Shown here: positions 1-64,000 of the stretch, piece after piece
Numbering within the stretch: the first letter of the stretch is position 1
Layout of the letters: every line of letters starts with the position of its first letter
NCBI RefSeq assembly: GCF_055900595.2
Contig: NZ_CM148325.1
Reading direction: 5' to 3' (one strand)
Length of the DNA: 64,000 nucleotides
Position numbers and translations under genes: made by a program
Notes under the pieces: model-generated
Seen by the model: only the letters and a program-made list of their open reading frames with translations
Database searches by the model: none
What the model was told of the DNA's origin: nothing

Positions 1-1031
1 TGCTGGAGGGCTACTTTAGCTATACCGCTACGGAAGATCAGCTTGAGCAGGCGAAGTCCTGGTATAACCAGATGATGGATTCCGCAGAAAAGGGCAAAGC
101 GTTCGAGCAGGCGATTATGCCCGCGCAGATGCTCTCGCAAGTGCCGTACTTCTCGCGAGATGAACGGCGCAAAATTTTGCCTTCAATCACTTTGAAAGAG
201 GTGCTGGCCTATCGCGACGCCTTAAAATCAGGGGCTCGACCAGAGTTTATGGTTATTGGCAACATGACCGAAGACCAGGCAACAACGCTGGCACGCGATG
301 TGCAAAAACAGTTGGGCGCTGATGGTTCGGAGTGGTGTCGTAACAAAGATGTCGTGGTCGATAAAAAACAATCCGTCATCTTTGAAAAAGCCGGTAACAG
401 CACCGACTCCGCACTGGCAGCGGTATTTGTACCGACTGGCTACGATGAATACACCAGCTCAGCCTATAGCTCTCTGCTGGGGCAGATCGTACAGCCGTGG
501 TTCTACAATCAGTTGCGTACCGAAGAACAGTTGGGCTATGCCGTGTTTGCGTTTCCAATGAGCGTGGGACGTCAGTGGGGCATGGGCTTCCTGTTGCAAA
601 GCAATGATAAACAGCCTTCATTCTTGTGGGAGCGTTACAAGGCGTTTTTCCCAACCGCAGAGGCAAAATTGCGGACGATGAAGCCAGAAGAGTTTGCGCA
701 AATCCAGCAGGCGGTAATAACCCAGATGCTGCAGGCACCGCAAACGCTCGGCGAAGAAGCATCGAAGTTAAGTAAAGATTTCGATCGCGGCAATATGCGC
801 TTCGATTCGCGTGATAAAATCGTGGCCCAGATAAAACTGCTGACGCCGCAAAAACTTGCTGATTTCTTCCATCAGGCGGTGGTCGAGCCGCAAGGCATGG
901 CTATTCTGTCGCAGATTTCCGGCAGCCAGAACGGGAAAGCCGAATATGTGCATCCTGAAGGTTGGAAAGTGTGGGAGAACGTCAGCGCGTTACAGCAAAC
1001 AATGCCCCTGATGAGTGAAAAGAATGAGTGA
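1..1031 (+). CDS. ptrA: Protease III (pitrilysin), C-terminal portion; 5' end lies outside the window
   Basis: ORF 72..1031 in frame with window start; translation ends ...[12 protein letters not shown] and lies directly upstream of recB as in E. coli; overlaps recB start by 8 nt. Confidence 0.85.
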   Translation, partial: LEGYFSYTATEDQLEQAKSWYNQMMDSAEKGKAFEQAIMPAQMLSQVPYFSRDERRKILPSITLKEVLAYRDALKSGARPEFMVIGNMTEDQATTLARDVQKQLGADGSEWCRNKDVVVDKKQSVIFEKAGNSTDSALAAVFVPTGYDEYTSSAYSSLLGQIVQPWFYNQLRTEEQLGYAVFAFPMSVGRQWGMGFLLQSNDKQPSFLWERYKAFFPTAEAKLRTMKPEEFAQIQQAVITQMLQAPQTLGEEASKLSKDFDRGNMRFDSRDKIVAQIKLLTPQKLADFFHQAVVEPQGMAILSQISGSQNGKAEYVHPEGWKVWENVSALQQTMPLMSEKNE

Positions 1032-4000
1032 TGTCGCCGAGACACTAGATCCTTTGCGCTTGCCCTTACAGGGCGAGCGCCTGATTGAAGCCTCTGCCGG
1101 CACAGGCAAAACCTTTACGATTGCGGCGCTCTATTTGCGCCTGTTACTTGGACTAGGCGGTTCTGCCGCCTTTCCCCGCCCGCTGACCGTTGAAGAACTG
1201 CTGGTGGTGACCTTTACCGAGGCTGCCACGGCAGAATTGCGCGGTCGTATCCGTAGCAATATCCACGAGTTGCGCATCGCCTGTCTGCGTGAAACCACCG
1301 ACAATCCACTGTACGAACGCCTGCTGGAAGAGATCGACGATAAAGCGCAAGCCGCGCAGTGGTTGTTGTTAGCCGAACGGCAGATGGATGAAGCGGCAGT
1401 CTTTACTATTCACGGTTTTTGCCAGCGCATGCTCAACTTGAATGCCTTTGAATCCGGCATGCTGTTTGAGCAGCAGCTGATTGAAGATGAGTCTCTGCTA
1501 CGCTACCAGGCCTGCGCCGATTTCTGGCGTCGCCACTGCTACCCGCTGCCGCGTGAAATTGCCCAGGTGGTCTTTGAAACCTGGAAAGGGCCGCAGGCGT
1601 TGCTGCGCGATATTAATCGTTATCTGCAAGGCGAAGCACCGGTTATCAAAGCACCGCCGCCCGATGATGAAACGCTGGCTTCCCGCCACGCGCAAATTGT
1701 GGCGCGTATTGATACGGTAAAACAGCAGTGGCGCGACGCAGTGGGTGAACTGGATGCGCTGATCGAATCTTCTGGTATTGATCGACGCAAGTTTAACCGT
1801 AGCAATCAGGCTAAATGGATCGAGAAGATCAGTGCCTGGGCAGAAGAAGAGACCAACAGTTATCAGTTACCGGAGTCGCTGGAAAAATTCTCTCAGCGTT
1901 TCTTAGAAGATCGCACGAAAGCCGGGGGGGAAACCCCGCGACATCCACTGTTTGAGGCGATCGATCAACTGCTTGCAGAACCATTGTCGATCCGTGATCT
2001 GGTGATCACCCGCGCATTGGCTGAGATCCGCGAAACAGTAGCGCGTGAAAAACGCCGCCGTGGCGAATTGGGTTTTGATGACATGTTAAGTCGGCTCGAT
2101 TCCGCGCTGCGTAGCGAAAGCGGCGAGGTGTTGGCAGCGGCGATCCGTACGCGATTCCCGGTGGCAATGATTGATGAATTTCAGGATACCGACCCCCAGC
2201 AGTACCGAATTTTTCGCCGTATCTGGCACCATCAGCCGGAAACCGCATTGTTGCTGATTGGCGACCCGAAACAGGCCATATATGCATTCCGGGGTGCGGA
2301 TATCTTCACTTATATGAAGGCGCGTAGCGAAGTTCACGCCCACTACACCTTAGATACCAACTGGCGCTCCGCACCAGGAATGGTGAACAGCGTGAATAAG
2401 CTTTTCAGTCAGACTGATGACGCGTTCATGTTTCGCGAAATACCGTTTATTCCAGTGAAATCAGCCGGGAAAAATCAGGCGTTACGTTTTGTGTTTAAAG
2501 GTGAAACGCAGCCTGCGATGAAAATGTGGCTGATGGAAGGCGAAAGCTGCGGCGTTGGCGATTATCAAAGTACCATGGCGCAGGTATGTGCTGCGCAAAT
2601 CCGCGACTGGCTACAAGCCGGACAGCGGGGCGAAGCGTTGCTGATGAACGGCGACGACGCGCGTCCGGTGCGTGCTTCGGACATCAGTGTGCTGGTGCGC
2701 AGCCGCCAGGAGGCCGCTCAGGTGCGCGATGCCTTAACGCTGCTGGAAATCCCTTCCGTTTACCTTTCGAACCGCGACAGTGTTTTTGAAACTCTGGAAG
2801 CGCAGGAGATGCTTTGGCTGTTGCAGGCGGTGATGACACCAGAACGTGAGAACACCCTGCGCAGTGCGCTGGCAACGTCAATGATGGGGCTGAATGCGCT
2901 GGATATTGAAACGCTGAATAATGACGAACATGCGTGGGATGCGGTAGTCGAAGAGTTCGATGGTTATCGGCAAATCTGGCGCAAACGTGGCGTTATGCCG
3001 ATGCTGCGGGCGCTGATGTCGGCGCGTAACATTGCAGAAAACTTGCTGGCAACAGCAGGCGGTGAGCGGCGTCTTACCGATATCTTGCATATCAGCGAAT
3101 TGCTACAAGAAGCCGGAACGCAGCTGGAAAGTGAACATGCGCTGGTACGCTGGTTATCGCAACATATCCTCGAGCCAGACAGTAATGCCTCCAGCCAACA
3201 AATGCGTCTCGAAAGTGATAAACATCTGGTGCAGATTGTCACGATCCACAAATCGAAAGGGCTGGAATATCCATTGGTCTGGCTGCCGTTTATCACCAAT
3301 TTCCGCGTCCAGGATCAGGCGTTTTATCACGATCGCCACTCGTTTGAGGCTGTTCTGGATCTTAATGCTGCGCCAGAAAGCGTCGACCTCGCGGAGGCCG
3401 AACGTCTGGCGGAAGATCTGCGTTTGCTTTACGTTGCGCTGACGCGTTCGGTTTGGCATTGCAGTCTCGGCGTTGCACCGCTGGTGCGCCGTCGTGGCGA
3501 TAAAAAAGGTGACACCGACGTCCACCAAAGTGCGCTCGGGCGTTTGCTGCAAAAAGGGGAACCGCAAGATGCGGCAGGGCTTCGCACCTGTATTGAAGCG
3601 TTATGCGATGATGATATTGCCTGGCAAACGGCACAAACTGGTGATAACCAGCCCTGGCAGGTTAATGATGCTTTAACTGCAGAACTGAATGCGAGGACGC
3701 TACAACGATTGCCCGGCGATAACTGGCGTGTCACCAGCTACTCCGGTTTGCAGCAGCGTGGTCACGGTATCGCTCAGGATCTGATGCCACGGCTGGATGT
3801 TGATGCCGCAGGCGTGGTCAGCGTCGTTGAAGAACCGACGTTAACACCGCATCAGTTCCCGCGCGGTGCGTCACCAGGGACATTCTTGCACAGTTTGTTT
3901 GAAGACCTCGATTTTACCCAGCCGGTTGACCCGAACTGGGTACAGGAAAAACTGGAACTCGGCGGCTTTGAATCGCAGTGGGAACCAGTGTTGACCGAGT

Positions 4001-4566
4001 GGATCACGGCTGTCCTCCAGGCACCTCTCAATGAAACGGGTGTTAGCCTGAATCAGCTTTCCGACCGCGATAAACAGGTGGAGATGGAGTTTTACCTGCC
4101 GATTAGTGAACCGCTCATCGCCAGCCAGCTTGATGCACTAATTCGCCAGTTTGATCCGCTATCCGCTGGCTGCCCGCCGCTGGAGTTCATGCAGGTACGC
4201 GGCATGTTAAAAGGCTTTATCGACCTGGTATTCCGCCACGAAGGGCGTTATTACCTGCTCGACTATAAATCCAACTGGCTGGGTGAAGACAGTTCGGCTT
4301 ATACCCAACAGGCTATGGCAGCGGCGATGCAGGCACACCGCTATGATCTGCAATATCAGCTTTATACCCTGGCGCTGCATCGTTATCTGCGCCATCGCAT
4401 TGCTGATTACGACTATGATCGTCACTTTGGCGGCGTTATCTATCTGTTCCTGCGTGGCGTTGATAAAGAACATCCGCAACAAGGGATTTACACAACCCGA
4501 CCCAACGCCGGGTTGATTGACCTGATGGATGAGATGTTTGCCGGTATGACCCTGGAGGAGGCGTAA
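1024..4566 (+). CDS. recB: RecBCD exonuclease V subunit beta (helicase/nuclease)
   Basis: Translation [30 protein letters not shown] with Walker A; about 1180 aa; ORF track start MKRM trimmed to the MSDV start. Confidence 0.95.
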
Positions 4567-6392
4567 TGAAATTGCAAAAGCAATTACTGGAAGCTGTGGA
4601 GCACAAACAGCTACGCCCGCTGGATGTGCAATTTGCCCTGACCGTGGCGGGAGATGAACATCCTGCCGTCACCCTCGCGGCAGCCCTGTTAAGCCACGAC
4701 GCCGGGGAAGGGCATGTCTGTTTACCGCTCTCACGACTGGAAAATAACGAGGAGTCACATCCGCTGTTAGCAACCTGCGTCAGCGAAATCGGTGAGTTAC
4801 AAAATTGGGAAGAATGCTTGCTGGCTTCACAAGCGGTCAGCCGGGGAGATGAACCAACGCCGATGATCCTCTGTGGTGATCGTCTTTATTTGAATCGCAT
4901 GTGGTGTAACGAGCGCACAGTGGCACGCTTTTTCAACGAAGTGAATCATGCCATTGAGGTTGATGAAGCTCTACTGGCGCAAACCCTGGACAAACTTTTT
5001 CCAGTAAGCGATGAAATTAACTGGCAAAAAGTGGCGGCGGCAGTGGCGCTGACGCGGCGGATCTCGGTGATTTCCGGCGGCCCTGGCACCGGTAAAACGA
5101 CCACCGTAGCGAAGTTGCTGGCAGCGTTAATTCAAATGGCAGACGGCGAACGCTGCCGTATCCGTCTGGCTGCACCAACGGGTAAAGCTGCCGCGCGCTT
5201 AACCGAATCTCTCGGCAAGGCTTTGCGCCAGTTACCGCTGACCGATGAACAAAAGAAACGCATTCCGGAAGATGCCAGCACTTTGCACCGATTGCTGGGT
5301 GCGCAGCCGGGTAGCCAGCGTTTACGTCATCATGCCGGTAACCCGCTGCATCTTGATGTGCTGGTGGTAGATGAAGCGTCAATGATCGATCTGCCTATGA
5401 TGTCGAGACTGATCGACGCCTTGCCCGATCATGCGCGAGTGATCTTTCTCGGCGATCGTGATCAACTGGCCTCGGTTGAGGCTGGGGCTGTGCTGGGCGA
5501 TATCTGCGCTTATGCCAATGCGGGCTTTACCGCAGAGCGTGCCGGGCAGCTAAGCCGCCTGACGGGAAGCCACGTCCCGGCGGGAAGCGGTACGGAAGCG
5601 GCATCTTTGCGCGACAGTCTCTGCCTGCTGCAAAAAAGCTATCGTTTCGGCAGCGATTCTGGCATTGGTCAGTTAGCTGCGGCGATCAACCGTGGTGATA
5701 AAACGGCAGTGAAAACCGTTTTTCAGCAGGATTTTACTGATATCGAAAAACGGCTTTTACAGAGCGGCGAAGACTATATTGCGATGCTTGAGGAGGCTCT
5801 TGCGGGTTACGGGCGTTATCTGGATCTGCTTCAGGCACGTGCCGAGCCGGATTTAATCATTCAGGCGTTCAATGAGTACCAGCTTTTGTGCGCCCTGCGG
5901 GAAGGGCCGTTTGGCGTGGCTGGACTGAATGAGCGAATTGAGCAGTTTATGCAACAGAAGCGCAAAATTCATCGTCATCCGCACTCTCGTTGGTACGAAG
6001 GCCGACCAGTGATGATTGCCCGTAATGACAGCGCGCTTGGGTTGTTTAATGGCGATATCGGTATTGCGCTGGATCGCGGGCAGGGGACGCGCGTCTGGTT
6101 TGCGATGCCGGATGGCAATATTAAGTCTGTGCAACCGAGCCGCCTGCCAGAACACGAAACCACGTGGGCGATGACGGTACATAAATCGCAGGGATCGGAG
6201 TTTGACCATGCGGCGTTGATTTTACCGAGCCAACGCACGCCAGTTGTAACGCGAGAGCTGGTTTACACTGCGGTGACCCGCGCGCGTCGCCGTCTGTCGT
6301 TGTATGCCGATGAGCGCATATTAAGTGCGGCAATCGCCACTCGTACTGAGCGGCGCAGTGGTCTGGCGGCGTTGTTTAGTTCGCGGGAATAA
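4566..6392 (+). CDS. recD: RecBCD exonuclease V subunit alpha (helicase)
   Basis: 608 aa, GGPGTGKTT Walker A; ATG overlaps recB stop by 1 nt (TAATG). Confidence 0.95.
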
Positions 6393-6402
6393 ACGTGATT
6401 GC

Positions 6403-6660
<258 letters not shown>

Positions 6661-8191
6661 TTACGCTGGTAGTTGTACAACTGCTTTTTGCTCTCGGGCA
6701 GTAAATCAATATCCACCGGGGTAAATCCACGTTCCTGGAACCAGTGAATACTGCGCGTGGTCAGTACAAACAATTTGCTTAATCCGCTTTGCTTCGCCTG
6801 AGCGGCAATGCGCTCCAGCAAAACCTCGCCCCTTGATGAGCTGCGGTAATCCGGGTGAACGGCCACACAGGCCATTTCCCCAATCTTCTCTTCCGGGAAC
6901 GGATAGAGTGCTGCGCAGGCAATAGTCGTGTTATCGCGCTGAATAATAGTGAATTTGTCGATTTCCATCTCCAGTTGCTCGCGAGAACGGCGTACCAGAA
7001 TACCTTGCTGCTCCAGTGGGCGAATCAACTCCAGAATGCCGCCAATATCGTTGATTGTTGCGCGACGAATTTGCTCGGCGCTTTCCATCACAATCTGCGT
7101 ACCGATACCGTCACGTGAGAACAACTCTTGCAACAGCGCGCCATCTTCCTGGTAACTAATTAAATGACAGCGACGTACGCCGCTGCGGCAGGCTTTCACC
7201 GCACCACGCAAAAAGCGCACCGTACCGGAGTTGTAATCGCCTTTCTCTTCCTGAGCTTCTACCCGCGCTTGTGCTTCGTTAGGGAAAAGCTCGGAGACAA
7301 TATCGCCGTCGTCATTAGTGACGCCCTGTGAAGAGCAAAAACCAATCATCTTTTCAGCTTTCAGTTTGATGGCCAGTTGAGTGGCGATCTCTTCCGAGGT
7401 CAGATTAAAGCTCTCGCCAGTGACTGAAACCGCGACCGGCCCCAGCAGCACTATCGCACCGCTGTCCAGTTGACGATGAATCGCATCTTCGTCAATCCGC
7501 CGGATACGCCCGCTATGGCAGTAATCCACACCGTCATCCACGCCCAGCGGCTGGGCAATAATAAAATTGCCACTGACGACGTTGATATGCGCGCCCTGCA
7601 GCGGCGTGTTATTGAGACTCATCGACAGGCGAGCAGTAATGTCCAGTTGCAATGTTCCCGCAGCCTGCTTCACCAGTTCTAGTGTTTTGGCGTCGGTCAC
7701 GCGTATATTTTTGTGATATAGCGGTTCGTGGTGATGCGCTGCCAGATTCGCATCGATCTGCGGGCGCGCTCCATAGACCACGACCAGACGGATGCCGAGG
7801 CTGTGCAGCAACCCGATATCATTAACGATACTGGAGAAATTCTCATGCTCAATGGCTTCACCGCCGAGCATGATGACAAACGTTTTTCCCCGGTGGGTAT
7901 TGATATAAGGAACCGAATGGCGGAATCCCTCGACCAACTCGGTTTTACGTTCCTTCACCACGGCACACCTCTTTGCATGATTATTCGTAATTATTGTATT
8001 TTTATTCTGTTTTTTCACTGGGTGCAAGTGCAAATTTTACGCATGAGCAACTTTTTTATCAGTAATGCCGTGAATATAAAAAGAATGTTTACCGTTTATT
8101 AGATGACAGATTATGCGTCTTTCGCTAAAGTTTCCGGTCAAATTAGTCGTTTATTTGTTACACAGCTTAGATTTTTTTGCTCGGGAGATGC

Positions 8192-9445
8192 ATGTCGGGA
8201 TCCAACACAGCAATCAGCCGTCGTCGTTTACTGCAAGGCGCGGGTGCCATGTGGCTATTGAGCGTAAGTCAGGTCAGTCTGGCTGCGGTCAGCCAGGTCG
8301 TGGCGGTGCGCGTCTGGCCTGCGTCCAGCTACACCCGTGTGACGGTAGAATCTAATCGTCAGCTGAAATATAAGCAGTTCGCGTTGAGTAACCCTGAACG
8401 CGTGGTGGTGGATATCGAAGATGTAAACCTGAACTCAGTGCTCAAGGGGATGGCGGCACAAATTCGTGCTGATGACCCGTTCATCAAGTCGGCGCGCGTC
8501 GGGCAGTTTGACCCGCAAACCGTGCGGATGGTTTTTGAGTTAAAGCAAAACGTAAAACCGCAGCTGTTTGCCCTTGCTCCGGTCGCCGGGTTTAAAGAGC
8601 GTCTGGTGATGGATCTCTATCCTGCCAATGCTCAGGACATGCAGGACCCGCTGCTGGCGCTGCTGGAGGATTACAATAAAGGCGATCTCGAAAAGCAGGT
8701 GCCGCCTGCGCAGAGTGGCCCGCAGCCAGGCAAAGCAGGGCGCGATCGTCCGATTGTCATTATGCTTGACCCTGGCCATGGCGGCGAAGACTCCGGTGCG
8801 GTGGGGAAATACAAAACGCGTGAAAAAGATGTGGTATTGCAAATTGCCCGCCGTTTGCGCTCTCTGATTGAGAAAGAGGGCAATATGAAAGTTTACATGA
8901 CCCGTAATGAAGACATCTTCATTCCGTTGCAAGTGCGCGTAGCAAAAGCACAGAAACAGCGTGCTGACTTGTTTGTCTCTATTCATGCCGATGCCTTTAC
9001 CAGTCGCCAGCCGAGCGGTTCCTCTGTGTTTGCGCTCTCTACCAAAGGTGCAACCAGTACCGCGGCAAAATATCTGGCGCAAACTCAGAACGCCTCGGAC
9101 TTGATTGGTGGCGTGAGTAAGAGCGGCGACCGTTATGTCGACCATACTATGTTCGATATGGTGCAGTCGCTGACCATTGCCGACAGTCTGAAGTTTGGTA
9201 AAGCTGTGTTGAATAAGCTCGGTAAAATCAACAAGCTGCATAAAAATCAGGTTGAACAAGCCGGGTTTGCCGTGCTGAAAGCGCCTGATATACCCTCCAT
9301 TTTGGTCGAAACGGCGTTTATCAGTAACGTTGAGGAAGAACGTAAACTGAAAACGGCAACCTTCCAGCAGGAAGTTGCGGAATCAATCCTCGCAGGGATA
9401 AAAGCGTATTTTGCCGATGGGGCGACGCTGGCGAGAAGGGGATAA
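8192..9445 (+). CDS. amiC: N-acetylmuramoyl-L-alanine amidase AmiC (Tat-exported)
   Basis: [19 protein letters not shown] twin-arginine signal; amidase_3 domain; ORF track start trimmed to MSGS. Confidence 0.9.
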
Positions 9446-9615
9446 TGTTTTTATTTATTCAATGAATTTATATTTCGTTGAATAGATAATATTTACCTGA
9501 ATATTAGACGTTGGTTTTGTGACTGATGTCGAATATTTGAATGTCGGCTTGAAAAATAAGCCGACCATCTCTTTAATTAAGCACAATTCCGTGTAATGTA
9601 TATGCATTAGTTAAT

Positions 9616-9698
9616 CATCTTGTAACTGTTAAATCAGGCAAGGCAATGTTTGAAGTAATTATTACTTCTGACGTGCCTTGCCTTTTTTTTTGGAGCTA
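9616..9698 (+). promoter_or_regulatory. RAT-like antiterminator target overlapping a rho-independent terminator in the leader of the BglG-family gene
   Basis: ttgtaactgttaaatcaggcaaggca resembles RAT elements (bgl/sac type); stem ggcaaggca (9637-9645) pairs with tgccttgcc (9674-9682), followed by a T run of nine; inner palindrome gaagtaat/attacttc. Confidence 0.6.
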
Positions 9699-9702
9699 TG
9701 GA

Positions 9703-10527
9703 ATGATCATCGAAAAAGTCATGAACAATAATTGTGTACAGGCATCGATGAATGGACAGGAGGTTATCATTTCTGGGCCTGGCGTCGGTTACAACAAAAA
9801 ATATGGAATGTCGGTCCCTGAGCATCCGGCTAACCGGATTTTTTATGTCAGAAATGAACAAAAAAATAAACTCTACAAATTGATTGAACATGTGGATATT
9901 GAGTATGTTTTTGTTGCCGAAAAAATAGTGCAATATGCGGAGAACAATCTCGAAAAAAATCTCAATCCATCGCTACTATTGATTCTTGCTGATCATATTT
10001 CGAATGCAATATCCCGAGTCGCTTCAGGCATACAAATTAATAATGTTTTCCTTGATGAAATCAAAGCGTTGTACAAAGCAGAGTATGCGATAAGTCGCGA
10101 TGCATTAACTATCATTAATGAGCAATTCAGCGTTCAACTTCCTGATGATGAGATTGGTTTTATAGCATTGCATATTTTAAATAATTATGAAAATTCAGTT
10201 GATTATGAATCAGTACGGATTATTGAGTTGTCGCAAATAATCACGGGGCTTATTGAAGTTGTTTATAACAGAAAGGTGGACAGAAGTTCATTTAATTATT
10301 CCAGGTTCATGATACACCTTAAATATTTTTCAAGTCGCGTATTATGCAATGAAAAAATAAAACAGAAAGATATTGGTGATCTCTATGAACAGTTTCTTGA
10401 GAAAGACATTCTGTTACAGCGCGCAATTCATGAAATTGAAAGGTATTTGTACGCCACTTTTAAATATGAATTGATTTTGGAAGAAAAACTATATCTCTCT
10501 ATTCGCACCAAAGTATTAATGGACTGA
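9703..10527 (+). CDS. BglG/LicT-family transcriptional antiterminator (CAT RNA-binding domain plus two PRD domains)
   Basis: N-terminus MIIEKVMNNNCVQASMNGQEVIISGPGVGYNKKYG typical of the CAT domain; about 275 aa; start chosen downstream of the terminator, so ORF track start 9646 is rejected; AT-rich. Confidence 0.75.
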   Translation: MIIEKVMNNNCVQASMNGQEVIISGPGVGYNKKYGMSVPEHPANRIFYVRNEQKNKLYKLIEHVDIEYVFVAEKIVQYAENNLEKNLNPSLLLILADHISNAISRVASGIQINNVFLDEIKALYKAEYAISRDALTIINEQFSVQLPDDEIGFIALHILNNYENSVDYESVRIIELSQIITGLIEVVYNRKVDRSSFNYSRFMIHLKYFSSRVLCNEKIKQKDIGDLYEQFLEKDILLQRAIHEIERYLYATFKYELILEEKLYLSIRTKVLMD

Positions 10528-10558
10528 TTATATATAACATTTATATGAGATAACCCGC

Positions 10559-12139
10559 ATGAAACAAAAGAAAGCCTGGAGTTTTTTTCAGAGCCTGGGA
10601 AAGGCATTTATGTATCCCATCGCTCTGCTAAGTGTATGTGGCATGATGTTAGGGCTAGGAAGTGGTTTAGCCAGCGATGATATGGCAAAATTAATTCCAC
10701 TACTGGCTATTCCCGTAATTAAAACCATTCTTGATTTTATTGTTAGCCTTGGTTTGTTTGCCTTTGTCAATTTACCTGTATTGTTTGCGATAGCTATACC
10801 TCTGGGGTTATTAAAAGAGAAAGAGGATAAAGCCTATGGCGCTTTTTCTGGCTTAATTGGTTTCATGGCGATGCATCTGGGAACGAACTTTTATCTTAAA
10901 CAACATGACTTATTGGTCGCTGCTGATCAAATGTCGACACATGGGCAAACCATTATTCTGGGAATCCAGTCCTACAATACCAGTGTGTTGGGTGGGATTA
11001 TAGCAGGATTATTAGTCGCCAGTATGTATAAAAAGATCGTTAACTTACGTATTCCTGAATCATTAGGATTTTATAGTGGCCCACGCCTGGTGCCTATTAT
11101 TACACTGATTGTGATGAGCGGATTTGGTCTGATCATCCCTTTTATCTGGCCGCCATTTTTCAATCTTTTCATGCTCATTGGCCACTGGATTTCAACTTCC
11201 GGTCCTGTTGGCTATTTTTTCTATGCAGTCGCCGAACGCGTGACGATACCTTTTGGTTTAAATCACCTGGTGACGTCAGTTTTCCGCTTTACCCCCATCG
11301 GCGGATCGGCAGTGATCGGCGGAGAAGAGTATTATGGCACCCTGAACATGTTTATGGCGTACGTCAAAGAGAATGCGGTCATTCCGCTGGATTTGGCGGG
11401 GAAAATGGAACAGGGCAAACTGATGATTCAGTATGGTCTGGCTGGTGCCGCGCTGGCGATGTATCGCACTGCTCATGCTCAAAACAGAAAAGCTATCAAA
11501 GCATTGCTTATTTCCGGGGTGCTTACAGTCATTATTGGCGGCGTCAGCGAACCGATTGAGTTTCTGTTCTTATTTGTCAGTCCACTGCTATTTGTCTTCC
11601 ATGCTTTTATGAATGGATTCGCCAACATGGTCTTGCCATATATGGGCGTGAAGATGGGATTTACTGGCGATCTGATTCAATTTATTAGCTTTGGCGTATT
11701 GCGTGGCACAAGAACAGGTTGGCCAATAGCGGTGTGTGTCGAAGTGGCCTATTTCTTTATTTATTACTTTGTGTTCCGTTGGACTATTCTCAAATTTAAC
11801 CTGATGACGGTAGGCCGTGAAGAGTCCAGTCCTGTCACGCTGAACGCTCATGAGGATACGGCTATAGCGGATATCCCACCGCTTGATAAATCAGAGCTGC
11901 AAGCAGCGGAGCAGATGGTTAAGGCACTTGGTGGTAAAGAGAATATTAAATCCCTGGATAATTGCGTAACTCGTTTACGTTTAACAATCGCAGATATGGG
12001 ATTGATTGACGAGGCAGCAATAAAAAGAGCTGGCGGAATTGCGGTTGTTAAACTTGATCAAAATACCCTACAAGTCATTATCGGTACTAAAGTCATCGCC
12101 TTGCGTCGGGATATGGATAACTACATGGGGATATGCTGA
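10559..12139 (+). CDS. PTS glucose-family EIICB component (C-terminal EIIB with CxTRLR phosphocysteine motif)
   Basis: Polytopic membrane protein with GVSEPIEF motif and C-terminal NIKSLDNCVTRLRLT; 526 aa; no EIIA domain. Confidence 0.8.
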   Translation: MKQKKAWSFFQSLGKAFMYPIALLSVCGMMLGLGSGLASDDMAKLIPLLAIPVIKTILDFIVSLGLFAFVNLPVLFAIAIPLGLLKEKEDKAYGAFSGLIGFMAMHLGTNFYLKQHDLLVAADQMSTHGQTIILGIQSYNTSVLGGIIAGLLVASMYKKIVNLRIPESLGFYSGPRLVPIITLIVMSGFGLIIPFIWPPFFNLFMLIGHWISTSGPVGYFFYAVAERVTIPFGLNHLVTSVFRFTPIGGSAVIGGEEYYGTLNMFMAYVKENAVIPLDLAGKMEQGKLMIQYGLAGAALAMYRTAHAQNRKAIKALLISGVLTVIIGGVSEPIEFLFLFVSPLLFVFHAFMNGFANMVLPYMGVKMGFTGDLIQFISFGVLRGTRTGWPIAVCVEVAYFFIYYFVFRWTILKFNLMTVGREESSPVTLNAHEDTAIADIPPLDKSELQAAEQMVKALGGKENIKSLDNCVTRLRLTIADMGLIDEAAIKRAGGIAVVKLDQNTLQVIIGTKVIALRRDMDNYMGIC

Positions 12140-13314
12140 TGGATGTTTTTAATACTCCTATTTCCCGCAAAGGAACATATTGTACCCAATGGGACTTTTG
12201 CGAGGACAGATTTGGTGTAAAAGATGTATTACCATTCTCTATTTCAGATATGGATCTTCCGATACCGGAAGCTATCATCAGGGCATTAAAAAAACGTCTG
12301 GAACACCCGATTTTAGGGTACAGCCGTTGGCAGCATGATGACTATCTGAATGCGATAGTCAATTGGTATCATCAACAATATAAAACTGAAATCAAACCAG
12401 AATGGATCACCTATAGCCCAAGCGTGATGTACTCCATTGCTAAAGCAATAGAGTTATTGACATCGCATGGTGATAATATTCTCGTTTTTACACCTGTCTA
12501 TAATGCATTTTTTGATATAATTAAACATAGTGAGAGAAATATTCTGACAGCCTCTTTGATTATAAAAAATGAGGGGGGCTACGCTATCAATTGGCAAGAT
12601 TTTGATCTTAAGATTCAAAGCGCAAAGATGGTGTTATTATGTAATCCTCATAACCCGACAGGAACCGTCTGGTCGGAAGAAGATCTGCATAAAATCGCTG
12701 CAAGCTGTGCAAGACATAATGTCTGGTTATGTTCAGATGAAATTCACAGTGATTTTGTTTTTAATCGTAGCTTTACATCTGCGCTTAAAATAAAAAAAGA
12801 AAAAGTAGTGGTGTTTAATTCGATATCGAAGACATTTAATGTTCCCGCGCTAACAGGATCGTATATGATTTCAACTGACGATAATTTTAATCATAAGTTC
12901 AGAACGATATCAAGATATCGCGATTTTGTAAACTCCCCATCCGTACTGAATATAATTGCAACTATTATTGCCTATAACGAATGTGAGGGATGGTTAAAGT
13001 CATTAAAGGCACATATTGCCTCTAACATTCAATTCACCCAGCAGTATCTGAACGAAAATACTCCAGAATTGATCGTAAGGCCAGCTGATGGTTGCTATTT
13101 TTCGTGGATAGATTGCTCTGCTATTGGTTATCCATTTGATGAATTCTACAGTCGATTAATTCATGAAGGCAAAGTGGGCATTATGGCGGGGAATGTCTAT
13201 GGAACGGAGGGGGAGGGCTACCTTCGTCTGAACCTGGCCTGCGGTCGAGAAAAATTATATATGGGGCTTACGCGTCTTGCGAGTGTAATTAAAAATATTA
13301 ATCAAGGAAAATAA
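12133..13314 (+). CDS. PLP-dependent aminotransferase class I/II, MalY/PatB-like C-S lyase
   Basis: 393 aa; SISKTF lysine motif; length and organisation after a PTS EIICB resemble malX-malY; overlaps the PTS gene by 7 nt. Confidence 0.7.
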   Translation: MLMDVFNTPISRKGTYCTQWDFCEDRFGVKDVLPFSISDMDLPIPEAIIRALKKRLEHPILGYSRWQHDDYLNAIVNWYHQQYKTEIKPEWITYSPSVMYSIAKAIELLTSHGDNILVFTPVYNAFFDIIKHSERNILTASLIIKNEGGYAINWQDFDLKIQSAKMVLLCNPHNPTGTVWSEEDLHKIAASCARHNVWLCSDEIHSDFVFNRSFTSALKIKKEKVVVFNSISKTFNVPALTGSYMISTDDNFNHKFRTISRYRDFVNSPSVLNIIATIIAYNECEGWLKSLKAHIASNIQFTQQYLNENTPELIVRPADGCYFSWIDCSAIGYPFDEFYSRLIHEGKVGIMAGNVYGTEGEGYLRLNLACGREKLYMGLTRLASVIKNINQGK

Positions 13315-13316
13315 AA

Positions 13317-13913
13317 ATGAACAGCACGGATCTTATCCATCTCATTAAACATTTTATGCGTAACGAACATAAAGCAGTTGAAGAAGTTATTGATTCCCCC
13401 CTTTCGGAGGTTGCAAATTTAATTAAAGTATTACAGTCTTGTCAGGGGAAAGTTGTTTTTATTGGTGTCGGTAAGTCCGGTATTATTGCCCGAAAACTCG
13501 CCGCAACATTTGCCAGCACTGGAACTCCCTCGTTTTTTGTTCACGGTACTGAAGCCGTACACGGCGATCTTGGGATGGTGGCGAAAGATGATGTTGTTAT
13601 TCTTATTTCAAACAGTGGTGAGACGACAGAAATCCTGGCAACACTACCTAGTCTGAAAAAAATGGGTAATTATTTGATCTCCTTTACCCGCAGTCATCGC
13701 TCATCGCTTGCGATAAGTTGTGATTTATCCGTTGAAATTCCCGTAAAAAGTGAGGCGGATAATTTAGGTTTAGCGCCGTCATGCTCATCAACAGTCGTTC
13801 TGGTTGTTGGTGATGCGGTGGCGCTTGCGCTCTCCGAATTGAAAAAGTTTACTCGTGCTGATTTCGGCTTATATCATCCAGGAGGTGCGCTCGGTATTAA
13901 AGCAAACTCATAA
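13317..13913 (+). CDS. SIS-domain sugar-phosphate isomerase, KdsD/GutQ-like (arabinose-5-phosphate isomerase fold) lacking the CBS pair
   Basis: GVGKSGIIARKLAATFASTGTPSFFVHGTEAVHGDLGMV...ISNSGET...GLAPSCSSTVVLVVGDAVALAL closely parallels the KdsD SIS domain; only 198 aa. Confidence 0.7.
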   Translation: MNSTDLIHLIKHFMRNEHKAVEEVIDSPLSEVANLIKVLQSCQGKVVFIGVGKSGIIARKLAATFASTGTPSFFVHGTEAVHGDLGMVAKDDVVILISNSGETTEILATLPSLKKMGNYLISFTRSHRSSLAISCDLSVEIPVKSEADNLGLAPSCSSTVVLVVGDAVALALSELKKFTRADFGLYHPGGALGIKANS

Positions 13914-13974
13914 TTTTAGAATATAAAACAGTAACCGGTCACGCCATCTTTTGGGGTGGCGTTCATTGATGTGA

Positions 13975-14931
13975 GTGTCAGCTATGAAAAACGTTCTGGT
14001 CACCGTTCCCAGCTTTTCAGCGCGTTGTGTTTCTGCCAGCAAGCTGCTAAGAGAAAATCATTTTAACCTTATTATCAAGAATAATGTGGAGCATCTGGTT
14101 AAATCAGAATCCACAGTATTACGAGAATCTATTTGCGCAGTCATTGCCGGAAAAGATTGTTATCAAGCGGATACGTTATCGCGACTACCAGGAGTGAAAA
14201 TAATATCGAGATTCGGGACAGGGATTGATAATATTGATCTTCATACGGCTCGACAATCAGGTATTGTGGTCAATAATGCTGTTGGGATTAATTCAAATGC
14301 AGTCGCGGAATTTATCATTGGTCTTATTTTTGCGAGCATGAGAAATATCCCCGGTAGCTATCATGCGATGCAAAATGGTTATTGGGGCGAGTCGCATGGC
14401 TGCGAGTTACAAGGTAAACGTATTGGCCTGCTTGGCTACGGCAATATTGGCAAAACACTGGCGAAAAGGTTATCTGGTTTTGATGTTGAGCTTTTAGCTT
14501 TTGACAAACAACCCGATTTCCAGGCCGCAGGCAAAGATGGAGTTCAGTTCGTATCAATTGAAGATATCTTTATGCAGTCTCATGTCATCATCGTTCTTTT
14601 GCCATTTTCTCCTGAGCTGGAGAACTTCATTAGTCATAAATATTTGTCGATGATGCGCAATGGTGCTCTTATCATCAACGCCGCAAGGGGAAAGTTGCTG
14701 GATGAGGGGGCTTTACTTCAGGTAATTGAAGAACGAAATGTTTTTGCAGCACTGGATGTGTTTAGCTCTGAACCGCTAGCGCAATTTAGCCCATTGCTAC
14801 ATGCCAGGAATATCATTACAACGCCGCATATTGCGGCCGCCACCGTTGAGTCATACCAGCAAACCGGGATATACGTTGCCAGGTCGATAATAGATTTCTT
14901 TGCAGGAAGGGAGATAAAAAACGTGCTGTGA
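13975..14931 (+). CDS. D-isomer-specific 2-hydroxyacid dehydrogenase (NAD-binding)
   Basis: GLLGYGNIGKTLAKRL Rossmann motif; ...ITTPHIAAAT catalytic His region; 318 aa. Confidence 0.75.
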   Translation: MSAMKNVLVTVPSFSARCVSASKLLRENHFNLIIKNNVEHLVKSESTVLRESICAVIAGKDCYQADTLSRLPGVKIISRFGTGIDNIDLHTARQSGIVVNNAVGINSNAVAEFIIGLIFASMRNIPGSYHAMQNGYWGESHGCELQGKRIGLLGYGNIGKTLAKRLSGFDVELLAFDKQPDFQAAGKDGVQFVSIEDIFMQSHVIIVLLPFSPELENFISHKYLSMMRNGALIINAARGKLLDEGALLQVIEERNVFAALDVFSSEPLAQFSPLLHARNIITTPHIAAATVESYQQTGIYVARSIIDFFAGREIKNVL

Positions 14932-14956
14932 GTTCAGCTAAGGAAGATTTCAGGTA

Positions 14957-14991
14957 CAAAAAAACCGCAATCTGTGAAACACATTGCGGTT
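14957..14991 (-). terminator. Rho-independent terminator of the tRNA-fMet operon (possibly bidirectional)
   Basis: aaaaaaaccgcaatctgtgaaacacattgcggttt: stem accgcaat/attgcggt with T run on the minus strand immediately 3' of the last tRNA. Confidence 0.55.
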
Positions 14992-15009
14992 TATCAGCAT
15001 CATAAGTGT

Positions 15010-15086
<77 letters not shown>

Positions 15087-15119
15087 TCACCGTACTGCTT
15101 TACTTCATCAAATTTTGAT

Positions 15120-15196
<77 letters not shown>

Positions 15197-15229
15197 TCAC
15201 CGTACTGCTTTACTTCATCAAATTTTAAT

Positions 15230-15306
<77 letters not shown>

Positions 15307-15514
15307 TCCGTGGATGCGCACTATACTCCGCTCGCGTTTTCATGCAACCTTTTTTTTACCCAGATCACGGATTTGGTATGATTTTGAGCAAAAACAAATC
15401 ACTAAAGCCTGTTTTTTGTGCAAAATTTGCGTCAGGGAGAGGCTGCTCATTTCATTAAACGCGGCGGTTTGTTATCTTCATTGCGCCTTATTTTTTAAAC
15501 TGAAGAAGAGAACA

Positions 15515-16612
15515 ATGAAAGGACGTTGGGTAAAGTACCTTCTTATGGGCACGGTTGTGGCAATGCTTGCCGCCTGCTCTTCCAAACCAACCGATCGCGG
15601 ACAGCAATATAAAGACGGGAAATTTACCCAGCCTTTCTCTCTGGTAAACCAGCCAGATGCCGTTGGCGCGCCAATTAACGCCGGTGATTTTGCCGAGCAA
15701 ATTAACCATATCCGTACTTCGTCACCGCGTCTGTATGGCAACCAGAGTAATGTTTATAATGCGGTGCAGGAGTGGCTACGCGCAGGCGGTGATACCCGCA
15801 ATATGCGTCAGTTCGGCATTGACGCCTGGCAGATGGAAGGTGCCGACAACTATGGCAACGTGCAGTTTACGGGCTATTACACGCCTGTCATTCAGGCGCG
15901 CCATACCCGTCAGGGCGAGTTCCAGTATCCTATTTACCGTATGCCGCCAAAACGTGGTCGTCTGCCGTCTCGTGCGGAGATCTACGCGGGAGCATTGAGC
16001 GATAAATACATCCTCGCTTACAGCAACTCTCTGATGGATAACTTCATTATGGATGTGCAGGGTAGCGGGTATATCGATTTTGGTGATGGCAGTCCGCTTA
16101 ACTTCTTCAGCTATGCCGGAAAGAATGGTCATGCCTATCGCAGTATTGGTAAGGTGCTGATTGACCGTGGCGAAGTGAAAAAAGAAGATATGTCGATGCA
16201 GGCGATTCGTCACTGGGGTGAAACACACAGTGAAGCCGAGGTTCGCGAGCTGCTGGAACAGAACCCGTCTTTCGTCTTCTTTAAACCGCAATCTTTTGCT
16301 CCGGTGAAAGGGGCAAGTGCGGTGCCGCTGGTTGGTCGCGCTTCAGTTGCGTCCGATCGTTCCATTATCCCACCTGGTACAACCTTACTGGCAGAAGTGC
16401 CGCTGCTGGATAATAACGGCAAATTTAACGGTCAGTACGAACTACGGCTGATGGTGGCGCTGGATGTCGGTGGTGCAATCAAAGGCCAACACTTCGATAT
16501 TTATCAAGGTATCGGGCCGGAAGCCGGACACCGCGCAGGTTGGTACAACCACTATGGACGTGTTTGGGTGCTGAAAACCGCCCCGGGCGCAGGTAACGTC
16601 TTTAGCGGCTGA
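15515..16612 (+). CDS. mltA: Membrane-bound lytic murein transglycosylase A (lipoprotein)
   Basis: MKGRWVKYLLMGTVVAMLAACSS lipobox; start trimmed from ORF track (15233), whose N-terminal extension runs into the tRNA genes. Confidence 0.9.
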   Translation: MKGRWVKYLLMGTVVAMLAACSSKPTDRGQQYKDGKFTQPFSLVNQPDAVGAPINAGDFAEQINHIRTSSPRLYGNQSNVYNAVQEWLRAGGDTRNMRQFGIDAWQMEGADNYGNVQFTGYYTPVIQARHTRQGEFQYPIYRMPPKRGRLPSRAEIYAGALSDKYILAYSNSLMDNFIMDVQGSGYIDFGDGSPLNFFSYAGKNGHAYRSIGKVLIDRGEVKKEDMSMQAIRHWGETHSEAEVRELLEQNPSFVFFKPQSFAPVKGASAVPLVGRASVASDRSIIPPGTTLLAEVPLLDNNGKFNGQYELRLMVALDVGGAIKGQHFDIYQGIGPEAGHRAGWYNHYGRVWVLKTAPGAGNVFSG

Positions 16613-16688
16613 TGTGTTATTCTGTATACCGTTTTGACGGATACGACAGGGTGAGGGATAACCTCGCCCTTTTTAATTCTGAGGTGCT

Positions 16689-17495
16689 ATGTCTGTGGTA
16701 ATTAGTGATGCATGGCGTCAGCGTTTTGGTGGCACTGCGCGTCTGTATGGTGAAAAAGCGTTGCAACTGTTTGCTGATGCGCATATTTGTGTGGTCGGTA
16801 TCGGTGGCGTTGGTTCCTGGGCGGCGGAAGCGTTGGCGCGCACGGGTATTGGCGCAATCACACTTATCGATATGGATGATGTGTGCGTCACTAATACCAA
16901 TCGGCAAATTCACGCGCTGCGCGATAACGTCGGGCTGGCTAAAGCGGAAGTCATGGCCGAACGTATTCGCCAGATTAACCCAGAGTGCCGTGTAACGGTG
17001 GTGGATGACTTCGTAACGGTGGATAACGTAGCACAATATATGAGTGCCGGTTATTCGTACGTGATTGATGCCATTGATAGTGTGCGACCCAAGGCGGCGC
17101 TGATTGCTTATTGTCGTCGCAATAAAATCCCTCTGGTCACGACTGGTGGTGCTGGTGGGCAGATTGATCCGACGCAGATTCAGGTTACCGATCTGGCTAA
17201 AACGATTCAGGACCCGCTGGCGGCGAAGTTGCGCGAGCGCCTGAAAAGCGATTTTGGTGTAGTGAAAAACAGCAAAGGTAAGCTCGGCGTGGATTGCGTG
17301 TTCTCTACCGAAGCGCTGGTGTACCCGCAGTCAGACGGTACGGTGTGCGCGATGAAAGCCACGGCAGAAGGGCCGAAGCGGATGGATTGTGCATCTGGAT
17401 TTGGCGCGGCGACGATGGTGACCGCCACCTTTGGTTTTGTTGCGGTTTCTCATGCGTTGAAGAAGATGATGGCGAAAGCTGCGCGTCAGGGGTAA
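16689..17495 (+). CDS. tcdA: tRNA threonylcarbamoyladenosine dehydratase (E1-like, ThiF/MoeB fold)
   Basis: 268 aa; GIGGVGSW nucleotide-binding motif. Confidence 0.9.
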   Translation: MSVVISDAWRQRFGGTARLYGEKALQLFADAHICVVGIGGVGSWAAEALARTGIGAITLIDMDDVCVTNTNRQIHALRDNVGLAKAEVMAERIRQINPECRVTVVDDFVTVDNVAQYMSAGYSYVIDAIDSVRPKAALIAYCRRNKIPLVTTGGAGGQIDPTQIQVTDLAKTIQDPLAAKLRERLKSDFGVVKNSKGKLGVDCVFSTEALVYPQSDGTVCAMKATAEGPKRMDCASGFGAATMVTATFGFVAVSHALKKMMAKAARQG

Positions 17496-17504
17496 ACAAT
17501 CAGG

Positions 17505-17538
17505 TCGGATGCGACGTGAACGTCTTATCCGACCTGGT
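17505..17538. repeat. REP element between convergent tcdA and csdE
   Basis: aggtcggatgcgacgtgaacgtcttatccgacct palindrome. Confidence 0.5.
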
Positions 17539-17545
17539 TTTGCGC

Positions 17546-17989
17546 TTAACCCTGCTTCGCCGCCGCGATAATCGCCTCACTTAACGCATTCAACCCCTGG
17601 CTGCGTGAGGCGCTAAGCTGCGCACGCAATCCCAGCTCATCAAACAATGCCAGCGGCGACTGAGCCTGCAATTCGGCGGCGGTTTTCCCCTCAACGGCAG
17701 TCAACAACACTGCCAGCAGGCCGCGCACAATGCGTCCTTCGCTGTCGCCAAAGAAATGCATCGTGCCGTTTTCAGCCACGGTATACCCCAGCCAGACGCG
17801 GTTTTCGCATCCGGCAATCTCTTTAGCCTGCGCTTTTAACTCGTCTGGCAAAGCAGGAAGCTGTTTCCCCAACATAATCAGCTGGCGATATTTGTCTTCC
17901 CATTGCGTCAGTGGCGCGAAAGTATCGCGTAACGTCTCTATGGTAACGGTTGTGCCGAACGGATGTCCGGCGAATTGCGGGTTTGTCAT
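17546..17989 (-). CDS. csdE: Sulfur acceptor protein CsdE (SufE-like)
   Basis: 147 aa; start overlaps csdA stop by 1 nt. Confidence 0.9.
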
Positions 17990-19194
17990 TAATCCACCAA
18001 TAATTCCAGCGCGCGGTCAACGGCATTCACCAGCGCATCCACATCACTCTTTGTATTATATGGCGCAAAAGAGGCGCGCAGTGTGCCGGTTACGCCTAAT
18101 TCTGCCAATAGCGGCTGAGCGCAATGCTGCCCGGCCCGCAGGGCAATGCCGTACTCCGCCAGCAGCGTCACCATATCGCTTTGATGAACGCCAGCAAAAT
18201 CAAAGGCTAGCAGGCTGGAATCCTGGCTGCGGAATGAACGAAAGCCTGGACGTTTCGTCAGCGCATCTTCCGCCAGCGTTGCTAAGCTACGGCTCCAGCT
18301 TTCGGCCTGGTTGATATCGTAATCTGCCAGCCATTCCAGCGCCGCGCTTAATCCTATGACACCAGCGACATTTGGCGTTCCTGCTTCCAGTTTCCACGGC
18401 GCAGATTGAGTGATGAAGCCGTCAAAACTCACTTCGTGAACCATTTTGCCGCCGCCCAGCCAGGGCGACATTGCTTCCAGCAGTTCTGGTTTGCCGTAAA
18501 GTACGCCTATCCCTGTCGGGCCATACAGTTTGTGACCAGAGAAAGCGTAAAAATCAATATCCAGTTGCTGAACATCTGCGGGGAAATGCACCGCCCCCTG
18601 AGCACCATCAACCATCACCACCATCCCGGCTGAATGAGCAAAGGTAATCGCTCGTGCCAGATCCGGGCAACCGCCAGTGACGTTAGACATCTGGCCCAAC
18701 GCCAGAATCCGACTATGGGGAGTAATCAGTTCAGGCAACAAATCGATATCTGGCAACCGCTGCGCATTAAGCGGCAATTTCACCACTTTGGCTCCGGTTT
18801 GTTGGGCGACCATCAGCCAGGGGACGAGGTTGGCGTGATGCTCTGCCACACTGACAATAATTTCATCGCCCGGTTGCAGACGCGGACGGGCATAGCATTG
18901 CGCCACCATGTTGATGGATTCAGTGGTGCCGCGCGTCCAGACGATAGTTTTGTCATCTGGTGCATTCAGTAATAGCGCCACTTTTTCCCGTGCAGCTTCG
19001 TAACGCGCGGTCAGGCGTTGGGCCTCGGCAAACTGGCTACGATGGACGTTTCCGGCGCTCAGGCTGTAAAACTGTCGGGTTGCTTCAACCACGGCTTCAG
19101 GTTTAAGCGCGGTCGCGGCACTGTCGAGATAGACGCCCGCATCCTGTAGCGCGGGAAACTGGGCGCGAAATTGCGCGGGATTAAAAACGTTCAT
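17989..19194 (-). CDS. csdA: Cysteine sulfinate desulfinase / cysteine desulfurase CsdA
   Basis: [35 protein letters not shown]; PLP class V; start trimmed from ORF track (19230) to MNVF. Confidence 0.9.
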
Positions 19195-19385
19195 GGTACT
19201 CCTCGGCTTGATGCACCGATCGTGACGCAAAATTCACTTTGATACAAGGAGAGTGCTAACCATCAGAATTATCTGGATATCCTGGCGAAGCCGCGTAAGT
19301 AACATATGCTAAATAGTGTTAGGCGTTAATTTTAGCCTGTTAATCAATACTATTAAGATTTATTAATCGCTTTAAGGAGAAGATG

Positions 19386-19613
19386 ATGAAAAAGACTGCC
19401 GCAATTATTTCTGCCTGTATGCTGACTTTTGCCCTGAGCGCCTGTTCCGGTTCGAACTATGTGATGCACACCAATGACGGACGTACCATCGTCTCTGACG
19501 GCAAACCACAGACTGATAACGATACCGGTATGATTTCGTATAAAGACGCTAATGGCAACAAACAGCAGATCAACCGTACCGACGTGAAAGAGATGGTCGA
19601 ACTGGATCAGTAA
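19386..19613 (+). CDS. ygdI: Small lipoprotein YgdI (DUF903)
   Basis: [23 protein letters not shown] lipobox; 75 aa. Confidence 0.8.
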
Positions 19614-19629
19614 TTCGCGATCGCAAGGT

Positions 19630-19835
19630 AAAAAAAAGCACCGCAATTAGGCGGTGCTACATTAATCACTATGGACAGACAGGGTAAATGTACAGGAAGT
19701 GAAAAAAGGTAGCTTTGCTACCATGGTCTGAATCGCAGACCAATTGCAAACACAACAACACAACATCACAACCGTAAGCCAAAAGTTCACCAGAACACGC
19801 ATTCCGATAAAACTTTTCGTTCCGGCTCAGGAAGT
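19630..19835 (-). ncRNA. gcvB: GcvB small regulatory RNA, divergent from gcvA
   Basis: Reverse complement matches the remembered GcvB sequence (ACTTCCTGAGCCGGAACGAAAAGTTTTATCGGAATGCGTGTTCTGG...GCACCGCCTAATTGCGGTGCTTTTTTT) including the G/U-rich region and terminator. Confidence 0.85.
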
Positions 19836-19963
19836 GCCGCCACTATAGGTATTTGCTGGTAGAAGCTCAACGGACAATTTATAATGGCTCAGATTAAAAA
19901 AACTAATAGGTTACACAGAGTGATCTAATTGTTAAATTCATTTAACATCAAAGTTTAAAAGCC

Positions 19964-20881
19964 ATGTCTAAACGATTACCACCGCTAAATGCCTTACGAG
20001 TTTTTGATGCCGCAGCACGCCATTTAAGTTTCACTCGCGCAGCAGAAGAGCTTTTTGTGACTCAGGCCGCAGTAAGTCATCAAATCAAGTCTCTTGAGGA
20101 TTTTCTGGGGCTAAAACTGTTCCGCCGCCGTAATCGTTCACTCCTGCTGACCGAGGAAGGGCAAAGCTATTTCCTCGATATCAAAGAGATATTTTCGCAA
20201 TTAACCGAAGCGACACGTAAACTCCAGGCCCGTAGCGCCAAGGGGGCGTTGACGGTCAGTTTACTCCCCAGTTTCGCCATTCATTGGTTGGTTCCACGAC
20301 TTTCCAGCTTTAATTCAGCTTATCCGGGAATTGACGTTCGCATCCAGGCGGTTGATCGTCAGGAAGATAAGTTGGCGGATGATGTTGACGTGGCGATATT
20401 CTATGGTCGGGGCAACTGGCCGGGACTACGGGTGGAAAAACTTTACGCCGAATATTTATTGCCGGTGTGTTCGCCGCTACTGCTGACAGGCGATAAACCC
20501 TTGAAGACCCCGGAAGACTTGGCTAAACATACGTTATTACATGATGCGTCTCGCCGTGACTGGCAGACATATACTCGCCAATTGGGGTTAAATCATATCA
20601 ACGTTCAGCAAGGACCAATATTTAGTCATAGCGCCATGGTGCTGCAAGCGGCTATCCACGGGCAGGGAGTGGCGCTAGCGAATAACGTGATGGCGCAATC
20701 TGAAATTGAAGCCGGACGTCTTGTTTGCCCGTTTAATGATGTTCTGGTCAGTAAAAACGCTTTTTATCTGGTTTGTCATGACAGCCAGGCAGAACTGGGT
20801 AAAATAGCCGCCTTTCGCCAATGGATCCTGGCGAAAGCCGCTGCTGAACAAGAAAAATTCCGCTTTCGTTATGAACAATAA
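19964..20881 (+). CDS. gcvA: LysR-family regulator of the glycine cleavage system
   Basis: 305 aa; N-terminal HTH LRVFDAAARHLSFTRAAEELFVTQAAVSHQIK. Confidence 0.95.
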   Translation: MSKRLPPLNALRVFDAAARHLSFTRAAEELFVTQAAVSHQIKSLEDFLGLKLFRRRNRSLLLTEEGQSYFLDIKEIFSQLTEATRKLQARSAKGALTVSLLPSFAIHWLVPRLSSFNSAYPGIDVRIQAVDRQEDKLADDVDVAIFYGRGNWPGLRVEKLYAEYLLPVCSPLLLTGDKPLKTPEDLAKHTLLHDASRRDWQTYTRQLGLNHINVQQGPIFSHSAMVLQAAIHGQGVALANNVMAQSEIEAGRLVCPFNDVLVSKNAFYLVCHDSQAELGKIAAFRQWILAKAAAEQEKFRFRYEQ

Positions 20882-20899
20882 TTTACGTAGGGTACGACC

Positions 20900-21295
20900 A
20901 TGACCAGCCGTTTTATGCTGATTTTTGCCGCCATTAGCGGCTTCATTTTTGTGGCTCTGGGCGCTTTTGGCGCGCATGTGTTAAGTAAAACCATGGGGGC
21001 CGTTGAGATGGGCTGGATCCAGACCGGTCTCGAATACCAGGCGTTCCATACGCTGGCGATCTTAGGTCTGGCGGTGGCAATGCAGCGTCGCATCAGTATC
21101 TGGTTTTACTGGAGTAGCGTTTTCCTTGCGTTAGGCACGGTGCTGTTCAGCGGCAGCCTTTATTGCCTGGCGCTGTCCCATCTGCGTTTGTGGGCATTTG
21201 TCACACCGGTTGGCGGCGTGAGCTTCCTCGCGGGCTGGGCGTTAATGTTAGTTGGTGCTATCCGTTTAAAGCGCAAGGGCGTAAGTCATGAATAA
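20900..21295 (+). CDS. ygdD: DUF423 inner membrane protein
   Basis: 131 aa hydrophobic protein in conserved position. Confidence 0.85.
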
Positions 21296-22388
21296 GGTTG
21301 TATTGCTGTGCCGTCCGGGCTTTGAAAAAGAGTGCGCCGCAGAAATTACCGATAAAGCCGGCCAGCGGGAAATTTTCGGTTTTGCCCGCGTGAAAGAGAA
21401 TGCGGGTTATGTCATTTATGAATGTTATCAACCTGATGATGGCGATAAGTTAATCCGTGAGCTGCCGTTCAGTTCATTAATTTTTGCCCGCCAGTGGTTT
21501 GTGGTCGGGGAACTCCTGCAGCATTTGCCGCCAGAAGATCGTATTACCCCCATTGTCGGCATGTTACAGGGCGTAGTAGAGAAGGGCGGTGAACTGCGTG
21601 TTGAAGTTGCCGATACCAACGAAAGCAAAGAGTTGCTGAAATTCTGCCGTAAATTCACCGTGCCGCTACGCGCTGCCTTGCGCGATGCCGGGGTGCTGGC
21701 GAACTATGAAACGCCGAAGCGTCCGGTTGTGCATGTATTCTTTATTGCACCAGGTTGCTGCTATACCGGTTACTCATACAGCAACAATAATTCGCCGTTC
21801 TATATGGGCATTCCGCGCCTGAAATTTCCGGCAGATGCGCCGAGTCGTTCCACGCTCAAACTGGAAGAGGCATTTCATGTGTTTATTCCGGCGGATGAGT
21901 GGGATGAACGTCTGGCGAACGGGATGTGGGCGGTGGATTTAGGCGCTTGCCCAGGCGGCTGGACCTACCAACTGGTGAAGCGCAACATGTGGGTTTATTC
22001 CGTCGACAACGGCCCGATGGCGCAAAGTCTGATGGATACCGGACAGGTGACGTGGCTGCGGGAAGACGGTTTCAAATTCCGTCCGACACGCAGCAATATC
22101 TCCTGGATGGTATGCGATATGGTTGAAAAACCGGCGAAAGTTGCGGCATTGATGGCGCAGTGGCTGGTTAATGGCTGGTGCCGTGAAACCATTTTCAACC
22201 TCAAACTGCCGATGAAAAAACGCTACGAAGAAGTGTCACATAATCTGGCGTATATTCAGGCACAGCTTGATGAACATGGCATAAATGCTCAGATTCAGGC
22301 GCGACAGTTGTATCACGATCGTGAAGAAGTGACGGTGCATGTCCGCCGCATCTGGGCTGCGGTGGGAGGCCGTCGCGACGAGCGATAA
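21288..22388 (+). CDS. rlmM: 23S rRNA (cytidine2498-2'-O)-methyltransferase
   Basis: 366 aa; conserved position; overlaps ygdD by 8 nt. Confidence 0.9.
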
Positions 22389-22431
22389 CAGGCAAGGCCG
22401 GGGCGTCGTCTCCGGCCTGCTACCCTTTCCG

Positions 22432-23163
22432 TCAGGCTGTTACCAAAGAAGCCGCAACCTGGCGCTCATCAGAAATAATGTGCGTGACCTCATCCAGATG
22501 CCCGATGCGGGCTTCCCCTGAACGATTAAATTTACTTTTATCAATCAATAACAACGATTGCGCGGCACGTTTTAATAGCATCGATTTGTAATCAGCGTTG
22601 ATGGCATTGGAGTCCCACAGTGCACCGCTGCTATCGATCCCTTCACAAGAAAAAATAAACAGATCGATTTCCAGCGATTTAAGTTGGGAAATCAGCGAGG
22701 GATTGACGTAACAGCCATATTTGCGCTCAAGTGTGCCGCCGGAACTGATCAGTTGAATGCGTTCACGTTTACCGAGTTCATGGCAAATCGGATGGCTATT
22801 GGTGAAGACCTGAATGTCGATGTCAGGCAACTGGCGTGCCAGATACCAGCAAGTTGAACTGGCGTCTAAGGCTATCACCATCCCTTCTTCAATCCACGCG
22901 AGCGCTTCGCGCGCGATATCTGCTTTATGCGCATAATGGCTTTTCAGCCGGATGTGAAAGGGATCGCCACTGTCTTGATTTTGACGGTGGATATATTTAG
23001 CGCGCCCATGATTGCGCAGAATTTTACCCTGCGTCTGTAATTCATTGAGATCGCGACGAATGGTTTCTTTACTGACCTTTAGCTGTTCAGAGAGAGCTTC
23101 CGTGGTCAGGCTGGTATGGTTCAGCAGCAGGTCGACTATCGCTTGCTGGCGTGCCGCTTTCAT
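22432..23163 (-). CDS. fucR: DeoR-family activator of the fucose regulon
   Basis: MKAARQQAIVDLLLNHTSLTTEALSEQLKVSKETIRRDL; start trimmed from ORF track (23172). Confidence 0.9.
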   Translation of the reverse strand: MKAARQQAIVDLLLNHTSLTTEALSEQLKVSKETIRRDLNELQTQGKILRNHGRAKYIHRQNQDSGDPFHIRLKSHYAHKADIAREALAWIEEGMVIALDASSTCWYLARQLPDIDIQVFTNSHPICHELGKRERIQLISSGGTLERKYGCYVNPSLISQLKSLEIDLFIFSCEGIDSSGALWDSNAINADYKSMLLKRAAQSLLLIDKSKFNRSGEARIGHLDEVTHIISDERQVAASLVTA

Positions 23164-23220
23164 ATTTTTCACCCCATCATTCGATAACCGCCCGCGTCAT
23201 GCGGGCGTACCGGTATGAGA

Positions 23221-23643
23221 TTACGGTGTTACCCCTTTTTTTAAAAGAATATTCCCGTACTTCGCTCGTTCGCCTGTGATAACGATCGCAAAGGCTTTTT
23301 GCGCCCGCTCATAAAACGCAAAACGATTGATGCGGATGATGTCAGGACAGGGGGCTTGTAGTGAAAGCGCATTACGATAACGTCGTTCTACTTCAGGATC
23401 GAGAGTGTCACCTTCTACCGCCGCCATCATCACCAGCGGCGGTGCATAACTGTCCAGTTCAAATAACGGGATAATCGCCTGGAGTAAGTCGCTCACCAAC
23501 AGGCCATCAGCACGGATCACCTGCGGTCCCATCGAATGGGCGGGAAAGTGAGCATCGGAAAAAATAATTTCATCTCCATGTCCCATCTCTGCCAGCACTT
23601 TCAATAGTTCGGGAGAAATTAACGGCGAAATTGTTTTCAGCAT
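23221..23643 (-). CDS. fucU: L-fucose mutarotase
   Basis: 140 aa RbsD/FucU family. Confidence 0.9.
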
Positions 23644-23644
23644 T

Positions 23645-25093
23645 TCACACTTCCTCTATAAATTCAGGTTCAGTTTGTGGGTAGAAATAACGGTACTGAT
23701 AATGAATCTGCGCGCGAGCTTCTTCCGGGCTGTTAAATTCCCCTACGCCATACCAACCGAACAGCGCAGCTCCTGCGACGGTCGTTTCGGCGTCGTCGAG
23801 AACTTTTACCGGAATATCAAGCATATTGGCTTTAATCTGATTCCACAATGTGTTGCGACTTCCTCCACCTACTAACAATAATTCAGAGGCTTTAAAGTGC
23901 CCGATTTTTTCCAGCATCTGTAGATTGCGCTGTAATTGCGCGGTTAACCCTTCCAGCGCCGCGCGATAGAAATGTCCGCGCGTGGTATTGAGCGTCACTC
24001 CTTGCCAGCCAGCGTTCTGACACGACAATAAATCACACTGCATTTTCACGCCATCCGCGCCAGGCGCGATCAGACGAGCCTCTTCAATCAACATTTGCCA
24101 GGGCGTTTCAGCAGTCCAGAACAGTTTTCTCACCCATTCCAGCACGCCGGATGCCAGCCATTGCATACCTGGGTTATACAACCCTGCCTGACTATCCAGT
24201 TCGCAGGTCGAACCGGCGTACTGACTTAACAGCGAAGTATCAACCTGGGCGCTACGGACCATTAAAATTTCCCATGTACCGGAAGAGAGCACGGGTTCAT
24301 TTTGTTCGGCACCAGCGCCAAAAAGGGCGAACTGGGTATCGTGACCTGCGGAAATCACCGGTATGCCAACGGGTAAGCCGAGCATTGCTGCGGCGCTGTT
24401 CTGTAACGTACCAATCTGTTCACCCGCTTCCCCCAGACGAGGGAAGAGTCGGCGCGGAATACCGGTGGCTTGTAAAATTTGCGGACTGAAATCGCGTTGC
24501 TGGATATCCAGCATCTGGCTGGTTCCGGCCATCGTGATATCAGTAGTGAATTCGCCGGTTAAACGGTGGTTAATCAGCGACGAAATAAAGAGCCAGGCGT
24601 GCGCGCGTTCCAGCAGTTGTGGATGATTTTCTTTCAACCACACCAATTTATATAACGTATTGAAACTAAAGGCTCCGACGCCAGAAATAGCCTGCAACTG
24701 CTGTGCGGAGATCAACCGTTCAATATTGTCCATTACCGCTGCTGTTCGCGGACATTTCCAGCTAATGATCGGATAGAGCAGATTGCCTTGCTTATCTACC
24801 AGAGCGCCATCCACACCAAAGGTGGTGACGGCGATACCGCGGATGTGGCATTCAGTCAGTTCACTATTGATTTGCCGACAGCAATCAGCAAAGCGTTGCA
24901 AAATGGCGTCTAAAGACCACTGGTGCCAGGTGTTGTTTTCCATCGCGATATCGCTGGCATTAGGCGTTGAGGCGCGGGCAACAATTTTTCCCTGCCGATT
25001 AACCGCGATGGCCCTGACATTGGTCGCGCCACAGTCGAGTACCAGGATAACTTCTTGTTTCATAATCGCTCCTGCAATATAGCCGGATAACAT
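23645..25093 (-). CDS. fucK: L-fuculokinase
   Basis: 482 aa FGGY kinase. Confidence 0.9.
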
Positions 25094-25171
25094 TGCTTAT
25101 CCGGCTAACCACTCTTGCTTGTTCAGGCCCGGAAGCCGGGGCGACCGGGCATCACATCAGGGAGTAATGTA

Positions 25172-26947
25172 TTAACGCTTGTACAACGGGCCGTAGTTCT
25201 GGCAAGCGCGGTAATCCTGGCCTTCAATATCCATGCCGTGCGCGGCCCAGGCAGAAGGACGATACACTTTGGTCTCTTCAACGTTATGCATACATACCGG
25301 GATACGCAGCATGGAGGCGAGAGTGATAAAGTCAGCGCCAACGTGGCCGATGGTCAGAACCCCGTGGTTAGCGCCCCAGTTCGCCATTACCGAGTACACA
25401 TCCGTAAACGGCCCTTTACCGGTGAGGCGCGGTGCAAACCAGGTGGTTGGCCAGGTTGAGTTGGTGCGTTTGTTGAGGATGTCATGCACATCCTTCGGTA
25501 ACTCAACGCTCCAGCCTTCCGCGATTTGCAGTACCGGTCCCAGGCCTTTGATGATGTTGACACGGGTCATGGTGAACGGGACACCGCCTTCAGTAAGGAA
25601 GCGGGAAGAGTAACCACCGCCACGGAAATATTCGTGGATAGCCGGGCACCATTCGGTCGCGGCGAGGCAAGCGTCAGCCTCTTGCTGAGAGATTTCCCAG
25701 TGCGGCTTCATCGTCGGTTTACCTTCGCTGTCGCGTTGTTTACAGGATCCGTCCAGCGCAGCAGAACCGGAGTTGATCAAGTGGATGATGCCGTGTTCTG
25801 CCAGTCCGTCCAGTTTATGCCCCGTTACTCGCTCAATTGCTTCTGGTGACCAGTAGGTACGCACATCGGCAAATACCTGAGCGGTGCCGGTGAGTTGGTG
25901 ACCCATTAGCATTGCCACGCCGTTAAGACTGTCGTTTTCGGTCGCCACGACAAAGGGTTCGCGTACGCCATTCCAGTCAAATGAACTGTTGAGGATCGCT
26001 TCGGCGGTGTCGCCATTTGGATATTGATCGGTCCAGTGACGTTGCCCCTGGAAGCCCGCAGCGATGGCGTTGTAACCAAGAGATTCTTCCACGCGACCAA
26101 TATCGGCCAGTTTGCTGTTGCCTTGCATCATGTCGCGGATACACATCGTCATCAGTAAACTTTCGCGTAGAACTGCGCGGCTTTGCTCGGCATTGCGTTG
26201 ATACTGTTTGTTATTTTCATCTTCGCCATAGCGGAAGTTTTTATCAGCCCAGGCCAGCGCCATTTCCAGTTCTGCTTCGTCGTAAATCTTCTGATCAATA
26301 CGGCGACGCAGTTCGGTCATATCCACCGCCTGGACTTTCATTCCCAGCCAGGATTCAAAGAAGTTGTGGTCAACGATGGAACCGGCGATCCCCATCGAAA
26401 CGCCGCCCAGCGACAGATAGCTTTTACCTTTCATACTGGCGACTGCCAAACCGGCGCGGGCAAAGCGCAGCAGTTTTTCTTCAACGTCGGCAGGAATCGA
26501 TGTGTCATCGGCATCCTGAACGTCATGACCGTAAATGGAGAATGCCGGGATACCTTTCTGACTGTGAGCTGCCAGAGCTGCGGCGAGGTAAACAGCGCCT
26601 GGGCGTTCAGTGCCGTTAAAGCCCCAAATGGCTTTCGGGCGGGTAGGGTCCATGTCAATGGTTTCACTGCCATAGCACCAGCAAGGCGTTACCGTAATGG
26701 TGAGGCCTACATTCTGGCTGCTGAATTTTTCTTCGCAAGCAGCAGCTTCAGCCATACCCGCGATACAGGTATCGGAAATGACACACTCGACGGCAGCTCC
26801 GCAGGCATGGCGCAGTTTCTCGGTCAGCAGTGCGGCCGTAGCTTTCGCCATATTCATTGTTTGTTCTTCAAGCGACTCACGAACACCCATGCGACGACCG
26901 TCAATAACCGGGCGGATACCAATTTTCGGTAAGCTGATTTTTTTCAT
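25172..26947 (-). CDS. fucI: L-fucose isomerase
   Basis: 591 aa, [19 protein letters not shown]. Confidence 0.95.
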
Positions 26948-26979
26948 TACAGATTCCTCACTTTATTCGGAAAATATGT

Positions 26980-28296
26980 TCAGTTAGTTGCCGTTTGAGA
27001 ACGGAAACGGGCAAAGATAAAGATGACCGCGAAGCAGAGTGCGGGGATCAGTTCGGCTGTGGGGATGTTGCCCGCCGCGTCACTGACAAAACCCATGACC
27101 GGAGTGACAATACCGCCGCCAATAATGGTCATAACGATGAAGGACGAGCCGTATTTGGTGTCCTGGCCGAGATTCTTTATGCCCAGCGAGAAGATTGTTG
27201 GGTACTGAATCGACATAAAGGCGCTGCATAAAGTCAGGGCTATTAAACCCACATGACCGCCAGCGAAGGCTGAGATCAGGCACAGTGCCATAGCGATTAA
27301 TGCGTAGGCTGCCAGGACTTTGTGTGGTGCGAAGCGACTGATGAGCCAGGTGCCGGTGAAACGACCAATAAAGAAGCACACCATGGTTCCGGTTAAATAG
27401 TTAGCGGCAAAGCCTGCGGTCATACCTGGAATTTCTTCTACAGCGTAGCGAATCAAATAGCTCCAGCAGGCCGTTTGCGCGCCGACGTAGCAGAATTGCG
27501 CTAATACTGCCCAGCGCCAGTGGCGAATACGCGCCAGGCGAGAAAGCGATGCGGAGAACGATCCTTGTTTGGCGTCACTGTGATTATCACTCTGCAATGC
27601 CGGGAATTTCGTCAGCATGATCAGCAGGGCGACCAGTAACACGATAGCCACGATGATCATATAAGGTGTCTGTACCGATAATACCAGGCTGTGTTTATAC
27701 GCACTCAATTGCTCTGGTGACATTTTATCGAGAACGTCTTGCGATTGATGTGGCACGTTAGACAAAATAAGACTTTGCCCAAAGACAACCGCAATAATTG
27801 CGCCAAATGAGTTAAATGTTTGCGCAAGATTTAAGCGAAAGTGACCGCTGCTTTCTGGTCCTAATACCGTAACGAAAGGGTTTGCGGCAGTTTCCAGACA
27901 ACCTAATCCGGCTGCAATAATAAATAGGCCAATTAAAAATAAGGTGTAGTTCATTATTTCTGCGGCGGGCCAGAATAATGCAGCGCCGAAGGCATATAAA
28001 AACAATCCGGTAATAATCCCTGCTTTATAACTGAGTTTTTTCATCAATATCCCGGCAGGGATTGGGATAATGAAATAACCAAAGTAAAAGGCCGATTGGA
28101 TCAGACCTGCCTGAAAGTTTGTCAGCGTAAAAGCCTGCTGAAATTGAGGCAATAAAATGTCGTTAAGGTTATTGGCTACCGCCCAAAGAAAAAACAGTGA
28201 GCACAGCAGCGCGAATGGAATAATGTAACTTCTGCTTTGCCCTGCATCTTTATCTACCGCACGGTAACTCTGCGTTTGTATTGATGTGTTTCCCAT
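26980..28296 (-). CDS. fucP: L-fucose:H+ symporter (MFS)
   Basis: 438 aa polytopic membrane protein. Confidence 0.95.
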   Translation of the reverse strand: MGNTSIQTQSYRAVDKDAGQSRSYIIPFALLCSLFFLWAVANNLNDILLPQFQQAFTLTNFQAGLIQSAFYFGYFIIPIPAGILMKKLSYKAGIITGLFLYAFGAALFWPAAEIMNYTLFLIGLFIIAAGLGCLETAANPFVTVLGPESSGHFRLNLAQTFNSFGAIIAVVFGQSLILSNVPHQSQDVLDKMSPEQLSAYKHSLVLSVQTPYMIIVAIVLLVALLIMLTKFPALQSDNHSDAKQGSFSASLSRLARIRHWRWAVLAQFCYVGAQTACWSYLIRYAVEEIPGMTAGFAANYLTGTMVCFFIGRFTGTWLISRFAPHKVLAAYALIAMALCLISAFAGGHVGLIALTLCSAFMSIQYPTIFSLGIKNLGQDTKYGSSFIVMTIIGGGIVTPVMGFVSDAAGNIPTAELIPALCFAVIFIFARFRSQTATN

Positions 28297-28842
28297 AGCA
28301 TCCTCTTAGGTTCAGAAGCTTAAGCACGTAATCGGTTATGTTTTCAAAAGTGCAAAACCAGCGAGTTCGGGCTTCATATCAGTGAATATTTGCCTGTCTG
28401 AAATGAACTCATGGATTCATTTTCAAATAAAAAACGCTCTGTAATATGACGACGGTCACACTTATTAGCTGGGAGGTGACTTTATGTGACTACCATCACT
28501 TTAATAATCGAAATTTCATGCCCGTTTCAGAAAATAAATCATAAAAAACACAAACCAGATGACCGTATTAATTGTTTATGCCGAAAACGGGCATTTCTGG
28601 CGAGGGGAAATGGAAAAATGACCGTTTTGATAAATATTTTTAAGAGCGGTCATTTTTAACGGGGTTATAAAAAGAGAACTTGCAGTTATTTACTGTGATT
28701 AGTTGAGCCAGGTCACAAAATATAAGCTTGTGAATTTCTTTCCGGTTAATCAGGAAGAAGATGGTGGGTAATTAAACGGCTAATTCAATAGTGTGAAAGG
28801 AACAACATTATTGCCCTGTTTTGAATCAGAGAGAGGTAGCTA
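28297..28842. promoter_or_regulatory. Divergent fucPIKUR / fucAO control region
   Basis: 546 bp AT-rich intergenic region between divergent operons; contains several copies of a TGACCG(T) core in both orientations (for example atgaccgta, gacggtca, atgaccgtt, gcggtcat). Confidence 0.5.
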
Positions 28843-29490
28843 ATGGAACGAAATAAACTTGCTCGTCAGATTATTGACACTTGCCTGGAAATGACCCGCC
28901 TGGGACTGAATCAGGGAACAGCGGGTAACGTCAGTGTACGTTATCAGGATGGGATGCTGATTACGCCTACAGGCATTCCGTATGAAAAACTGACGGAGTC
29001 GCATATTGTCTTTATTGATGGCAACGGTAAACATGAGGAAGGAAAGCTTCCCTCAAGCGAATGGCGTTTCCATATGGCGGCCTATCAAAGCAGACCGGAT
29101 GCCAACGCGGTTGTTCACAATCATGCCGTTCATTGCACGGCAGTTTCCATTCTTAACCGACCTATCCCCGCTATTCACTACATGATTGCGGCGGCTGGCG
29201 GTAATTCTATTCCTTGCGCGCCTTATGCGACCTTTGGAACTCGGGAACTTTCTGAACATGTTGCGCTGGCTCTCAAAAACCGTAAGGCAACTTTGTTACA
29301 ACATCATGGGCTTATCGCTTGTGAGGTGAATCTGGAGAAAGCGTTATGGCTGGCGCATGAAGTTGAAGTGCTGGCGCAGCTTTACCTGACGACCCTGGCG
29401 ATTACGGACCCGGTGCCAGTGCTGAGCGATGAAGAGATTGCCGTAGTGCTGGAGAAATTCAAAACCTACGGGTTACGGATTGAAGAGTAA
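28843..29490 (+). CDS. fucA: L-fuculose-phosphate aldolase
   Basis: 215 aa class II aldolase. Confidence 0.95.
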   Translation: MERNKLARQIIDTCLEMTRLGLNQGTAGNVSVRYQDGMLITPTGIPYEKLTESHIVFIDGNGKHEEGKLPSSEWRFHMAAYQSRPDANAVVHNHAVHCTAVSILNRPIPAIHYMIAAAGGNSIPCAPYATFGTRELSEHVALALKNRKATLLQHHGLIACEVNLEKALWLAHEVEVLAQLYLTTLAITDPVPVLSDEEIAVVLEKFKTYGLRIEE

Positions 29491-29517
29491 TTTCGTAAAG
29501 CAAAAAGGAGCAGGATG

Positions 29518-30666
29518 ATGGCTAACAGAATGATTCTGAACGAAACGGCATGGTTTGGTCGGGGAGCTGTTGGGGCCTTAACTGAGGAGGTGAAACGCCG
29601 TGGTTATCAGAAGGCGCTGATCGTCACCGATAAAACGCTGGTGCAATGCGGCGTGGTGGCGAAAGTGACCGATAAGATGGATGCTGCAGGGCTGGCATGG
29701 GCGATTTACGATGGTGTAGTGCCCAACCCGACAATTACTGTCGTCAAAGAAGGGCTTGGTGTATTCCAGAGTAGCGGTGCGGATTACCTGATCGCTATTG
29801 GTGGTGGTTCTCCACAGGACACGTGTAAAGCGATTGGCATCATCAGCAACAACCCGGAATTCGCCGATGTGCGCAGTCTGGAAGGGCTTTCCCCGACCAA
29901 TAAACCCAGTGTACCGATTCTGGCAATCCCCACCACAGCAGGCACTGCGGCAGAAGTGACCATTAACTATGTGATCACTGACGAAGAAAAACGACGCAAG
30001 TTCGTTTGTGTTGATCCGCATGATATCCCGCAGGTGGCATTTATTGACGCTGACATGATGGATGGTATGCCGCCTGCGCTGAAAGCCGCGACGGGTGTCG
30101 ATGCGCTCACTCATGCTATTGAGGGGTATATTACTCGTGGTGCGTGGGCGCTAACCGATGCGCTGCACATTAAAGCGATTGAAATTATTGCTGGGGCGCT
30201 ACGAGGATCGGTTGCTGGTGATAAGGATGCCGGAGAAGAAATGGCGCTCGGGCAGTATGTTGCGGGTATGGGCTTCTCGAATGTTGGGTTAGGGCTGGTG
30301 CATGGTATGGCGCATCCGCTGGGCGCGTTTTACAACACGCCACACGGTGTTGCGAACGCCATCCTGTTACCGCATGTCATGCGCTATAACGCTGACTTTA
30401 CCGGTGAGAAGTACCGCGATATTGCGCGTGTAATGGGCGTAAAAGTGGAAGGTTTGAGCCTGGAAGACGCGCGTAATGCCGCTGTTGAAGCGGTATTTGC
30501 TCTCAACCGTGATGTCGGTATTCCGCCACATTTGCGTGATGTTGGTGTACGCAAGGAAGACATTCCGGCACTGGCGCAGGCGGCTCTGGACGATGTTTGT
30601 ACCGGTGGCAACCCGCGTGAAGCAACGCTTGAGGATATTGTAGCGCTTTACCATACCGCCTGGTAA
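29518..30666 (+). CDS. fucO: L-1,2-propanediol oxidoreductase (lactaldehyde reductase)
   Basis: MANRMILNETAWFGRGAVGAL; iron-type alcohol dehydrogenase. Confidence 0.95.
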   Translation: MANRMILNETAWFGRGAVGALTEEVKRRGYQKALIVTDKTLVQCGVVAKVTDKMDAAGLAWAIYDGVVPNPTITVVKEGLGVFQSSGADYLIAIGGGSPQDTCKAIGIISNNPEFADVRSLEGLSPTNKPSVPILAIPTTAGTAAEVTINYVITDEEKRRKFVCVDPHDIPQVAFIDADMMDGMPPALKAATGVDALTHAIEGYITRGAWALTDALHIKAIEIIAGALRGSVAGDKDAGEEMALGQYVAGMGFSNVGLGLVHGMAHPLGAFYNTPHGVANAILLPHVMRYNADFTGEKYRDIARVMGVKVEGLSLEDARNAAVEAVFALNRDVGIPPHLRDVGVRKEDIPALAQAALDDVCTGGNPREATLEDIVALYHTAW

Positions 30667-30682
30667 TTGCGCTGATGTGACG

Positions 30683-30713
30683 ATGCCGGATGCGACGTTT
30701 GCGCCGTATCCGG
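30683..30713. repeat. REP-like palindrome downstream of fucO and xni
   Basis: gccggatgcgacgtttgcgccgtatccggc. Confidence 0.45.
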
Positions 30714-30720
30714 CACGCCG

Positions 30721-31587
<867 letters not shown>

Positions 31588-32955
31588 TTAATCGCAGGCA
31601 ACAATCTTCATCGCCAGGCCACCACGAGAGGTTTCGCGGTACTTGGCATTCATATCTTTACCTGTTTCGTACATGGTTTCGATAACTTTATCGAGGCAGA
31701 CACGTGGTTCGCTGGTACGGCGTAGCGCCATACGTGCAGCGTTCACCGCTTTTACTGCCGCAATGGCGTTACGCTCAATGCACGGTACCTGAACTTGTCC
31801 AGCAACCGGGTCACAAGTCAGACCGAGGTTGTGTTCCATGGCGATTTCCGCCGCGATGCACACCTGCGCCGGGCTTGCGCCTAACAATTCTGCCAGACCA
31901 GCTGCCGCCATAGAGCACGCCACGCCAACTTCACCCTGGCAACCCACTTCGGCACCAGAAATCGAGGCGTTCATCTTATAAAGAGAACCAATCGCGCTGG
32001 CAACCAGCAGGTAACGAGCCAGTGAGTTAGCGTTCACTTCGCGGATAAACTTGTCGTAGTACGCCAGCACTGCCGGGATAATCCCGCACGCACCGTTAGT
32101 CGGCGCAGTCACCACGCGACCGCCCGCAGCGTTCTCTTCGTTCACTGCCAGCGCAAACATGTTGATCCAGTCAACAACTGCCATCGGATCAGTGGTGGTT
32201 TTATCCTGGCTAACCAGCATCCGGCGCAGTGCCGCAGCGCGGCGTGGAACGCGCAGTTTGCCTGGCAAAACGCCTTCGGTGACAATACCGCGCTCAATAC
32301 CGCCACGCATTACTTCCCAGACATTCGCCAGGTGCTGTTCCAGTTCTTCTTTGCTGTGCAGCGCCAGCTCGTTTTTCATCATCAGACCAGAGAGTGACAG
32401 CCCGGTCTCCTGACAATGTTTTTGAAGATCGGCAGCGGAACTGTACGGATAAGGAACTTCAACCGGTGCGCTATCCTGCTGACCAAAATGTTCTTCATCA
32501 ACGATAAAGCCACCGCCGATAGAGTAGTAAGTCTGACTGTAAACGACTTTATCGCCCGCCAGCGCGGTAATGCGCATGCCGTTTTCATGTAGAGAAAGGT
32601 TATCGGCATGGAAGTTCATGCACTGATCAACCGGGAACTCCACTTCGTGCTGACCGTTTGCCAACATCAGGCGACCATGAGTATTCACATCCTGAATAAA
32701 ACCAGGGATGGAATCGATATCCACGGTATCCGGCAGGTTACCCGCCAGACCCATAATTATGGCGATATCTGTGTGGTGGCCTTTACCGGTCAGAGAGAGC
32801 GAGCCGTACACGTCAACCACCACGCGGGTCACGTCTTTAAGCAGGTTACGGGCAATCAGATCGTCGGTAAATTGCTTACCCGCTTTCATTGGTCCAACGG
32901 TATGAGAACTGGAAGGGCCAATGCCGATTTTGAAAATATCGAATACGCTAATCAT
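31588..32955 (-). CDS. sdaB: L-serine dehydratase 2
   Basis: 455 aa, MISVFDIFKIGIGPSSSHTVGPM. Confidence 0.95.
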   Translation of the reverse strand: MISVFDIFKIGIGPSSSHTVGPMKAGKQFTDDLIARNLLKDVTRVVVDVYGSLSLTGKGHHTDIAIIMGLAGNLPDTVDIDSIPGFIQDVNTHGRLMLANGQHEVEFPVDQCMNFHADNLSLHENGMRITALAGDKVVYSQTYYSIGGGFIVDEEHFGQQDSAPVEVPYPYSSAADLQKHCQETGLSLSGLMMKNELALHSKEELEQHLANVWEVMRGGIERGIVTEGVLPGKLRVPRRAAALRRMLVSQDKTTTDPMAVVDWINMFALAVNEENAAGGRVVTAPTNGACGIIPAVLAYYDKFIREVNANSLARYLLVASAIGSLYKMNASISGAEVGCQGEVGVACSMAAAGLAELLGASPAQVCIAAEIAMEHNLGLTCDPVAGQVQVPCIERNAIAAVKAVNAARMALRRTSEPRVCLDKVIETMYETGKDMNAKYRETSRGGLAMKIVACD

Positions 32956-33012
32956 AGGAAATACATCGCGTTAAAACGGAGGAAGCGCCGCCCGAAAGCG
33001 GCGCGAAAGGAC

Positions 33013-34302
33013 TTAGCTGAACAGAGAGTAGAAGATTGCGGAGATTGCAATCAGACCCATCACGACAACGAATACGTTGCTGATGTGACCGCTGTATTTA
33101 CGCATTGCCGGTACTTTCTGAATTGCGTACATCGGCATCAGGAACAGGATCATCGCGATGATTGGGCCGCCCAGGGTTTCAATCATACCCAGGATGCTCG
33201 GGTTCAGGGTGGCAACAATCCAGGTCGTTACCAGCATGAACAGCGCAGTGATACGGTTCAGCTTGTTGATTTCGATAGACTTACCTTTACCACGCAGAGA
33301 TTTAATCACCATACCGTTGAAGCCTTCACGTGCGCCCAGGTAGTGGCCGAGGAAGGATTTGGTGATAGCGATAATCGCGATAATCGGAGCCATCCACGCG
33401 ATGATCGGCGCGTTAAAGTGGTTAGCCAGGTAAGACAGAATCGAGATGTTCTGCTCTTTAGCCGCAGCCAGGTCTGCCGGAGTCAGGCTCAGTACGCAGC
33501 TGAAGACGAAGAACATTACGGTCAGCACCATCATGATGTGTGCGAATGCCAGGATCTTCGAGCATTTCTGTTCTGCCATATCGCCGTACTCTTCACGCTT
33601 CGCAACGGCGAAAGAAGAGATGATCGGAGAGTGGTTGAACGAGAACACCATGACCGGAATCGCCAGCCACAGGGTCATCCACAGACCGTTGCCGGTTGCC
33701 GATGCAGTGTCCAGAGACAGCGTTTCCAGTGCTGCGCCGTTCCACTGCGGGATCAGGTACAGAGCCAGCAGCATCAGTACACCAACAAACGGGAATACCA
33801 GAATACTCATCGCCTTCACGATCATCTGCTCACCGAAGCGAACAATGGTCATCATACCCACAATCAGGATCAGAGACAGAATCGCACGCGGCGGCGGCGT
33901 CATACCCAGCTGGTGAGACATGAAGCTTTCAACCGTGTTGGTGATTGCCACACTGTAAACCAGCAGGATCGGGTAGATAGCAAAGAAGTAGAGCAGGGTA
34001 ATCAGTTTACCTGCACCAATACCAAAGTGTTCTTCTACAACCTCGGTGATGTCTTCGCCTGGGTTTTTACCAGACAGTACGAAGCGAGTCAGGCCGCGGT
34101 GAGCAAAAAACGTCATCGGGAACGCAAGGATAGCCATGATGATCAGCGGGATCATACCGCCAACACCGGCGTTGATTGGCAGGAACAGCACGCCCGCGCC
34201 GATTGCCGTGCCGTAAAGGCCCAGCATCCACATGGTGTCTGTCTTGCGCCATGCACTACGTGAGTCTTTCGACACAATCGTGCTGGTTTGAGTCGTTTCC
34301 AT
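33013..34302 (-). CDS. sdaC: Serine:H+ symporter
   Basis: [31 protein letters not shown]; 429 aa. Confidence 0.9.
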
Positions 34303-34858
34303 CAATTTCTCCTGGAGGAATGCAAATAATTCAGCTTTTAGCCAGTTCAGCCCGGGAAGGTGCCTGACCGTAAAAATGAAATCTGTCTATCGGCGATGGC
34401 TTAATCATTTTCCGCCGTAATAATTTGAGGGCGGAAAGATACACACAAGTTATGTATCTATCAGTGATCTTGATCTCAAATACAATAATCTACTTGGAAG
34501 ATAGATAATCTCAACGCTTTACTCTGTAAATCAAAAGTAAAAGAGAATTTAAGGGCAATATTTGCCCATTAAACGACATCTGACCTCTTCCGGGGCGCGC
34601 AATATATGTAGGTTGAGCTGAAAAAATCAATACTTTTAGTGAATAATGGGGATAATTTATTTTTCATAGCGATAAAATGTGGTTTGTGAAAACAGGGAAA
34701 CGTTTGCGTTGTAATATAAATTGTATGACATATTAACTGTGATGATGTTTATCGCGTGAGGACGGTAAGAAACATTTATATAACAAATGAAATGAATTGA
34801 TGGGTAAGTAACCAAAAACGAGAAAACCCGGCAACTAATGTCACCGGGGAAGGGGAGA

Positions 34859-36223
34859 TTACGTGCAGATTTCGTAGCAAGGGATGTACGCTGAGCCTGG
34901 CAACTTCATACGATGCTGGGCAACAAAACCCTGTAGCAGGTCGTCCATACGACGCATAATCTCTTTATCGCCGTTGATTTTGTAAGGACCAAACTCTTCA
35001 ATGGCGCGAATACCGACTTCTTTTACGTTACCCGCCACAATACCGGAGAAGGCACGACGCAGATCAGCGGCCAAAACTTCTACTGGCTGATCCGGGTACA
35101 GTTTCAGATTAGCCATGTTCTCGTGAGACGGCTCAAACGGCATTTGCAGATCGGGCGCAATACGCATTGACCAGTTAAAGCTGTAGGCATCGCCCGTATC
35201 GCGACGGTTTTCTTTCACCAGCGGCATCGATTTTTTCATCTGACGAGCGACTTCAGCGGCGTCATCAATGATGATGCGATAATGGCGTCGCGCGTTTTCT
35301 CCCAGCGTATGCACGACAAACTCGTCCAGTACGCGGAAATAGTCGGCGCTCTCTTTTGGCCCGGTGAGGATCAATGGTAAAACCTGATCTTTGTTGGCCG
35401 GATTCATTAAAATTCCCAGCAAATACAGCAACTCTTCTGCCGTACCCACACCGCCAGGGAAGATAATGATGCCGTGAGCGATACGAACAAAAGCTTCCAG
35501 ACGTTTTTCGATATCCGGCATGATGATCAATTCGTTGACCAGCGGGTTAGGCGGTTCAGCGGCGATAATCGACGGCTCTGTCATACCAATAAAACGACTG
35601 TCTTTGTAACGCTGCTGTGCGTGTCCGACCGCAGCACCTTTCATCGGCGCTTCCATCGCTCCCGGACCACAGCCGGTGCAGATATTCAGCTCACGCAGGC
35701 CCAGCTGATTCCCGACGCGACGGGCATACAAATACTCGTTTTCGTTAATTGAGTGCCCGCCCCAGCAGACCACCATATTTGGCGCTTCACCGACATGCAG
35801 CGCACGAGCGTTACGCAAGATGGAAAAGACCAGGTTAGTGATGTGGACGGAGTTGTCGAGATTCAGGTTGGGAAAACGAACGGTGTTATGGATTTGCCCG
35901 TAAACGAAGAGAATGTCACGCAGAACCGCGAACAAGTTGGCCTGCAAAGCGCGGATAATACGCCCATCGACAAAAGCATCTTCCGGTGGATTAATCAGTT
36001 CCAGCTTTACGCCGCGTTCACGGCGCAGGACGTTAATATCGAAATTTTCAAAACGAGACAGCAATTCTTTGCTGTTATCGGTCAAACTACCGGAGTTCAG
36101 TACGGCAAGTGAACAGTTGCGAAACAGTTGATAGAGGTCGCTGCTGGCGGTGCGTTTAAGCATATCCACTTCCAGCTGCGACAACATATCCATGGAGCCA
36201 AGCGGGCTAATATGTGTAATCAA
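34859..36223 (-). CDS. ppnN: Pyrimidine/purine nucleotide 5'-monophosphate nucleosidase (LOG family)
   Basis: 454 aa; conserved position between sdaC and queF. Confidence 0.9.
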
Positions 36224-36334
36224 GAAAAACTCCTTATGGGACGAATATCGTCATTCCCTTTGATTACAATAGCCCTGCCTGATGACCTTTCACAACCTTC
36301 TGCGTGAATCCAGCACGCAAAATTGAGAAAAAAT

Positions 36335-37183
36335 TTATTGCCGAACCAGTCTTGTGGTCGATGGGACAAAATCGCTATTACTGCGCCACGGGTTAATGTC
36401 CAGACCGCCACGACGGGTATAACGTGCGTAAACGCTCAATTTCTCTGGCTGGCAGAAGCGTAACAGGTCATTAAAGATGCGTTCCACGCACTGTTCGTGG
36501 AACTCGTTGTGATGACGGAATGAGACCAGGTAACGCAGCAGTTTTTCTCTGTCAATTTGGCGTCCACGATACTGAATTTGGATCGAACCCCAATCTGGTT
36601 GATGGGTGATCAGGCAGTTTGATTTCAGCAGGTGGCTGACGAGCGTCTCTTCTACTACTTTTTCACCACTGGTGGCATTCTCAAGATAGTCAGTAGTGAA
36701 TTCATAGTTATCGATAGTGATATCCTGGTCATCAATGCAGGTGCCATTGAAATGACCTATCGGCTGGCCTTCCAGTTCATCAAGACGATATAACGCCACG
36801 CTAACCTTACCCTGAGCGCAAGTGCTTAAGTCGCGCTCCAGCGTCTGGCGCACCTCATCCCAGTTATTAAAACGCGTCTGGTTAAAACTGTTGAGATAAA
36901 GCTTAAAACTCTTCGACTCAATCAGATTTACGCTGGTGTAATCAAGTTCAACATGACCGACAGCGACCTGCGGCAAACCTTTCGCATTCAGCCAGGAAAG
37001 TTCATACAGCGTCCAGATATCCGTACCGTGAAAAGGCAGGTTATCCGCTTTCAGACCCAGCGGGTCGCGATTCAGGCTGCGTGGAACGCCTTGCAGTAGG
37101 CTGGCGTCATAGGTATCCCGGTAATCGGTTGATTTTCCAAGAGTCAGGCCCGCAAGTGCCTGATGGTTTGCATAAGAAGACAT
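36335..37183 (-). CDS. queF: NADPH-dependent 7-cyano-7-deazaguanine reductase
   Basis: 282 aa; conserved position. Confidence 0.9.
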
Positions 37184-37250
37184 GTTTCACCGTCATAAAC
37201 CAGATAAACTAAACGACAAGTGTATCTGGTTTAAGTGAAGAGAGAAATTA

Positions 37251-37796
37251 GTGGACGATTTGACCGCACAAGCCCTGAAAGATTTTACTGCACGCTACTG
37301 CGATGCGTGGCATGAAGAGCATAAAAGCTGGCCGTTAAGTGAGGAACTGTACGGCGTTCCTTCACCGTGCATTATTTCAACCACCGAAGACGCTGTATAC
37401 TGGCAACCCCAGCCGTTTACCGGTGAACAAAATGTAAACGCGGTTGAACGTGCTTTTGATATTGTGATACAACCCACGGTTCATACTTTTTACACGACCC
37501 AGTTTGCCGGGGATATGCACGCGCAGTTTGGCGATATCAAACTGACATTGCTGCAAACCTGGAGTGAAGACGACTTCCGTCGGGTGCAGGAAAATCTGAT
37601 TGGTCATCTGGTGACTCAGAAAAGGCTAAAACTGCCGCCCACGCTATTTATCGCGACGCTGGAAGAAGAGTTAGAGGTCATCTCGGTGTGTAATCTCTCC
37701 GGTGAAGTGTGCAAAGAGACGCTGGGAACACGTAAACGGACGCATTTAGCCTCAAATCTTGCGGAATTCCTTAATCAACTTAAGCCTCTTCTGTAA
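37251..37796 (+). CDS. syd: SecY-interacting protein Syd
   Basis: 181 aa; conserved position upstream of csrB. Confidence 0.9.
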
Positions 37797-38006
37797 TCCA
37801 AATACCCCATCTTGTTGTGAGAGATCTCTTACAGACTCTGTAGGAGATCGCCAGGAAATAAGCGAATACTTAAAAAGATAAGAATCGTTATTTTCATTTA
37901 AAATCAATATATTGCTTGTTAATTCCTAACTTTCATATGAAATTTTCCTTAAGGCATTGTCTGTAAGCGCCTTGTAAGACTTCGCGAAAAAGACGATTCT
38001 ATCTTC

Positions 38007-38370
38007 GTCGACAGGGAGTCAGACAACGAAGTGAACATCAGGATGATGACACTTCTGCAGGACACACCAGGAGGGTGTTTCAGGGAAAGGCTTCTGGATG
38101 AAGCGAAGAGGATGACGCAGGACGCGTTAAAGGACACCTCCAGGATGGAGAATGAGAACCGGTCAGGATGATTCGGTGGGTCAGGAAGGCCAGGGACACT
38201 TCAGGATGAAGTATCACATCGGGGTGGTGTGAGCAGGAAGCAATAGTTCAGGATGAACGATTGGCCGCAAGGCCAGAGGAAAAGTTGTCAAGGATGAGCA
38301 GGGAGCAACAAAAGTAGCTGGAATGCTGCGAAACGAACCGGGAGCACTGTGAATACAGTGCTCCCTTTTT
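38007..38370 (+). ncRNA. csrB: CsrB regulatory RNA (CsrA-sequestering)
   Basis: Begins gtcgacagggagtcagacaacgaag; more than 15 CAGGA(U/A)G-type GGA motifs; ends with hairpin ccgggagcactgtgaatacagtgctccc plus T run. Confidence 0.85.
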
Positions 38371-38379
38371 GTGCACAGA

Positions 38380-39090
38380 AAACCCCCAGCTAGGCTGGGG
38401 GTTCCGGAAAGCTTTCAGCTTTGAGCCAGTTATTAAAACCCCTTTTGATTTGTTAAAACACCTTGCGGTCTGGCAACTGCAAGTGTCAAACAAGAAATCA
38501 AAAGGGGGTCCCAATGGGGGACGAAAAGAGCTTAGCGCACACCCGCTGGAACTGTAAATATCACATAGTTTTTGCGCCGAAATACCGAAGACTGGCGTTT
38601 TACGGAGAGAAGCGTAGGGCGATAGGCAGTATTTTGAGAAAGCTGTGTGAGTGGAAAAGCGTACGGATTCTGGAAGCAGAGTGCTGCGCAGATCATATCC
38701 ATATGCTTGTGGAAATCCCACCCAAAATGAGCGTATCCGGCTTTATGGGATATCTGAAAGGGAAAAGCAGTCTGATGCTTTACGAGCAGTTTGGGGATTT
38801 GAAATTCAAATACAGAAACAGGGAGTTCTGGTGCCGAGGGTACTATGTCGATACGGTGGGTAAGAACACGGCGAAGATACAGGACTACATAAAGCACCAG
38901 CTTGAAGAGGATAAAATGGGGGAGCAGTTATCGATTCCATATCCGGGCAGCCCGTTTACGGGCCGTAAGTAACGAAGTTGAATGCAAATGTCAGATCGTA
39001 TGCGCCTGTTAGGGCGCGGCTGGTAACAGAGCCTTACAGGCGCATTTGAAAAACCTCCGGCTATGCCGGAGGATATTTATTTTTATTCCT
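38380..39090 (+). mobile_element. IS200-type insertion sequence (IS200/IS605 family), about 0.7 kb
   Basis: Left-end hairpin acccccagctaggctgggggtt, Y1 transposase gene, right-end hairpins (cctgtaaggctc..., cctccggctatgccggagg); boundaries approximate. Confidence 0.7.
38514..38972 (+). CDS. tnpA: IS200 transposase TnpA (HUH/Y1 family)
   Basis: MGDEKSLAHTRWNCKYHIVFAPKYRR...CCADHIHMLVEIPPK...RNREFWCRGYYVDTVG; 152 aa; start trimmed from ORF track (38463). Confidence 0.85.
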   Translation: MGDEKSLAHTRWNCKYHIVFAPKYRRLAFYGEKRRAIGSILRKLCEWKSVRILEAECCADHIHMLVEIPPKMSVSGFMGYLKGKSSLMLYEQFGDLKFKYRNREFWCRGYYVDTVGKNTAKIQDYIKHQLEEDKMGEQLSIPYPGSPFTGRK

Positions 39091-39129
39091 GCTATCCTTC
39101 GCGGCAGTTTTTCTTATTGAGGTTGCTTT

Positions 39130-39459
39130 ATGACCACTCATGACCGCGTTCGTCTCCAGTTGCAGGCGCTTGAAGCATTACTGCGTGAACATCAGCACTG
39201 GCGAAACGATGATCCTCAGCCGCATCAATTTAACAGTACCCAACCGTTCTTTATGGACACCATGGAACCACTGGAGTGGTTGCAATGGGTGCTGATCCCG
39301 CGAATGCACGATTTGTTAGATAATAACCAGCCATTACCGGGCGCTTTTGCTGTTGCACCCTATTATGAAATGGCGCTGGCGACGGACCATCCGCAACGCG
39401 CGCTTATTCTGGCTGAGCTGGAAAAACTGGATGCTCTTTTTGCGGATGATGCGAGCTGA
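39130..39459 (+). CDS. yqcC: DUF446 protein YqcC
   Basis: 109 aa; upstream of truC with overlapping stop/start. Confidence 0.85.
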   Translation: MTTHDRVRLQLQALEALLREHQHWRNDDPQPHQFNSTQPFFMDTMEPLEWLQWVLIPRMHDLLDNNQPLPGAFAVAPYYEMALATDHPQRALILAELEKLDALFADDAS

Positions 39460-40241
39460 TGCTGGAAATAATCTACCAGGATGAATGGCTGGTTGCGGTA
39501 AATAAACCCTCCGGCTGGCTGGTTCACCGCAGCTGGCTGGATCGCGACGAGAAAGTGGTGGTTATGCAAACCGTGCGTGACCAGATTGGTCAGCATGTAT
39601 TTACCGCGCATCGGCTGGATCGACCGACGTCCGGCGTATTGCTGATGGGACTATCCAGCGAGGCCGGACGGCTGCTGGCACAACAGTTTGAACAGCACCA
39701 AATCCAGAAACGTTACCATGCGATTGTGCGCGGCTGGCTGATGGAAGAGGCTGTGCTGGATTATCCGCTGGTGGAAGAACTGGACAAAATCGCTGATAAA
39801 TTCGTCCGCGAAGATAAAGGTCCACAGCCAGCGGTGACACATTATCGCGGTCTGGCGACCGTAGAAATGCCTGTAGCGACCGGACGTTACCCGACTACGC
39901 GCTACGGTCTGGTGGAACTGGAGCCGAAAACAGGACGCAAGCATCAGCTCCGTCGCCATCTTGCCCACTTGCGCCATCCGATTATTGGCGACAGCAAACA
40001 TGGTGATTTACGTCAAAATCGTAGCGGTGCTGAACATTTTGGCCTTCAGCGGTTAATGCTGCATGCCAGTCAGTTGTCATTGACACATCCTTTTACTGGC
40101 GAGCCGTTGACTATTCACGCGGGCCTGGACGGCACCTGGATGCAGGCGTTATCACAATTTGGCTGGCGGGGTCTGCTTCCTGAAAATGAAAGGGTTGAGT
40201 TCAGTGCGCCATCGGGTCAGGATGGAGAGATAAGTTCCTAA
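39459..40241 (+). CDS. truC: tRNA pseudouridine(65) synthase
   Basis: 260 aa RluA family, [12 protein letters not shown] motif. Confidence 0.9.
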
Positions 40242-40258
40242 TCCAGGGAGAAAACGGT

Positions 40259-40708
40259 ATGGCGGAAATTGGTATTTTTGTGGGCACAATGTACGGAAAT
40301 TCGCTGTTAGTGGCGGAAGAAGCGGAAGCAATTCTGACCGCGCAGGGCCACAAAGCAACGGTATTTGAAGATCCTGAATTAAGCGACTGGCTGCCCTATC
40401 AGGATAAGTATGTTCTGGTGGTTACGTCCACGACCGGGCAGGGCGACCTTCCTGATAGCATTGTGCCGCTCTTTCAGGGAATTAAAGATACCCTGGGCTT
40501 CCAGCCGAATCTGCGTTATGGCGTGATTGCGCTCGGCGACAGTAGTTATGTGAATTTCTGCAATGGCGGCAAACAGTTCGATGCCTTGTTGCAGGAACAG
40601 AGTGCGCAGCGGATAGGGGAAATGCTGCTGATTGACGCCAGTGATAACCCGGAACCGGAAACGGAATCAAATCCGTGGGTCGAACAGTGGGGCACGCTGT
40701 TGTCCTGA
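40259..40708 (+). CDS. yqcA: Flavodoxin-like protein YqcA
   Basis: 149 aa, [15 protein letters not shown] flavodoxin signature. Confidence 0.9.
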
Positions 40709-41127
40709 AAAATTGCCGTTTTAAGCAAACTGAATCGAATCTTTTCAGGCAAATGCCAGTAAAAACTGCTTCATAGCGCGGATTTTTACTGGCGTTTGCC
40801 TGGAGTCAAGCGATCCATTTCATACTCTTCTTTATTTCTTCGTTTTAACCCTTCCTTTCTTGTTCTTGTTTTCATTTCCGTGAAGTGGATTCCACCGTCC
40901 AGGGCTAATGCCAAAATCGGGCCTCATTGAACGCATTAATGTTGTGTTGTTGCACGGTGAGCCGCTATGGCGCGCTTTTTATACTGTTATTGCCAGATAT
41001 AAACACGCGCCGTATTCGGCGAACGACCTATAAAAACGGCAAAAAATACCCTACGTCACCTCTGATTTCCTGGCGATGTCGCAGTCCAGAGTGAGCGTGG
41101 CTAACGCGAATTTTCAGGAGTGCAACA

Positions 41128-42480
41128 ATGAGTTCTTTAAGTCAGGCTGCGAGCAGTGTGGAAAAACGCACGAATGCTCGTTACTGGATAGTGGTGATGT
41201 TGTTTATCGTCACATCCTTCAACTACGGCGACCGCGCTACGCTCTCTATCGCCGGTTCGGAAATGGCCAAAGATATCGGCCTTGATCCTGTGGGAATGGG
41301 CTATGTGTTCTCTGCCTTCTCATGGGCTTATGTTATCGGGCAGATCCCTGGTGGCTGGTTGCTGGATCGTTTTGGTTCAAAACGCGTCTACTTTTGGTCG
41401 ATCTTTATCTGGTCGATGTTTACCTTGCTGCAAGGCTTCGTCGATATCTTTAGTGGATTCGGCATTATCGTTGCCCTGTTTACGCTGCGCTTCCTGGTCG
41501 GGCTTGCTGAAGCGCCATCTTTCCCTGGCAACAGCCGCATTGTTGCGGCCTGGTTTCCGGCGCAGGAAAGGGGAACGGCGGTGTCGATTTTTAACTCCGC
41601 CCAATACTTCGCAACGGTGATCTTCGCGCCGATTATGGGCTGGCTGACTCATGAAGTGGGTTGGTCACATGTCTTCTTCTTCATGGGCGGTCTGGGCATT
41701 GTCATCAGCTTTATCTGGTTGAAAGTCATCCATGAGCCAAATCAACATCCGGGCGTAAATCAGAAAGAGCTGGAGTACATCGCCGCGGGTGGTGCGCTGA
41801 TCAATATGGATCAGCAAAATACCAAAGTTAAAGTGTCGTTCAGCGTGAAGTGGGGGCAGATCAAACAGCTGCTCGGGTCACGGATGATGATCGGCGTTTA
41901 TATCGGTCAGTACTGTATCAACGCCCTGACTTACTTCTTCATTACCTGGTTTCCGGTTTATCTGGTGCAGGCACGCGGGATGTCGATTCTGAAAGCGGGC
42001 TTTGTGGCTTCCGTACCGGCGGTTTGCGGTTTTATCGGCGGCGTGTTGGGGGGGATTATTTCAGACTGGCTGATGCGCCGCACAGGTTCGCTGAACATTG
42101 CGCGTAAAACACCGATCGTGATGGGCATGTTGCTATCAATGGTGATGGTGTTCTGTAACTACGTCAACGTTGAGTGGATGATCATCGGCTTTATGGCGCT
42201 GGCCTTCTTCGGTAAGGGCATTGGGGCGCTGGGTTGGGCAGTAATGGCAGATACCGCGCCAAAAGAGATCAGCGGTCTTTCCGGTGGCCTGTTCAATATG
42301 TTTGGTAACATTTCCGGTATCGTCACGCCAATCGCAATTGGTTATATCGTTGGCACGACTGGCTCCTTTAATGGGGCGCTGATTTATGTTGGTGTTCATG
42401 CCCTAATCGCGGTACTGAGCTACCTGGTGCTGGTGGGCGATATCAAGCGTATCGAGTTGAAACCTGTTGCGGGGCAATAA
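41128..42480 (+). CDS. gudP: Glucarate/galactarate MFS transporter
   Basis: 450 aa MFS transporter upstream of gudX/gudD. Confidence 0.9.
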
Positions 42481-42481
42481 G

Positions 42482-43822
42482 ATGGCGACACAATCCAGTC
42501 CTGTTATTACTGATATGAAAGTCATTCCGGTGGCCGGGCATGACAGCATGTTGCTTAATATTGGTGGGGCACATAACGCATATTTCACCCGCAATATTGT
42601 GGTACTCACCGATAACGCCGGGCATACCGGTATTGGTGAAGCGCCCGGCGGAGAGGTGATTTATCAGACACTGGTCGATGCTATTCCGATGGTGCTGGGC
42701 CAGGAGGTCGCACGCCTGAATAAAGTGGTTCAGCAGGTGCATAAAGGTAATCAGGCAGCCGATTTTGATACCTTCGGCAAAGGTGCCTGGACTTTTGAAT
42801 TGCGCGTTAATGCCGTGGCGGCGCTGGAAGCCGCCTTGCTTGACCTGCTAGGTAAGGCGCTGAATGTTCCGGTCTGCGAACTGTTAGGGCCAGGCAAGCA
42901 ACGCGATGCTATTACTGTCCTCGGTTATCTGTTTTATATCGGTGATCGGACTAAAACCGATCTTCCTTATCTGGAAAATACGCCGGGCAACCATGAGTGG
43001 TATCAATTGCGGCATCAGAAAGCGATGAACAGCGAAGCCGTTGTGCGTCTGGCGGAAGCCTCACAGGATCGCTACGGCTTTAAAGATTTCAAACTTAAGG
43101 GCGGAGTGTTACCTGGCGAGCAAGAAATCGACACTGTTCGTGCATTGAAGAAACGCTTCCCGGATGCGCGGATTACCGTTGATCCCAACGGTGCATGGCT
43201 GCTTGATGAAGCCATTTCTCTGTGCAAAGGGCTGAATGATGTTCTTACCTATGCCGAAGATCCATGCGGAGCAGAACAGGGCTTCTCCGGACGTGAAGTG
43301 ATGGCGGAGTTTCGGCGGGCGACCGGCTTGCCCGTCGCGACTAATATGATCGCCACCAATTGGCGCGAAATGGGCCATGCGGTGATGCTCAATGCGGTAG
43401 ATATTCCACTTGCCGATCCGCACTTCTGGACGCTTTCCGGTGCAGTCCGCGTGGCGCAGCTTTGCGACGACTGGGGGCTGACCTGGGGCTGCCATTCCAA
43501 CAACCATTTCGATATCTCTCTGGCGATGTTTACCCATGTGGGTGCGGCGGCACCGGGTAATCCTACCGCTATCGATACCCACTGGATTTGGCAGGAGGGA
43601 GATTGTCGCCTGACCAAAAATCCGCTGGAGATTAAAAACGGAAAAATTGCCGTTCCTGATGCGCCCGGTCTGGGCGTGGAACTGGACTGGGAGCAGGTAC
43701 AAAAGGCGCATGAGGCCTATAAACGTCTGCCTGGCGGTGCGCGTAACGACGCAGGCCCGATGCAGTACCTGATCCCCGGCTGGACCTTTGACCGTAAACG
43801 TCCCGTTTTCGGCCGTCATTGA
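42482..43822 (+). CDS. gudX: Glucarate dehydratase-related protein (enolase superfamily)
   Basis: [24 protein letters not shown]; paralog of the downstream gene. Confidence 0.9.
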
Positions 43823-43842
43823 TTTTGAAAAAGGACATAAAG

Positions 43843-45183
43843 ATGAGTTCTCAATTTACGACGCCTGTTGTTACTGAAATGCAGGTCATCCCGGTGGCGG
43901 GCCATGACAGTATGCTGATGAATCTGAGTGGTGCACACGCACCGTTCTTCACGCGTAATATTGTGATTATCAAAGATAATTCTGGTCACACTGGCGTAGG
44001 GGAAATTCCCGGCGGCGAGAAAATCCGTAAAACGCTGGAAGATGCAATTCCGCTGGTGGTGGGTAAAACGCTGGGTGAATACAAAAACGTTCTGACGCTG
44101 GTGCGTAATACATTTGCCGATCGTGATGCCGGCGGGCGCGGTTTGCAGACATTTGATTTGCGGACCACTATTCATGTGGTTACCGGGATAGAAGCGGCAA
44201 TGCTGGATCTGCTGGGGCAGCATCTGGGGGTTAACGTGGCATCGCTGCTGGGCGATGGTCAACAGCGTAGCGAAGTCGAAATGCTCGGTTATCTGTTCTT
44301 CGTCGGTAATCGCAAAGCCACACCGCTGCCGTATCAAAGCCAGCCGGATGACTCATGCGACTGGTATCGCCTGCGTCACGAAGAAGCGATGACGCCGGAT
44401 GCGGTGGTGCGCCTGGCGGAAGCGGCATATGAAAAATATGGCTTCAACGATTTCAAACTGAAGGGCGGTGTACTGGCCGGAGAAGAAGAAGCCGAATCTA
44501 TTGTGGCACTGGCGCAACGCTTCCCGCAGGCGCGTATTACCCTCGATCCTAACGGTGCCTGGTCGCTGAACGAAGCGATTAAAATCGGTAAATACCTGAA
44601 AGGTTCGCTGGCTTATGCAGAAGATCCGTGTGGTGCGGAGCAAGGTTTCTCCGGGCGTGAAGTGATGGCAGAGTTCCGTCGCGCGACTGGCCTGCCGACC
44701 GCAACCAATATGATCGCCACCGACTGGCGGCAGATGGGCCATACGCTCTCGTTACAATCCGTTGATATCCCGCTGGCGGATCCGCATTTCTGGACGATGC
44801 AAGGTTCGGTACGTGTGGCGCAAATGTGCCATGAATTTGGCCTGACCTGGGGTTCACACTCTAACAACCACTTCGATATTTCCCTGGCGATGTTTACCCA
44901 TGTAGCCGCTGCTGCACCGGGTAAAATTACTGCTATTGATACGCACTGGATCTGGCAGGAAGGCAATCAGCGTCTGACCAAAGAACCGTTTGAGATCAAA
45001 GGCGGGCTGGTACAGGTGCCGCAAAAACCAGGATTGGGCATAGAAATCGATATGGATCAGGTGATGAAAGCCCACGAGCTGTATCAGAAACACGGGCTTG
45101 GCGCGCGTGACGATGCAATGGGAATGCAGTATCTGATTCCTGGCTGGACGTTCGATAACAAGCGTCCGTGCATGGTGCGTTAA
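43843..45183 (+). CDS. gudD: D-glucarate dehydratase
   Basis: [30 protein letters not shown]; start trimmed from ORF track (43819). Confidence 0.9.
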
Positions 45184-45198
45184 GACAGAAAACCAAAA

Positions 45199-45225
45199 CC
45201 GGCTCTGTCAGGAGCCGGTTTTTAC
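45199..45225. terminator. Bidirectional rho-independent terminator between gudD and barA
   Basis: aaccggctctgtcaggagccggttttt hairpin with flanking A and T runs. Confidence 0.5.
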
Positions 45226-45240
45226 TGGATAACATATTTA

Positions 45241-47997
45241 TTACCCAAGAATTTTGCTGGCTTCGCGCGCTACATTATCCATCTCGTCCAACAGTTCCAG
45301 CAGCTCCGGCTCCAAATCTTCTTCTTTAGTACCGCTGCGTAGCTGTTGTTCGATCAGTTGGCAGAGATTCTTCATACGCGGCACACCGCTATAGCCGCAA
45401 CTGCCATGCAGTTTATGAATCAAATCAACCAGGCCTTCCGGGTTTTCTCCAACCAGCTGTTCCTCAACTTTGTTGCGAACTTCAGGCAGGAAATCGAGTA
45501 ACATTTGCAGCATATCGCGCGCTAAATCGGTTTTTCCTGCTGCCTGGCGTAGTGCCAGTTGCCAGTCGAGGGTCGCATTCGGGTTCACCACAATTTCATT
45601 GACTTCGGGGGTCACGACGCGAGAGGAAATACCGCTGCCAGGCTTGTAGCGCAACAGCAAATTATGCAATCGTTCTTCTTCAATCGGTTTCGCCAGATAA
45701 TCGCTCATCCCTGCGCCAAGCAGCTTCTCTTTTTGCCCGGCCATTGCATGCGCCGTTACCGCGATAACCGGCGTTTGTTGCTGATGTGGGAGCTGGTGGA
45801 TGAGTTCGCAGGCCCGAATTCCGTCCATGTCCGGCATTTGAATATCCATTAAGATCAGATCGAACGGCATCTGTTTCGCCCGTTCAACGGCCTGATGCCC
45901 GCTATCGCAAAGTTCCACATGTTGCACCATATCTTCCAGCAATGCGCCGATAAGTTTCAGGTTAGCGGGGTTGTCATCAACCGCCATGACTGTCATTGCC
46001 AGCTTACTTTCATCGGTTACAGGCAAAAGCGTGTTTTGTTTGTGATGACAAAATTCCGTCAGGGCAGGGAACAGGCGTGTAGGTGTTAATGGTTTCAGCA
46101 GACACGCGCCGATACCATCTTGCTTAAGTTTTTCAGCATTGACTTGTGCATGGCAAGGAAGTGCCAGCATCAGAAAATCGGTCATCGATACCGCTTTCGC
46201 TAATCGCTCATGTTGCATTGTTAGCGGCTCGCGGAAGGTCACCGCAATGCCTAATAACATCATGTCGTAATGCGCGGGAGGCAGCGCGGAGAACGTTGGG
46301 CTATAAACCACTTCCAGCGGCGTTTCACTTAAAATATCCAGCGTGCATTGCGCTGCTGCGGAGTTTGGTTCGACATAGGCCAGGCGCTTGCCGGCGAGGC
46401 ACTGGGTGGATGGCCCTTCGATAATAATGTTCGGATTCAGATCGAGATTAATGTGGAACCAGAAAGTTGAACCGCGATTCGGCTGGCTATGGAACGAAAT
46501 ATCGCCGCCCATTTCATTAACCAGTTTCTGTGTGATCACCAGCCCCAGCCCGGTGCCACCATGACGGCGGGAAATACTGGCATCAGCCTGTCGGAAGGCC
46601 TGGAATAAGCGCGATTGATCGCGTTCCGGAATACCAATGCCGGTATCCCGAATCTGCACTTCAATCTGCACTTTGGTATTACTCAGCGCACGTTTTTCTA
46701 CCAGAATATCAATGTTGCCATTCTCGGTGAATTTAATTGCATTCCCTACCAGGTTAGTGATGATTTGCTGTAATCGCAGTGGGTCGCCAATTACATTATC
46801 GGGCACGTCGCTCTTAATATTGAGCGTCAGTTCCAGCCCTTTATCGTGAGAAGAATGTGCCAGCAGGGTAACGACTTCATCCAGCGTGCTGCGTAGTGGG
46901 AATGGAATACTTTCCAGAATCAGCTTACCTGCTTCCAGTTTCGAGAAGTCGAGAACATCATTAATAATTGCCAGCAAATTATTTGCCGAACGTTCAATCG
47001 TATTCAGGTGATCGCGCTGCGTTGGTGTTAATTCTGTTTTCAGCGTCAGGCGGGTAAAGCCAATAACGCCATTGAGCGGAGTTCGCAGCTCGTGGGACAT
47101 ATTTGCCAGAAACTCAGACTTAATCCGCGCCGCTTCCTGGGCACGTTTTTTCGCCAGATCCAACTCAACGTTCTGAATTTCCATCTGCTCCAGCGTTTCA
47201 CGTAGATCGGACGTCGCCTGGTCGATATTGTGCTGCATCTCTTCGTGATAAGCTGCCAGCGACATTGCCATCGAGTTGATGCCATTTTTCAGCATATCCA
47301 GCTCGCCGAGCATAAATCCTTCCACTCGGCTGTCGAGTTGTCCGCGACGGATACGGTCGACGGTATTCACCATGTTGCGAATTGGACCGGTTACATCACG
47401 CATGAGTCGCCAGCCAAAAATAAGCGCAATACCGATACAAAACAGCATCATCACGCTGGAAATAAAGATCTCTTTATATTGCTGCAAGCGAACCGATTTT
47501 AGATCCAGTTCAAGCGCGATATATCCCAGCATATTTTGACTATTTTTGGCATCACTACTGGGCGATTCGTCGGGGGAATAACTCTCGGAAATAATTGGTG
47601 TGCGTAAGATCATAATATCACCGTCACGTGTGACAGTGAGCTGGCGAGGAAACGGCACGTTGCTGCCGAGCTGCATTGATGAGGGATCAAGATGAAAATT
47701 GGAGGTGACAAAGAGTCGGTTATTTTCATCATAAACCGAAATCGCGCGAACAATATCGGAATGGCGACGATGCAGTACGCTTATTAACTGACCGATAGAT
47801 TCGCGATTTTGCAGGCTCATGCCATATTCAGTAGAAACTGCAAGCGGCTCAATAATGCTGGCTCCGGCATCTTCCAGTTGACGCTGCAAGTCGTTATAGC
47901 GATGCACAACGAAAAAGATACTCAGCAATAAACCAATAAGGACGGTCGGTGCCAGGATCAGAATCATCATGCGTGCGCGCAGGCTGTAGTTGGTCAT
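45241..47997 (-). CDS. barA: Hybrid sensor histidine kinase BarA
   Basis: 918 aa; HAMP, HisKA (SHELRTPLN), REC and HPt domains. Confidence 0.95.
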
Positions 47998-48053
47998 GGA
48001 GTTCCGTTATGGGACAATTAAGGTCACACTGTTAAATTGAGAAAGTCTCGCCA

Positions 48054-49355
48054 ATGGCGCAATTCTACTCTGCAAAACGACGCACGACGACGCGTCAGAT
48101 CATAACTGTTTCAGTCAACGACCTCGACTCTTTTGGTCAGGGCGTGGCACGACATAACGGCAAAGCGTTATTTATTCCTGGATTATTGCCACAGGAAAAC
48201 GCGGAAGTTACTGTTACTGAAGATAAAAAACAGTACGCCCGCGCTAAAGTCGTGCGCCGGTTAAGCGATAGCCCGGAACGCGAAACGCCACGCTGCCCTC
48301 ATTTTGGCGTATGCGGTGGCTGTCAGCAACAACACGCCAGCGAGGATTTACAGCAGCGAAGCAAAAGTGCGGCACTTGCCCGATTAATGAAACACGAAGT
48401 CTCTGAAGTGATCGCCGATGTTCCCTGGGGCTATCGCCGTCGCGCGCGTTTAAGTTTGAACTACTTACCGAAAACACAGCAACTTCAGATGGGGTTTCGC
48501 AAAGCGGGCTCCAGTGACATTGTCGACGTTAAACAATGCCCCATTTTAGTGCCCCAACTTGAAGCATTGCTGCCCAAAGTCAGGGCATGCCTGGGCAGCT
48601 TACAAGCTATGCGCCATCTTGGTCATGTTGAACTGGTACAGGCAACCAGCGGCAAGCTGATGATTTTGCGCCATACCGCACCGCTAAGTTCGGCAGATCG
48701 CGAAAAACTGGAACGCTTTTCGCATTCTGAAGGCCTGGATCTGTATCTCGCCCCCGATAGTGAGATACTCGAAACCGTCTCTGGTGAGATGCCCTGGTAT
48801 GACTCAAACGGGTTGCGCTTAACTTTTAGCCCGCGCGATTTTATTCAGGTCAATGCGGGTGTGAACCAAAAAATGGTAGCGCGTGCGTTGGAATGGCTGG
48901 ATGTACAACCTGAAGATCGCGTACTGGATCTGTTCTGCGGTATGGGCAACTTTACACTGCCATTGGCGACACAAGCTGCCAGTGTGGTGGGTGTAGAAGG
49001 CGTTCCGGCGCTGGTTGAAAAAGGCCAGCAGAATGCGCGTCTTAATGGCTTACACAATGTGACGTTTTATCACGAAAATCTTGAAGAAGATGTCACAAAG
49101 CAGCCGTGGGCGAAAAACGGCTTCGATAAAGTGTTGCTGGACCCGGCGCGAGCAGGTGCCGCAGGTGTTATGCAGCAAATTATAAAACTGGAACCTATTC
49201 GTATAGTTTATGTATCCTGTAATCCTGCAACGCTGGCTCGGGATAGCGAAGCGTTATTAAAAGCAGGATATACCATTGCGCGACTGGCGATGCTGGATAT
49301 GTTCCCACACACGGGACATCTGGAATCGATGGTACTTTTCTCGCGCGTTAAATAG
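48054..49355 (+). CDS. rlmD: 23S rRNA (uracil1939-C5)-methyltransferase
   Basis: [19 protein letters not shown]; [14 protein letters not shown] Fe-S motif; 433 aa. Confidence 0.9.
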
Positions 49356-49402
49356 TTACGATTTGCCGATTTCGGCAGGTCTGGTCCCTAAAGGAGAGGA
49401 CG

Positions 49403-51637
49403 ATGGTTGCGGTAAGAAGTGCACATATCAATAAGGCTGGTGAATTTGATCCGGAAAAATGGATCGCAAGTCTGGGTATTACCAGCCAGAAGTCGTGTGA
49501 GTGCTTAGCCGAAACCTGGGCGTATTGTCTGCAACAGACGCAGGGGCATCCGGATGCCAGTCTGTTATTGTGGCGTGGTGTTGAGATGGTGGAGATCCTC
49601 TCGACATTAAGTATGGACATTGACACGCTGCGGGCGGCGCTGCTGTTCCCTCTGGCGGATGCCAACGTAGTTAGCGAAGATGTGCTGCGTGAGAGCGTCG
49701 GTAAGTCGGTCGTTAACCTTATTCACGGCGTGCGTGATATGGCGGCGATCCGCCAGCTGAAAGCGACGCATACCGATTCTGTTTCCTCCGAACAGGTCGA
49801 TAACGTTCGCCGGATGTTATTGGCGATGGTCGATGATTTCCGCTGCGTGGTCATCAAACTGGCAGAGCGTATTGCTCATCTGCGCGAAGTAAAAGACGCG
49901 CCGGAAGATGAACGCGTACTGGCGGCAAAAGAGTGCACCAATATCTACGCGCCGTTGGCGAACCGTCTTGGGATTGGACAACTGAAATGGGAGCTGGAAG
50001 ATTACTGCTTCCGTTATCTCCACCCGACCGAATACAAACGCATCGCAAAACTGCTGCATGAACGCCGTCTCGACCGCGAACACTATATCGAAGAGTTTGT
50101 CGGTCATCTGCGCGCTGAGATGAAAGCTGAAGGCGTTAAAGCTGAAGTGTATGGTCGTCCGAAACACATCTACAGTATCTGGCGCAAAATGCAGAAAAAG
50201 AACCTCGCCTTCGATGAGCTGTTTGATGTGCGTGCGGTACGTATTGTCGCCGAGCGTTTACAGGATTGTTATGCCGCACTGGGGATAGTGCACACTCACT
50301 ATCGCCACCTGCCGGATGAGTTTGATGATTACGTTGCTAACCCGAAACCAAACGGTTATCAGTCTATTCATACCGTGGTTCTGGGGCCGGGTGGCAAAAC
50401 CGTTGAGATCCAAATCCGCACCAAACAGATGCATGAAGATGCAGAGTTGGGTGTTGCTGCGCACTGGAAATATAAAGAGGGCGCGGCTGCTGGCGGCGCA
50501 CGTTCGGGACATGAAGACCGAATTGCCTGGCTGCGTAAACTGATTGCGTGGCAGGAAGAGATGGCTGATTCCGGCGAAATGCTCGACGAAGTACGCAGCC
50601 AGGTCTTTGACGACCGGGTGTATGTCTTTACGCCGAAAGGTGATGTCGTTGATTTGCCTGCGGGATCAACGCCGCTGGACTTCGCTTACCACATCCACAG
50701 TGATGTCGGACACCGCTGCATCGGGGCAAAAATAGGCGGGCGCATTGTGCCGTTCACCTACCAGTTGCAGATGGGCGACCAGATTGAAATTATCACCCAG
50801 AAACAGCCGAACCCCAGCCGTGACTGGTTAAACCCAAACCTCGGTTACGTCACAACCAGCCGTGGGCGTTCGAAAATTCACGCCTGGTTCCGTAAACAGG
50901 ACCGTGACAAAAACATTCTGGCAGGGCGGCAAATCCTTGACGACGAGCTGGAACATCTGGGGATCAGCCTGAAAGAAGCAGAAAAACATCTGCTGCCGCG
51001 TTACAACTTCAATGATGTCGACGAGTTGTTGGCAGCGATTGGTGGCGGGGATATCCGTCTCAATCAGATGGTGAACTTCCTGCAATCACAATTTAATAAA
51101 CCGAGTGCCGAAGAGCAGGATGCCGCCGCGCTGAAGCAACTTCAGCAAAAAAGCTATACGCCACAAAACCGCAGTAAAGATAACGGTCGGGTGGTGGTTG
51201 AAGGTGTCGGCAACCTGATGCACCACATCGCGCGCTGCTGCCAGCCGATTCCTGGAGATGAGATTGTCGGCTTCATTACCCAGGGGCGCGGTATTTCAGT
51301 ACACCGCGCCGATTGCGAACAACTGGCGGAACTGCGCTCCCATGCGCCAGAACGCATTGTTGACGCGGTATGGGGTGAGAGCTACTCCGCCGGATATTCG
51401 CTGGTGGTCCGCGTGGTGGCTAATGATCGTAGTGGGTTGTTACGTGATATCACGACCATTCTCGCCAACGAGAAAGTGAACGTGCTTGGCGTTGCCAGCC
51501 GTAGCGACACCAAACAGCAACTGGCAACCATCGACATGACTATTGAGATTTACAACCTGCAAGTGCTGGGCCGCGTGCTGGGTAAACTCAACCAGGTGCC
51601 GGATGTTATCGACGCGCGTCGGTTGCACGGGAGTTAG
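49403..51637 (+). CDS. relA: GTP pyrophosphokinase ((p)ppGpp synthetase I)
   Basis: 744 aa, MVAVRSAHINKAGEFDPEKWIASLGI. Confidence 0.95.
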   Translation: MVAVRSAHINKAGEFDPEKWIASLGITSQKSCECLAETWAYCLQQTQGHPDASLLLWRGVEMVEILSTLSMDIDTLRAALLFPLADANVVSEDVLRESVGKSVVNLIHGVRDMAAIRQLKATHTDSVSSEQVDNVRRMLLAMVDDFRCVVIKLAERIAHLREVKDAPEDERVLAAKECTNIYAPLANRLGIGQLKWELEDYCFRYLHPTEYKRIAKLLHERRLDREHYIEEFVGHLRAEMKAEGVKAEVYGRPKHIYSIWRKMQKKNLAFDELFDVRAVRIVAERLQDCYAALGIVHTHYRHLPDEFDDYVANPKPNGYQSIHTVVLGPGGKTVEIQIRTKQMHEDAELGVAAHWKYKEGAAAGGARSGHEDRIAWLRKLIAWQEEMADSGEMLDEVRSQVFDDRVYVFTPKGDVVDLPAGSTPLDFAYHIHSDVGHRCIGAKIGGRIVPFTYQLQMGDQIEIITQKQPNPSRDWLNPNLGYVTTSRGRSKIHAWFRKQDRDKNILAGRQILDDELEHLGISLKEAEKHLLPRYNFNDVDELLAAIGGGDIRLNQMVNFLQSQFNKPSAEEQDAAALKQLQQKSYTPQNRSKDNGRVVVEGVGNLMHHIARCCQPIPGDEIVGFITQGRGISVHRADCEQLAELRSHAPERIVDAVWGESYSAGYSLVVRVVANDRSGLLRDITTILANEKVNVLGVASRSDTKQQLATIDMTIEIYNLQVLGRVLGKLNQVPDVIDARRLHGS

Positions 51638-51651
51638 GCCGAAATTAGCTC

Positions 51652-51700
51652 GTATCTACAATGTAGATTGATATATACTGTATCTACATATGATAGCGGT
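51652..51700 (+). promoter_or_regulatory. mazEF promoter region with alternating palindrome (autoregulatory operator)
   Basis: tatctacaatgtagattgatatatactgtatctacatatgatagc immediately upstream of mazE. Confidence 0.5.
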
Positions 51701-51714
51701 TTGAGGAAAGGGTT

Positions 51715-51963
51715 ATGATCCACAGTAGCGTAAAGCGTTGGGGAAATTCACCGGCGGTGCGGATCCCGGCTACGTTAATGCAGGCGCTCAATCTGAATAT
51801 TGATGATGAAGTGAAGATTGACCTAGTGGATGGCAAATTAATTATTGAGCCAGTGCGTAAAGAGCCCGTATTTACGCTTGCTGAACTGGTCAACGACATC
51901 ACGCCGGAAAACCTCCACGAGAATATCGACTGGGGGGAGCCGAAAGATAAGGAAGTCTGGTAA
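51715..51963 (+). CDS. mazE: Antitoxin MazE
   Basis: [37 protein letters not shown]; 82 aa. Confidence 0.9.
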
Positions 51964-52298
51964 TGGTAAGCCGATACGTACCCGATACGGGCGATCTGAT
52001 TTGGGTTGATTTTGACCCGACAAAAGGTAGCGAGCAAGCCGGACATCGTCCGGCTGTTGTCCTGAGTCCGTTCATGTACAACAACAAAACAGGTATGTGT
52101 CTGTGTGTTCCTTGTACAACGCAATCAAAAGGATATCCGTTCGAAGTTGTTTTATCCGGTCAGGAACGTGATGGTGTAGCGTTAGCTGATCAGGTAAAAA
52201 GTATCGCCTGGCGGGCAAGAGGAGCAACGAAGAAAGGAACGGTTGCCCCAGAGGAATTACAACTCATTAAAGCCAAAATTAACGTACTGATTGGGTAG
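51963..52298 (+). CDS. mazF: Toxin MazF (ACA-specific mRNA interferase)
   Basis: [36 protein letters not shown]; 111 aa; start overlaps mazE stop. Confidence 0.9.
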   Translation: MVSRYVPDTGDLIWVDFDPTKGSEQAGHRPAVVLSPFMYNNKTGMCLCVPCTTQSKGYPFEVVLSGQERDGVALADQVKSIAWRARGATKKGTVAPEELQLIKAKINVLIG

Positions 52299-52368
52299 TG
52301 TTACTAACTCACTTCTATTCTGGTCACAGGTTTCCACCTGACAGACCCGCAATTTTCAGGACAATTCA

Positions 52369-53160
52369 ATGAATCAAATCGACCGTTTGCTCACTATTAT
52401 GCAGCGCCTGCGCGACCCGGAAAACGGCTGCCCGTGGGATAAAGAGCAGACATTTGCCACCATTGCACCTTACACCCTTGAAGAAACCTACGAAGTGCTG
52501 GACGCCATCGCCCGTGAAGATTTTGACGATCTGCGCGGTGAGCTCGGCGATCTATTGTTTCAGGTGGTGTTTTACGCGCAAATGGCTCAGGAAGAAGGGC
52601 GCTTTGATTTTAATGATATCTGCGCCGCGATTAGCGATAAGCTAGAACGTCGCCATCCACATGTTTTTGCAGGCAGTTCTGCCGAAAACAGTAATGAAGT
52701 GCTTGCCCGTTGGGAGCAAATCAAAACCGAAGAGCGCGCGCAGAAAGCGCAGCATTCGGCGCTAGACGATATTCCTCGTAGTTTACCGGCTTTAATGCGT
52801 GCGCAAAAAATCCAGAAACGTTGCGCCAACGTTGGCTTCGATTGGACGACGCTTGGTCCGGTAGTCGATAAAGTCTACGAAGAGATCGACGAGGTGATGT
52901 ACGAGGCGCGGCAGGCTGTTGTCGACCAGGCTAAACTGGAGGAGGAAATGGGTGACCTGCTGTTTGCCACGGTCAACATGGCCCGCCATTTAGGGACAAA
53001 AGCAGAGATTGCACTACAAAAAGCCAATGAAAAATTCGAGCGCCGTTTTCGCGAAGTGGAGCGTATTGTTGCCGCGCGTGGACTGGAAATGACAGGTGTT
53101 GACCTCGAAACAATGGAAGAAGTCTGGCAACAGGTAAAACGGCAGGAAATTGATCTCTAA
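52369..53160 (+). CDS. mazG: Nucleoside triphosphate pyrophosphohydrolase MazG
   Basis: 263 aa; tandem MazG domains. Confidence 0.9.
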   Translation: MNQIDRLLTIMQRLRDPENGCPWDKEQTFATIAPYTLEETYEVLDAIAREDFDDLRGELGDLLFQVVFYAQMAQEEGRFDFNDICAAISDKLERRHPHVFAGSSAENSNEVLARWEQIKTEERAQKAQHSALDDIPRSLPALMRAQKIQKRCANVGFDWTTLGPVVDKVYEEIDEVMYEARQAVVDQAKLEEEMGDLLFATVNMARHLGTKAEIALQKANEKFERRFREVERIVAARGLEMTGVDLETMEEVWQQVKRQEIDL

Positions 53161-53372
53161 GGGAATTACGTGGTCAAGCGCGATTTGTGTCATTTTTTAA
53201 ATGACAAGCGCTTGATTTGCGTCAAAAACATTTACCCCAAAGGGGCTATTTTCTCACTCCTGATTTCAATAGTGCGCTGGCGAAGAGGAGGGATAATGAA
53301 AGTTTGTGGCACAGGTCATGTTCGGGTATACTGCTTTCCCGTCCTGGTTATTCCATCGTCTTTTCAACCTAA

Positions 53373-55025
<1,653 letters not shown>

Positions 55026-55096
55026 GAAAAAAGTTAGAACGGCAACGCGTACCCTGGGTACGCGTTGTTTGTCTGGAGTTTCAGTTTAACTAGTGA

Positions 55097-56410
<1,314 letters not shown>

Positions 56411-56430
56411 GCCTGACTTTATCTGATTTA

Positions 56431-56460
56431 AAAATGCCAGCCTTCGGGCTGGCATTTTTT
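56431..56460. terminator. Bidirectional rho-independent terminator between eno and the ygcG-like gene
   Basis: aaaaatgccagccttcgggctggcatttttt. Confidence 0.6.
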
Positions 56461-56469
56461 ATGGCTGAG

Positions 56470-57363
56470 TTACCAGCGGCCAGACGCGCCGCCACCGCCA
56501 GAAGAACCGCCACCTCCGCTAAATCCGCCGCCACTTGAGCCGCCACCGGAAGAGGATGAAGAAGAACCTTTTCTTGAAGCTCTTTCTTTACCGAGCGTCT
56601 TGTATTTGGCTCGTAGCTTTTTATTAACGATAAGCCAAAAGATAAGCAGCGCTACGATCGCAAAAGGCGTTAACATACCGCAGGCAACGATTAAATTCGT
56701 CCATGGTCCTGGCTCGGCAACATAGAGGAATACCATCCCGTAAATTGCGGCAGTGAGAGTTATCCAGGGTAGATTCGACGGATCGGTAAAAACAATAAAA
56801 TATGAAAGCACTGCCAGCAATATAAGTACAGCAAGCGAAAATGGGATAGGGGGATTGATACTGTAATAATTCCCCCTGCCTTCCGGTAATTCACCATTCA
56901 TCAGAAGTGCGCCGATATTTTCGCTTGCCAGTGTTACCCCCCCCATCAGGTCATCACTTTTGAAAGCAGGGATTAATATATCACGGATAATCTTTGCCGC
57001 TTGCAGGTCGGTAACCACCCCTTCCAGCCCATAGCCGACTTCTATACGAACAGCATGATCTTCCCAGGCAACCAGAAGTAAAATGCCATCGTTTCGCTGC
57101 TTATCTCCCAGTTTCCAGCTATCAAAAACGCGTGTTGCATATTGTTCAATGGTATCGTCTCCGGTGGATGGCACTATTAATACGGCAACCTGTGCCCGTG
57201 TTTTTTGTGTAATATCCTGCAGCTGTTGTGTCAGTGATTGTTGTTCAGACGTGCTTAAGGTACCAGTAATATCGGTCACATGTTGGCGCAGCTCCGGCAC
57301 AGCAATTTGCTGGGCAAGCACAGGAAGGCACCATAAAGTGAGTAGAAAAAGGATTATACGCAT
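56470..57363 (-). CDS. ygcG: TPM-domain membrane protein (YgcG-like) with Gly/Ser-rich C-terminal tail
   Basis: Signal peptide MRIILFLLTLWCLPVLA, TPM domain, two or more transmembrane segments, tail ...GGGGSSGGGGASGRW; ATG chosen at the fifth codon of the ORF track reading, since the track start codon is TTG. Confidence 0.8.
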   Translation of the reverse strand: MRIILFLLTLWCLPVLAQQIAVPELRQHVTDITGTLSTSEQQSLTQQLQDITQKTRAQVAVLIVPSTGDDTIEQYATRVFDSWKLGDKQRNDGILLLVAWEDHAVRIEVGYGLEGVVTDLQAAKIIRDILIPAFKSDDLMGGVTLASENIGALLMNGELPEGRGNYYSINPPIPFSLAVLILLAVLSYFIVFTDPSNLPWITLTAAIYGMVFLYVAEPGPWTNLIVACGMLTPFAIVALLIFWLIVNKKLRAKYKTLGKERASRKGSSSSSSGGGSSGGGFSGGGGSSGGGGASGRW

Positions 57364-57368
57364 AACGA

Positions 57369-58517
57369 TCACCAACGGCCGGATGAACCGCCACCGCCAG
57401 AAGAACCGCCGCCACCGCGGAAAGAGTTTTTCGACGAAGAGCGAGAATGAGCATTACGATTCCCCATTTTCCTGTTGATTTTATGTCCTGATCCCAGTTT
57501 AAGATTGCCAGTAAATTTGGCCACAATGATCAGCAGAACGATGCCAGCAATGGTTATTGGGCCGATAAAATGATCAATTAGCCCAATAATTGTTGAGATG
57601 AACGCAATATCTTTATTACTGGCAAATACCAGGCACCATCCCACAACAATTATCAGCAGCACGACAAACAATGAATTTCGTCCTGATTCACGAACCTGCG
57701 GAGCCTTCTTTTGTTTTTTCACTTTAGCGTTTTTATTTTGGGGGGCCAGCATCATAGGAAATGCGCGGCATATATTAAAAACTACCGCGAGACGCTGCCA
57801 GTAGATTGCTGCGAAAAATAAACTAAAACAAACGACCGATACCCGTCGAATGATGACATCGTTCTGAAAGCAGAAAAACCAGACCATAGGGGTAATCATC
57901 GATATCATCCATATGCCAGGCCCTGGATGGGTGGTAAATCGCCAGAGGACAACGATGGCAACGATCATCAGCAGTGTCCAGGCAAGACATGGCAGAGAGC
58001 GTTGCGGATTAGCAAACAGATGATTGGCTAAAGCATCCAAAGGGCTAAGATTCGCTTTTATATAGGTAAACTGTGCAATGCCTTCAATTCCCTGCGTTAA
58101 CCCGGAGAAGAGATTATTTTTTTTGAATTCCGGTTGCATATGGTAATGAACAATTTGCGCAGCTTGTTCCGGTGGCAGCATCTCTTCCAGTCCATGCCCA
58201 ATCTTCATTGACGCCAGCCCTTCCGGCCAAACGACGAGAATTAAGATACCTTCGCCGTACCGCTTCTCTCCAACAGGTTTCCAGTGATATAACCCGTAGC
58301 TTTGCGAGGCTGCAAGTTTAATGTCTTTACCCCCAGTGGTCGGCGTTACCAACACGGCAACCTGAAAGTGGTTTTGCTGCTCGAGAGTCTGTAATTGTTG
58401 AGTTAAAGCAGTTTGTTCTTCTGTCGTTAATGTCCCGGTTAAGTCAGTTACTGAAGGCAATTGTTCAGCGAATGCCTGGAAACCACATAGCATCAGAAGT
58501 AAGAGAAAAATACGCAT
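57369..58517 (-). CDS. TPM-domain membrane protein paralog (382 aa) with Lys-rich segment and Gly/Ser tail
   Basis: MRIFLLLLMLCGFQAFA signal peptide; divergent TPM domain; KNAKVKKQKK stretch; tail GGGGSSGGGGSSGRW; 5 bp from downstream ygcG start. Confidence 0.7.
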   Translation of the reverse strand: MRIFLLLLMLCGFQAFAEQLPSVTDLTGTLTTEEQTALTQQLQTLEQQNHFQVAVLVTPTTGGKDIKLAASQSYGLYHWKPVGEKRYGEGILILVVWPEGLASMKIGHGLEEMLPPEQAAQIVHYHMQPEFKKNNLFSGLTQGIEGIAQFTYIKANLSPLDALANHLFANPQRSLPCLAWTLLMIVAIVVLWRFTTHPGPGIWMISMITPMVWFFCFQNDVIIRRVSVVCFSLFFAAIYWQRLAVVFNICRAFPMMLAPQNKNAKVKKQKKAPQVRESGRNSLFVVLLIIVVGWCLVFASNKDIAFISTIIGLIDHFIGPITIAGIVLLIIVAKFTGNLKLGSGHKINRKMGNRNAHSRSSSKNSFRGGGGSSGGGGSSGRW

Positions 58518-58531
58518 TTCAATTCCTTTTG

Positions 58532-59464
58532 TTACCAGCGCCCGGAGGCGCCACCGCCGCCAGATGAACCGCCGCCGCCGCTGAAATTATCATTGTCAAA
58601 AGAGGATGAAGAGGAAGATGACGACGATGATGAAGAACGCCTGGAGGCCGAGTTACTTCTTTCGTAATGTGACGGTCGGTTGGCACTGCGCATCGAATCC
58701 CGAACCTTTTTGCCGAAGGGGGTAAAAGCGATGGCGACAGCCAGGAACGGTGTGGCGAAGCAGAGTAATGTTGCGAGTACTCCCCAGCTTCCGCTGAAAC
58801 CTGCTATAGGTAAAACAAAGGCCAGTACAATAGCTGTGAAGCAAATTAGTCCCAGCGTTTTGACATATCCTCTGGCGGAAATAAAGGTCAGTACTATTGC
58901 CCAGACTAACAAAGCCCACCAACCGTTAAAGGGCAAAGGGTGATCGGTCGGTGTTATCGTTGCTAAATTATTCCCCGTCAGACGATTATCAATATCGCTT
59001 ATTCCCTTTTGCAAGCCGCCAGCCAGGTCGCCATTTTTAAATGCCGGAATAATACTGTTGCGAATAATTTTCCCGGACTGCGCATCCGTAATAACGCCTT
59101 CCAGTCCGTAACCGACTTCAATACGCACGGTATGATCCTGCCAGGCGACTAACAGTAGAACGCCATCATCGCGGTCTTTATCACCCGGTTTCCAGCTATC
59201 GAATACCCGCGTAGCGTACTGCTCGATGGTTTCATCGCCCGTTGTTTCAACCACTAACACGACCAGTTGTGCGTGGCTTTTTTGCGTCAGCTCTTTAATC
59301 TGATTGGTCAACGTATTTACTTCATCGTTCGTCAATTTGCCGGTTAAGTCATTCACATACCTGGGTGATTCAGGTACTGGAATTTGTATGGCAAACACAG
59401 ATGAACAAAAGAAAGCCATAAGGAAGATAAAATTTCGCACAGGACTTCCTCGCTTAATGAGCAT
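58532..59464 (-). CDS. TPM-domain membrane protein paralog (310 aa) with poly-Ser and Gly/Ser tail
   Basis: TPM domain closely similar to the ygcG-like gene (…TIEQYATRVFDSWK…VRIEVGYGLEGV…); SSSSSSSSSSSS run; tail GGGGSSGGGGASGRW; overlaps lemA stop by 11 nt. Confidence 0.75.
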   Translation of the reverse strand: MLIKRGSPVRNFIFLMAFFCSSVFAIQIPVPESPRYVNDLTGKLTNDEVNTLTNQIKELTQKSHAQLVVLVVETTGDETIEQYATRVFDSWKPGDKDRDDGVLLLVAWQDHTVRIEVGYGLEGVITDAQSGKIIRNSIIPAFKNGDLAGGLQKGISDIDNRLTGNNLATITPTDHPLPFNGWWALLVWAIVLTFISARGYVKTLGLICFTAIVLAFVLPIAGFSGSWGVLATLLCFATPFLAVAIAFTPFGKKVRDSMRSANRPSHYERSNSASRRSSSSSSSSSSSSFDNDNFSGGGGSSGGGGASGRW

Positions 59465-60056
59465 TAGTATTCTGGCTAAAATCTATTGTCGGGGCTTTAC
59501 TCACAGCGGCGACATCATCCGGCAAATAATTTTTCTTTGGTGTGTAATCCATAACCTTTGCGGTTAACACTGCGGGGAATTTGCGGATAGTGACATTATA
59601 TTGTTCAATAGCTTTAATATATCTTCCTCGCGCAACGGCAATTCGATTTTCACTTCCTTCGAGCTGTACCATCAAATTTTGATAGAGTTCCTGGGCCTTT
59701 AGCTCAGGGTAACGTTCACTAATTATCGTTAACTGACCGAGAGTGCGAGACACCTGCGCCTGAGCTTGTTGCCAGGTTTGTAATTTTTGTTCATCTCCCG
59801 GAGTTTGCTGAAGAGCACTACTGGCGCGATTAGCCTGACTACGTGCCAATGTTACGGCTTCCAGTACCTCTTGTTCATGGCTGGAATAACCTTTAATACT
59901 GGCGACAAGATTAGGAATAAGATCGGCGCGACGTTGATATTGATTTAATACCTCAGACCAGGAAGCGTTAACCTGCTCATCATAGGTTTGAATATCGTTA
60001 TATCCACAGCCTGATAAATTGAAAATAAATATAATTACGATGAATGTTCTGAGCAT
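59454..60056 (-). CDS. lemA: LemA-family lipoprotein
   Basis: MLRTFIVIIFIFNLSGC lipobox; 200 aa; first gene of the lemA/TPM operon. Confidence 0.8.
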   Translation of the reverse strand: MLRTFIVIIFIFNLSGCGYNDIQTYDEQVNASWSEVLNQYQRRADLIPNLVASIKGYSSHEQEVLEAVTLARSQANRASSALQQTPGDEQKLQTWQQAQAQVSRTLGQLTIISERYPELKAQELYQNLMVQLEGSENRIAVARGRYIKAIEQYNVTIRKFPAVLTAKVMDYTPKKNYLPDDVAAVSKAPTIDFSQNTNAH

Positions 60057-60137
60057 GGTTAAATCCCTTTTAATTAATTCCTTAAAACATAATACGCCAC
60101 TTCATTTTATTCTTTATGATCTAATCCACTTTTTGCC

Positions 60138-61466
60138 CTGAGAGATCCCCTCATAATTTCCCCAAAACGTAACCATGTGTGAATAGATTTTGAGTAAGCA
60201 GGGTTGCAGCCACGAGTGAGTCTTCCCTTGTTATTGTGTAGCCAGAATGCCGCAAAACTTCCATGCCTAAGCGAACTGTTGAGAGTACGTTTCGATTTCT
60301 GACTGTGTTAGCCTGGAAGTGCTTGTCCCAACCTTGTTTCTGAGCATGAACGCCCGCAAGCCAACATGTTAGTTGAAGCATCAGGGCGATTAGCAGCATG
60401 ATATCAAAACGCTCTGAGCTGCTCGTTCGGCTATGGCGTAGGCCTAGTCCGTAGGCAGGACTTTTCAAGTCTCGGAAGGTTTCTTCAATCTGCATTCGCT
60501 TCGAATAGATATTAACAAGTTGTTTGGGTGTTCGAATTTCAACAGGTAAGTTAGTTGCTAGAATCCATGGCTCCTTTGCCGACGCTGAGTAGATTTTAGG
60601 TGACGGGTGGTGACAATGAGTCCGTGTCGAGCGCTGATTTTTTCGGCCTTTAGAGCGAGATTTATACAATAGAATTTGGCATGAGATTGGATTGCTTTTA
60701 GTCAGCCTCTTATAGCCTAAAGTCTTTGAGTGACTAGATGACATATCATGTAAGTTGCTGATAGGTTTCCAGTTTTCCGCTCCTAGGTCTGCATATTGTA
60801 CTTTTCCTCTTACTCGACTTAACCAGTACCAACCCAGCTTCTCAACGGATTTATACCATGGCACTTTAAAGCCAGCATCACTGACAATGAGCGGTGTGGT
60901 GTTACTCGGTAGAATGCTCGCAAGGTCGGCTAGAAATTGGTCATGAGCTTTCTTTGAACATTGCTCTGAAAGCGGGAACGCTTTCTCATAAAGAGTAACA
61001 GAACGACCGTGTAGTGCGACTGAAGCTCGCAATACCATAAGCCGTTTTTGCTCACGGATATCAGACCAGTCAACAAGTACAATGGGCATCGTATTGCCCG
61101 AACAGATAAAGCTAGCATGCCAACGGTATACAGCGAGTCGCTCTTTGTGGAGGTGACGATTACCTAACAATCGGTCGATTCGTTTGATGTTATGTTTTGT
61201 TCTCGCTTTGGTTGGCAGGTTACGGCCAAGTTCGGTAAGAGTGAGAGTTTTACAGTCAAGTAAGGCGTGGCAAGCCAACGTTAAGCTGTTGAGTCGTTTT
61301 AAGTGTAATTCGGGGCAGAATTGGTAAAGAGAGTCGTGTAAAATATCGAGTTCGCACATTTTGTTGTCTGATTATTGATTTTTGGCGAAACCATTTGATC
61401 ATATGACAAGATGTGTATCCACCTTAACTTAATGATTTTTACCAAAATCATTAGGGGATTCATCAG
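60138..61466 (-). mobile_element. IS10 (IS4 family), complete 1329 bp copy flanked by 9 bp target site duplication CTTTTTGCC
   Basis: Inside end ctgagagatcccctcataatttccccaaaacg at 60138; outside end (reverse complement ctgatgaatcccctaatgattttggtaaaaatcatt) at 61466; identical 9-mers at 60129-60137 and 61467-61475. Confidence 0.9.
60151..61359 (-). CDS. IS10 transposase
   Basis: 402 aa starting MCELDILHDSLYQFCPELHLKRLNSLTLACHALLDCKTLTLTELGRNLPTKARTKH, full length with no frameshift. Confidence 0.9.
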   Translation of the reverse strand: MCELDILHDSLYQFCPELHLKRLNSLTLACHALLDCKTLTLTELGRNLPTKARTKHNIKRIDRLLGNRHLHKERLAVYRWHASFICSGNTMPIVLVDWSDIREQKRLMVLRASVALHGRSVTLYEKAFPLSEQCSKKAHDQFLADLASILPSNTTPLIVSDAGFKVPWYKSVEKLGWYWLSRVRGKVQYADLGAENWKPISNLHDMSSSHSKTLGYKRLTKSNPISCQILLYKSRSKGRKNQRSTRTHCHHPSPKIYSASAKEPWILATNLPVEIRTPKQLVNIYSKRMQIEETFRDLKSPAYGLGLRHSRTSSSERFDIMLLIALMLQLTCWLAGVHAQKQGWDKHFQANTVRNRNVLSTVRLGMEVLRHSGYTITREDSLVAATLLTQNLFTHGYVLGKL

Positions 61467-61566
61467 CTTTTTGCCTTAAACCTGCCTGTAACAGAATGTT
61501 AATAAGACATGATTGTTGTGGCAGGATCTGCAATAATTAACAATTATCCACTTCACAGAGAATGCT

Positions 61567-62238
61567 ATGCAGTACCCGATTAACGAGATGTTCCAGACCC
61601 TGCAAGGTGAGGGTTACTTTACCGGCGTCCCCGCCATTTTTATTCGTTTACAGGGATGCCCGGTCGGCTGTGCCTGGTGCGACACCAAACACACCTGGGA
61701 AAAGCTTGAGGATCGGGAAGTCTCCCTTTTCAGCATTCTGGCGAAGACCAAAGAGAGTGATAAGTGGGGGGCGGCGAGCAGTGAAGATTTGCTGGCTGTC
61801 ATTGGTCGTCAGGGATACACCGCGCGGCATGTGGTGATTACGGGTGGTGAGCCTTGCATTCATGATTTGCTGCCACTGACTGACCTGCTCGAAAAGAACG
61901 GTTTTAGCTGCCAGATCGAAACCAGCGGTACTCATGAAGTACGCTGCACGCCGAATACCTGGGTTACCGTATCGCCAAAGCTGAACATGCGCGGCGGCTA
62001 TGAAGTGTTGTCACAGGCACTGGAACGAGCCAACGAAATCAAGCATCCAGTGGGACGCGTACGTGATATTGAAGCACTGGATGAACTACTGGCAACGCTG
62101 ACCGATGATAAACCACGAGTCATTGCACTGCAGCCAATTAGCCAGAAGGACGATGCCACACGTTTGTGCATTGAAACCTGTATTGCGCGTAACTGGCGTT
62201 TATCGATGCAAACACATAAATATTTAAATATTGCCTGA
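61567..62238 (+). CDS. queE: 7-carboxy-7-deazaguanine synthase (radical SAM)
   Basis: MQYPINEMFQTLQGEGYFTGVPAIFIRLQGCPVGCAWCDTKHTW; 223 aa. Confidence 0.9.
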   Translation: MQYPINEMFQTLQGEGYFTGVPAIFIRLQGCPVGCAWCDTKHTWEKLEDREVSLFSILAKTKESDKWGAASSEDLLAVIGRQGYTARHVVITGGEPCIHDLLPLTDLLEKNGFSCQIETSGTHEVRCTPNTWVTVSPKLNMRGGYEVLSQALERANEIKHPVGRVRDIEALDELLATLTDDKPRVIALQPISQKDDATRLCIETCIARNWRLSMQTHKYLNIA

Positions 62239-62399
62239 TTAAACATTTATAAGCGTTATAAATGGGTGGAACCTGTAAAGACTTCCACTCATTTATATTC
62301 TTTGTCGCCTCTGAAAAAACTCCATTTTGCCCATCCTGGACTAATCATTATCATTCTCTACAAATTCTCTGGCGTTAATTTTTCGTTGGAGTGAAAATT

Positions 62400-62576
62400 A
62401 TTGCGGTAAAGTTTGGTAGATTTTAGTGGGTATAGAGTTATTTTAAATATTTACTTTTTTAATCAATGGATTAAGTGTTCTTTAACATAATGGATGTGTT
62501 GTTTGTGTGATCCTGTAAAGTTGGTAGATTGTGACTGGCTTAAAAAATCATTAATTAATAATAGGTTATGTTTAGA
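62400..62576 (+). promoter_or_regulatory. CRISPR leader (AT-rich) for the type I-E array
   Basis: AT-rich sequence ending ...tggtagattgtgactggcttaaaaaatcattaattaataataggttatgtttaga directly 5' of the first repeat; partial internal duplication of cctgtaaagtt(t)ggtagatt. Confidence 0.55.
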
Positions 62577-63154
62577 GAGTTCCCCACGTCAGCGGGGATA
62601 AACCTTGCTCGATGCGGGCGTTAACTTTTTTATAGGCGAGTTCCCCGCGCCAGCGGGGATAAACCGCGTAATTTTGTACGCTCAACACGTAACTAAATGA
62701 GTTCCCCGCGCCAGCGGGGATAAACCGATCACCAGTGCGGATTGTTCAAATAGTGCCTGGAGTTCCCCGCGCCAGCGGGGATAAACCGAGAGCTATATCG
62801 CAGCGTTTAACTGGATGACAGAGTTCCCCGCGCCAGCGGGGATAAACCGGTGTTTTTTGCCATCTGAACTGTGGCACGCCGGAGTTCCCCGCGCCAGCGG
62901 GGATAAACCGTCTATAATGTCTCATCCGGGGTTAATTCAATCGAGTTCCCCGCGCCAGCGGGGATAAACCGATCAGCCCCACATCCGGTTTTGCCAGCAA
63001 CGTGAGTTCCCCGCGCCAGCGGGGATAAACCGTAAGATGATCTCACGGAATTGAACGAACTACGGAGTTCCCCGCGCTAGCGGGGATAAACCGGACACAG
63101 AGCGCCGCTATAGCGCCTATGCCAAGAGTTCCCCGCACCAGCGGGAATAAACCA
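62577..63154 (+). CRISPR. Type I-E CRISPR array, 10 repeats and 9 spacers of 32 nt (61 bp period)
   Basis: Repeat GAGTTCCCCGCGCCAGCGGGGATAAACCG at 62638, 62699, 62760, 62821, 62882, 62943, 63004; degenerate copies at 62577, 63065 and 63126. Confidence 0.9.
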
Positions 63155-63608
63155 CCATATAACCCGTTATCTCTTTCTCAAGTTTTTATATTAGCAGTAC
63201 TCGTATTAAGCAACATATCCACGTAACACCTCATGTTCAAAATAGCTCTCCATATATGAGAAGTTCACAATTATCGATACAAAAAATCAAATTTAATTAA
63301 AGTGTTAGTTGTATAATACTTAAATCATTAAGAAATTATCATATATTATTTTTTTAATATTGAATTGATGTTTGTTAATTTTTTCTTTAGGATAATAGTT
63401 TGTTTTTTAAGCTTATTATTCATTGATTAAGTAATAAATCTGGAAATTTGTCTTTGTTTTGAGGCTAATGAGTGATTTTACATAATCGCCTCTATAGGCT
63501 GTTGATGAATAGTTCTTATGAATAAAGATATCCAGTTCATACTTTAAGTGAAAATTGATAAAGTGCGATTCGTATTGTCTTTTATTCTAATGACATCGAG
63601 TGTAGTTA

Positions 63609-63746
63609 ATATTCCTTGTAAAAACAGGGATAAACCGAACTAGTTAAAGTTTTTATTATGTTCCCTGCATCAGCGGGGATAAACCGGACTTGTTATCATT
63701 TTTTAAGTTGTCGAACTTATGTTCCCCGCGCCAGCGGGGATAACCA
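63609..63746 (+). CRISPR. Second, degenerate mini-array (3 repeat-like units) preceded by its own AT-rich leader
   Basis: ...cagggataaaccg / atgttccctgcatcagcggggataaaccg / 32 nt spacer / atgttccccgcgccagcggggataacc; AT-rich 63160-63600 upstream. Confidence 0.6.
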
Positions 63747-63792
63747 TTCAGGTATGTTCAGGCCGGGCAGTTTCCCGCCCGGCCTTCCTCAC

Positions 63793-64000
63793 TTACGCAT
63801 TCGACCAGCTCTGGATCGAATCTTCATTCCCCAGCTCACCATGCATCACTTCATACGATTTTTTCAGGATCACATCAGTGTGCTTGGTTAGGTCTTTGAA
63901 AATGCCTTTATTCATCGCGTCGTAGCGTTTGGCGTTGCTCTCAACAGGCATAAAGATATCTTTCACGCGAACCATTTTGTCGACAGCCGTTGCGTAATCC
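63793..64000 (-). CDS. ygcE: C-terminal end of a gene running off the window edge (probably FGGY-type sugar kinase YgcE)
   Basis: Open minus-strand frame from the window end to the stop at 63793; hairpin ggccgggcagtttcccgcccggcc downstream; identity inferred from synteny only. Confidence 0.45.
   Translation of the reverse strand, partial: DYATAVDKMVRVKDIFMPVESNAKRYDAMNKGIFKDLTKHTDVILKKSYEVMHGELGNEDSIQSWSNA

Follow-up and report, generated by a model that had tools for sequence, protein, structure and literature searches.

What are the five genes that separate amiC from the metZWV tRNA genes in the stretch of DNA analysed here (64,000 nucleotides, referred to as the window), and does the cell make use of them? 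They constitute an intact metV-region 'PTS module', orthologous to c3405–c3410 of uropathogenic E. coli, and very probably act as a substrate-inducible catabolic operon for a sugar derivative. The five intact ORFs share one strand and occupy positions 9446–15009, bordered by the amiC stop codon (9445) on the left and by the first tRNA-Met gene, whose 3' end is at 15010, on the right. The first two genes lie 31 nt apart, the second and third overlap by 1 nt (TGATG), and the remaining gaps measure 2 nt and 70 nt (Table 1). Family assignment by NCBIfam, Pfam and PDB comparison, together with this close same-strand spacing, bears out the five identities and the single-operon layout proposed in the initial annotation, with a small correction of the first calls at the RefSeq starts of the lyase and dehydrogenase genes. 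The 9646 start of a 293-aa ORF falls inside the leader terminator, which makes the 5' portion of this ORF spurious; the true start is the ATG at 9703.

The AT-rich character noted at the outset was confirmed, the island having 40.2% G+C vs 53.3% and 49.9% in its left and right flanks, GC3 values of 0.34–0.45 vs 0.54–0.58 in amiC and mltA, and exactly the 20 G+C counted earlier for positions 9901–9960. Absence from K-12 was likewise confirmed: in MG1655 metV (b2816) adjoins amiC (b2817) across a 73-bp spacer. In the window this entire spacer with its two hairpins is replaced, the module ends on the right at the metV 3' end, and the terminator-like hairpin of the tRNA operon differs from that of K-12. 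As originally stated, integrase ORFs are missing from the interval, and the tRNA 3' end is not repeated over 10 nt or more anywhere in 9300–15009.

Table 1. Features of the amiC–metV interval (gene coordinates follow RefSeq-consistent starts)
Feature	Position	Strand	Length or basis
Hairpin GTCGGCTT-loop-AAGCCGAC	9543..9565	+	terminator-like site, ~100 nt past amiC stop
Candidate operon promoter region with conserved block GTGTAnnGTATAnnCAT	9566..9615	+	block conservation
RAT-like antiterminator binding element CATCTTGTAACTGTTAAATCAGGCAAGGCA, predicted	9616..9645	+	core shared with bgl RATs
Leader intrinsic terminator, 21-bp hairpin (9636–9683) followed by nine T	9636..9691	+	MFE -28.1 kcal/mol, z -7.4
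BglG/LicT-family transcription antiterminator	9703..10527	+	274 aa
PTS glucose-family EIICB permease	10559..12139	+	526 aa
MalY/PatB-family PLP-dependent beta C-S lyase	12139..13314	+	391 aa
Single-SIS-domain sugar-phosphate isomerase	13317..13913	+	198 aa
NAD-dependent D-2-hydroxyacid dehydrogenase, phosphoglycerate-dehydrogenase type	13984..14931	+	315 aa
Terminator-like hairpin and U-run of the metZWV tRNA operon	14958..14989	-	sequence read directly
Three tRNA-fMet genes metV, metW, metZ	15010..15306	-	ARAGORN, Rfam, K-12 annotation

On one point the initial annotation was incomplete, as the locus is not new. The interval is the amiC-proximal module c3405–c3410 of PAI-CFT073-metV, with gene order kept. 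UTI89 and CFT073 carry the identical five-gene order beside amiC; the DNA of the uropathogen locus is 90–97% identical to that of the window, the encoded proteins are 93–98% identical to those of CFT073, and the leader RAT and terminator match except for 1–2 bases. Unlike the uropathogen locus, in which T6SS genes come next, the window module abuts metV directly. Published work treats c3405–c3410 as PTS genes of the maltose/glucose type within PAI-CFT073-metV and gives the names pafR and pafP to genes of this island. Mutants in paf showed reduced colonisation in mouse UTI, and a 2026 paper tabulates the five ORFs as 'GR 19 tRNA-Met..amiC'. To this description the present analysis adds the leader RAT and terminator, the dimorphic site, the order of events relative to the T6SS, the age of and selection on the module, and the lyase–PTS linkage.

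The regulator matches the NCBIfam LicT model at 227.7 bits and contains the Pfam domains CAT_RBD (2.7e-14), PRD1 (1.6e-23) and, weakly, PRD2 (0.085). Its alignment to LicT (PDB 1TLV/1H99) places histidines at the equivalents of LicT 100, 159 and 207 and an arginine at that of 269; in view of the weak PRD2 and the replacement of this fourth conserved histidine, regulation by HPr may differ from that of LicT. It is identical at 268 of 274 residues to the CFT073 PRD protein, which we take to be PafR, whose targets are reportedly unknown. The permease (517 of 526 residues identical to the CFT073 ortholog, presumably PafP) exceeds the cutoff for EIIB_glc (61.9 vs 45.75 bits), and displays the motifs GVSEPIEF and NCVTRLR, the latter holding the EIIB cysteine; this EIICB protein has no EIIA domain. 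The lyase surpasses the TIGR04350 cutoff (366.9 vs 340 bits) and retains SxSKxFN with the PLP lysine, NPxNPTG, SDEIH and LRLN. The SIS protein is KpsF/GutQ-like without CBS domains, matches the KdsD model (197 bits) solely along its SIS portion, and is identical at 192 of 198 residues to PDB 5UQI/5VHU, the sequence of which is that of CFT073 c3406 (198/198). Its homologs similarly contain PF01380 (SIS) only, some with PF13580, and no CBS domain. Its ortholog c3406 is reported to interconvert arabinose-5-phosphate and ribulose-5-phosphate in vitro; this substrate, a pentose phosphate and no obvious product of a glucose-family PTS, counts against the catabolic reading. The dehydrogenase falls below the TIGR01327 cutoff (210 vs 454 bits), finds its best PDB match in 1WWK, and carries GYGNIG, the Asp of AFDKQ, and Arg, Glu and His in AARGK, SSEPL and TPHIA, respectively. 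Its place in the module is accessory: the modules of Enterobacter and Enterococcus lack it, and in Atlantibacter it is divided between two ORFs. No glycoside hydrolase is encoded in the operon.

The leader contains the elements of a putative antitermination switch. Upstream of it, the hairpin following amiC may terminate amiC transcription or mark a boundary, and its stem in E. whittamii appears by eye to be changed but still paired (GCCAGA/TCTGGC). A consensus scan of the candidate promoter region found no sigma-70 site, and no hexamers were assigned with confidence, while the GTGTAnnGTATAnnCAT block is kept in Escherichia, Atlantibacter and Citrobacter leaders. The predicted RAT has the core found in both K-12 bgl RATs (TTGTTAC...GCAGGCAAAACC) and folds into a weak hairpin (-6.3 kcal/mol vs -7.2 for K-12 bgl). 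Among nine sequences this core is invariant except for a single-base change in Atlantibacter, from GTAAC to GTCAC, and a stem pair that changes compensatorily (CTG/CAG to CTA/TAG). The element occurs once in the window, against a chance expectation of 0, and once per genome in exactly the 1688 genomes that carry the operon, in 1414 of which it is identical; it is conserved more strongly than the remainder of the island. The leader is 97.7% identical to that of UTI89 vs 90–95% for the coding genes. RAT and terminator overlap, the former with its 3' half and the latter with its 5' arm, a layout recurring from Escherichia to Enterococcus termitis by way of Atlantibacter, Citrobacter and Enterobacter. 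In the four genera other than Escherichia, the corresponding hairpins have other stem sequences and energies of -25.7 to -27.4 kcal/mol. The AT-rich leader could also be silenced by H-NS.

From this architecture we infer how the phosphorelay operates, which EIIA takes part, in what order the enzymes act and what class of substrate they serve. Transcription would start within ~50 nt upstream of 9616 and, when the inducer is absent, polymerase would halt at the leader terminator. The EIICB permease would import and phosphorylate the substrate when available, presumably served by the chromosomal EIIA-Glc (Crr) since it lacks an EIIA domain of its own, and this phosphorylation would drain phosphoryl groups off the PRD1 histidines of the antiterminator. 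The CAT domain could then bind the RAT, whose 3' half doubles as the 5' terminator arm, allowing readthrough into all five genes, so that the regulator would be autoregulated as in bglG. Within the cell the phosphorylated substrate would be handled by the MalY-type beta-lyase and the SIS isomerase, and the dehydrogenase may convert an intermediate or by-product of the 2-oxo or 2-hydroxy acid type.

Several known systems share parts of this arrangement. Common to the window, bglGFB and B. subtilis licT/sacY are the CAT domain followed by two PRDs and the terminator overlapping the RAT, and the regulator gene, like bglG, sits behind its own RAT. The window operon differs from all of these in having a single RAT, the gap from regulator gene to permease gene containing no second one, a MalX-like rather than beta-glucoside-type permease, no phospho-glycosidase, and arginine in place of LicT His269. 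The initial annotation recognised no named pathway pairing a PTS with such enzymes, yet precedents exist, both in the malXY arrangement found across phyla and in gutQ, an arabinose-5-phosphate-isomerase gene within the K-12 glucitol (srl/gut) PTS operon. The window isomerase shares the SIS catalytic domain of gutQ and kdsD/kpsF without their tandem CBS domains (198 aa vs about 320–330), and its PTS is of a different family from that of the glucitol operon. In the D-glucosaminate pathway of Salmonella (dgaABCDEF), a PLP-dependent lyase carries out beta-elimination on the phosphorylated product of PTS uptake; unlike the window operon, this pathway has a PTS of the mannose family and an aldolase, and its PLP enzyme comes from an unrelated family.

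The closest of these relatives suggests another reading, in which the operon is a second malXY, its maltose/glucose permease and MalT-repressing MalY-like protein forming a regulatory module for the maltose regulon. In K-12 malI-malXY a glucose-family EIICB gene likewise directly precedes the gene of a MalY-type PLP beta C-S lyase, the ligand of which the literature calls unclear. For the window proteins the best-scoring families are MalX (TIGR02004, 536.5 bits) and MalY (best PDB match 1D2F, 289 bits), and the literature annotation reads 'PTS system, maltose/glucose specific'. We consider this reading improbable, since the scores with both MalX models miss the curated cutoffs (536 vs 632 and 526 vs 665), the proteins share only about 41% and 36% identity with MalX and MalY of K-12, and an antiterminator takes the place of the LacI-type repressor MalI, with an isomerase and a dehydrogenase probably co-transcribed that malXY lacks. 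Moreover, the EIICB–lyase gene pair is conserved in Fusobacterium, Brachyspira, Photobacterium and Bacilli, which would speak for an enzymatic role coupled to uptake. A PTS gene adjoined the lyase gene at every one of the 80 loci retrieved for related lyases. Similarly improbable is that the operon mainly supplies arabinose-5-phosphate to KDO, LPS or capsule and uses its PTS genes only as a sensor, a reading suggested by the KdsD/GutQ/KpsF family of the SIS protein, its 97% identity to c3406, which the title of Mosberg et al. 2011 calls an arabinose 5-phosphate isomerase, and the link of the locus to uropathogen fitness. In Firmicutes, nonetheless, SIS-only homologs (52–60% identity) are frequent and are found with kinases and transporters in sugar-catabolic settings, and the SIS gene here would be co-transcribed behind a sugar-responsive terminator. 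The antiterminator–EIICB–lyase–SIS module is also carried by Enterococcus termitis, a member of a Gram-positive genus not known to make KDO or LPS, and deletion of c3406 is said not to have caused attenuation.

Least probable is that the island is a recent or decaying import, a cryptic tRNA-targeted remnant without present function. Its low G+C, its position against a tRNA 3' end (a different tRNA, tRNA-Asp, at the dnaQ-rnhA locus in Citrobacter), the broken Atlantibacter dehydrogenase, and a paf promoter reportedly uninduced under any in vitro condition would fit such a remnant. Against it, the module is under purifying selection in Escherichia, with dN/dS vs UTI89 of 0.03–0.10 in all five genes, its RAT and terminator are conserved, and neither integrase nor repeat is present. 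The site exists in two states, as the operon is present in 1688 (31%) of the 5426 complete genomes, in keeping with its proposed accessory status, and 3734 have an empty site; carriers nearly always hold the complete module, 1686 of the 1688 having at least 80% of the interval. The module also occupies the equivalent locus in E. whittamii, the divergent E. coli-labelled genome E69 and Atlantibacter hermannii, and its dS resembles that of flanking core genes against UTI89, E. whittamii and E69.

The horizontal acquisition initially proposed thus agrees with the foreign base composition but holds only for the distant past, and the module is an old resident of its tRNA-adjacent site in Escherichia. 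It also predates the T6SS insertion at metV in B2 strains, in which the T6SS island separates module from metV and, in UTI89, a 14-nt repeat of the tRNA 3' end lies between module and T6SS DNA, so that the window represents the older state. The window allele itself is a minority one, with 94 of the 1688 carriers at least 99% identical to it.

The window is a stretch of Escherichia chromosome in which recB, recD, argA (minus strand) and amiC are followed by the interval of interest, by three tRNA-fMet genes (minus strand) and by mltA, tcdA, csdE and csdA. E. coli strain E200086 matches it at 100%, and the RefSeq annotation of that genome agrees with our gene calls. The space from the end of amiC to the first tRNA, which is reached at its 3' end, is occupied by five ORFs, all on one strand. 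Neighbouring ORFs are, in turn, 31 nt apart, overlapping by 1 nt, 2 nt apart and 70 nt apart, and the module ends 78 nt short of the 3' end of metV. ORF calls and family models bore out the five gene identities and the spacing given in the initial annotation, and the interval is indeed AT-rich as it had claimed, with a G+C content of 40.2% vs 53.3% and 49.9% in the left and right flanks (its count of 20 G+C at 9901-9960 was exact on recount). GC3 is 0.34-0.45 in the five island genes vs 0.54-0.58 in amiC and mltA. The claimed absence from K-12 is equally correct: in MG1655 metV (b2816) and amiC (b2817) lie only 73 bp apart, and this spacer has two hairpins of its own and no recognisable likeness to either edge of the interval. 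The K-12 and window sequences part at the stop codon of amiC on one side and at the final tRNA base on the other. The observation was confirmed on every factual point.

Features of the five-gene interval and of other segments of the window
Feature	Position	Strand	Description
amiC	8192-9445		stop codon at 9445
RAT-like element	9616-9645		candidate antiterminator-binding RNA element
Leader terminator hairpin	9636-9683		21 bp, then nine T (to 9691)
Antiterminator	9703-10527	+	274 aa
PTS EIICB	10559-12139	+	526 aa
PLP lyase	12139-13314	+	391 aa
SIS protein	13317-13913	+	198 aa
Dehydrogenase	13984-14931	+	315 aa
First tRNA-fMet, 3' end	15010	-	
Insertion relative to K-12	38370-39080		~710 bp
IS200/IS605-family transposase ORF	38514-38972		NF033573, 2e-42
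Segment unalignable to K-12	56551-61466		~4.9 kb
LemA/MamQ-like protein	59454-60056		
IS4-family transposase	60151-61359		
Segment of lower identity to K-12	61466-64000		queE/ygcE side

Protein and HMM identification returned the families that the initial annotation had named, but these belong to a locus already published, and the finding is a rediscovery of an accessory locus, accurately described. UTI89 and CFT073 carry the same five genes after amiC, followed by a type VI secretion (T6SS) cluster; in the CFT073 locus (L004) they lie at 23591-28820, a single alignment spans window positions 6598-15023 at 93.9%, and protein identity between the window and CFT073 is 93-98%. PAI-CFT073-metV (c3385-c3410) comprises 25 CDS, none of them encoding an integrase or transposase, and c3405-c3410 within it were described as a 'PTS system, maltose/glucose specific' set present in all four UPEC genomes, E2348/69 and SMS-3-5, and absent from K-12 and O157:H7 (Bryant et al. 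2010). Mutants in paf genes are impaired in colonising mouse bladder and kidney (Baum et al. 2014). The CFT073 RefSeq genes are now tagged C_RS, and the mapping to c3405-c3410 and to pafR/pafP was made through the literature and PDB identity. On this mapping pafR and pafP are presumably two named genes of the operon; deletion of c3405-c3410 reportedly attenuates CFT073, and c3406 is said to have isomerase activity, yet to be individually dispensable. To our knowledge nobody has named the imported compound. Literature on the c34xx tags, on malX/malY function and on the frv/ypd/sgc peptidase operons yielded no substrate, and the earlier statement that this gene combination matches no named pathway still holds at the substrate level.

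The antiterminator begins with a CAT RNA-binding domain (PF03123, residues 1-55, E 2.7e-14) and continues with a strong PRD1 and a candidate PRD2 that is weak in Pfam (E 0.085) and alignable to LicT PRD2. LicT is its best-scoring model (227.7 bits), ahead of GlcT and BglG in that order, and none of the three scores reaches the equivalog cutoff; alignment to the LicT structures 1TLV and 1H99 places His at the equivalents of positions 100, 159 and 207 and Arg at the equivalent of 269. The permease is a glucose-family EIICB without an EIIA domain (EIIB-Glc, TIGR00826, 61.9 bits, above 45.75), its EIIB cysteine motif NCVTRLR starts at residue 468, and an ortholog has PF02378 and PF00367. It scores under both curated MalX cutoffs (TIGR02004, 536.5 < 632.2; NF007509, 526 < 665); judged by these models, the protein is closest to MalX and is MalX-like, not MalX. 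The lyase clears the PatB/MalY cutoff (TIGR04350, 366.9 bits vs 340) and aligns with MalY (1D2F) from one end to the other, keeping SISKTFN (PLP lysine), NPHNPTG and LRLN (carboxylate-binding Arg). The dehydrogenase is of the D-2-hydroxyacid type and phosphoglycerate-dehydrogenase-like, with the motifs GYGNIG (NAD) and AARGK, SSEPL and TPHIA (the Arg/Glu/His set) aligned to PDB 1WWK, and scores far under SerA-type equivalog cutoffs (TIGR01327, 210 < 454; NF008759, 150.5 < 404).

The SIS protein matches the KdsD model at 197 bits over residues 30-195, corresponding to the SIS half only, carries the motifs GVGKSG, SNSGET and HPGG, and falls under the full-length family cutoff (TIGR00393, 191.8 < 203.7). 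No tandem CBS domains were found in its 198 residues, and its homologs have PF01380, some with PF13580, and likewise no CBS. It is identical at 192 of 198 positions to the crystal structure PDB 5UQI/5VHU, whose sequence is that of the CFT073 island protein (198/198). The title of Mosberg 2011 names an arabinose-5-phosphate (A5P) isomerase role for c3406, the 97% identical CFT073 protein. Together, this title and the PDB entry of the CFT073 ortholog support a predicted A5P/ribulose-5-phosphate isomerase activity of the SIS protein. For the five proteins, a 2026 paper gives identities of 30% to BglG, 41% to MalX, 36% to MalY, 52% to KdsD and 32% to SerA, without proposing a substrate.

The leader of the operon is 97.7% identical to that of UTI89, vs 90-95% for the coding genes. 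Its RAT-like element, CATCTTGTAACTGTTAAATCAGGCAAGGCA, has a core in common with the two K-12 bgl RATs, GGATTGTTACTGCATTCGCAGGCAAAACC and GGATTGTTACCGCACTAAGCGGGCAAAACC, and forms a hairpin that is weak as in bgl (-6.3 vs -7.2 kcal/mol). The 3' half of the element doubles as the 5' arm of the terminator (-28.1 kcal/mol, z -7.4), and downstream of the T-run comes GGAG, then the antiterminator ATG. The element occurs once within the 64-kb window, with 0 occurrences expected by chance; a 39-mer around it is single copy per genome, present in all 1688 genomes that carry the interval and in no others, and identical in 1414 of them, while the island is mostly 90-95% identical. The same layout of RAT over terminator is found ahead of the regulator's orthologs in E. 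whittamii, Atlantibacter hermannii, two Citrobacter species, two Enterobacter genomes and Enterococcus termitis, and the arrangement is kept in six genera. Among those leaders the RAT core is unchanged except for one Atlantibacter base and one stem pair, the latter change being compensatory (CTG/CAG to CTA/TAG). The terminator stems vary in sequence between genera, and each folds at -25.7 to -27.4 kcal/mol when the leaders are folded individually (in the alignment, the Enterobacter and Enterococcus 3' terminator arms are shifted by gaps).

A clear promoter (TTGAAA-17-TATGAT) stands immediately upstream in the E. termitis leader; the enterobacterial leaders show a conserved block only, to which no promoter hexamers were assigned. 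A generic promoter and terminator scan gave counts not above those of shuffles and no leader promoter, and overlooked the leader terminator, a hairpin larger than its stem and loop limits. Rfam, permissive thresholds included, returned only the three tRNAs over 9000-15500 and no curated family over the leader. By its sequence, the leader has the standard layout for an operon governed by its own PRD antiterminator and is the obvious candidate for a target of PafR, which is reportedly capable of antitermination; its targets are said to have been unknown and its promoter silent in vitro, and PafR and PafP have reportedly been described as a Bgl-like sensory pair.

The position of the module directly downstream of a tRNA 3' end, together with its deviant composition, is that of a classical island. 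The initial annotation had noted neither an integrase nor a repeat of the tRNA 3' end, and both absences stood up to ORF and repeat searches: ORF calls and NCBIfam gave no integrase between amiC and metV, and at the amiC side the repeat search found no seed of at least 10 nt, the best 16-mer match being 11/16. A search at the far side of the Citrobacter module found no tRNA 3'-end repeat either. Because such repeats are absent both here and in Citrobacter, the module is not called a classical integrative island.

Across E. coli the amiC-metV site proved to be accessory, the interval being carried by 1688 of 5426 complete genomes, 1686 of which hold at least 80% of it. The K-12-type junction is found in 3734 genomes; with 5422/5426 genomes in one state or the other, the site is in essence dimorphic. 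Among the carriers are ST131, UTI89, ABU 83972, CFT073, E2348/69, O111:H8 and other large STEC genomes. The allele of the window is rare, with 94 genomes at least 99% identical and 1544 in the 90-95% band. One of the 1690 places matching the island is a plasmid record, not a chromosome. In about 1000 carriers the right-junction match ends 14 nt into the tRNA. In UTI89 (L002, 25555-25568) the spacer is followed by TGGTTGCGGGGGCC, a copy of the last 14 nt of tRNA-fMet, and then by T6SS DNA, so that the copy separates the PTS module from the T6SS cluster. This copy is the usual scar of tRNA-targeted insertion, and the T6SS island therefore entered at metV after the PTS module was already resident. 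The window and about 680 genomes show the older, simpler state without the T6SS island.

Beyond typical E. coli, the module is held at the same amiC/metV/mltA locus by E. whittamii, the divergent E. coli-labelled genome E69 and Atlantibacter hermannii. Synonymous divergence is similar in island and flanking genes, at 0.15-0.43 and 0.16-0.37, respectively, vs UTI89, 0.22-0.51 and 0.38-0.44 vs E. whittamii, and 0.31-0.57 and 0.31-0.58 vs E69; in the Atlantibacter comparison both are saturated or nearly so. The horizontal acquisition suggested by the initial annotation consequently stands as ancient history, but not as a recent event. All five genes have dN/dS of 0.03-0.10 vs UTI89 and are thus under purifying selection. 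In Citrobacter (L011 and L015, 6559-11924) the five genes lie against a tRNA-Asp gene, near dnaQ and rnhA, and on the opposite side have fadE and a gene for a yafV-type amidohydrolase; this site we take to be the aspV locus of the K-12 map. The five-gene module has here a second location next to a tRNA, and neither an integrase nor a repeat was seen. Enterobacter and Enterococcus termitis have the first four genes only, at unrelated loci, the dehydrogenase being missing, and in Atlantibacter (L005, 10673-11620) the dehydrogenase is split into two ORFs of 132 and 119 aa, with the other four genes intact. Between E. termitis and E. coli the permease shares 72% identity, which together with the low G+C points to an origin in, or exchange with, Firmicutes.

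The flanks of the module are themselves diverged. In amiC, 6-7% of bases differ from K-12 and from UTI89 (dS 0.31-0.37, dN = 0), and the AmiC protein accession is identical in E200086, UTI89 and CFT073. Within window positions 4575-19194, dS vs K-12 rises islandward on the left (recD 0.10, argA 0.19, amiC 0.31) and remains elevated to the right (mltA 0.20, tcdA 0.26, csdE 0.29, csdA 0.18), a pattern expected close to imported DNA or to a presence/absence polymorphism of long standing. The window as a whole is about 3-4% diverged from K-12 and from B2 strains alike.

A lyase-alignment scan with one genome per species returned 80 loci, and a PTS component lies beside the lyase gene in every one, so that this lyase subfamily is PTS-linked and not merely a moonlighting MalT repressor. 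A glucose-family EIICB gene adjoins the lyase gene in 59 of these loci (upstream on the same strand in 57), and this malXY-like order extends to Fusobacterium, Brachyspira, Bacilli, Photobacterium, Vibrio, Gilliamella, Aeromonas and others. At the rest of the loci the PTS components are of the fructose or lactose family and accompany FrvR-like regulators. Of the 80 loci, 14 also encode aminopeptidases of the M42 or YpdF (Xaa-Pro) type, and these peptidase-bearing loci, with their FrvR-like regulators, link the lyase to the frv/ypd-type operons, an uncharacterised group in which PTS and peptidase genes occur together. Antiterminator, EIICB, lyase and SIS isomerase make up the conserved core of the module, to which the dehydrogenase is an optional addition.

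Best supported is a five-step mechanism, built on the observed parts list and RNA elements, for which the order of the enzymes and the class of substrate are proposed. Antitermination would depend on the substrate, which would be taken up and phosphorylated by the PTS via the chromosomal EIIA-Glc and would then undergo PLP-dependent beta-elimination at an amino-acid-like portion. An aldose-ketose isomerisation would feed the pentose-phosphate pathway, and the dehydrogenase might handle a 2-oxo or 2-hydroxy acid. For the SIS protein, SIS-only homologs (52-60% identity) are frequent in Firmicutes beside sugar kinases and transporters, and these neighbourhoods favour a catabolic isomerase role. 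An isomerase of this kind could instead supply the envelope precursor KDO; such a role is disfavoured by the occurrence of the entire core in a Gram-positive genus, and the reading was rejected on finding the module in Enterococcus. A second maltose system, suggested by the likeness to MalX, was rejected on the MalX cutoffs and the gene context.

A broader proposal, to which we give only a small chance, is that the EIICB-lyase core, joined here by the SIS isomerase and dehydrogenase, is a general and unrecognised route for glyco-amino-acid conjugates. A sugar S- or O-linked to the beta-carbon of Cys, Ser or Thr, possibly derived from degraded mucin, other glycoproteins or glucose-cysteine adducts, would be imported and phosphorylated by the PTS, and the MalY-type enzyme would beta-eliminate it to a sugar phosphate, pyruvate or 2-oxobutyrate, and ammonia, leaving the isomerase and dehydrogenase to process the sugar phosphate and 2-oxo acid. 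Consistent with this are the unfailing PTS adjacency of the lyase, the aminopeptidases at some of its loci, its intact alpha-amino-acid binding motifs and the absence of an encoded glycosidase in the operon. We know of no natural substrate of K-12 MalX/MalY, which would gain a physiological substrate class if the proposal were true.

The locus is ordinary and already described, and the finding itself adds little. Its interest lies in the question of which compound is imported by an operon present in about a third of E. coli, the main extraintestinal lineages included, and in a RAT-terminator leader that offers a handle on its inducer, as a leader-reporter fusion would serve as a biosensor. Finding the inducer could illuminate the widespread malXY-type pair of permease and lyase. 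The locus is also a clean case of layered island growth at a tRNA, with an old metabolic module and a later T6SS island, and of a stable presence/absence dimorphism with unusually high synonymous divergence in the flanks.

Elsewhere in the window, the insertion that carries the IS200/IS605-family transposase ORF maps within csrB, some 5 nt short of its 3' end by K-12 coordinates. The segment unalignable to K-12 stands in place of about 1 kb around yqcG-ygcG and contains, in addition to the LemA/MamQ-like and IS4-family genes, three minus-strand ORFs (301, 382 and 310 aa), none with an NCBIfam match. The adjoining terminal segment is only 87-89% identical to K-12, vs 96-97.6% for the remaining window.

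Follow-up and report, generated by a model that had tools for sequence, protein, structure and literature searches.

A probable BglG/SacY-type antitermination switch in the leader of a five-gene PTS insert in Escherichia coli

RESULTS

The five-gene PTS insert downstream of amiC

The window, a 64-kb stretch of an E. coli chromosome, carries recD, argA, amiC, a five-gene insert, three tRNA-Met genes (metZWV), mltA and tcdA, and an identical RefSeq locus with matching gene order was found. Comparison with K-12 showed that the homology ends exactly at the amiC stop codon (9443-9445), and that the 73-nt amiC-metV spacer of K-12, amiC terminator included, is replaced in the window. The insert extends from ~9446 to 15000 and has a GC content of 31-46%, as against ~52% in the flanks. 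CFT073 has these five genes as well, with amiC on one side and a 27-kb type VI secretion cluster, itself adjacent to metZWV, on the other. On the basis of position and gene content, the insert is taken to be the PTS module of PAI-CFT073-metV. In a synteny survey this module was listed as c3405-c3410, "PTS system, maltose/glucose specific," and it was present in 4/4 uropathogenic strains of an early 20-genome comparison (PMC2831201). In the literature searched, only this survey turned up, and no characterisation of the substrate or the regulation of the five-gene module was found. The 275-nt leader of the insert occurs in 1688 of 5426 complete E. coli genomes (about a third), with one copy per genome.

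All five genes are on the plus strand. The first gene (9703..10527) encodes a 274-aa antiterminator of the BglG/LicT family with a CAT_RBD domain (residues 1-55), a PRD1 and a divergent PRD2. The Pfam matches (PF03123 at 1.4e-14 and PF00874 at 3e-26) and the match to the LicT structures 1tlv and 6twr (E = 1e-31 over residues 2-269, in which PRD2 is divergent yet aligns) established that the leader element described below is indeed located upstream of an antiterminator gene, as had been proposed from the sequence. His98, His157 and His205 are invariant and correspond to H100, H159 and H207 of LicT, while the position of the fourth PRD histidine (H269 in LicT) is occupied by Arg268 in the whole island family. 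Since BglG has an Asn at this position, Arg268 is not unusual among the enterobacterial members.

The second gene (10559..12139) encodes a PTS EIICB permease (PTS_EIIC, 4e-74; PTS_EIIB, 1.2e-14), whose EIIB cysteine motif reads NCVTRLR and which lacks an EIIA domain. The permease is presumed to be both the sugar sensor and the phosphoryl donor to PRD1, and it would presumably need an EIIA from another locus, such as Crr. The reading frames of the antiterminator and the EIICB are intact. The remaining genes, assigned by Pfam and PGAP, encode a MalY/PatB-type PLP enzyme (12139-13314), a single-SIS sugar-phosphate isomerase (13317-13913) and a 2-hydroxyacid dehydrogenase (13984-14931). The gaps along the five genes are 31, 0, 2 and 70 nt, and no convincing terminator was found between the island genes. 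The spacing and the absence of internal terminators suggested that all five genes are co-transcribed, and a weak promoter-like site at 13848-13877 pointed to a possible separate promoter for the last gene.

A RAT-like sequence overlaps an intrinsic terminator in the leader

A preliminary description, made from the sequence alone, had reported a RAT-like sequence overlapping the 5' arm of a strong terminator hairpin upstream of the antiterminator gene. Every string of that description was found in the leader: ttgtaactgttaaatcaggcaaggca at 9620-9645, ggcaaggca at 9637-9645, tgccttgcc at 9674-9682, and the nine T that follow. From the pattern match, a bgl-like fold and conservation, we assigned the RAT (ribonucleic antiterminator) to 9617..9645 on the plus strand in a 29-nt register, with the conserved core TTGTAACTGTTAAATCAGGCAAG at 9620-9642. 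Using the pattern TTGTNACYGN6CRGGCAWR, we found a single zero-mismatch match in the window, at the core itself, and 0 of 100 shuffles gave a match; the pattern was written from known RATs after the sequence had been viewed, with N where the island has A, so that the test was not fully blind. No second RAT was found elsewhere in the window or elsewhere in the E. coli genomes. A match with two mismatches at 27067-27089 was within chance expectation (12 of 100 shuffles) and was discarded.

The two authentic bgl RATs were taken from the K-12 genome as controls. Folded alone, the island RAT has a free energy of -6.3 kcal/mol, compared with -6.4 and -7.8 kcal/mol for the bgl RATs, and the dot-bracket shape is identical. 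The predicted fold consists of a lower stem, a 2-nt UA/AA bulge and an apical stem-loop, the same topology as in bgl t1 and t2. The canonical outer closing pairs G1G2/C28C29 are absent, the flanks being AUC ... GCA, and position 8 is A or C, versus T or G in canonical RATs. Since the outer pairs are missing and position 8 is atypical, recognition by the CAT domain is assumed. The label "textbook" that had been given to the switch is to be qualified in respect of the absent outer pairs.

The intrinsic terminator (9636..9683, plus strand) is a hairpin of 21 pairs with two 1-nt interruptions in each arm and a UUA loop. The U-tract (9683..9691) is a run of nine T that follows the stem immediately, its first T also closing the stem; 8-9 T are found in all orthologues. 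Folding confirmed that the hairpin is stable, with -28.1 kcal/mol for 9634-9690 versus a shuffle mean of -8.5 (z = -8.8), and 0 of 200 shuffles were as stable. A simple terminator scan missed the hairpin at 9636-9683, probably because its stem has bulges.

The 5' arm of the terminator (9636-9645) falls within the 3' half of the RAT. Because these nucleotides are common to the 3' strand of the RAT and the base of the terminator stem, the two folds are mutually exclusive. When the RAT pairs were forced, 10 basal pairs of the terminator were removed and -16.0 kcal/mol was left, at a cost of 12.1 kcal/mol. The residual upper hairpin stops 8 nt short of the U-tract, and it should not terminate transcription. 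Since the RAT is far weaker than the terminator, as it also is in established systems, termination would be the default state, and a protein would be required to hold the RAT.

We also scored the element against RF03530 (bglG-cis-reg), the curated Rfam family for elements of this kind. The model aligned to 9600-9707 on the correct strand with 13.4 bits (E = 4.5); the gathering score is 80, and the island element is not a member by the Rfam criterion. The authentic bgl t1 and t2 scored 22.4 and 24.3 bits, also under the threshold of 80. As the bgl controls fail too, the model misses enterobacterial RATs, and the failure of the island element says little about function. Rfam scans of 2-kb and 150-nt slices returned no significant family.

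The Rfam models of Streptococcus SpF19 and Listeria rli52 weakly matched the authentic bgl RAT/terminators, which suggested that such leaders are sometimes catalogued as small RNAs. By analogy, the product of termination at the U-tract, an RNA of ~80-90 nt, might act as a small RNA, with its RAT likeness of secondary importance. We give next to no credence to this explanation: a target, an additional conserved single-stranded segment and an Rfam match for the element were all lacking, and the RAT and the terminator fully account for the pattern of conservation.

The start of the antiterminator gene lies downstream of the terminator

An automatic open reading frame begins at the ATG at 9646, which lies within the hairpin and is in frame with the antiterminator gene. 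The preliminary description held that this ATG cannot be the real start. We assigned the true start to the ATG at 9703-9705, preceded by the Shine-Dalgarno sequence GGAG at 9692-9695 (9692..9705 together, plus strand); both are invariant across genera. The gene start given by PGAP equals 9703, and the N-termini of LicT and BglG align to the MIIEKV encoded there. In the orthologous leaders outside Escherichia, the codon at 9646 is ACG in Atlantibacter hermannii and Citrobacter and AGG in one further leader (L014). The earlier dismissal of 9646 as a start therefore stands, although "cannot" was slightly strong. Attenuation by a leader peptide was rejected, since the frame opened by the ATG at 9646 continues into the gene with no stop codon, and this ATG is not conserved.

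The U-tract ends 11 nt before the ATG at 9703, with the Shine-Dalgarno sequence inside this interval, so that a promoter downstream of the terminator is hardly possible. A consensus sigma-70 scan of 9300-10700 found no site. Blocks of conservation across 7 leaders pointed to a candidate promoter region at 9566..9611 on the plus strand. Within it, TAnnGT (9594-9599) is conserved in all lineages, and we would guess that it is a promoter element. Further upstream, TGTGA (9518-9522) is also conserved and might, as a guess from the motif, be half of a CRP site. One strain, ES7, carries an IS5-family insertion at 9607-9610.

Conservation of the leader in other genomes

Homologues with 77-80% protein identity were found in A. 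hermannii, at the same amiC-mltA site, and in metagenomic contigs with another upstream neighbour. A scan of species genomes added E. whittamii and two Citrobacter genomes. The RAT is identical in the 6 other aligned E. coli leaders, and its core does not vary in E. whittamii, A. hermannii and Citrobacter either. A 39-nt query over the RAT matched at an identity of at least 95% in 1687 of the 1688 E. coli genomes that carry the leader. In the most divergent E. coli leader aligned (O111:H8, 91%), 23 changes are found in the 171 nt upstream of the RAT and none in the RAT itself, and the single stem change, G9673A, converts a U-G pair to U-A. Between E. coli and A. hermannii, 2 of 29 positions differ in the RAT, 16 of 46 in the rest of the terminator and 77 of 171 in the upstream leader. 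The conservation of the RAT next to a diverged terminator and a diverged upstream region is the pattern typical of a sequence-specific protein site that precedes an element of which only the structure matters.

The terminator itself was examined on 9 distinct leaders, in which 93.7% of the cells are paired, versus at most 54% when the partner was slid. In the orthologous leaders of four other enterobacterial lineages the RAT sequence is kept, and the terminator is kept through compensatory changes. Three terminator pairs have compensatory double changes, including 9643/9676 (G-C to A-U). Position 9643 is RAT position 27, where it pairs with U9618 in either state. Because the pairs of the RAT stem are invariant, the stem shows no covariation, and the backing for its fold comes from analogy and thermodynamics; invariance of the RAT sequence is what is predicted for a protein-binding site. 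A terminator-like hairpin within the antiterminator gene, at 9824-9839, was considered as a second attenuator; as the O111 lineage, E. whittamii, A. hermannii and the Citrobacter-like sequences have all lost it, it was rejected as chance.

It could be argued that the hairpin mainly serves amiC as a constitutive terminator or insulator, and that the RAT is a non-functional relic of a cryptic, horizontally acquired operon. The loss of K-12 homology at the amiC stop, together with the K-12 amiC terminator, fits this argument, as do the poor U-tract of the only other hairpin after amiC (9543-9565, -13.3 kcal/mol), the island promoter not having been identified in the sigma-70 scan, and a low-GC, AT-rich composition like that of the silent bgl operon. 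A relic would decay, yet the RAT is the best conserved non-coding segment, between flanks that diverge by 35-45%. A. hermannii keeps the RAT/terminator despite a separate canonical amiC terminator ~330 nt upstream, and in the Citrobacter-like contigs L017-L019 the element has accompanied the antiterminator gene to another, non-amiC context. With the intact frames of the antiterminator and the EIICB added, we consider the relic explanation very unlikely. Given its low GC content, the island may nevertheless be poorly expressed or silenced by H-NS like bgl.

To look beyond the island family, we used a tighter pattern, TTGTNACTGNTAAANCAGGCAAG, which has 20 fixed bases and for which ~0.5 chance matches would be expected, assuming equal base frequencies. 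Among 100,044 species genomes it gave 120 exact matches in 117 stretches, nearly all in Bacillota (~115 loci), plus the island family in Enterobacteriaceae. Scoring was possible for ~110 matches, and for most of them the best fold of the sequence from the 3' end of the RAT onwards is a hairpin that runs from within CAGGCAAG to a T-run. A BglG-family protein is encoded on the same strand at ~65 loci. In the usual layouts, its gene either begins 80-300 nt beyond the RAT or ends shortly before it; the island, at +83, shows the former.

Comparison with known antitermination systems

Among the closest known systems is bgl t1: there, too, the leader of the antiterminator gene itself carries a RAT that overlaps part of an intrinsic terminator, and the gene of the sensor EII comes next. 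Both BglG and the island protein lack the fourth PRD histidine, and both systems lie in AT-rich, horizontally acquired settings. The bgl operon has a second RAT/terminator, t2, between bglG and bglF, where the island has a 31-nt gap and one RAT per genome. The terminator overlap is larger in the island, with a ddG of 12.1 kcal/mol versus 6.3 (t1) and 5.5 kcal/mol (t2) in bgl. The island permease is a Glc/Mal-type EIICB in the order C-B without EIIA, BglF is of the BCA type, and the island antiterminator is only 25% identical to BglG.

The sequence comparison with bgl bears on the question of which protein works the switch. The island RAT and bgl t1 are identical at 16 of 29 positions, including the conserved blocks TTGT.ACTG...CAGGCAA. 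Limited cross-talk is known within the family, as for SacY, SacT and LicT of B. subtilis, and the shared blocks would be compatible with a real switch that is operated by another antiterminator, such as the chromosomal BglG, rather than by the island protein. However, the island RAT is unlike the bgl RATs at positions 1-3, 8 and 26-29, and the flanking and internal-loop positions of RATs set specificity. In every lineage, moreover, a dedicated CAT-domain gene lies 83 nt from the RAT. We therefore regard control by another antiterminator as extremely improbable.

RATs of Bacillota resemble the island RAT more closely. The Bacillus forms matched by the tighter pattern are GGTTTGTTACTGATAAAGCAGGCAAGACC, located upstream of a levansucrase-like gene, and GGATTGTGACTGGTAAAGCAGGCAAGACC, which we take to be the sacB and sacPA RATs (SacY/SacT). 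GGTTTGTTACTGATAAAGCAGGCAAGACC equals the island RAT at 20 of 29 positions and is thus closer than bgl, and a Clostridium type, GGATTGTTACTGTTAAATCAGGCAAGACC, equals it at 23 of 29, with all of the UUAAAU apical loop and CAGGCAAG among the shared positions. The loop is also identical in RATs of Metabacillus and Lachnospiraceae. In the Bacillus and Clostridium types, the 5' arm of the terminator begins inside GCAAG, as in the island. On the other hand, the Bacillota RATs have paired flanks (5' GGA/GGT and 3' ACC), whereas those of the island are ATC and GCA/ACA. Most RATs of the sacB and Clostridium types precede a PTS or sucrase gene, and the island RAT precedes the antiterminator gene. The antiterminators that adjoin Bacillota RATs are only 30-40% identical to the island protein. 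A joint origin of the island RAT and protein from Clostridium was not supported, as the adjacent antiterminators there are ~31% identical, no closer than others.

In gene order and autoregulatory logic, the island resembles nagY-nagE of Enterococcus faecalis, in which a single RAT/terminator lies in the 5'UTR ahead of the antiterminator gene (PMC9981650). The nagY RAT was described as a poor match to the consensus, and NagE transports GlcNAc (PMC9981650). The island differs from nagY-nagE in its RAT sequence, in its host and in the three extra enzyme genes of the operon. Both nagY-nagE and GlcT-ptsG of B. subtilis have a PTS permease gene under the control of a BglG-family antiterminator, which acts through a terminator-overlapping RAT.

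DISCUSSION

The element at 9617-9691 has the RAT, the overlap, the terminator and the partner gene that characterise the BglG/SacY family of switches. We consider it highly probable (about 0.87) that the leader is a functional antitermination switch of this type that controls the island operon. From the arrangement of the leader and its genes we infer that the island protein binds the RAT, that the operon is under sugar and PTS control, and that the antiterminator gene is autoregulated in vivo. The switch is a new example of a well-known mechanism, unannotated in the RefSeq records examined, and the mechanism itself is not new. We found no published description of this leader switch in a literature search that did not extend to the most relevant survey, the genome-wide RAT search of Gordon et al. 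(2015), so that a prior description is possible.

In the proposed mechanism, transcription would start somewhere upstream of 9617, and the RAT (9617-9645) would be transcribed first, alone forming only its weak hairpin of -6.3 kcal/mol. With no active protein present, the terminator hairpin would capture the 3' strand of the RAT, and the nine-U tract would release the polymerase 11 nt before the start codon. When the EIICB transports the sugar of the island, EIIB would stop phosphorylating PRD1 of the antiterminator. The antiterminator would then dimerise, and its CAT domains would clamp the RAT hairpin. The clamped RAT would withhold the 10 basal nucleotides of the terminator, allowing read-through into the genes of the antiterminator, the EIICB and the three enzymes. 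As the switch precedes the gene of its own antiterminator, induction would feed forward, and basal read-through would be needed at the start.

An operon behind a RAT/terminator offers a direct handle: with the leader fused to a reporter, candidate sugars could be screened for the inducer, and deletion of the terminator or mutation of the PRD1 histidines should give constitutive expression of the operon. The MalY/PatB, SIS and dehydrogenase genes suggest amino sugars and glycated or amino-acid-linked sugars as candidate inducers. The switch also explains the wrong automatic start at 9646 and adds a regulatory feature that is missing from the RefSeq records examined.

A bolder reading is that the island RAT belongs to a distinct specificity class, insulated from BglG, and that the switch gates amiC transcripts into the island. 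Because the island replaced the terminator of amiC itself, the switch may decide whether amiC transcripts stop or enter the island. We regard this combined reading as rather unlikely; if true, it would link expression of the operon of a cell-wall amidase to an ExPEC-associated sugar pathway, and the insulation from BglG would concern strains with both systems. The features of the RAT that lie behind the notion of a distinct class are that position 8 is A or C, that C3 and G26 form an additional pair, and that the G1G2/C28C29 clamp is absent.

Possible transcription input upstream of the switch

Homology to K-12 stops at the amiC stop codon, which is TAA in the window strain versus TGA in K-12, and the K-12 amiC terminator is replaced by the island (9443-9565). 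The sole hairpin between amiC and the RAT, at 9543-9565, has a folding energy of -13.3 kcal/mol and a poor U-tract; it was found only in E. coli and is degraded in the O111 lineage, which has the most divergent E. coli leader aligned. Since the K-12 terminator is replaced and the remaining hairpin has a poor U-tract, amiC transcripts may read on as far as the RAT/terminator.

Two short blocks 5' of the RAT, at 9516-9524 and 9591-9602, are conserved in the E. coli, E. whittamii, A. hermannii and Citrobacter-like leaders. The first block contains TTTGTGA, a possible half of a CRP site located some 80 nt upstream of the likely start, and TAnnGT within GTGTAnnGT in the second could serve as a -10 element. 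A scan of the region of these blocks upstream of the RAT detected no consensus promoter.

In E. coli ES7, ISEc68 (IS5-like; 372-1352 of the ES7 locus) is inserted at TTAG (9607-9610), just 5' of the RAT, splitting the entire upstream leader, plus any promoter there, from the switch. ES7 was the only one of the 1688 E. coli genomes with the island leader to carry an ISEc68 insertion near the RAT. The silent bgl operon is activated through insertion of IS1 or IS5, and the ES7 insertion, which may either activate or abolish expression, is reminiscent of such events.

Rfam coverage of enterobacterial RATs

We scored the experimentally characterized E. coli RAT/terminators bgl t1 and t2 of K-12 with the Rfam model RF03530 (bglG-cis-reg). 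Against a gathering score of 80, bgl t2 (3610-3732 of the K-12 bgl locus) reached 24.3 bits and bgl t1 (4572-4677) 22.4 bits. Because these authentic elements score far under the gathering score, Rfam annotation is effectively blind to enterobacterial RATs.

The antiterminator gene

Codon 268 (10504-10506) of the antiterminator gene encodes Arg in all members of the island family, where LicT has the fourth conserved PRD histidine, H269, and E. coli BglG has Asn. The replacement of this histidine by Arg suggests that HPr-dependent control exerted through PRD2 differs in the island family from the LicT paradigm. In the avian pathogenic strain APEC O2-211, the gene is broken after about 68 codons by an ISVsa5 transposase (IS4-like; 1758-3182 of that locus, window ~9703-9910), and the island regulator is a pseudogene there. 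A terminator-like hairpin with a TTTTTT tail at 9824-9839, within the coding region, is probably a chance occurrence, as it is absent in the O111 lineage, E. whittamii, A. hermannii and the Citrobacter-like sequences.

Enzyme genes and the 3' end of the island

The enzyme genes 3' of the PTS gene (12139-14931) encode a MalY/PatB-type PLP enzyme, a 198-aa single-SIS isomerase and a 2-hydroxyacid dehydrogenase, a set that matches no sugar pathway known to us. The island with these genes is widespread.

Past the final gene of the island, the long run of T of the hairpin at 14962-14992 lies on the minus strand; this hairpin is therefore mainly the metZWV terminator and only a weak terminator for the plus strand. 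The PTS module directly adjoins the tRNA genes in the window strain (~14932-15010), whereas CFT073 has a type VI secretion cluster of 27 kb (18023-44290 of the CFT073 locus) separating metZWV from the module. Thus, the PTS module and the secretion cluster are separable parts of "PAI-metV". The mechanically called ORF 15233-16612 (459 aa) is an over-extended mltA that runs through a tRNA gene; PGAP places mltA at the equivalent of 15515-16612.

What the first reader, a model, noticed from the sequence alone, without database searches (positions are those of the whole stretch)
28297..28842. Repeated TGACCG(T) motifs in the divergent fuc control region
At least four copies of a TGACCG core occur in both orientations within about 200 bp (gacggtcacact, atgaccgtattaattg, atgaccgttttgataa, gcggtcattttt). 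They are plausible half-sites for the DeoR-type activator FucR. I do not recall the mapped FucR operator well enough to confirm this.
Basis: inference. Interest (0 to 1): 0.2.

Follow-up and report, generated by a model that had tools for sequence, protein, structure and literature searches.

The report
Known FucR operator sites, fuc region
The repeated TGACCG motif is the already published binding core of FucR, the fucose activator, in the E. coli fucP/fucA control region.

Summary
Four exact TGACCG copies lie at 28453, 28560, 28619 and 28647, against 0.13 expected locally (P about 1e-5).

CGG(T/G)CA, the reverse complement of the motif, is the FucR motif from DAP-seq (Baumgart 2021, as cited in PMC11011485). 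Copy 4 is operator OFucR3; mutating it lowers fucose induction of fucAO more than 50-fold.

Refinements from 46 Enterobacterales fucP/fucA regions:
- The core is TGnCCG with A3/T3 flanks.
- Order and orientation (> > < > <) are conserved.
- Two inverted pairs, TGnCCG-N22-CGGnCA, keep a fixed 28-bp offset. The linker between them varies.
- Copy 1 (28453) lies in CRP site OCrp0. Its CGG is not conserved and it scores like background.

A matrix trained only on other genera ranks the five sites as the top five positions in the whole 64-kb window.

Most likely mechanism: FucR bound to fuculose-1-P occupies this central array and, together with cAMP-CRP, activates both divergent promoters.

Verdict: already known, low interest. 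The conserved pair geometry is a modest addition.

The parts
28519..28524 (+). S0: FucR-type site TGCCCG (extended tcaTGCCCGttt). Solitary site 41 bp from S1.
   Evidence: Scores 14.6 bits, 5th best of all positions in the 64-kb window. Present at the same relative position in most of the 46 related fucP/fucA regions, with an S0-S1 offset of 41-42 bp. Column conservation 0.97.
28560..28565 (+). Left half of inverted pair A.
   Evidence: 16.3 bits, rank 3. The S1-S2 offset is 28 bp in nearly all taxa from Escherichia to Photorhabdus. Dispensable for PfucAO, because the -270 truncation that lacks it keeps full activity.
28588..28593 (-). S2: CGGGCA on the + strand, equal to published operator OFucR2 (K-12: ccgaaaaCGGtCAtt). 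This strain carries T->G at the degenerate base.
   Evidence: Alignment to K-12. 19.2 bits, rank 2. OFucR2 mutation lowers fucose-induced PfucAO activity by about 30% (PMC11011485).
28619..28624 (+). Left half of inverted pair B.
   Evidence: 20.6 bits, best match in the whole window. Conserved 28-29 bp from S4. Not named in the text of the papers I could read. The -206 truncation removes S2 and S3 and loses only about 30%, so S3 is not essential for PfucAO in that reporter.
28647..28652 (-).
   Evidence: Sequence identical to OFucR3. Its mutation lowers fucose induction of PfucAO more than 50-fold (PMC11011485). 14.7 bits, rank 4.
28560..28593 (.). Inverted pair A: TGACCG-N22-CGGGCA.
   Evidence: The pattern TGNCCG-N22-CGGNCA occurs exactly twice in 64 kb, both in this region, against 0.08 expected. 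Pair A is present in 43 of 47 regions at exactly N22 and in 45 of 47 when N21-N23 is allowed.
28619..28652 (.). Inverted pair B: TGACCG-N22-CGGTCA.
   Evidence: A lone pair of the same geometry precedes fucAO in Serratia sp. DD3, which has no divergent fucP (L060 2311-2344).
28445..28460 (.). CRP site OCrp0 (TATGAcgaCGGTCACA).
   Evidence: One mismatch to TGTGA-N6-TCACA. The half-sites are invariant while the spacer, including the CGG, varies (CGG/TGG/CAG/GAA) across species. As a FucR site it scores 7.5 bits, rank 43, like coding-region background. It lies on the fucP side of the IS5 site, whereas all four known FucR sites lie on the fucA side.
28485..28500 (.). CRP site OCrp1 (TGTGActaccaTCACt).
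   Evidence: One mismatch to the consensus. Half-sites 100% conserved. Named in PMC11011485 and PMC11894529.
28702..28717 (.). CRP site OCrp2, centred at -70.5 from the PfucAO start and 60 bp from the centre of S4.
   Evidence: Two mismatches. Functionally validated in PMC11011485.
28792..28807 (.). CRP site OCrp3, in the fucA 5' untranslated region.
   Evidence: Two mismatches. Its mutation gives about a 30% reduction (PMC11011485).
28780..28780 (+). PfucAO transcription start (C, 63 nt upstream of the fucA ATG).
   Evidence: 5'RACE in PMC11011485, mapped onto the window, which has no indel relative to K-12 here.
22432..23172 (-). fucR, the L-fucose operon activator (DeoR family).
   Evidence: NCBIfam NF007720, 507 bits against a cut-off of 259. 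Pfam HTH_DeoR plus DeoRC.
26980..28296 (-). fucP, first gene of the fucPIKUR operon.
   Evidence: NCBIfam NF007524, 976 bits. RefSeq annotation.
28843..29490 (+). fucA, first gene of the fucAO operon.
   Evidence: NCBIfam TIGR01086 and NF005984. RefSeq annotation.

Best explanation
The TGACCG repeats are the core of the operator for FucR, the DeoR-family activator of the fucose regulon. The true recognition element is AAA-CGGnCA-TTT (equivalently TGnCCG; n is T, G or rarely A). The fucP/fucA intergenic region carries five such sites in a central 134-bp array (28519-28652). Their order and orientation are fixed (> > < > <). They form two inverted pairs, TGnCCG-N22-CGGnCA (S1/S2 and S3/S4), plus a solitary site S0. 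This array sits between the CRP sites of the two divergent promoters: OCrp0 and OCrp1 toward fucPIKUR, OCrp2 and OCrp3 toward fucAO. When fucose is metabolised to fuculose-1-phosphate, FucR binds the array and, with cAMP-CRP, switches on both operons. For fucAO, S4 (OFucR3) is the essential site and S2 (OFucR2) adds about 30%; this is shown in the literature for K-12. Three points are inferred: that S0-S2 serve fucPIKUR, that each 28-bp pair is bound as a unit by a FucR oligomer, and that the variable S2-S3 linker separates two independent operators. It is the right half of CRP site OCrp0.
For: The published FucR consensus and the operator sequences OFucR2 and OFucR3 match S2 and S4, and their mutational effects are reported (PMC11011485). 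Hexamer enrichment in 16 non-Escherichia genera puts CGGTCA (23-fold) and CGGGCA (22-fold) first and second. A matrix trained only on those genera ranks S3, S2, S1, S4 and S0 as the five best of about 128,000 positions in the window. fucP/fucA regions hold 4.9 sites each, against 0.39 upstream of fucA paralogues without fucP and 0.19 per 550 bp of coding DNA. Spacings are conserved at 41-42, 28 and 28-29 bp, while the S2-S3 linker ranges from 20 to 53 bp. The paired pattern occurs twice in 64 kb, both here, against 0.08 expected. The conservation profile peaks on the hexamers and the CRP half-sites, with the n position and the linker free. Of the 17 differences between this strain and K-12, none touches an invariant site base, 1 is at the n of S2, and 8 fall in the S2-S3 linker. 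A lone pair plus a CRP-like site precedes fucAO in Serratia sp. DD3.
Against: No binding assay can be run here, and the primary DAP-seq paper was not held, so its motif is known only as quoted by PMC11011485. The -206 truncation keeps S4 alone yet retains about 70% of induced activity, so pairing is not required for most of the fucAO activation in that reporter. A biosensor study fitted a Hill coefficient of 1 for the fucose response (PMC10046853), which gives no sign of cooperativity. S0, S1 and S3 have no direct experimental support in the text I could read. 'OR0/OR1' are called putative and their sequences are not given. A 28-bp centre-to-centre distance (about 2.7 helical turns) is unusual for a simple dimer.
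Confidence: 0.87

Rival explanations
1. Each hexamer-containing site is an independent FucR site. The 28-bp inverted-pair geometry has no mechanistic role and is conserved only by descent or by constraints from neighbouring elements.
For: The -206 construct with S4 alone keeps about 70% of induced PfucAO activity, the same loss as mutating OFucR2 alone. Hill coefficient of 1 in PMC10046853. The published motif is a single 15-mer, not a bipartite one.
Against: The 28-bp offset holds from Escherichia to Yersinia and Photorhabdus while the adjacent S2-S3 linker drifts from 20 to 53 bp and the spacer sequences diverge. An isolated pair with the same offset occurs in a different genomic context in Serratia sp. 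DD3. Photorhabdus has a further pair at the same offset starting at S0.
Confidence: 0.3
2. All four of the reader's copies, including copy 1 at 28453, are FucR sites. Copy 1 would then be a dual CRP/FucR site at the fucPIKUR promoter.
For: The exact CGGTCA is also present in K-12. CGG or TGG precedes TCACA in many Enterobacteriaceae. The matrix gives 9-14 bits at this position in some genera.
Against: In the window it scores 7.5 bits, rank 43, no better than hits in coding DNA, because the A3/T3 flanks are missing. The CGG is replaced by TGG, CAG or GAA in E. coli SCPM-O-B-8794, E. albertii, Hafnia, Yersinia and Photorhabdus, while TATGA and TCACA stay invariant. The literature assigns this sequence to OCrp0 and places all four known FucR sites beyond the IS5 site.
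Confidence: 0.1
3. The repeats are a chance feature of the sequence or a remnant of a local tandem duplication with no function.
For: TGACCG is generally over-represented in this window (57 against 29.8 expected). The two pairs lie 59 bp apart, as a duplication would leave them.
Against: P is about 1e-5 locally and 1.6e-3 against the empirical rate. Only the core bases, not the spacers, are shared between the two pairs and across genera. Functional mutagenesis of S2 and S4 is published.
Confidence: 0.01
4. The motif is bound by a regulator other than FucR, and the fucose phenotypes of the operator mutants are indirect.
For: I could not read the primary in vitro binding data. The operator mutants were assayed only by reporter activity.
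Against: The motif was derived from in vitro binding of FucR protein to genomic DNA, as described in PMC11011485. The mutant effects appear only under fucose induction. The motif co-occurs with the fucP/fucA arrangement and is nearly absent upstream of fucA paralogues elsewhere.
Confidence: 0.02

Closest known systems
FucR operators OFucR2/OFucR3 (also written OR2/OR3, with putative OR0/OR1) of the E. coli K-12 fucPIK/fucAO intergenic region (Zhang et al. 2024, PMC11011485; 2025, PMC11894529; motif from Baumgart et al. 2021 DAP-seq)
   Same: Same locus, 98% identical over 546 bp with no indel. S4 is identical to OFucR3. S2 equals OFucR2 apart from one base at the degenerate position. The CRP sites and the PfucAO start are the same.
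   Different: This strain has CGGGCA where K-12 has CGGTCA in OFucR2. In the text I could read, the papers give sequences for two single 15-mers only. The comparison here shows five sites with conserved orientation and two 28-bp inverted pairs, and S3 (the best-scoring site) is not mentioned in that text. The K-12 IS5 target CTAG (28469-28472) reads CTGG here.
Operators of other DeoR-family regulators, such as GlpR tandem operators in the glp regulon and the DeoR 16-bp palindromes (recalled from general knowledge, not tested here)
   Same: Multiple operator copies per control region. Sugar-phosphate effector. Interplay with cAMP-CRP. Divergent operon pairs such as glpTQ/glpACB.
   Different: Those regulators are repressors that bind compact palindromes of about 16-20 bp. 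FucR is an activator, its core is an asymmetric hexamer, and its inverted partners lie 28 bp apart. FucR is only distantly related to them: 99-137 bits to the GlpR and AgaR models, below their cut-offs.
Divergent CRP-plus-specific-activator control regions such as malEp/malKp (MalT + CRP) (recalled from general knowledge)
   Same: A central array of activator sites flanked by CRP sites feeding two divergent, activator-dependent promoters. Consistent with this, no consensus-like sigma-70 promoter is detected in the region.
   Different: Unrelated activator family and motif. A higher-order FucR/CRP complex has not been demonstrated.

Membership tests
FucR operator (E. coli fuc regulon) | Match to the published FucR consensus RYSMRHW-CGG-K-CA-W-B | tested here: met
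   S4 is identical to OFucR3. S2 matches OFucR2 with the allowed G at position K. S0, S1 and S3 score 14.6-20.6 bits with a matrix built from other genera and are the top hits in 64 kb. Copy 1 fails on the flanks (7.5 bits).
FucR operator (E. coli fuc regulon) | Located in the control region of FucR-regulated operons, with fucR encoded in the cluster | tested here: met
   fucP, fucA, fucO and fucR are identified above the NCBIfam cut-offs. FucR carries DeoR-family domains. RefSeq annotation agrees.
FucR operator (E. coli fuc regulon) | Conserved in orthologous control regions and absent from unrelated ones | tested here: met
   4.9 sites per fucP/fucA region in 47 sequences, against 0.39 upstream of fucA paralogues and 0.19 per 550 bp of coding DNA. 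The conservation profile agrees.
FucR operator (E. coli fuc regulon) | Direct binding by FucR protein | not testable with these tools
   Known only second-hand: DAP-seq identified OFucR2, as reported in PMC11011485. The primary paper is not held.
FucR operator (E. coli fuc regulon) | Required for fucose (fuculose-1-P) induction | not testable with these tools
   Literature for K-12: OFucR3 mutation more than 50-fold down, OFucR2 mutation about 30% down. S0 and S1 are dispensable for PfucAO, and S3 adds nothing detectable. No data for the fucPIKUR promoter.
   TATGAcgacggTCACA has 1 mismatch. Half-site conservation is 0.99-1.00 against 0.76 for the spacer. The spacer's CGG varies across taxa. 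Named OCrp0 in the literature.
Compact palindromic DeoR/GlpR-type operator | Two half-sites within one contiguous palindrome of about 16-20 bp | tested here: not met
   The core hexamer is asymmetric. Within the 12-mer AAACGGnCATTT only 4 of 6 mirrored positions can pair, and C is avoided at n (2%). Inverted partners lie 28 bp apart.

The most novel reading that the evidence does not exclude
The functional FucR operator may not be the single 15-mer described so far. It may be a long-range inverted pair, TGnCCG-N22-CGGnCA, with a 28-bp offset conserved from Escherichia to Photorhabdus. Two or three such pairs would form a 134-bp array bound by a FucR oligomer that wraps or bends the AT-rich spacers. 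The untested S0-S1-S2 group would then be the main switch for fucPIKUR and hence for fucR autoregulation. A conserved AAAnCCACA block in exact register with a would-be partner of S0 (28546-28556) would be a diverged sixth site.
Probability: 0.4. Interest if true: 0.3.

Novelty: already known. Interest (0 to 1): 0.15.

Why it matters
The finding confirms that a reader working from sequence alone recovered the true FucR recognition core, but this adds nothing that was not published between 2021 and 2025. The comparative analysis contributes three modest things:
- A cleaner definition of the site: TGnCCG with a free third base.
- A complete five-site map, which includes the best-scoring site S3 and the fucP-proximal sites S0 and S1. 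No experiment in the text I could read addresses these three.
- A conserved 28-bp pair geometry that could guide footprinting and the design of fucose biosensors or synthetic fuc promoters.

It also shows that the OFucR2 T->G difference in this strain falls at a tolerated position.

Tried and rejected
- **Primary DAP-seq paper** (Baumgart 2021): not held. A preprint search found nothing. The motif is therefore taken as quoted in PMC11011485.
- **Zhang 2010 J Bacteriol** (PMC2838058): not held. I could not obtain the mapped fucP start. A start near 28411, with OCrp0 at -41.5, is my inference only.
- **Other sources for the FucR motif**: RegPrecise and general literature searches gave no further description for enterobacteria.
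- **Solved structures**: no relative of FucR found by sequence at E <= 1e-3, so the 28-bp spacing has no structural explanation.
- **Promoter and terminator scan** of the intergenic region: nothing found.
- **Matrix hit at 23898-23903 inside fucK** (14.4 bits): it has no partner 28 bp away and is treated as chance.
- **The AAAnCCACA block as a third CRP site**: rejected, because there is no TGTGA-like left half 6 bp upstream.
- **Tandem duplication as the origin of the two pairs**: rejected as a sufficient explanation, because only the cores are shared.

Full report
**What is there**

Window 28297-28842 is the 546-bp region between the divergent genes fucP (26980-28296, minus strand) and fucA (28843-29490, plus strand) of an Escherichia coli chromosome.
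- RefSeq annotation of identical genomes names both genes.
- NCBIfam places FucP, FucA, FucO and FucR above their curated cut-offs.
- FucR (22432-23172, minus strand) has the HTH_DeoR and DeoRC domains.
- The region aligns to K-12 MG1655 without indels and with 17 substitutions.
- Only 12 of 5,040 matching E. coli genomes are at least 99% identical over 751 bp, so the window comes from a lineage other than K-12.

**Check of the observation**

The four quoted strings are present. Exact TGACCG occurs at 28453 (-), 28560 (+), 28619 (+) and 28647 (-).
- A first-order Markov model of this 37% G+C region expects 0.13 copies, and none of 20,000 simulations reached four.
- Poisson P is 9e-6 locally and 1.6e-3 against the empirical window-wide rate.
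- The empirical rate is the fairer background, because the hexamer is about two-fold enriched in the whole window (57 against 29.8).

**What the literature already says**

Zhang et al. 2024 (PMC11011485) quote the FucR motif that Baumgart et al. 2021 derived from in vitro protein-DNA binding.

They define two operators:
- OFucR2 is ccgaaaaCGGtCAtt. Mutating it lowers fucose-induced PfucAO activity by about 30%.
- OFucR3 is ttaagagCGGtCAtt. Mutating it lowers induced activity more than 50-fold.

Their 5' truncations gave these results:

| Truncation end | Sites left relative to the window | Induced activity |
|---|---|---|
| -270 | lacks S0 and S1 | full |
| -206 | lacks S2 and S3, keeps S4 | about 70% |
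| -166 | lacks S4 as well | nearly none |

They also map the PfucAO start by 5'RACE to the C 63 nt upstream of the fucA ATG, which is window 28780. They name four CRP sites, OCrp0 to OCrp3.

Zhang et al. 2025 (PMC11894529) add 'putative' operators OR0 and OR1 for the fucPIKUR promoter. They state that all four known FucR sites lie on the fucA side of the IS5 insertion point. That point is CTAG at -374 to -371, or window 28469-28472.

**Mapping onto the window**

- OFucR2 lies at 28581-28595.
- Copies 2 (28560) and 3 (28619) are inverted relative to OFucR2 and OFucR3. Each lies exactly 28 bp to their left.
- Copy 1 (28453) lies inside TATGAcgacggTCACA (28445-28460). This is a one-mismatch CRP site corresponding to OCrp0, on the fucP side of the IS5 point.

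**Comparative test**

A scan of one genome per species with FucA returned 80 loci, and 46 of them have a divergent fucP.

- *Unbiased enrichment.* In 16 non-Escherichia genera, CGGTCA (49 copies, 23-fold) and CGGGCA (28 copies, 22-fold) are the two most enriched hexamers.
- *The motif.* Stacking the sites gives AAA-CGG-n-CA-TTT, with n = T 55%, G 35%, A 8%, C 2%. This agrees with the published consensus.
- *Scan of the window.* A matrix built only from those other genera was run over both strands of the 64-kb window. Its five best positions are S3 28619 (20.6 bits), S2 28588 (19.2), S1 28560 (16.3), S4 28647 (14.7) and S0 28519 (14.6). Copy 1 ranks 43rd at 7.5 bits, level with hits in coding DNA.
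- *Specificity.* fucP/fucA regions carry 4.9 sites on average. The 600 bp upstream of fucA paralogues without fucP carry 0.39, and coding DNA carries 0.19 per 550 bp.

**Architecture**

The order and orientation > > < > < (S0 S1 S2 S3 S4) recur across Enterobacteriaceae, Hafnia and Yersinia.

| Interval | Offset |
|---|---|
| S0 to S1 | 41-42 bp |
| S1 to S2 | 28 bp (rarely 29) |
| S2 to S3 | 20 to 53 bp |
| S3 to S4 | 28-29 bp |

- TGNCCG-N22-CGGNCA occurs exactly twice in the window, both here, against 0.08 expected.
- A conservation profile of 26 sequences peaks on the hexamers (0.89-0.97, with the n column free) and on the CRP half-sites (0.99-1.00). The S2-S3 linker is the least conserved stretch at 0.49.
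- The same holds within E. coli. Eight of the 17 differences from K-12 fall in that 25-bp linker, one falls at the n of S2, and none touches an invariant site base.
- In Serratia sp. DD3, fucAO follows a gene on the same strand instead of a divergent fucP. There a single pair, TGCCCG-N22-CGGGCA, sits 59 bp from a CRP-like TGAgctttgTCACA. In the window, S4 and OCrp2 are 60 bp apart.
- In most Photorhabdus species sampled, S0 has a true CGGTCA partner at +28.

**Copy 1**

Across species the CRP half-sites TATGA and TCACA are invariant. The three bases that make up copy 1's CGG read CGG, TGG, CAG, TTG, GAA or CAA. This includes TGG in another E. coli and in E. albertii. Copy 1 is best explained as the CRP site OCrp0, and a dual role is unlikely (about 0.1).

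**Mechanism**

*Shown, in K-12 literature:* FucR and CRP are both required for fucose induction of PfucAO. S4/OFucR3 is essential and S2/OFucR2 is auxiliary. OCrp2, centred at -70.5, is the main CRP site.

*Shown here:* five conserved FucR-type sites form a central array between the CRP sites of two promoters. Neither promoter resembles a consensus sigma-70 promoter.

*Inferred:*
- FucR charged with fuculose-1-phosphate occupies the array and works with CRP at both promoters.
- S0-S2 serve fucPIKUR, which would also give fucR positive feedback.
- Each 28-bp pair is contacted as a unit by a FucR oligomer.
- The variable linker separates two operators that need no fixed helical phase.

*Against an obligatory role for pairing:* S4 alone supports about 70% of activity in the -206 construct. 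A biosensor study also fitted a Hill coefficient of 1 (PMC10046853).

**Comparison and verdict**

The closest known system is the same locus in K-12, so the finding is already known. The resemblance to GlpR/DeoR operators is one of family and logic, not of site design. The compact-palindrome criterion is not met.

The additions from this work are the degenerate third base, the five-site map, the reassignment of copy 1 to CRP, and the conserved pair geometry. These are incremental, and interest is low.

Noticed in passing
window 28469-28472: The CTAG tetranucleotide into which IS5 always inserts in K-12 propanediol-positive mutants (-374 to -371 from fucA; PMC11894529) reads CTGG in this strain. 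An adjacent TTAG (28465-28468) remains. This lineage might therefore activate fucAO by IS5 less readily, or at a shifted position.
   Followed up: no
window 28546-28556, and the same position in L006-L080: A conserved block tAAAAnCCACAg lies between S0 and S1. Its AAA and CA are in exact register (+25 to +33) with where an inverted partner of S0 would sit, but it has CC where FucR sites have GG. In most Photorhabdus species sampled a true CGGTCA occupies this position. It could be a diverged sixth site or the site of another factor. It does not look like a full CRP site.
   Followed up: partly
window 28594-28618: The S2-S3 linker is a hotspot of change. It holds 8 of the 17 substitutions relative to K-12, has the lowest cross-genus conservation (0.49), and its length ranges from 20 to 53 bp between genera.
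   Followed up: yes
window 28728-28775: PMC11011485 gives the PfucAO -35 element as TTGtgA at -96 to -91 and the -10 as aATtAa at -73 to -68. In the sequence, aattaa is indeed at -73 to -68 (28770-28775), but TTGTGA lies at -115 to -110 (28728-28733), 36 bp upstream. The bases at -96 to -91 read TAATCA. K-12's TTGTTA at -100 to -95 reads CGGTTA in this strain. The -35 assignment looks inconsistent.
   Followed up: partly
window 28403-28434: A strongly conserved block, gaatgaactcatgGattcattttcaaataaaaaa, lies just fucP-side of OCrp0. It contains the repeat ATGAAnTCAT (an ATGAATTCAT palindrome in most genera). It probably covers the fucPIKUR -10 region, start site and early 5' untranslated region. 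The literature mentions a predicted SrsR site in that untranslated region.
   Followed up: no
window 23898-23903: A lone FucR-matrix match (14.4 bits, TGCCCG with an A-rich flank) lies inside the 3' part of fucK, about 250 bp upstream of fucU and fucR. It has no partner 28 bp away. It is probably chance, but an internal FucR-dependent promoter for fucUR was not excluded.
   Followed up: partly
whole window, e.g. 26314-27842: TGACCG is about twice as frequent in the whole window as dinucleotide shuffles predict (57 against 29.8). Eight copies lie in the fucI and fucP coding sequences. This is probably a codon-usage effect (for example CTG-ACC-G). None of these copies appears among the 25 best matrix scores.
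   Followed up: no
L060 2300-2410 (Serratia sp. DD3): This is a natural minimal fucAO control region. It has one TGCCCG-N22-CGGGCA pair and a CRP-like TGAgctttgTCACA 59 bp downstream, with a gene on the same strand upstream instead of a divergent fucP.
   Followed up: partly
window 28297-28842: No sigma-70 consensus-like promoter and no intrinsic terminator-like site were found in the 546-bp region (0 promoters against 1.7 expected in shuffles). This fits two strictly activator-dependent promoters.
   Followed up: no

Follow-up and report, generated by a model that had tools for sequence, protein, structure and literature searches.

The Escherichia coli DNA analysed here (a stretch of 64,000 nucleotides, referred to as the window) carries a mobile element between csrB, the gene of a global regulatory RNA, and the genes yqcC-truC-yqcA. 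The locus raises the question of what this element is, how it came to lie at the csrB terminator and whether it alters the genes on either side. Based on the comparisons presented below, we propose that a full-length IS200 was, very probably, placed by single-strand transposition into the T-tract of csrB, the kind of target that it usually takes, and that this site has been hit twice independently.

Results

The element is a complete IS200

The preliminary description of the locus had recognized an IS200-type element of about 710 bp filling nearly the whole csrB-yqcC spacer. This identification is borne out by the agreement of Pfam (Y1_Tnp), Rfam (STnc490), structural relatives in the PDB and the RefSeq label, and the measured length is 711 bp (Table 1). 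The product of the one open reading frame (152 aa) scores 126.5 bits against Pfam PF01797, for a cutoff of 23; its PDB relatives are IS200-like, IS608 and ISDra2 TnpA (E 2e-23 to 5e-16), and identical DNA is labelled 'IS200/IS605 family transposase' in RefSeq. The family is thus IS200/IS605 and no other, with tnpA present and tnpB absent. The HUH motif of TnpA reads HIH (residues 61-63) and the single catalytic tyrosine is Tyr125, the residue altered in the Y125F protein that served as the catalytically dead control in Ellis 2015 (PMC4513863).

The ends were placed independently of the T-run, by comparison with further copies, about 40 of full length from Yersinia pestis and 10 from other E. 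coli loci. These copies start at the G of GTGC(A/C)CAGAAAACCCCC, finish with ...GGAGGATATTTATT and diverge right after. The two ends of the window copy (GTGCACAG... and ...ATATTTATT) do not match each other in inverted orientation, so that there are no terminal inverted repeats; both ends carry subterminal hairpins. On the left, the hairpin sequence ACCCCCAGCTAGGCTGGGGGTT (38382-38403) occurs once in the window and found matches in 0 of 100 shuffles. An 11-nt spacer separates it from the T's of csrB, and its earlier placement about 12 bp past the end of the T-run (38370) was correct. On the right, the hairpin is followed by ATATTTATTTTTATT. The published anatomy of IS200, with a hairpin at nt 12-34 and a stem-loop at nt 69-138 (PMC4513863), agrees within one base, and the predicted folds concur. 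We therefore regard the element as a full-length, apparently functional IS200 (IS200/IS605 family, IS200 group). A search of the window for further IS200 copies returned none. A degenerate or miniature element was also considered and is ruled out by the intact reading frame and the presence of both ends.

Two observations concern RNAs of the element. The Rfam STnc490 match of 146.4 bits, for a gathering score of 56 in RF01405, lies at 38381-38504 on the tnpA-sense strand, whereas STnc490/art200 is antisense to the tnpA 5'UTR (Ellis 2015, PMC4513863); the match locates the region, and the small RNA itself need not come from the strand that is matched. Just 3' of tnpA, the segment 38977-39078 matches the position of StyR-24, which was cloned from Salmonella Typhi as an RNA of about 102 nt with its start 4 nt past the transposase ORF (PMC2943607), and the right end of IS200 may yield a stable RNA of its own.

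Table 1. Coordinates of csrB, the IS200 copy and the neighbouring genes in the window
Feature	Position	Strand	Basis
syd, upstream of csrB	37251-37796	+	Pfam Syd
csrB small RNA gene	38016-38375	+	Rfam RF00018, 373.6 bits, E 3.5e-109, model 1-356 full
csrB intrinsic terminator hairpin (11-bp stem, 4-nt loop)	38340-38365	+	terminator scan
Residual left part of the csrB T-tract, five T's	38366-38370	+	alignment with K-12 and strain B20105; empty-site alleles
Complete IS200, 711 bp, GTGCACAG... to ...GGAGGATATTTATT	38371-39081	+	ends are the divergence points between copies at different loci
IS200 left-end hairpin, AACCCCCAGC-TAG-GCTGGGGGTT	38381-38403	+	motif search and fold
IS200 5' region (tnpA 5'UTR and art200 antisense RNA region)	38381-38504	+	Rfam STnc490 RF01405, 146.4 bits, model 1-124 full
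tnpA 5'UTR stem-loop sequestering the ribosome-binding site	38440-38506	+	fold -37 kcal/mol, z = -5.3; corresponds to nt 69-138 in Ellis 2015 (PMC4513863)
tnpA, intact ORF of a 152-aa Y1/HUH transposase	38514-38972	+	Pfam PF01797 Y1_Tnp 'Transposase IS200 like', E 7.9e-37; RefSeq WP_000502112.1
IS200 right-end hairpin, CCTCCGGC-TAT-GCCGGAGG	39054-39072	+	terminator scan (both strands reported); fold
IS200 right-end tail ATATTTATT, final 9 nt	39073-39081	+	invariant in about 40 Yersinia and 10 E. coli copies
Original csrB-yqcC spacer: remaining TTT, then ATTCC... to the yqcC ATG	39082-39129	+	alignment
Candidate extended -10 for yqcC, TGCTATCCT	39090-39098	+	inferred by reading the sequence; not in the two-hexamer scan
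yqcC	39130-39459	+	ORF list; Pfam DUF446, E 1.7e-34; RefSeq
truC	39459-40241	+	ORF list; RefSeq
yqcA	40259-40708	+	ORF list; RefSeq

The insertion lies within the T-tract of the csrB terminator

The csrB gene has the features of the CsrB/RsmB family, namely a full-length match to RF00018, GGA loops that recur along the RNA and an intrinsic terminator hairpin at the end, and the fold of the RNA from 38336 to 38410 contains the terminator stem (-41.1 kcal/mol, z = -5.8). At its 3' end the Rfam match runs five positions into IS200 (38371-38375). In the RefSeq record NZ_CP098223.1, tnpA, syd and yqcC are annotated and a csrB feature is absent, despite the CsrB match of 373.6 bits, so that the annotation does not reveal that the csrB terminator is disrupted.

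In the K-12 derivative DH5alpha the site is empty, and the window has 712 additional bases in the alignment. K-12 reads CTCCC-T7-ATTCC, where the window reads CTCCC-T5-GTGCAC...GGATATTTA-T5-ATTCC. With the ends placed as above, IS200 sits after the fifth T, co-oriented with csrB (CTCCC-T5-[IS]-T3-ATTCC), and the three T's 3' of its right end are 39082-39084. The element had been described as lying directly after the terminator, about 40 bp upstream of yqcC. It lies instead inside the T-tract (T5 and T3 around the element, compared with an empty T7 or T8), and although it is indeed upstream of yqcC, the distance is 48 bp, the span 38371-39129 being made up of the IS and a 48-bp spacer. A K-12 spacer of equal size, about 760 bp, was looked for by alignment; the K-12 derivative is empty at this site, and in K-12 the csrB terminator stem is separated from the yqcC ATG by 52 bp only. 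A 1501-base query matched DH5alpha at one place only, corresponding to the flanks. DH5alpha is thus devoid of IS200 at any locus, in line with the absence of the element from K-12 stated in the preliminary description.

The empty alleles are not all of one length: the tract is T7 in K-12 and in the nearest haplotype (strain 2013C-4282), and T8 in strain JNEC-KY203. In strain B20105, which also carries an IS at this site, T6 and T1 add up to T7, equal to the empty allele and without duplication of the target. In the window, T5 and T3 add up to T8, which fits the T8 allele and not the nearest, T7 haplotype, and the homopolymer hides a 1-nt duplication as opposed to slippage; this total requires either a T8 ancestor or a 1-nt slippage.

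The csrB site was occupied on two occasions

Of 5,426 complete E. coli genomes, 2,641 contain IS200-like DNA, and only 11 have an IS between csrB and yqcC. The element is multicopy in these carriers, with 15-17 places matching the 1501-base query in each genome. Eight carriers are 99.9-100% identical to the window, and the other three, namely B20105 and strain 405 (present as two assemblies), are at 97.1%. This smaller group carries the subtype IS200C, with 27 differences from the window copy over 711 positions. Over their 711 positions, the window copy and the copies at ybiJ, yddM and potE in other genomes show no difference (0/711), and the IS200C copy at csrB is likewise identical (0/711) to copies at lom and yfeX in other genomes. 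Near-identical haplotypes with an empty site also exist (99.4%). K-12 and the closest haplotype lack the element at this site, only 11 of 5,426 genomes carry it there, and the copy is identical to copies elsewhere; the IS200 is therefore best read as an insertion and not as ancestral DNA.

The two types of carrier also differ in their junctions (T5|IS|T3 in the window, T6|IS|T1 in B20105) and in their flanks (35 differences over 1801 positions on the left, 104 over 1815 on the right). Since IS subtypes, junctions and flanking haplotypes all differ, the simplest reading is that the csrB site was hit by two independent and recent insertions, one base apart, by two IS200 subtypes.

Terminator tails are the usual target of IS200

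Left junctions were collected by scanning a species-representative genome collection for the IS200 left-end hairpin and taking the 50 bases before the first base of the element. The set consists of the matches listed and is an unbalanced sample, heavy in Yersinia pestis, Vibrio ruber and several metagenome bins; many matches are at contig ends of such bins, and right junctions are few outside Yersinia. The detector evaluated the tail at every stem length and allowed one mismatch. Among the matches listed, which cover many taxa, a terminator-like hairpin with a T-tail was present at 100 of 118 distinct left junctions; in control windows taken at these loci the figure was 21 of 912 (2.3%). The mean folding energy was -18.9 kcal/mol at the junctions versus -9.0 kcal/mol in the controls. 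With a detector restricted to perfect stems, whose A-T and G-T pairs absorbed the T-tail, 75 of 114 junctions were positive. A separate, stricter version demanding a GC-closed stem found a hairpin at most 14 nt away at 117 of 127 junctions (matches listed and E. coli copies together), followed by a tail of mostly 5-10 nt (median 7, 89% T). The dinucleotide right before the element was TT at every junction among the matches listed, except for a single CT.

The same holds for the other E. coli IS200 copies examined, all ten of which adjoin a hairpin and T-run: seven lie 3' of a co-oriented gene (ybiJ, ompX, lom, yfeX, tkt, guaA, carB), two at terminators common to convergent genes (potE, pgi) and one after the right end of another IS200. 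The right end of IS200 has itself the shape of these targets, a hairpin with a 9-nt T-rich tail. The usual target is thus a GC-rich hairpin followed by 5-10 T-rich nucleotides, and the csrB terminator is typical of it. An association of IS200 with terminators is not new in kind. Odaert and colleagues, in 1998, reportedly proposed terminator-like stem-loops as hot spots for IS1541. A recent preprint finds sequences that resemble terminators upstream of insertion sequences, with IS200/IS605 showing this most strongly (10.1101/2025.07.22.666184).

Head-to-tail tandems of IS200/IS1541 (...GGAGGATATTTATT|GTGC...) were also encountered, with the second copy 0 nt after the first in Yersinia pestis NCTC5923 and 1 nt after it in E. 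coli FDAARGOS_1276; either the right end of IS200 acts as a target, as it appears to, or dimers arise in another way. In addition, the exact 21-nt left-end hairpin was seen, most often at the end of a contig, in Vibrio genomes and in bins that bear the labels Bacillota, Peptococcaceae, Mailhella/Desulfovibrio, Oxalobacter, Saccharibacteria and Elusimicrobiaceae. This taxonomic scatter reflects either a very widespread IS200 clade or contaminated bins.

Expected effects on csrB and on yqcC-truC-yqcA

With the insertion, the csrB hairpin is intact and its tail reads U5GUG, compared with U7AUU in the empty allele. As the hairpin and five U's are retained, CsrB transcription should still terminate, perhaps slightly less efficiently. 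In the predicted fold the left-end hairpin of IS200 lies 16 nt downstream of the csrB stem, and any read-through from csrB would meet it there. This hairpin has been reported to act as a bidirectional terminator, blocking incoming transcription (Ellis 2015, PMC4513863) and stopping about 85% of incoming transcripts (Ellis 2017, PMC5435999). At the other end, the right-end hairpin and the rejoined T-run should form a new terminator-like site, on both strands, just 5' of yqcC.

Downstream of IS200 the spacer is the same as in K-12 from ATTCC on, including the yqcC Shine-Dalgarno sequence and the candidate extended -10 (TGCTATCCT). As these 48 bp before yqcC are intact, expression of yqcC-truC-yqcA would be altered only if it depends on transcription through csrB: the IS200 would be polar on yqcC if this gene relied on csrB read-through, and would change nothing if the promoter is in the last 48 bp. 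A consensus scan of 37700-39300 predicted no sigma-70 promoter, with or without the IS200, and a literature search for a published transcription start of yqcC found none. The displacement of a promoter of yqcC-truC-yqcA, suggested in the preliminary description, is therefore unsupported, the 48 bp also being unchanged.

Other features of the window

Three further features of the window were noted. At 61352-61421 (+) Rfam detects RNA-OUT, the IS10 antisense RNA (97.3 bits). Over 56-64 kb the GC content drops to about 0.45, and the right edge probably holds an IS10/Tn10-type element. A low-GC stretch at about 9700-14900 (0.436 over 8-16 kb) adjoins three tRNA-Met genes (15013-15306, -) and maps to a five-gene cluster in NZ_CP098223.1 encoding a PRD-domain protein, a PTS EIIC, a MalY/PatB-family protein, a KpsF/GutQ-family isomerase and a phosphoglycerate dehydrogenase; it may be a strain-variable islet. 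Finally, the GcvB small RNA gene (19630-19835, -; Rfam, 199 bits) adjoins gcvA in the ordinary, K-12-like arrangement.

Discussion

The window copy belongs to a well-described group of elements. The Salmonella enterica IS200, as described by Lam and Roth, Beuzon and Casadesus, and Ellis and Haniford, has the same single tnpA, about 707-711 bp without terminal inverted repeats, the same left-end terminator hairpin (~nt 12-34), the stem-loop at the ribosome-binding site (~nt 69-138), art200/STnc490 and Tyr125. Compared with that published description, the window copy is an E. coli variant, 711 bp long by its divergence points versus the 707 bp quoted. E. coli IS200C (in the NCBI naming) has the same architecture, ends and length of 711 bp and occupies the same csrB terminator in B20105 and 405; it is 96.2% identical to the window copy and was inserted after the sixth T, the window copy after the fifth. 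Yersinia pestis IS1541 has an identical left-end hairpin, the right-end hairpin with ATATTTATT, the same preference for a hairpin and T-run, and tandems, but lives in another host at a far higher copy number. More distantly, IS608 of Helicobacter pylori and ISDra2 of Deinococcus radiodurans encode a homologous Y1/HUH TnpA, have subterminal hairpins and transpose by single-strand peel-and-paste, with a lagging-strand bias and without target duplication. They differ in carrying tnpB and in inserting 3' of a fixed TTAC or TTGAT, whereas IS200 shows only a T-rich tail by a hairpin. An analogous choice of target is seen in bacterial group IIC introns, which home to sites just 3' of such terminator hairpins. 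These are unrelated retroelements, made of a ribozyme and a reverse transcriptase, and their likeness to IS200 is in behaviour only.

The peel-and-paste mechanism is established for IS608 and ISDra2; to our knowledge, IS200 itself has never been reconstituted in vitro. By analogy with these two elements, the Y1/HUH TnpA would excise the top strand of IS200 as a circle, which would then be pasted into a single-stranded target, chiefly the lagging-strand template at a replication fork, without target duplication. The csrB terminator hairpin, extruded in single-stranded DNA, may help to position the insertion. The GC skew of the + strand is positive over the entire window and tnpA is also on the + strand; the top strand of IS200 thus has the sequence of the lagging-strand template, as predicted by the family model, in which the top strand is on this template (PMC5027513).

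The association with terminator tails could also have been shaped after transposition, if IS200 inserts at any short T-rich site and only the copies in harmless terminator tails persist. TT, or once CT, precedes every junction, and a short T-rich motif could be the sole sequence requirement; intergenic terminator tails are harmless, so the association could partly reflect surviving insertions, and the preprint mentioned above sees upstream terminators as aiding IS persistence (10.1101/2025.07.22.666184). We nevertheless consider such an origin unlikely. Placement is tight, mostly 5-10 nt (median 7) past a GC-closed stem at 117 of 127 junctions among the matches listed, the orientation relative to the hairpin and T-run is fixed, and the same csrB T-run received two independent hits 1 nt apart. 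Moreover, selection would equally spare other intergenic T-runs, yet only 2.3% of the controls are positive. Spacing, orientation and the double hit all speak against survivorship alone. Another reading is that the two csrB copies go back to one old insertion, which most E. coli subsequently lost by precise excision or which spread between lineages by recombination, in place of two recent insertions. The IS200/IS605 family does excise precisely, and the divergence of the two IS copies (3.8%) is comparable with that of the flanks (1.9-5.7%). However, each copy shows 0/711 differences from copies of its own subtype at unrelated loci, where an old resident would have drifted, the junctions differ in position (T5 versus T6) and near-identical empty haplotypes (99.4%) are present, which makes common descent extremely improbable.

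It may also be asked whether the insertion is adaptive, having been kept for an altered CsrB 3' end or stability or for an insulated or changed expression of yqcC-truC-yqcA, promoter displacement included. The occupation of the site in two independent lineages, the shortening of the U-tract from 7-8 to 5 or 6 and the two additional hairpins that now stand between csrB and yqcC are all compatible with this explanation. Target preference, however, explains the recurrence, only 11 of 5,426 genomes in two shallow groups carry the element, the 48 bp 5' of yqcC are unchanged and the scan predicts no promoter to the left or right of the junction. We hold an adaptive origin to be distinctly improbable, and favour the placement of a full-length IS200 by single-strand transposition into a target of its usual kind, twice over.

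How the transposase finds such a target invites a more speculative suggestion. It might, conceivably, recognize in single-stranded DNA the terminator shape itself, a GC-rich hairpin with about 5-10 nt of T-rich tail, as a mimic of the right end of IS200 (a hairpin followed by ATATTTATT). If true, this would account for the precise placement, for the tandems 0-1 nt after a right end and for the repeated hits on terminators such as those of csrB, ompX, tkt and guaA. In the csrB copy, the tnpA 5' region, which is processed into a regulatory RNA in Salmonella, could then also receive read-through from the small-RNA promoter, a very strong one.

The IS200 at csrB is an ordinary strain polymorphism, and its tnpA is already annotated in RefSeq genomes. 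What is added here, namely two independent hits on csrB and a general preference for terminator tails, refines the picture of this element and is not a novelty. The insertion serves as a marker for two narrow lineages within E. coli (11 of 5,426 complete genomes), and csrB offers a clean natural example of the terminator-tail preference of IS200, with two hits 1 nt apart on one small-RNA terminator. In carrier strains, the shortened U-tract of a global regulatory RNA and the two added hairpins are relevant to studies of the CsrB 3' end or of yqcC-truC-yqcA.

Follow-up and report, generated by a model that had tools for sequence, protein, structure and literature searches.

The tandem gudX-gudD pair of Escherichia coli is already known, and crystal structures exist for both of its proteins. 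In strain K-12, GudX (b2788, GlucDRP) is represented by 4IL0 and by chains C and D of 4GYP, and GudD (b2787) by 1EC7, 1EC8, 1EC9 and 1ECQ. GudD is taken to remove the C5 proton of its substrate with Lys207 or with His339 (paired with Asp313), to stabilize the enediolate on a Mg2+ ion held by Asp235, Glu260 and Asn289, and to expel the 4-OH, presumably yielding 5-dehydro-4-deoxy-D-glucarate. Its contacts with glucarate include Thr103, His368 and Arg422. Cap loops set substrate specificity in the enolase superfamily. The mandelate-racemase subgroup is marked by a KxK motif together with a His-Asp dyad and three carboxylate or amide metal ligands at the ends of the barrel strands (Babbitt et al. 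1996; Gerlt, Babbitt and Rayment 2005).

The D-glucarate dehydratase of Pseudomonas putida (PDB 1BQG), a structurally characterized single enzyme, belongs to the GudD clade. It is 72% identical to GudD and only 65% identical to GudX, possesses all of the active-site residues, and has a GudD-type cap loop that includes (IA)VHAVT. This likeness makes the GudD type the canonical dehydratase form and the GudX lid a derived or divergent one. The protein of entries 3N6H, 3N6J and 3PFR, deposited as 'Mandelate racemase/muconate lactonizing protein' and presumably originating from Actinobacillus succinogenes, falls in the GudX clade, being 74% identical to the GudX studied here vs 62% to GudD. It typifies a second GudX sub-type (Pasteurellaceae, Orbaceae, Entomomonas and a Neisseria) with the same 19-aa loop, NWREM and mostly WGCHSNNH. 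This sub-type is 72-74% identical to the enterobacterial one, while the corresponding GudD proteins are 78-85% identical. The L-talarate/galactarate, galactonate, mannonate and rhamnonate dehydratases share with GudX and GudD the fold and the Mg2+-dependent abstraction of an alpha-proton. Their models match the pair weakly (TalGalacDh 64.7 bits vs a cut-off of 500), and neither protein is a member of these other acid-sugar dehydratases.

Organization of the gud locus

The window is the whole 64,000-nucleotide stretch of DNA that was analyzed. It contains gudX, for a glucarate dehydratase-related protein, at 42482-43822 (+) and gudD, for D-glucarate dehydratase, at 43843-45183 (+). Each is an open reading frame starting from an internal ATG and encoding exactly 446 aa, where an earlier note on this DNA had described adjacent genes for proteins of about that size. 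The annotations of K-12 and of strain E200086 agree with both calls. The same genes occur in the same order in K-12, with the matching neighborhood yqcC-truC-yqcA-gudP-gudX-gudD-barA-rlmD-relA. The note was right to treat the pair as a known feature of the locus, which belongs to the textbook genes of E. coli; recognizing it is correct but an ordinary finding. Nucleotide divergence between the window and K-12 is about 3.1-3.3%, nearly all of it synonymous. The window lacks the REP-like spacer (~174 nt) found between gudD and barA in K-12 and, unlike K-12, has an IS200 element between csrB and yqcC.

The first gene of the operon is gudP (41128-42480, +), annotated as such in E200086 and K-12, which encodes an MFS glucarate/galactarate transporter scoring 537 bits against the D-galactonate-transporter subfamily model TIGR00893. 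Its junction with gudX reads TAA-G-ATG, leaving 1 nt between the gudP stop and the gudX ATG. The gudX-gudD spacer (43823-43842, +) is 20 nt long and includes a Shine-Dalgarno sequence, AAGGA, at 43831-43835. A scan of this spacer for promoters and terminators returned no site. An internal promoter or terminator uncoupling gudX from gudD was rejected, since no credible candidate was seen and the counts did not exceed shuffled expectation. A G+C-rich hairpin, AAAACCGGCTC-TGTCAG-GAGCCGGTTTTT (45195-45223, no strand assigned), lies between gudD and barA, which are convergent, and is likely a bidirectional intrinsic terminator closing the gud operon.

The order transporter-gudX-gudD on one strand, the minimal spacers and the position at the yqcA/barA locus are those of the gudPXD operon. 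Co-transcription of gudX and gudD with gudP as this E. coli operon is the best explanation of the arrangement. The operon is expected to be under the activator CdaR (SdaR), which would respond to glucarate, galactarate or glycerate. A sigma-70 scan upstream of gudP found no strong promoter, which is compatible with an activator-dependent one.

Sequence relationship of GudX and GudD

A full-length BLASTP comparison aligned GudX and GudD with 283/448 identical positions (63%), 78% positives and 592 bits (E = 0), far above chance. This pairwise alignment, proposed in the earlier note as a check, also bears out the similar N-termini and conserved internal blocks described there. An 11-aa motif is common to both proteins, at aa 14-24 of GudX (42521-42553, +) and aa 15-25 of GudD (43885-43917, +), and long identical stretches, e.g. 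of 38 aa and 16 aa, lie further inside. Each protein is nearly the same as its K-12 counterpart. GudX matches K-12 GudX (PDB 4IL0 and 4GYP_C, titled 'Glucarate dehydratase-related protein') at 442/446 positions (99%, 1040 bits), and none of its four substitutions (E58/D, D142/E, L164/V and K379/Q) is at a clade-invariant site. GudD differs from K-12 by two substitutions, Q394/E and I400/V, and is thus 444/446 (99.6%) identical to PDB 1EC7, 'Glucarate dehydratase'. Because of this identity to a crystallized and characterized enzyme, GudD is assigned the predicted activity of a D-glucarate (and L-idarate) dehydratase, EC 4.2.1.40.

Family models bring out both the kinship and the difference. The two-domain architecture of the enolase superfamily, an N-terminal capping domain and a C-terminal modified TIM barrel, was recovered: Pfam MR_MLE_C matches both proteins (173.5 bits for GudX, 163.8 bits for GudD) and MR_MLE_N matches GudX (35.9 bits), with GudD below threshold for the latter although it is the solved protein 1EC7. 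The pair are therefore enolase-superfamily paralogs, as had been claimed. TIGR03247, the curated NCBIfam equivalog for glucarate dehydratase with a cut-off of 828.7 bits, is passed by GudD (898.5 bits) and failed by GudX (750.1 bits). GudD alone of the two thus qualifies, in line with the earlier note, which took gudD to be the active glucarate dehydratase. The same division was seen in five further X/D pairs from other taxa, with 844-894 bits for the GudD clade and 710-753 bits for the GudX clade. Classing GudX as an equivalog glucarate dehydratase would therefore be wrong, for all its plain resemblance to one. RefSeq names its product only 'enolase C-terminal domain-like protein', in keeping with the note's remark on the less clear role of gudX.

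Conserved catalytic residues and a remodeled lid

Catalytic residues were the second check that had been suggested. All 17 active-site positions examined are invariant in 8 GudX and 9 GudD-clade sequences; the positions are those known for the GlucD structure, position 341 alone being corroborated here, through the PDB mutants 1JDF and 1JCT. The KxK motif is K204-L-K206 in GudX (43091-43099, +) and K205-L-K207 in GudD (44455-44463, +). The metal ligands are Asp234, Glu259 and Asn288 in GudX (43181-43183, 43256-43258 and 43343-43345, +) and Asp235, Glu260 and Asn289 in GudD (44545-44547, 44620-44622 and 44707-44709, +). In GudX, His338 (43493-43495, +) is the equivalent of the GudD general base/acid His339 and has Asp312 (43415-43417, +) as its dyad partner; the GudD dyad comprises Asp313 and His339 (44779-44781 and 44857-44859, +). 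Both proteins thus carry the residues of the mandelate-racemase subgroup, all of them invariant in the 17 sequences. GudX also keeps the GudD glucarate-contact residues unchanged, including the equivalents of Thr103, His368 and Arg422.

The differences lie mainly in the loops over the active site. The two proteins diverge most in the cap-domain loop, aa 87-116 of GudX (42740-42829, +), whose GudD counterpart spans aa 88-117 (44104-44193, +). Here sliding-window identity between the two falls to 0.30-0.43. Both indels and six of the 14 residues that discriminate the clades fall in this loop, and a GudX-specific 19-aa signature within it is invariant in eight GudX sequences spanning Enterobacterales, Pasteurellaceae, Orbaceae, Entomomonas and a Neisseria. 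A second element is the 20s loop, 10 aa in GudX (42557-42586, +), with the clade-specific G28 and a conserved His31; the GudD loop differs. Two GudD mutants in the PDB, 3PWG (S29G+P34A) and 3PWI (P34A), amount to GudD-to-GudX swaps at positions of this loop. The complete GudX signature consists of G28, H87, K100, W103, E106, a 2-aa deletion after R108, N110, A113, T145, T256, N293, E296, L318, A321 and R438. The protein of the window is of GudX type at both indels and in every one of the 14 discriminating columns, which places it in the GudX orthologue group. Having long kept all catalytic residues together with a fixed, different lid, GudX offers a clean model of the subfunctionalization of an enolase-superfamily duplicate.

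Association with GudD and the role of GudX

GudX is accompanied by GudD well beyond E. coli. All six GudX loci examined outside this species contain a GudD-clade gene beside or near gudX, directly downstream in five of them; in the other, that of Lonepinella, a tctCBA transporter lies between the two. The order transporter-gudX-gudD recurs in Buttiauxella, Erwinia, Entomomonas, Gilliamella and a Neisseria. A hexarate-type transporter is always present in the six loci, garL/garR/garK and cdaR usually, and CdaR-type genes (Diacid_rec/HTH_30) adjoin the locus in Lonepinella, Entomomonas and Gilliamella. This context sample is small (7 taxa from the top matches), and a GudX without a GudD neighbor could exist outside it. 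The strict co-occurrence in these loci, the 14 discriminating positions and the two indels are incremental comparative results. The two proteins also share a PDB entry, 4GYP, which lists the GudD sequence together with two GudX chains.

Our leading explanation, held tentatively, is that GudX is a catalytically equipped subunit acting in the same pathway within a mixed oligomer with GudD. GudX would associate physically with GudD in this oligomer and would be neither a decaying copy nor a separate enzyme serving some unrelated pathway. It would keep the whole catalytic and substrate-binding set and differ in an invariant lid, formed by the cap loop around Thr104 and the 20s loop, and this remodeled lid may alter substrate acceptance or turnover rate. 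We infer that GudD and GudX act physiologically as a heteromer and that catalysis by GudX matters in vivo. The 4GYP co-crystal is itself no proof that a heteromer forms or matters in vivo.

GudX could instead be an autonomous enzyme that acts on a different substrate in the cell and associates with GudD only incidentally. The candidates are some other diacid sugar and a glucarate or galactarate lactone imported by GudP. Retention of the catalytic, metal-binding and carboxylate-binding set over a long divergence argues for real catalysis, and the full conservation of catalytic residues fits such an enzyme equally well. The clade-specific changes are concentrated in the cap loops (positions 29 and 88-114 of GudD), the elements that tune specificity in this superfamily, and all six GudX proteins tested score below the curated equivalog cut-off. 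However, the unchanged glucarate contacts imply a pocket that is still glucarate-shaped, GudX always occurs with GudD in the loci examined and co-crystallizes with it, and the literature searched mentions no other substrate for it. An independent enzyme appears unlikely, though it deserves serious consideration.

The mixed oligomer might be taken further. In an obligate gudX-gudD assembly, GudX would give a second kind of active site and extend the substrate pool of the operon, a proposal that we regard as speculative and rather improbable. Such a site could ring-open the 1,4-lactones of glucarate or galactarate directly to 5-dehydro-4-deoxy-glucarate. Direct lactone ring-opening of this type has been reported for the galactarolactone cycloisomerase of Agrobacterium, also of the enolase superfamily. 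Alternatively, the second site may be a hybrid, completed across the two-fold axis by Arg422 of the partner.

Age of the duplication and selection on both copies

The gudX and gudD genes are 65.5% identical in nucleotide sequence, with a pS of 0.67, a dS of about 1.7 and a dN of 0.30. Codon-aligned sliding windows of pS/pN, used as a check for gene conversion, gave a pS of 0.55-0.75 even in blocks with 90% protein identity, and identical nucleotide runs reach 20 nt at most. Sixteen sequences together with P. putida GlucD resolve into two clean clades, the orthologs of four bacterial orders grouping by paralog and not by species. Judged from these saturated synonymous sites, the duplication is ancient. 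We are all but certain of the gene identities and of the duplication history as described.

Both copies are under strong purifying selection, with a dN/dS relative to K-12 of 0.004/0.127 (about 0.03) for gudX and 0.002/0.146 (about 0.015) for gudD. These values bear on the view that GudX is a redundant, weakly active back-up, a nearly neutral duplicate drifting toward loss. Such a copy would agree with GudX being a poor glucarate dehydratase, the purified protein reportedly being only weakly active on glucarate and idarate (Hubbard et al. 1998), and GudD alone is named as the pathway enzyme in the literature searched. A drifting gene would nonetheless not be expected to show so low a dN/dS within E. 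coli, 84-99% protein identity across Enterobacterales, or retention in at least four bacterial orders with an invariant clade-specific loop. The number of invariant columns is 256 in the GudX clade vs 253 in the GudD clade, and 5,408 of 5,426 complete E. coli genomes carry the gudX-gudD region at >=80% coverage. The back-up reading is strongly disfavored, to the point of being very improbable, and the same evidence (the dN/dS values, the conservation across orders and the presence in nearly every E. coli genome) led us to reject pseudogenization or relaxed selection of gudX. Maintenance of the similarity by ongoing gene conversion (concerted evolution) rather than by protein selection might be suggested by the tandem same-orientation copies, the very long identical amino-acid blocks and the rare chimeric GudX/GudD proteins in the database, which show that the copies can exchange sequence. 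It was rejected, with a negligible chance of being correct, since synonymous sites are saturated everywhere (identical protein blocks included) with no low-dS tract, the longest shared nucleotide run is so short, and the paralogs cluster by type across species and not by genome.

Published evidence on gudX

A full-text literature search found no paper assigning a function to GudX and no biochemical or genetic test of it, which further accords with the less clear role ascribed to gudX in the earlier note. In a Tn-seq study of Dickeya solani, gudX was among the genes needed on galactarate (PMC10202176). The operon of this organism is gudP-gudX-gudD-garL-garR-garK (PMC10202176, supplement), and with garL downstream of gudX, insertions are expected to be polar on garL; this result was therefore not counted as evidence for GudX function. 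A paper on the PhoP regulon of Pectobacterium contains expression data only. Glucarate use contributes to the fitness of Salmonella in the host (PMC3877842), which lends the pathway some physiological relevance.

Identity and organization of the locus

The locus is the already known gudX/gudD pair; the structure of each protein has been solved, and one PDB entry holds both. As the earlier note described, it carries tandem paralogs, each of 446 aa; they align over their full length with 283/448 identities (63%; 78% positives, 592 bits, E = 0), and the 11-residue N-terminal motif quoted there is found in both (nt 42521-42553 in gudX and 43885-43917 in gudD). The assignment of gudD as glucarate dehydratase is borne out by near-identity to PDB 1EC7 ("Glucarate dehydratase"; 1032 bits, two differences) and by a score of 898.5 bits against TIGR03247, the curated NCBIfam equivalog for this enzyme (cut-off 828.7 bits). 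GudX matches PDB 4IL0 and 4GYP chain C ("Glucarate dehydratase-related protein"; 1040 bits, four conservative differences) and falls below the TIGR03247 cut-off at 750.1 bits. Five more pairs from other taxa split likewise (GudD-type 844-894 bits, GudX-type 710-753 bits), and RefSeq's generic name for gudX, merely "enolase C-terminal domain-like protein", accords with this split. The note's description and interpretation, including its view that the role of gudX is less clear, were appropriate.

Genes were called from ORFs, the RefSeq annotation of strain E200086 (100% identical) and the K-12 annotation, with csrB located via Rfam. The order across 38-52 kb is csrB - yqcC - truC - yqcA - gudP - gudX - gudD - barA(-) - rlmD - relA. 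Both gudX (42482-43822) and gudD (43843-45183) lie on the plus strand, so that 42482-45183 runs from the gudX start codon through the gudD stop codon. A single nucleotide separates the end of the gudP stop codon from the gudX ATG, and the 20-nt gudX/gudD spacer holds an AAGGA Shine-Dalgarno 7 nt ahead of the ATG. Scanning the sequence between gudP, gudX and gudD revealed no promoter-like or terminator-like signals; a G+C-rich hairpin with a T5 run after it (45195-45223) sits between gudD and barA, which converge on each other. This is, as predicted from sequence, the anatomy of one gudPXD transcription unit.

The gudD-barA gap (45184-45240) spans just 57 nt and contains a single hairpin. In K-12 and in most complete E. 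coli genomes it is longer by ~174 nt of REP-like sequence (GCCGGATAAGGCGTT...GCATCCGGC), so most of the matching genomes align to the region in two pieces. Antisense ORFs of 122 and 117 aa lie within gudX (43249-43617, minus strand) and gudD (44613-44966, minus strand) at homologous positions; they are mutually similar, share an identical phase relative to the sense frame and lie opposite the best-conserved stretch of the sense strand (aa ~256-378). They seem to follow from conservation of that strand, and nothing indicates a gene.

An old duplication under continued selection

The two copies arose by duplication long ago and have since evolved independently. In a codon alignment, gudX and gudD share 65.5% nucleotide identity with pS 0.67 (dS ~1.7, saturated) and dN 0.30. 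Even within blocks 90% identical as protein, pS is 0.55-0.75, and no stretch of identical nucleotides exceeds 20 nt; selection at the protein level therefore holds these blocks, and gene conversion as their keeper is ruled out. Both genes are under strong purifying selection (dN/dS against K-12 of 0.004/0.127 for gudX and 0.002/0.146 for gudD), and the region is present at at least 80% coverage in 5,408 of 5,426 complete E. coli genomes.

Queried with GudX, the database yielded solely GudX-type proteins, 84-99% identical, from across Enterobacterales, among them those of Salmonella, Enterobacter, Buttiauxella, Erwinia, Pantoea and Mixta. PDB 3N6H is nearer GudX (792 bits) than GudD (623 bits), and used as a query it uncovered a further GudX-type group, made up of proteins from Pasteurellaceae, Orbaceae (Gilliamella), Entomomonas and a single Neisseria. 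An identity matrix and a neighbour-joining tree built from 8 GudX-type and 9 GudD-type sequences (the latter including 4G8T and P. putida GlucD, 1BQG, which groups on the GudD side) gave two clean clades, split by paralog. Together with the codon-level comparison, this pattern effectively excludes concerted evolution. When enterobacterial genomes are compared with those of the Pasteurellaceae/Orbaceae type, GudD shows 78-85% identity and GudX just 72-74%.

Rare GudX-GudD fusions or chimeras of 583-690 aa occur among database proteins (P0001-P0005, P0008 and P0011; query, nt 42482-43819). One joins GudX 1-443 to GudD 1-228, in one E. coli-like and one Salmonella record; another joins GudX 1-229 to GudD 92-446, on 23 contigs. 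Their probable origin is a frameshift, a collapsed assembly or unequal recombination between the two neighbouring genes.

Catalytic core and capping loops

Seventeen GudD active-site positions were compared, following the structural work on GlucD by Gulick et al. (2000, 2001): His32, Thr103, Tyr150, Phe152, Lys205, Lys207, Asp235, Asn237, Glu260, Glu266, Asn289, Asp313, His339, Asn341, Asp366, His368 and Arg422. Position 341 alone is corroborated, by the PDB mutants 1JDF (N341D) and 1JCT (N341L). All 17 are invariant across the 17 sequences of both clades, which argues at the sequence level that GudX is not a pseudoenzyme.

Fourteen columns are fixed differently between the clades. Six of them and both indels fall within GudD residues 88-114, around Thr103, where the 19-residue GudX version of the cap loop is identical in 8/8 GudX sequences and its GudD counterpart has 21 residues; this segment shows the lowest similarity in the E. 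coli pair (30-43% identity in 30-residue windows). In the enolase superfamily, capping-domain loops shut over the substrate and determine specificity, and this clustering of fixed changes points to an altered lid atop an unchanged catalytic core in GudX. The 20s loop contributes S29 (GudD) versus G28 (GudX), and has already been probed by structural biologists: PDB 3PWG (GudD S29G+P34A) and 3PWI (GudD P34A) carry changes that make GudD more like E. coli GudX. Other fixed differences, from GudD to GudX, are E146T, A257T, D294N, Q297E, M319L, S322A and N439R.

Gene neighbourhoods and the role of GudX

Six neighbourhoods were read, and a GudD-type gene and a transporter accompany the GudX gene at every one. 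Erwinia persicina (L003, 2589-11593) has garD<>gudP-gudX-gudD-garL-garR-garK beside barA; Buttiauxella has the E. coli arrangement, gudP-gudX-gudD-barA; Entomomonas and Gilliamella have cdaR and garD<>MFS-gudX-gudD-garL-garR; Neisseria has MFS-gudX-gudD; and Lonepinella has gudD-tctCBA-gudX with cdaR, garK, garR and garL alongside. Erwinia and Dickeya (D. solani, from the supplement of PMC10202176) gather the whole glucarate/galactarate pathway at the yqcA/barA site (garD<>gudP-gudX-gudD-garL-garR-garK), whereas E. coli has only gudPXD there within the region read. Tn-seq in Dickeya solani placed gudX among genes needed for galactarate growth (PMC10202176). The operon there runs gudP-gudX-gudD-garL-garR-garK (supplement), and insertions in gudX are expected to be polar on garL. 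This accounts for the result, which was discounted as evidence of GudX function.

Near-identity to the characterised enzyme, together with a published description of the pathway (PMC3877842), identifies GudD as the D-glucarate/L-idarate dehydratase of glucarate utilization. For the physiological role of GudX, the comparative signature and co-occurrence data provide a compact set of sites at which to address it. Tentatively, and at a little under an even chance, GudX would be a functioning, catalytically equipped component of GudD's pathway, probably within a mixed oligomer with GudD. This is suggested by the fully retained catalytic and ligand-binding set, the invariant, clade-specific lid, the strong purifying selection and the operon shared with GudD in every locus read; additionally, PDB entry 4GYP contains both proteins together. 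The main rival, that GudX is an independent enzyme acting on a different hexarate-related substrate, is possible but rather unlikely. Purified GudX is reportedly a poor glucarate/idarate dehydratase whose true substrate is described as unknown (Hubbard et al. 1998; UniProt). Neutral redundancy is effectively excluded by selection, identity across Enterobacterales, the clades and the invariant residues.

Strain background

Across 41000-45300 and 48054-51637, the window shows only ~97% nucleotide identity to the vast majority of the 5,425 complete E. coli genomes compared, with at least 99% identity in only 8 for gudPXD and 18 for rlmD-relA; dS against K-12 is ~0.13-0.15. The strain therefore comes from an E. 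coli lineage that is both rare and divergent. For gudPXD its closest match is E200086 (human stool, Mali). A 709-bp IS200 (38371-39079), absent from K-12 and identically inserted in E200086, lies directly 3' of csrB (38016-38375) and ~50 nt upstream of yqcC (start 39130). It contains the Rfam STnc490 leader RNA (38381-38504) and an IS200/IS605 tnpA ending at 38972, and the adjacent csrB is intact at full length (373.6 bits).

Follow-up and report, generated by a model that had tools for sequence, protein, structure and literature searches.

The two open reading frames at positions 51652-52298 of the window (the whole 64,000-nucleotide stretch of DNA analysed here, which is E. coli chromosome from recB to queE) are identified, with a probability that we put at about 95%, as mazEF (chpA), a type II toxin-antitoxin operon of the E. 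coli chromosome, here intact and orthologous to that of K-12. What identifies it is the match in sequence, the unbroken frames, the operator, the conserved gene order and the assignment to the MazE and MazF families, while the activity of MazEF, its regulation and its antisense RNA in the source strain are expected by analogy with the work on K-12. The span opens at base 1 of a direct repeat, GTATCTACA, and closes at the final base of the mazF stop codon; the features that it holds, and those around it, are listed in Table 1. The locus belongs to the most studied toxin-antitoxin modules and is an ordinary, already known feature; this copy adds no new biology and matters little, serving here as an annotation anchor that places the window on the E. 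coli chromosome. It bears on two questions: what chromosomal mazEF does for the cell, which is disputed, and whether its alleles may differ in their effects.

Table 1 Features of the mazEF locus and of its neighbourhood. Positions are those of the window.
Feature	Position	Strand	Remarks
relA	49403-51637	+	5' of mazE
relA-mazE spacer			77 bp
mazEF cassette	51638-52334	+	697 bp, from the relA stop codon to the last 34 bp before mazG
mazEF operator/promoter region	51649-51698		the 50-bp 'cab' DNA without mismatch; encloses the palindrome at 51653-51689
Operator site c	51652-51670		from the oligonucleotide of PMC4333400
Operator site a	51668-51681		TTGATATATACTGT, ATATAT core; from PMC4333400
Operator site b	remainder of 51649-51698		
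Shine-Dalgarno-like GAGGA	51703-51707	+	7 nt 5' of the mazE ATG; read from sequence, putative function
mazE	51715-51963	+	82 aa, antitoxin and DNA-binding autorepressor; 2 ACA sites
Shine-Dalgarno-like AAGGAAG	51949-51955	+	within the 3' end of mazE, 7 nt 5' of the mazF ATG
mazF	51963-52298	+	111 aa, ACA-specific endoribonuclease toxin; 8 ACA sites
aMEF (ameF, b4844) antisense RNA	52003-51604	-	position transferred from the K-12 RefSeq annotation
aMEF promoter region	52004-52078	-	75 bp 5' of the aMEF start, inside mazF
mazF-mazG spacer			70 bp
mazG	52369-53160	+	NTP pyrophosphohydrolase; downstream gene in the relA-mazEFG arrangement
pyrG	53388-55025		3' of mazG

An earlier note, written from the letters of this DNA, had taken the pair for a known system with both reading frames intact, and the analysis agrees on the two points. 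Translation gave a MazE of 82 aa and a MazF of 111 aa without frameshift or premature stop. In the alignment with K-12, MazE was identical at 82 of 82 residues (it is also 100% identical to PDB 1mvf_D) and MazF at 110 of 111 (99%), the sole difference being M9T (codon ACG at 51987-51989). Solved E. coli structures of MazE, MazF and their complex (1ub4, 1mvf, 3nfc, 5ck9, 5ckd and others) were matched with E-values of 1e-52 to 1e-72. The families recovered were: for MazE, the Pfam family MazE_antitoxin (PF04014, 3.5e-14, residues 6-51) and the NCBIfam equivalog NF007312 (196.2 bits for a cut-off of 113, full length, residues 1-82); for MazF, the Pfam family PemK_toxin (PF02452, 5e-24, 85 bits for a cut-off of 23.1) and the NCBIfam equivalog NF007386 (226.4 bits for a cut-off of 120, full length, residues 1-111). 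The E. coli paralogue ChpS-ChpB (ChpBI-ChpBK), which shares both folds and likewise has the antitoxin gene in front, was matched weakly: the scores (34.6 bits with the ChpS model, cut-off 101; 55.4 bits with the ChpB model, cut-off 129) are far under the equivalog cut-offs, so the locus in the window is not chpB. The latter sits elsewhere on the E. coli chromosome. MazF retains E24, R29 and T52, all three invariant in the K-12 alignment; R29 and T52 we take to have roles in RNA cleavage, following the structural literature on MazF. The E24A form of MazF is enzymatically inactive (PMC5888573). Given the 99-100% identity to the characterised proteins, ACA-specific cleavage by MazF and its neutralisation by a protease-labile MazE would be expected from this pair.

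The gene order relA-mazE-mazF-mazG-pyrG is that of K-12 (b2784-b2780). The prediction of terminator-like sites came out empty for the + strand from relA through mazEF to mazG, as would fit the relA-mazEFG arrangement in the literature. The antitoxin gene comes first and the toxin gene follows on the same strand, tightly coupled to it. The overlap between them had been described as one codon long and has to be corrected to one nucleotide (TAATG), the genes being in different frames: the mazE stop codon TAA occupies 51961-51963 and the mazF start codon ATG 51963-51965, with base 51963 shared. K-12 MazE-MazF (ChpAI-ChpAK, b2783-b2782) has the same TAATG junction at the same locus, in addition to the synteny and the operator. 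The AAGGAAG motif in the 3' end of mazE, combined with the TAATG overlap, suggests that translation of mazF may be coupled to that of mazE.

The alternating palindrome announced upstream of mazE is present, the string quoted for it, tatctacaatgtagattgatatatactgtatctacat, lying at 51653-51689. Its arms are: ATCTACA (51654-51660); (A)TGTAGAT (51661-51668), which is complementary to both of the others; and ATCTACAT (51682-51689). A perfect palindrome, ATATAT (51671-51676), sits between the middle and the downstream arms, and the two copies of the direct repeat mentioned above (51652-51660 and 51680-51688) are 28 bp apart. Promoters P2 and P3 were reportedly mapped by Marianovsky et al. in 2001 (JBC), who are also said to have named the alternating palindrome. 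The 50-bp 'cab' operator aligned to the window with 0 mismatches, where no match is expected by chance, and the same 50 bp are found in K-12; the nearest difference (A at 51647, T in K-12) is two bases upstream. The 'cab' DNA, studied by calorimetry (ITC) and NMR, binds three MazE dimers (Zorzini et al. 2015, PMC4333400), and by this sequence match a three-site MazE operator (c, a, b) is predicted 5' of mazE. Within site a, TATACT (51674-51679) resembles a -10 hexamer. A simple sigma-70 consensus scan of 51300-52500 flagged no promoter within the operator; the single match close by, ATGATA-18-TATGAT (51690-51719), was discarded as not credible, given its overlap with the mazE start codon.

These data also bear on the trivial explanation that the reading frames and the palindrome arose by chance, or are what is left of a decayed pseudogene pair, with no real module behind them. 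The K-12 identity, the operator match and the equivalog scores refute it and leave it a vanishingly small probability: the protein matches are full length and of equivalog level, the operator is identical, and the locus is conserved in more than 4400 genomes. The arrangement of the palindrome is rare in resampled sequence as well, which argues against chance: the 64-kb window has 5 cases of a 7-mer that recurs as a perfect inverted copy, no more than 30 nt away, in either direction, compared with 0.4 ± 0.7 in 40 first-order Markov resamples of the window. The four further places with such two-sided inverted copies of a 7-mer are at 5716, 62046 and 62257-62258.

Since the characterised protein pair is identical to the pair described here bar one residue, the mechanism can be drawn from published work. 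MazF would form stable dimers with endoribonuclease activity on single-stranded RNA at ACA. MazE would be dimeric as well, and labile, and would wrap and block MazF with its disordered C-terminal tail, giving a MazF2-MazE2-MazF2 complex. The N-terminal AbrB-type domain of MazE would bind the adjacent sites c, a and b in an operator that overlaps the promoter; this binding, modulated by MazF, would lead to autorepression of the operon. A stop in MazE synthesis, or a faster degradation of MazE by Lon/ClpAP, would liberate MazF, and free MazF would cleave its own transcript as well as other mRNAs and rRNA precursors, so that translation would drop. A weak antisense RNA, aMEF, starting inside mazF, would tune the ratio between the mazE and mazEF transcripts, as it does in K-12.

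The role of mazEF is disputed in the literature, the proposals being programmed death, reversible stasis or a stress brake, P1 exclusion, and a selfish cassette without host function. The last of these proposals is a rival concerning the role and not the molecular mechanism: mazEF would be a selfish, horizontally inserted cassette that does nothing for its host and persists via addiction, or via anti-addiction against plasmid PemK/Kid-type systems. The population sample consisted of 5426 complete E. coli genomes, with the flanks of the locus matched in 5425. The module, annotated as mazE/mazF, is present in 4415-4418 of the 5426, and the cassette is missing from approximately 1010 (19%), in which no mazEF remnant is left and the relA-mazG gap measures 95 bp, 61 bp of them unrelated to the window. 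The limits of the 697-bp cassette in Table 1 were set by the comparison with this empty site. Such a clean presence/absence pattern speaks for a selfish cassette, as does the GC content (46.2% in the cassette, below the 53.5% of relA and the 51-53.5% of the neighbours). The selfish nature of the module has also been argued in a review, which reports that a deletion of five toxin-antitoxin systems, mazEF included, caused no fitness defect under various stresses (PMC7167474). On the other side, the module is kept at an identity of at least 95% in about 81% of the complete genomes, always as a single copy, always chromosomal and at one site, with no plasmid-borne copy among the E. coli records of the 5426-genome collection; and mazEF has been implicated, in published work, in excluding phage P1 and in stress phenotypes (PMC7167474). 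Weighing both sides, we regard a selfish cassette without host function as a serious candidate, at somewhat worse than even odds.

The presence/absence polymorphism of mazEF between relA and mazG is already published, and the window offers a clean example of it: Fraikin et al. 2020 (PMC7167474) described relA-mazG as an undisturbed operon in UTI89-type strains and mazEF as an intercistronic insertion. A diverged mazEF in the approximately 1010 partially matching genomes was considered and rejected, since the one genome that was aligned has a true empty site with the unrelated 61 bp. In the empty site of NZ_LR882990.1 (positions 639-699 of the extracted locus L004), the 61 bp after the relA stop codon hold an inverted repeat, GCTGGATA...TATCCAGC, which may form a hairpin after relA. 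Among the genomes with the module, eight match the window at 100% over 801 bp. NZ_CP098223.1 ranks first among them and is 99.97-99.98% identical to window positions 1-60137.

The comparison with K-12 MG1655 over 1001 aligned bases (window 51455-52455) revealed 14 substitutions: four silent ones in relA; one intergenic (51647); two silent ones in mazE; six in mazF, five of them silent; and one silent in mazG. One of the silent substitutions in mazF, ACA to ACG at 52241 (codon 93), leaves eight ACA sites in this gene versus nine in K-12 (nine are also stated in PMC5888573); mazE has two ACA sites here and two in K-12. At residue 9, where K-12 MazF has methionine, the T9-type 57-mer around the codon is found identical in 490 of the 4418 genomes that hold the mazE-mazF junction and with one mismatch in 3928; MazF T9 is a minority but common allele.

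The antisense RNA aMEF had escaped the earlier note and is annotated in the K-12 RefSeq record; with the K-12 annotation transferred, it lies opposite the relA stop codon, the operator, mazE over its full length, and mazF at its 5' end. Van Gundy et al. 2022 (PMC8749433) found in K-12 that weak, non-canonical promoter activity resides in the 75 bp 5' of its start. Silent mutations in this promoter cut the amounts of MazE and MazF protein about two-fold and moved the transcript balance away from the monocistronic mazE form and towards the dicistronic one (PMC8749433). Three silent substitutions relative to K-12 fall in the corresponding region of the window, at 52040 (-37), 52052 (-49) and 52070 (-67).

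It could be argued from these differences that the locus is a functionally attenuated variant, in which M9T, the lost ACA site and the silent changes of the aMEF promoter would shift toxin activity or autoregulation. The differences do exist, and the T9-type 57-mer belongs to a minority of the genomes; however, residue 9 is not among the reported catalytic residues and E24, R29 and T52 are kept, the T9 allele occurs in hundreds of genomes, both frames are intact and NCBI names the product endoribonuclease MazF. Moreover, the aMEF promoter is active, according to PMC8749433, despite its non-canonical form and poor conservation, and positions -37, -49 and -67 fall outside a standard -35 or -10 hexamer. 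An attenuated variant is thus quite improbable, and it is just as doubtful that the allele (T9, one ACA site fewer, the aMEF-promoter changes and A at 51647) might have a set-point of toxin activity or autoregulation different from that of K-12. If it did, natural mazEF alleles would differ functionally among E. coli lineages, a point of modest interest. An intact mazEF operon orthologous to that of K-12 is the reading that we prefer.

Outside the chromosomal pairs of E. coli, the closest parallels are drawn with the plasmid systems PemI-PemK and Kis-Kid (parD of R100/R1), whose toxins belong to the same family as MazF (PF02452). In these systems, operator binding is piloted by the antitoxin and tuned by the toxin:antitoxin ratio, as in MazEF. 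The module of the window differs in its place, a constant chromosomal site with relA on one side and mazG on the other. Structures of other bacterial MazEF systems (PDB 7d28/7d2n, 7dhp, 7bye) contain homologous MazF endoribonucleases and antitoxins of the AbrB/MazE/SpoVT type; they are distant, with scores of 91-98 bits versus approximately 240 bits for E. coli MazF. Differing cleavage motifs among MazF homologues are reported in PMC10893535.

The module had further been presented as the only toxin-antitoxin or defence-like one in the window besides CRISPR, and this was borne out as far as PGAP, Rfam and PADLOC reach. The PGAP annotation of NZ_CP098223.1 (99.97% identical over window positions 1-60137) includes no other toxin-antitoxin or defence gene, and the Rfam scan of the window found no type I antitoxin RNA, its matches being CsrB, GcvB, STnc490, RNA-OUT and three tRNAs. 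Searched against PADLOC-DB v2, MazE, MazF and MazG matched no family at E ≤ 0.001, nor did the LemA/TPM genes, and the accessory genes downstream of eno were without match; the published P1 exclusion data (PMC7167474) are the one ground for calling mazEF defence-like. The CRISPR array (62577-63155) has 10 repeats of the E. coli type I-E kind with a 61-bp period, and two degenerate repeats lie about 530 bp beyond it (63658-63748). No cas genes are found within the window, where the array is an orphan, and the CRISPR region aligns patchily with the closest genome (83-95% identity).

Several side features of the window deserve mention. A complete IS10 (60138-61466, 1329 bp), inserted between the LemA-family gene and queE, carries a 402-aa transposase ORF (60151-61359, - strand) and the RNA-OUT match of Rfam (61352-61421, + strand), and is flanked by a 9-bp target duplication, CTTTTTGCC (60129-60137 and 61467-61475); the insertion is probably recent, since NZ_CP098223.1, 99.97% identical apart from this, lacks it. 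The region 56470-60056 (- strand), between eno and queE, holds the LemA-family gene and, after it, three paralogues with a TPM domain and a Gly/Ser-rich tail each; the TPM reading frame at 58532-59464 is open (310 aa), whereas in NZ_CP098223.1 one of the three genes is annotated as a pseudogene lacking its C-terminus. Between amiC and three tRNA-Met genes there is an accessory sugar-utilisation cluster (9646-14931), presumably absent from K-12 at the same site, with genes for a PRD-domain regulator, a PTS EIIC component, a MalY/PatB-family protein, a KpsF/GutQ-family isomerase and a phosphoglycerate dehydrogenase. An IS200/IS605 tnpA gene (approximately 38514-38972, + strand) is located directly 3' of csrB (38016-38375), with the Rfam STnc490 match (38381-38504) directly upstream of it. 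Finally, the recD-argA intergenic region contains a 55-nt direct repeat (6453-6507 and 6608-6662), whose copies are 89% identical and 155 bp apart.
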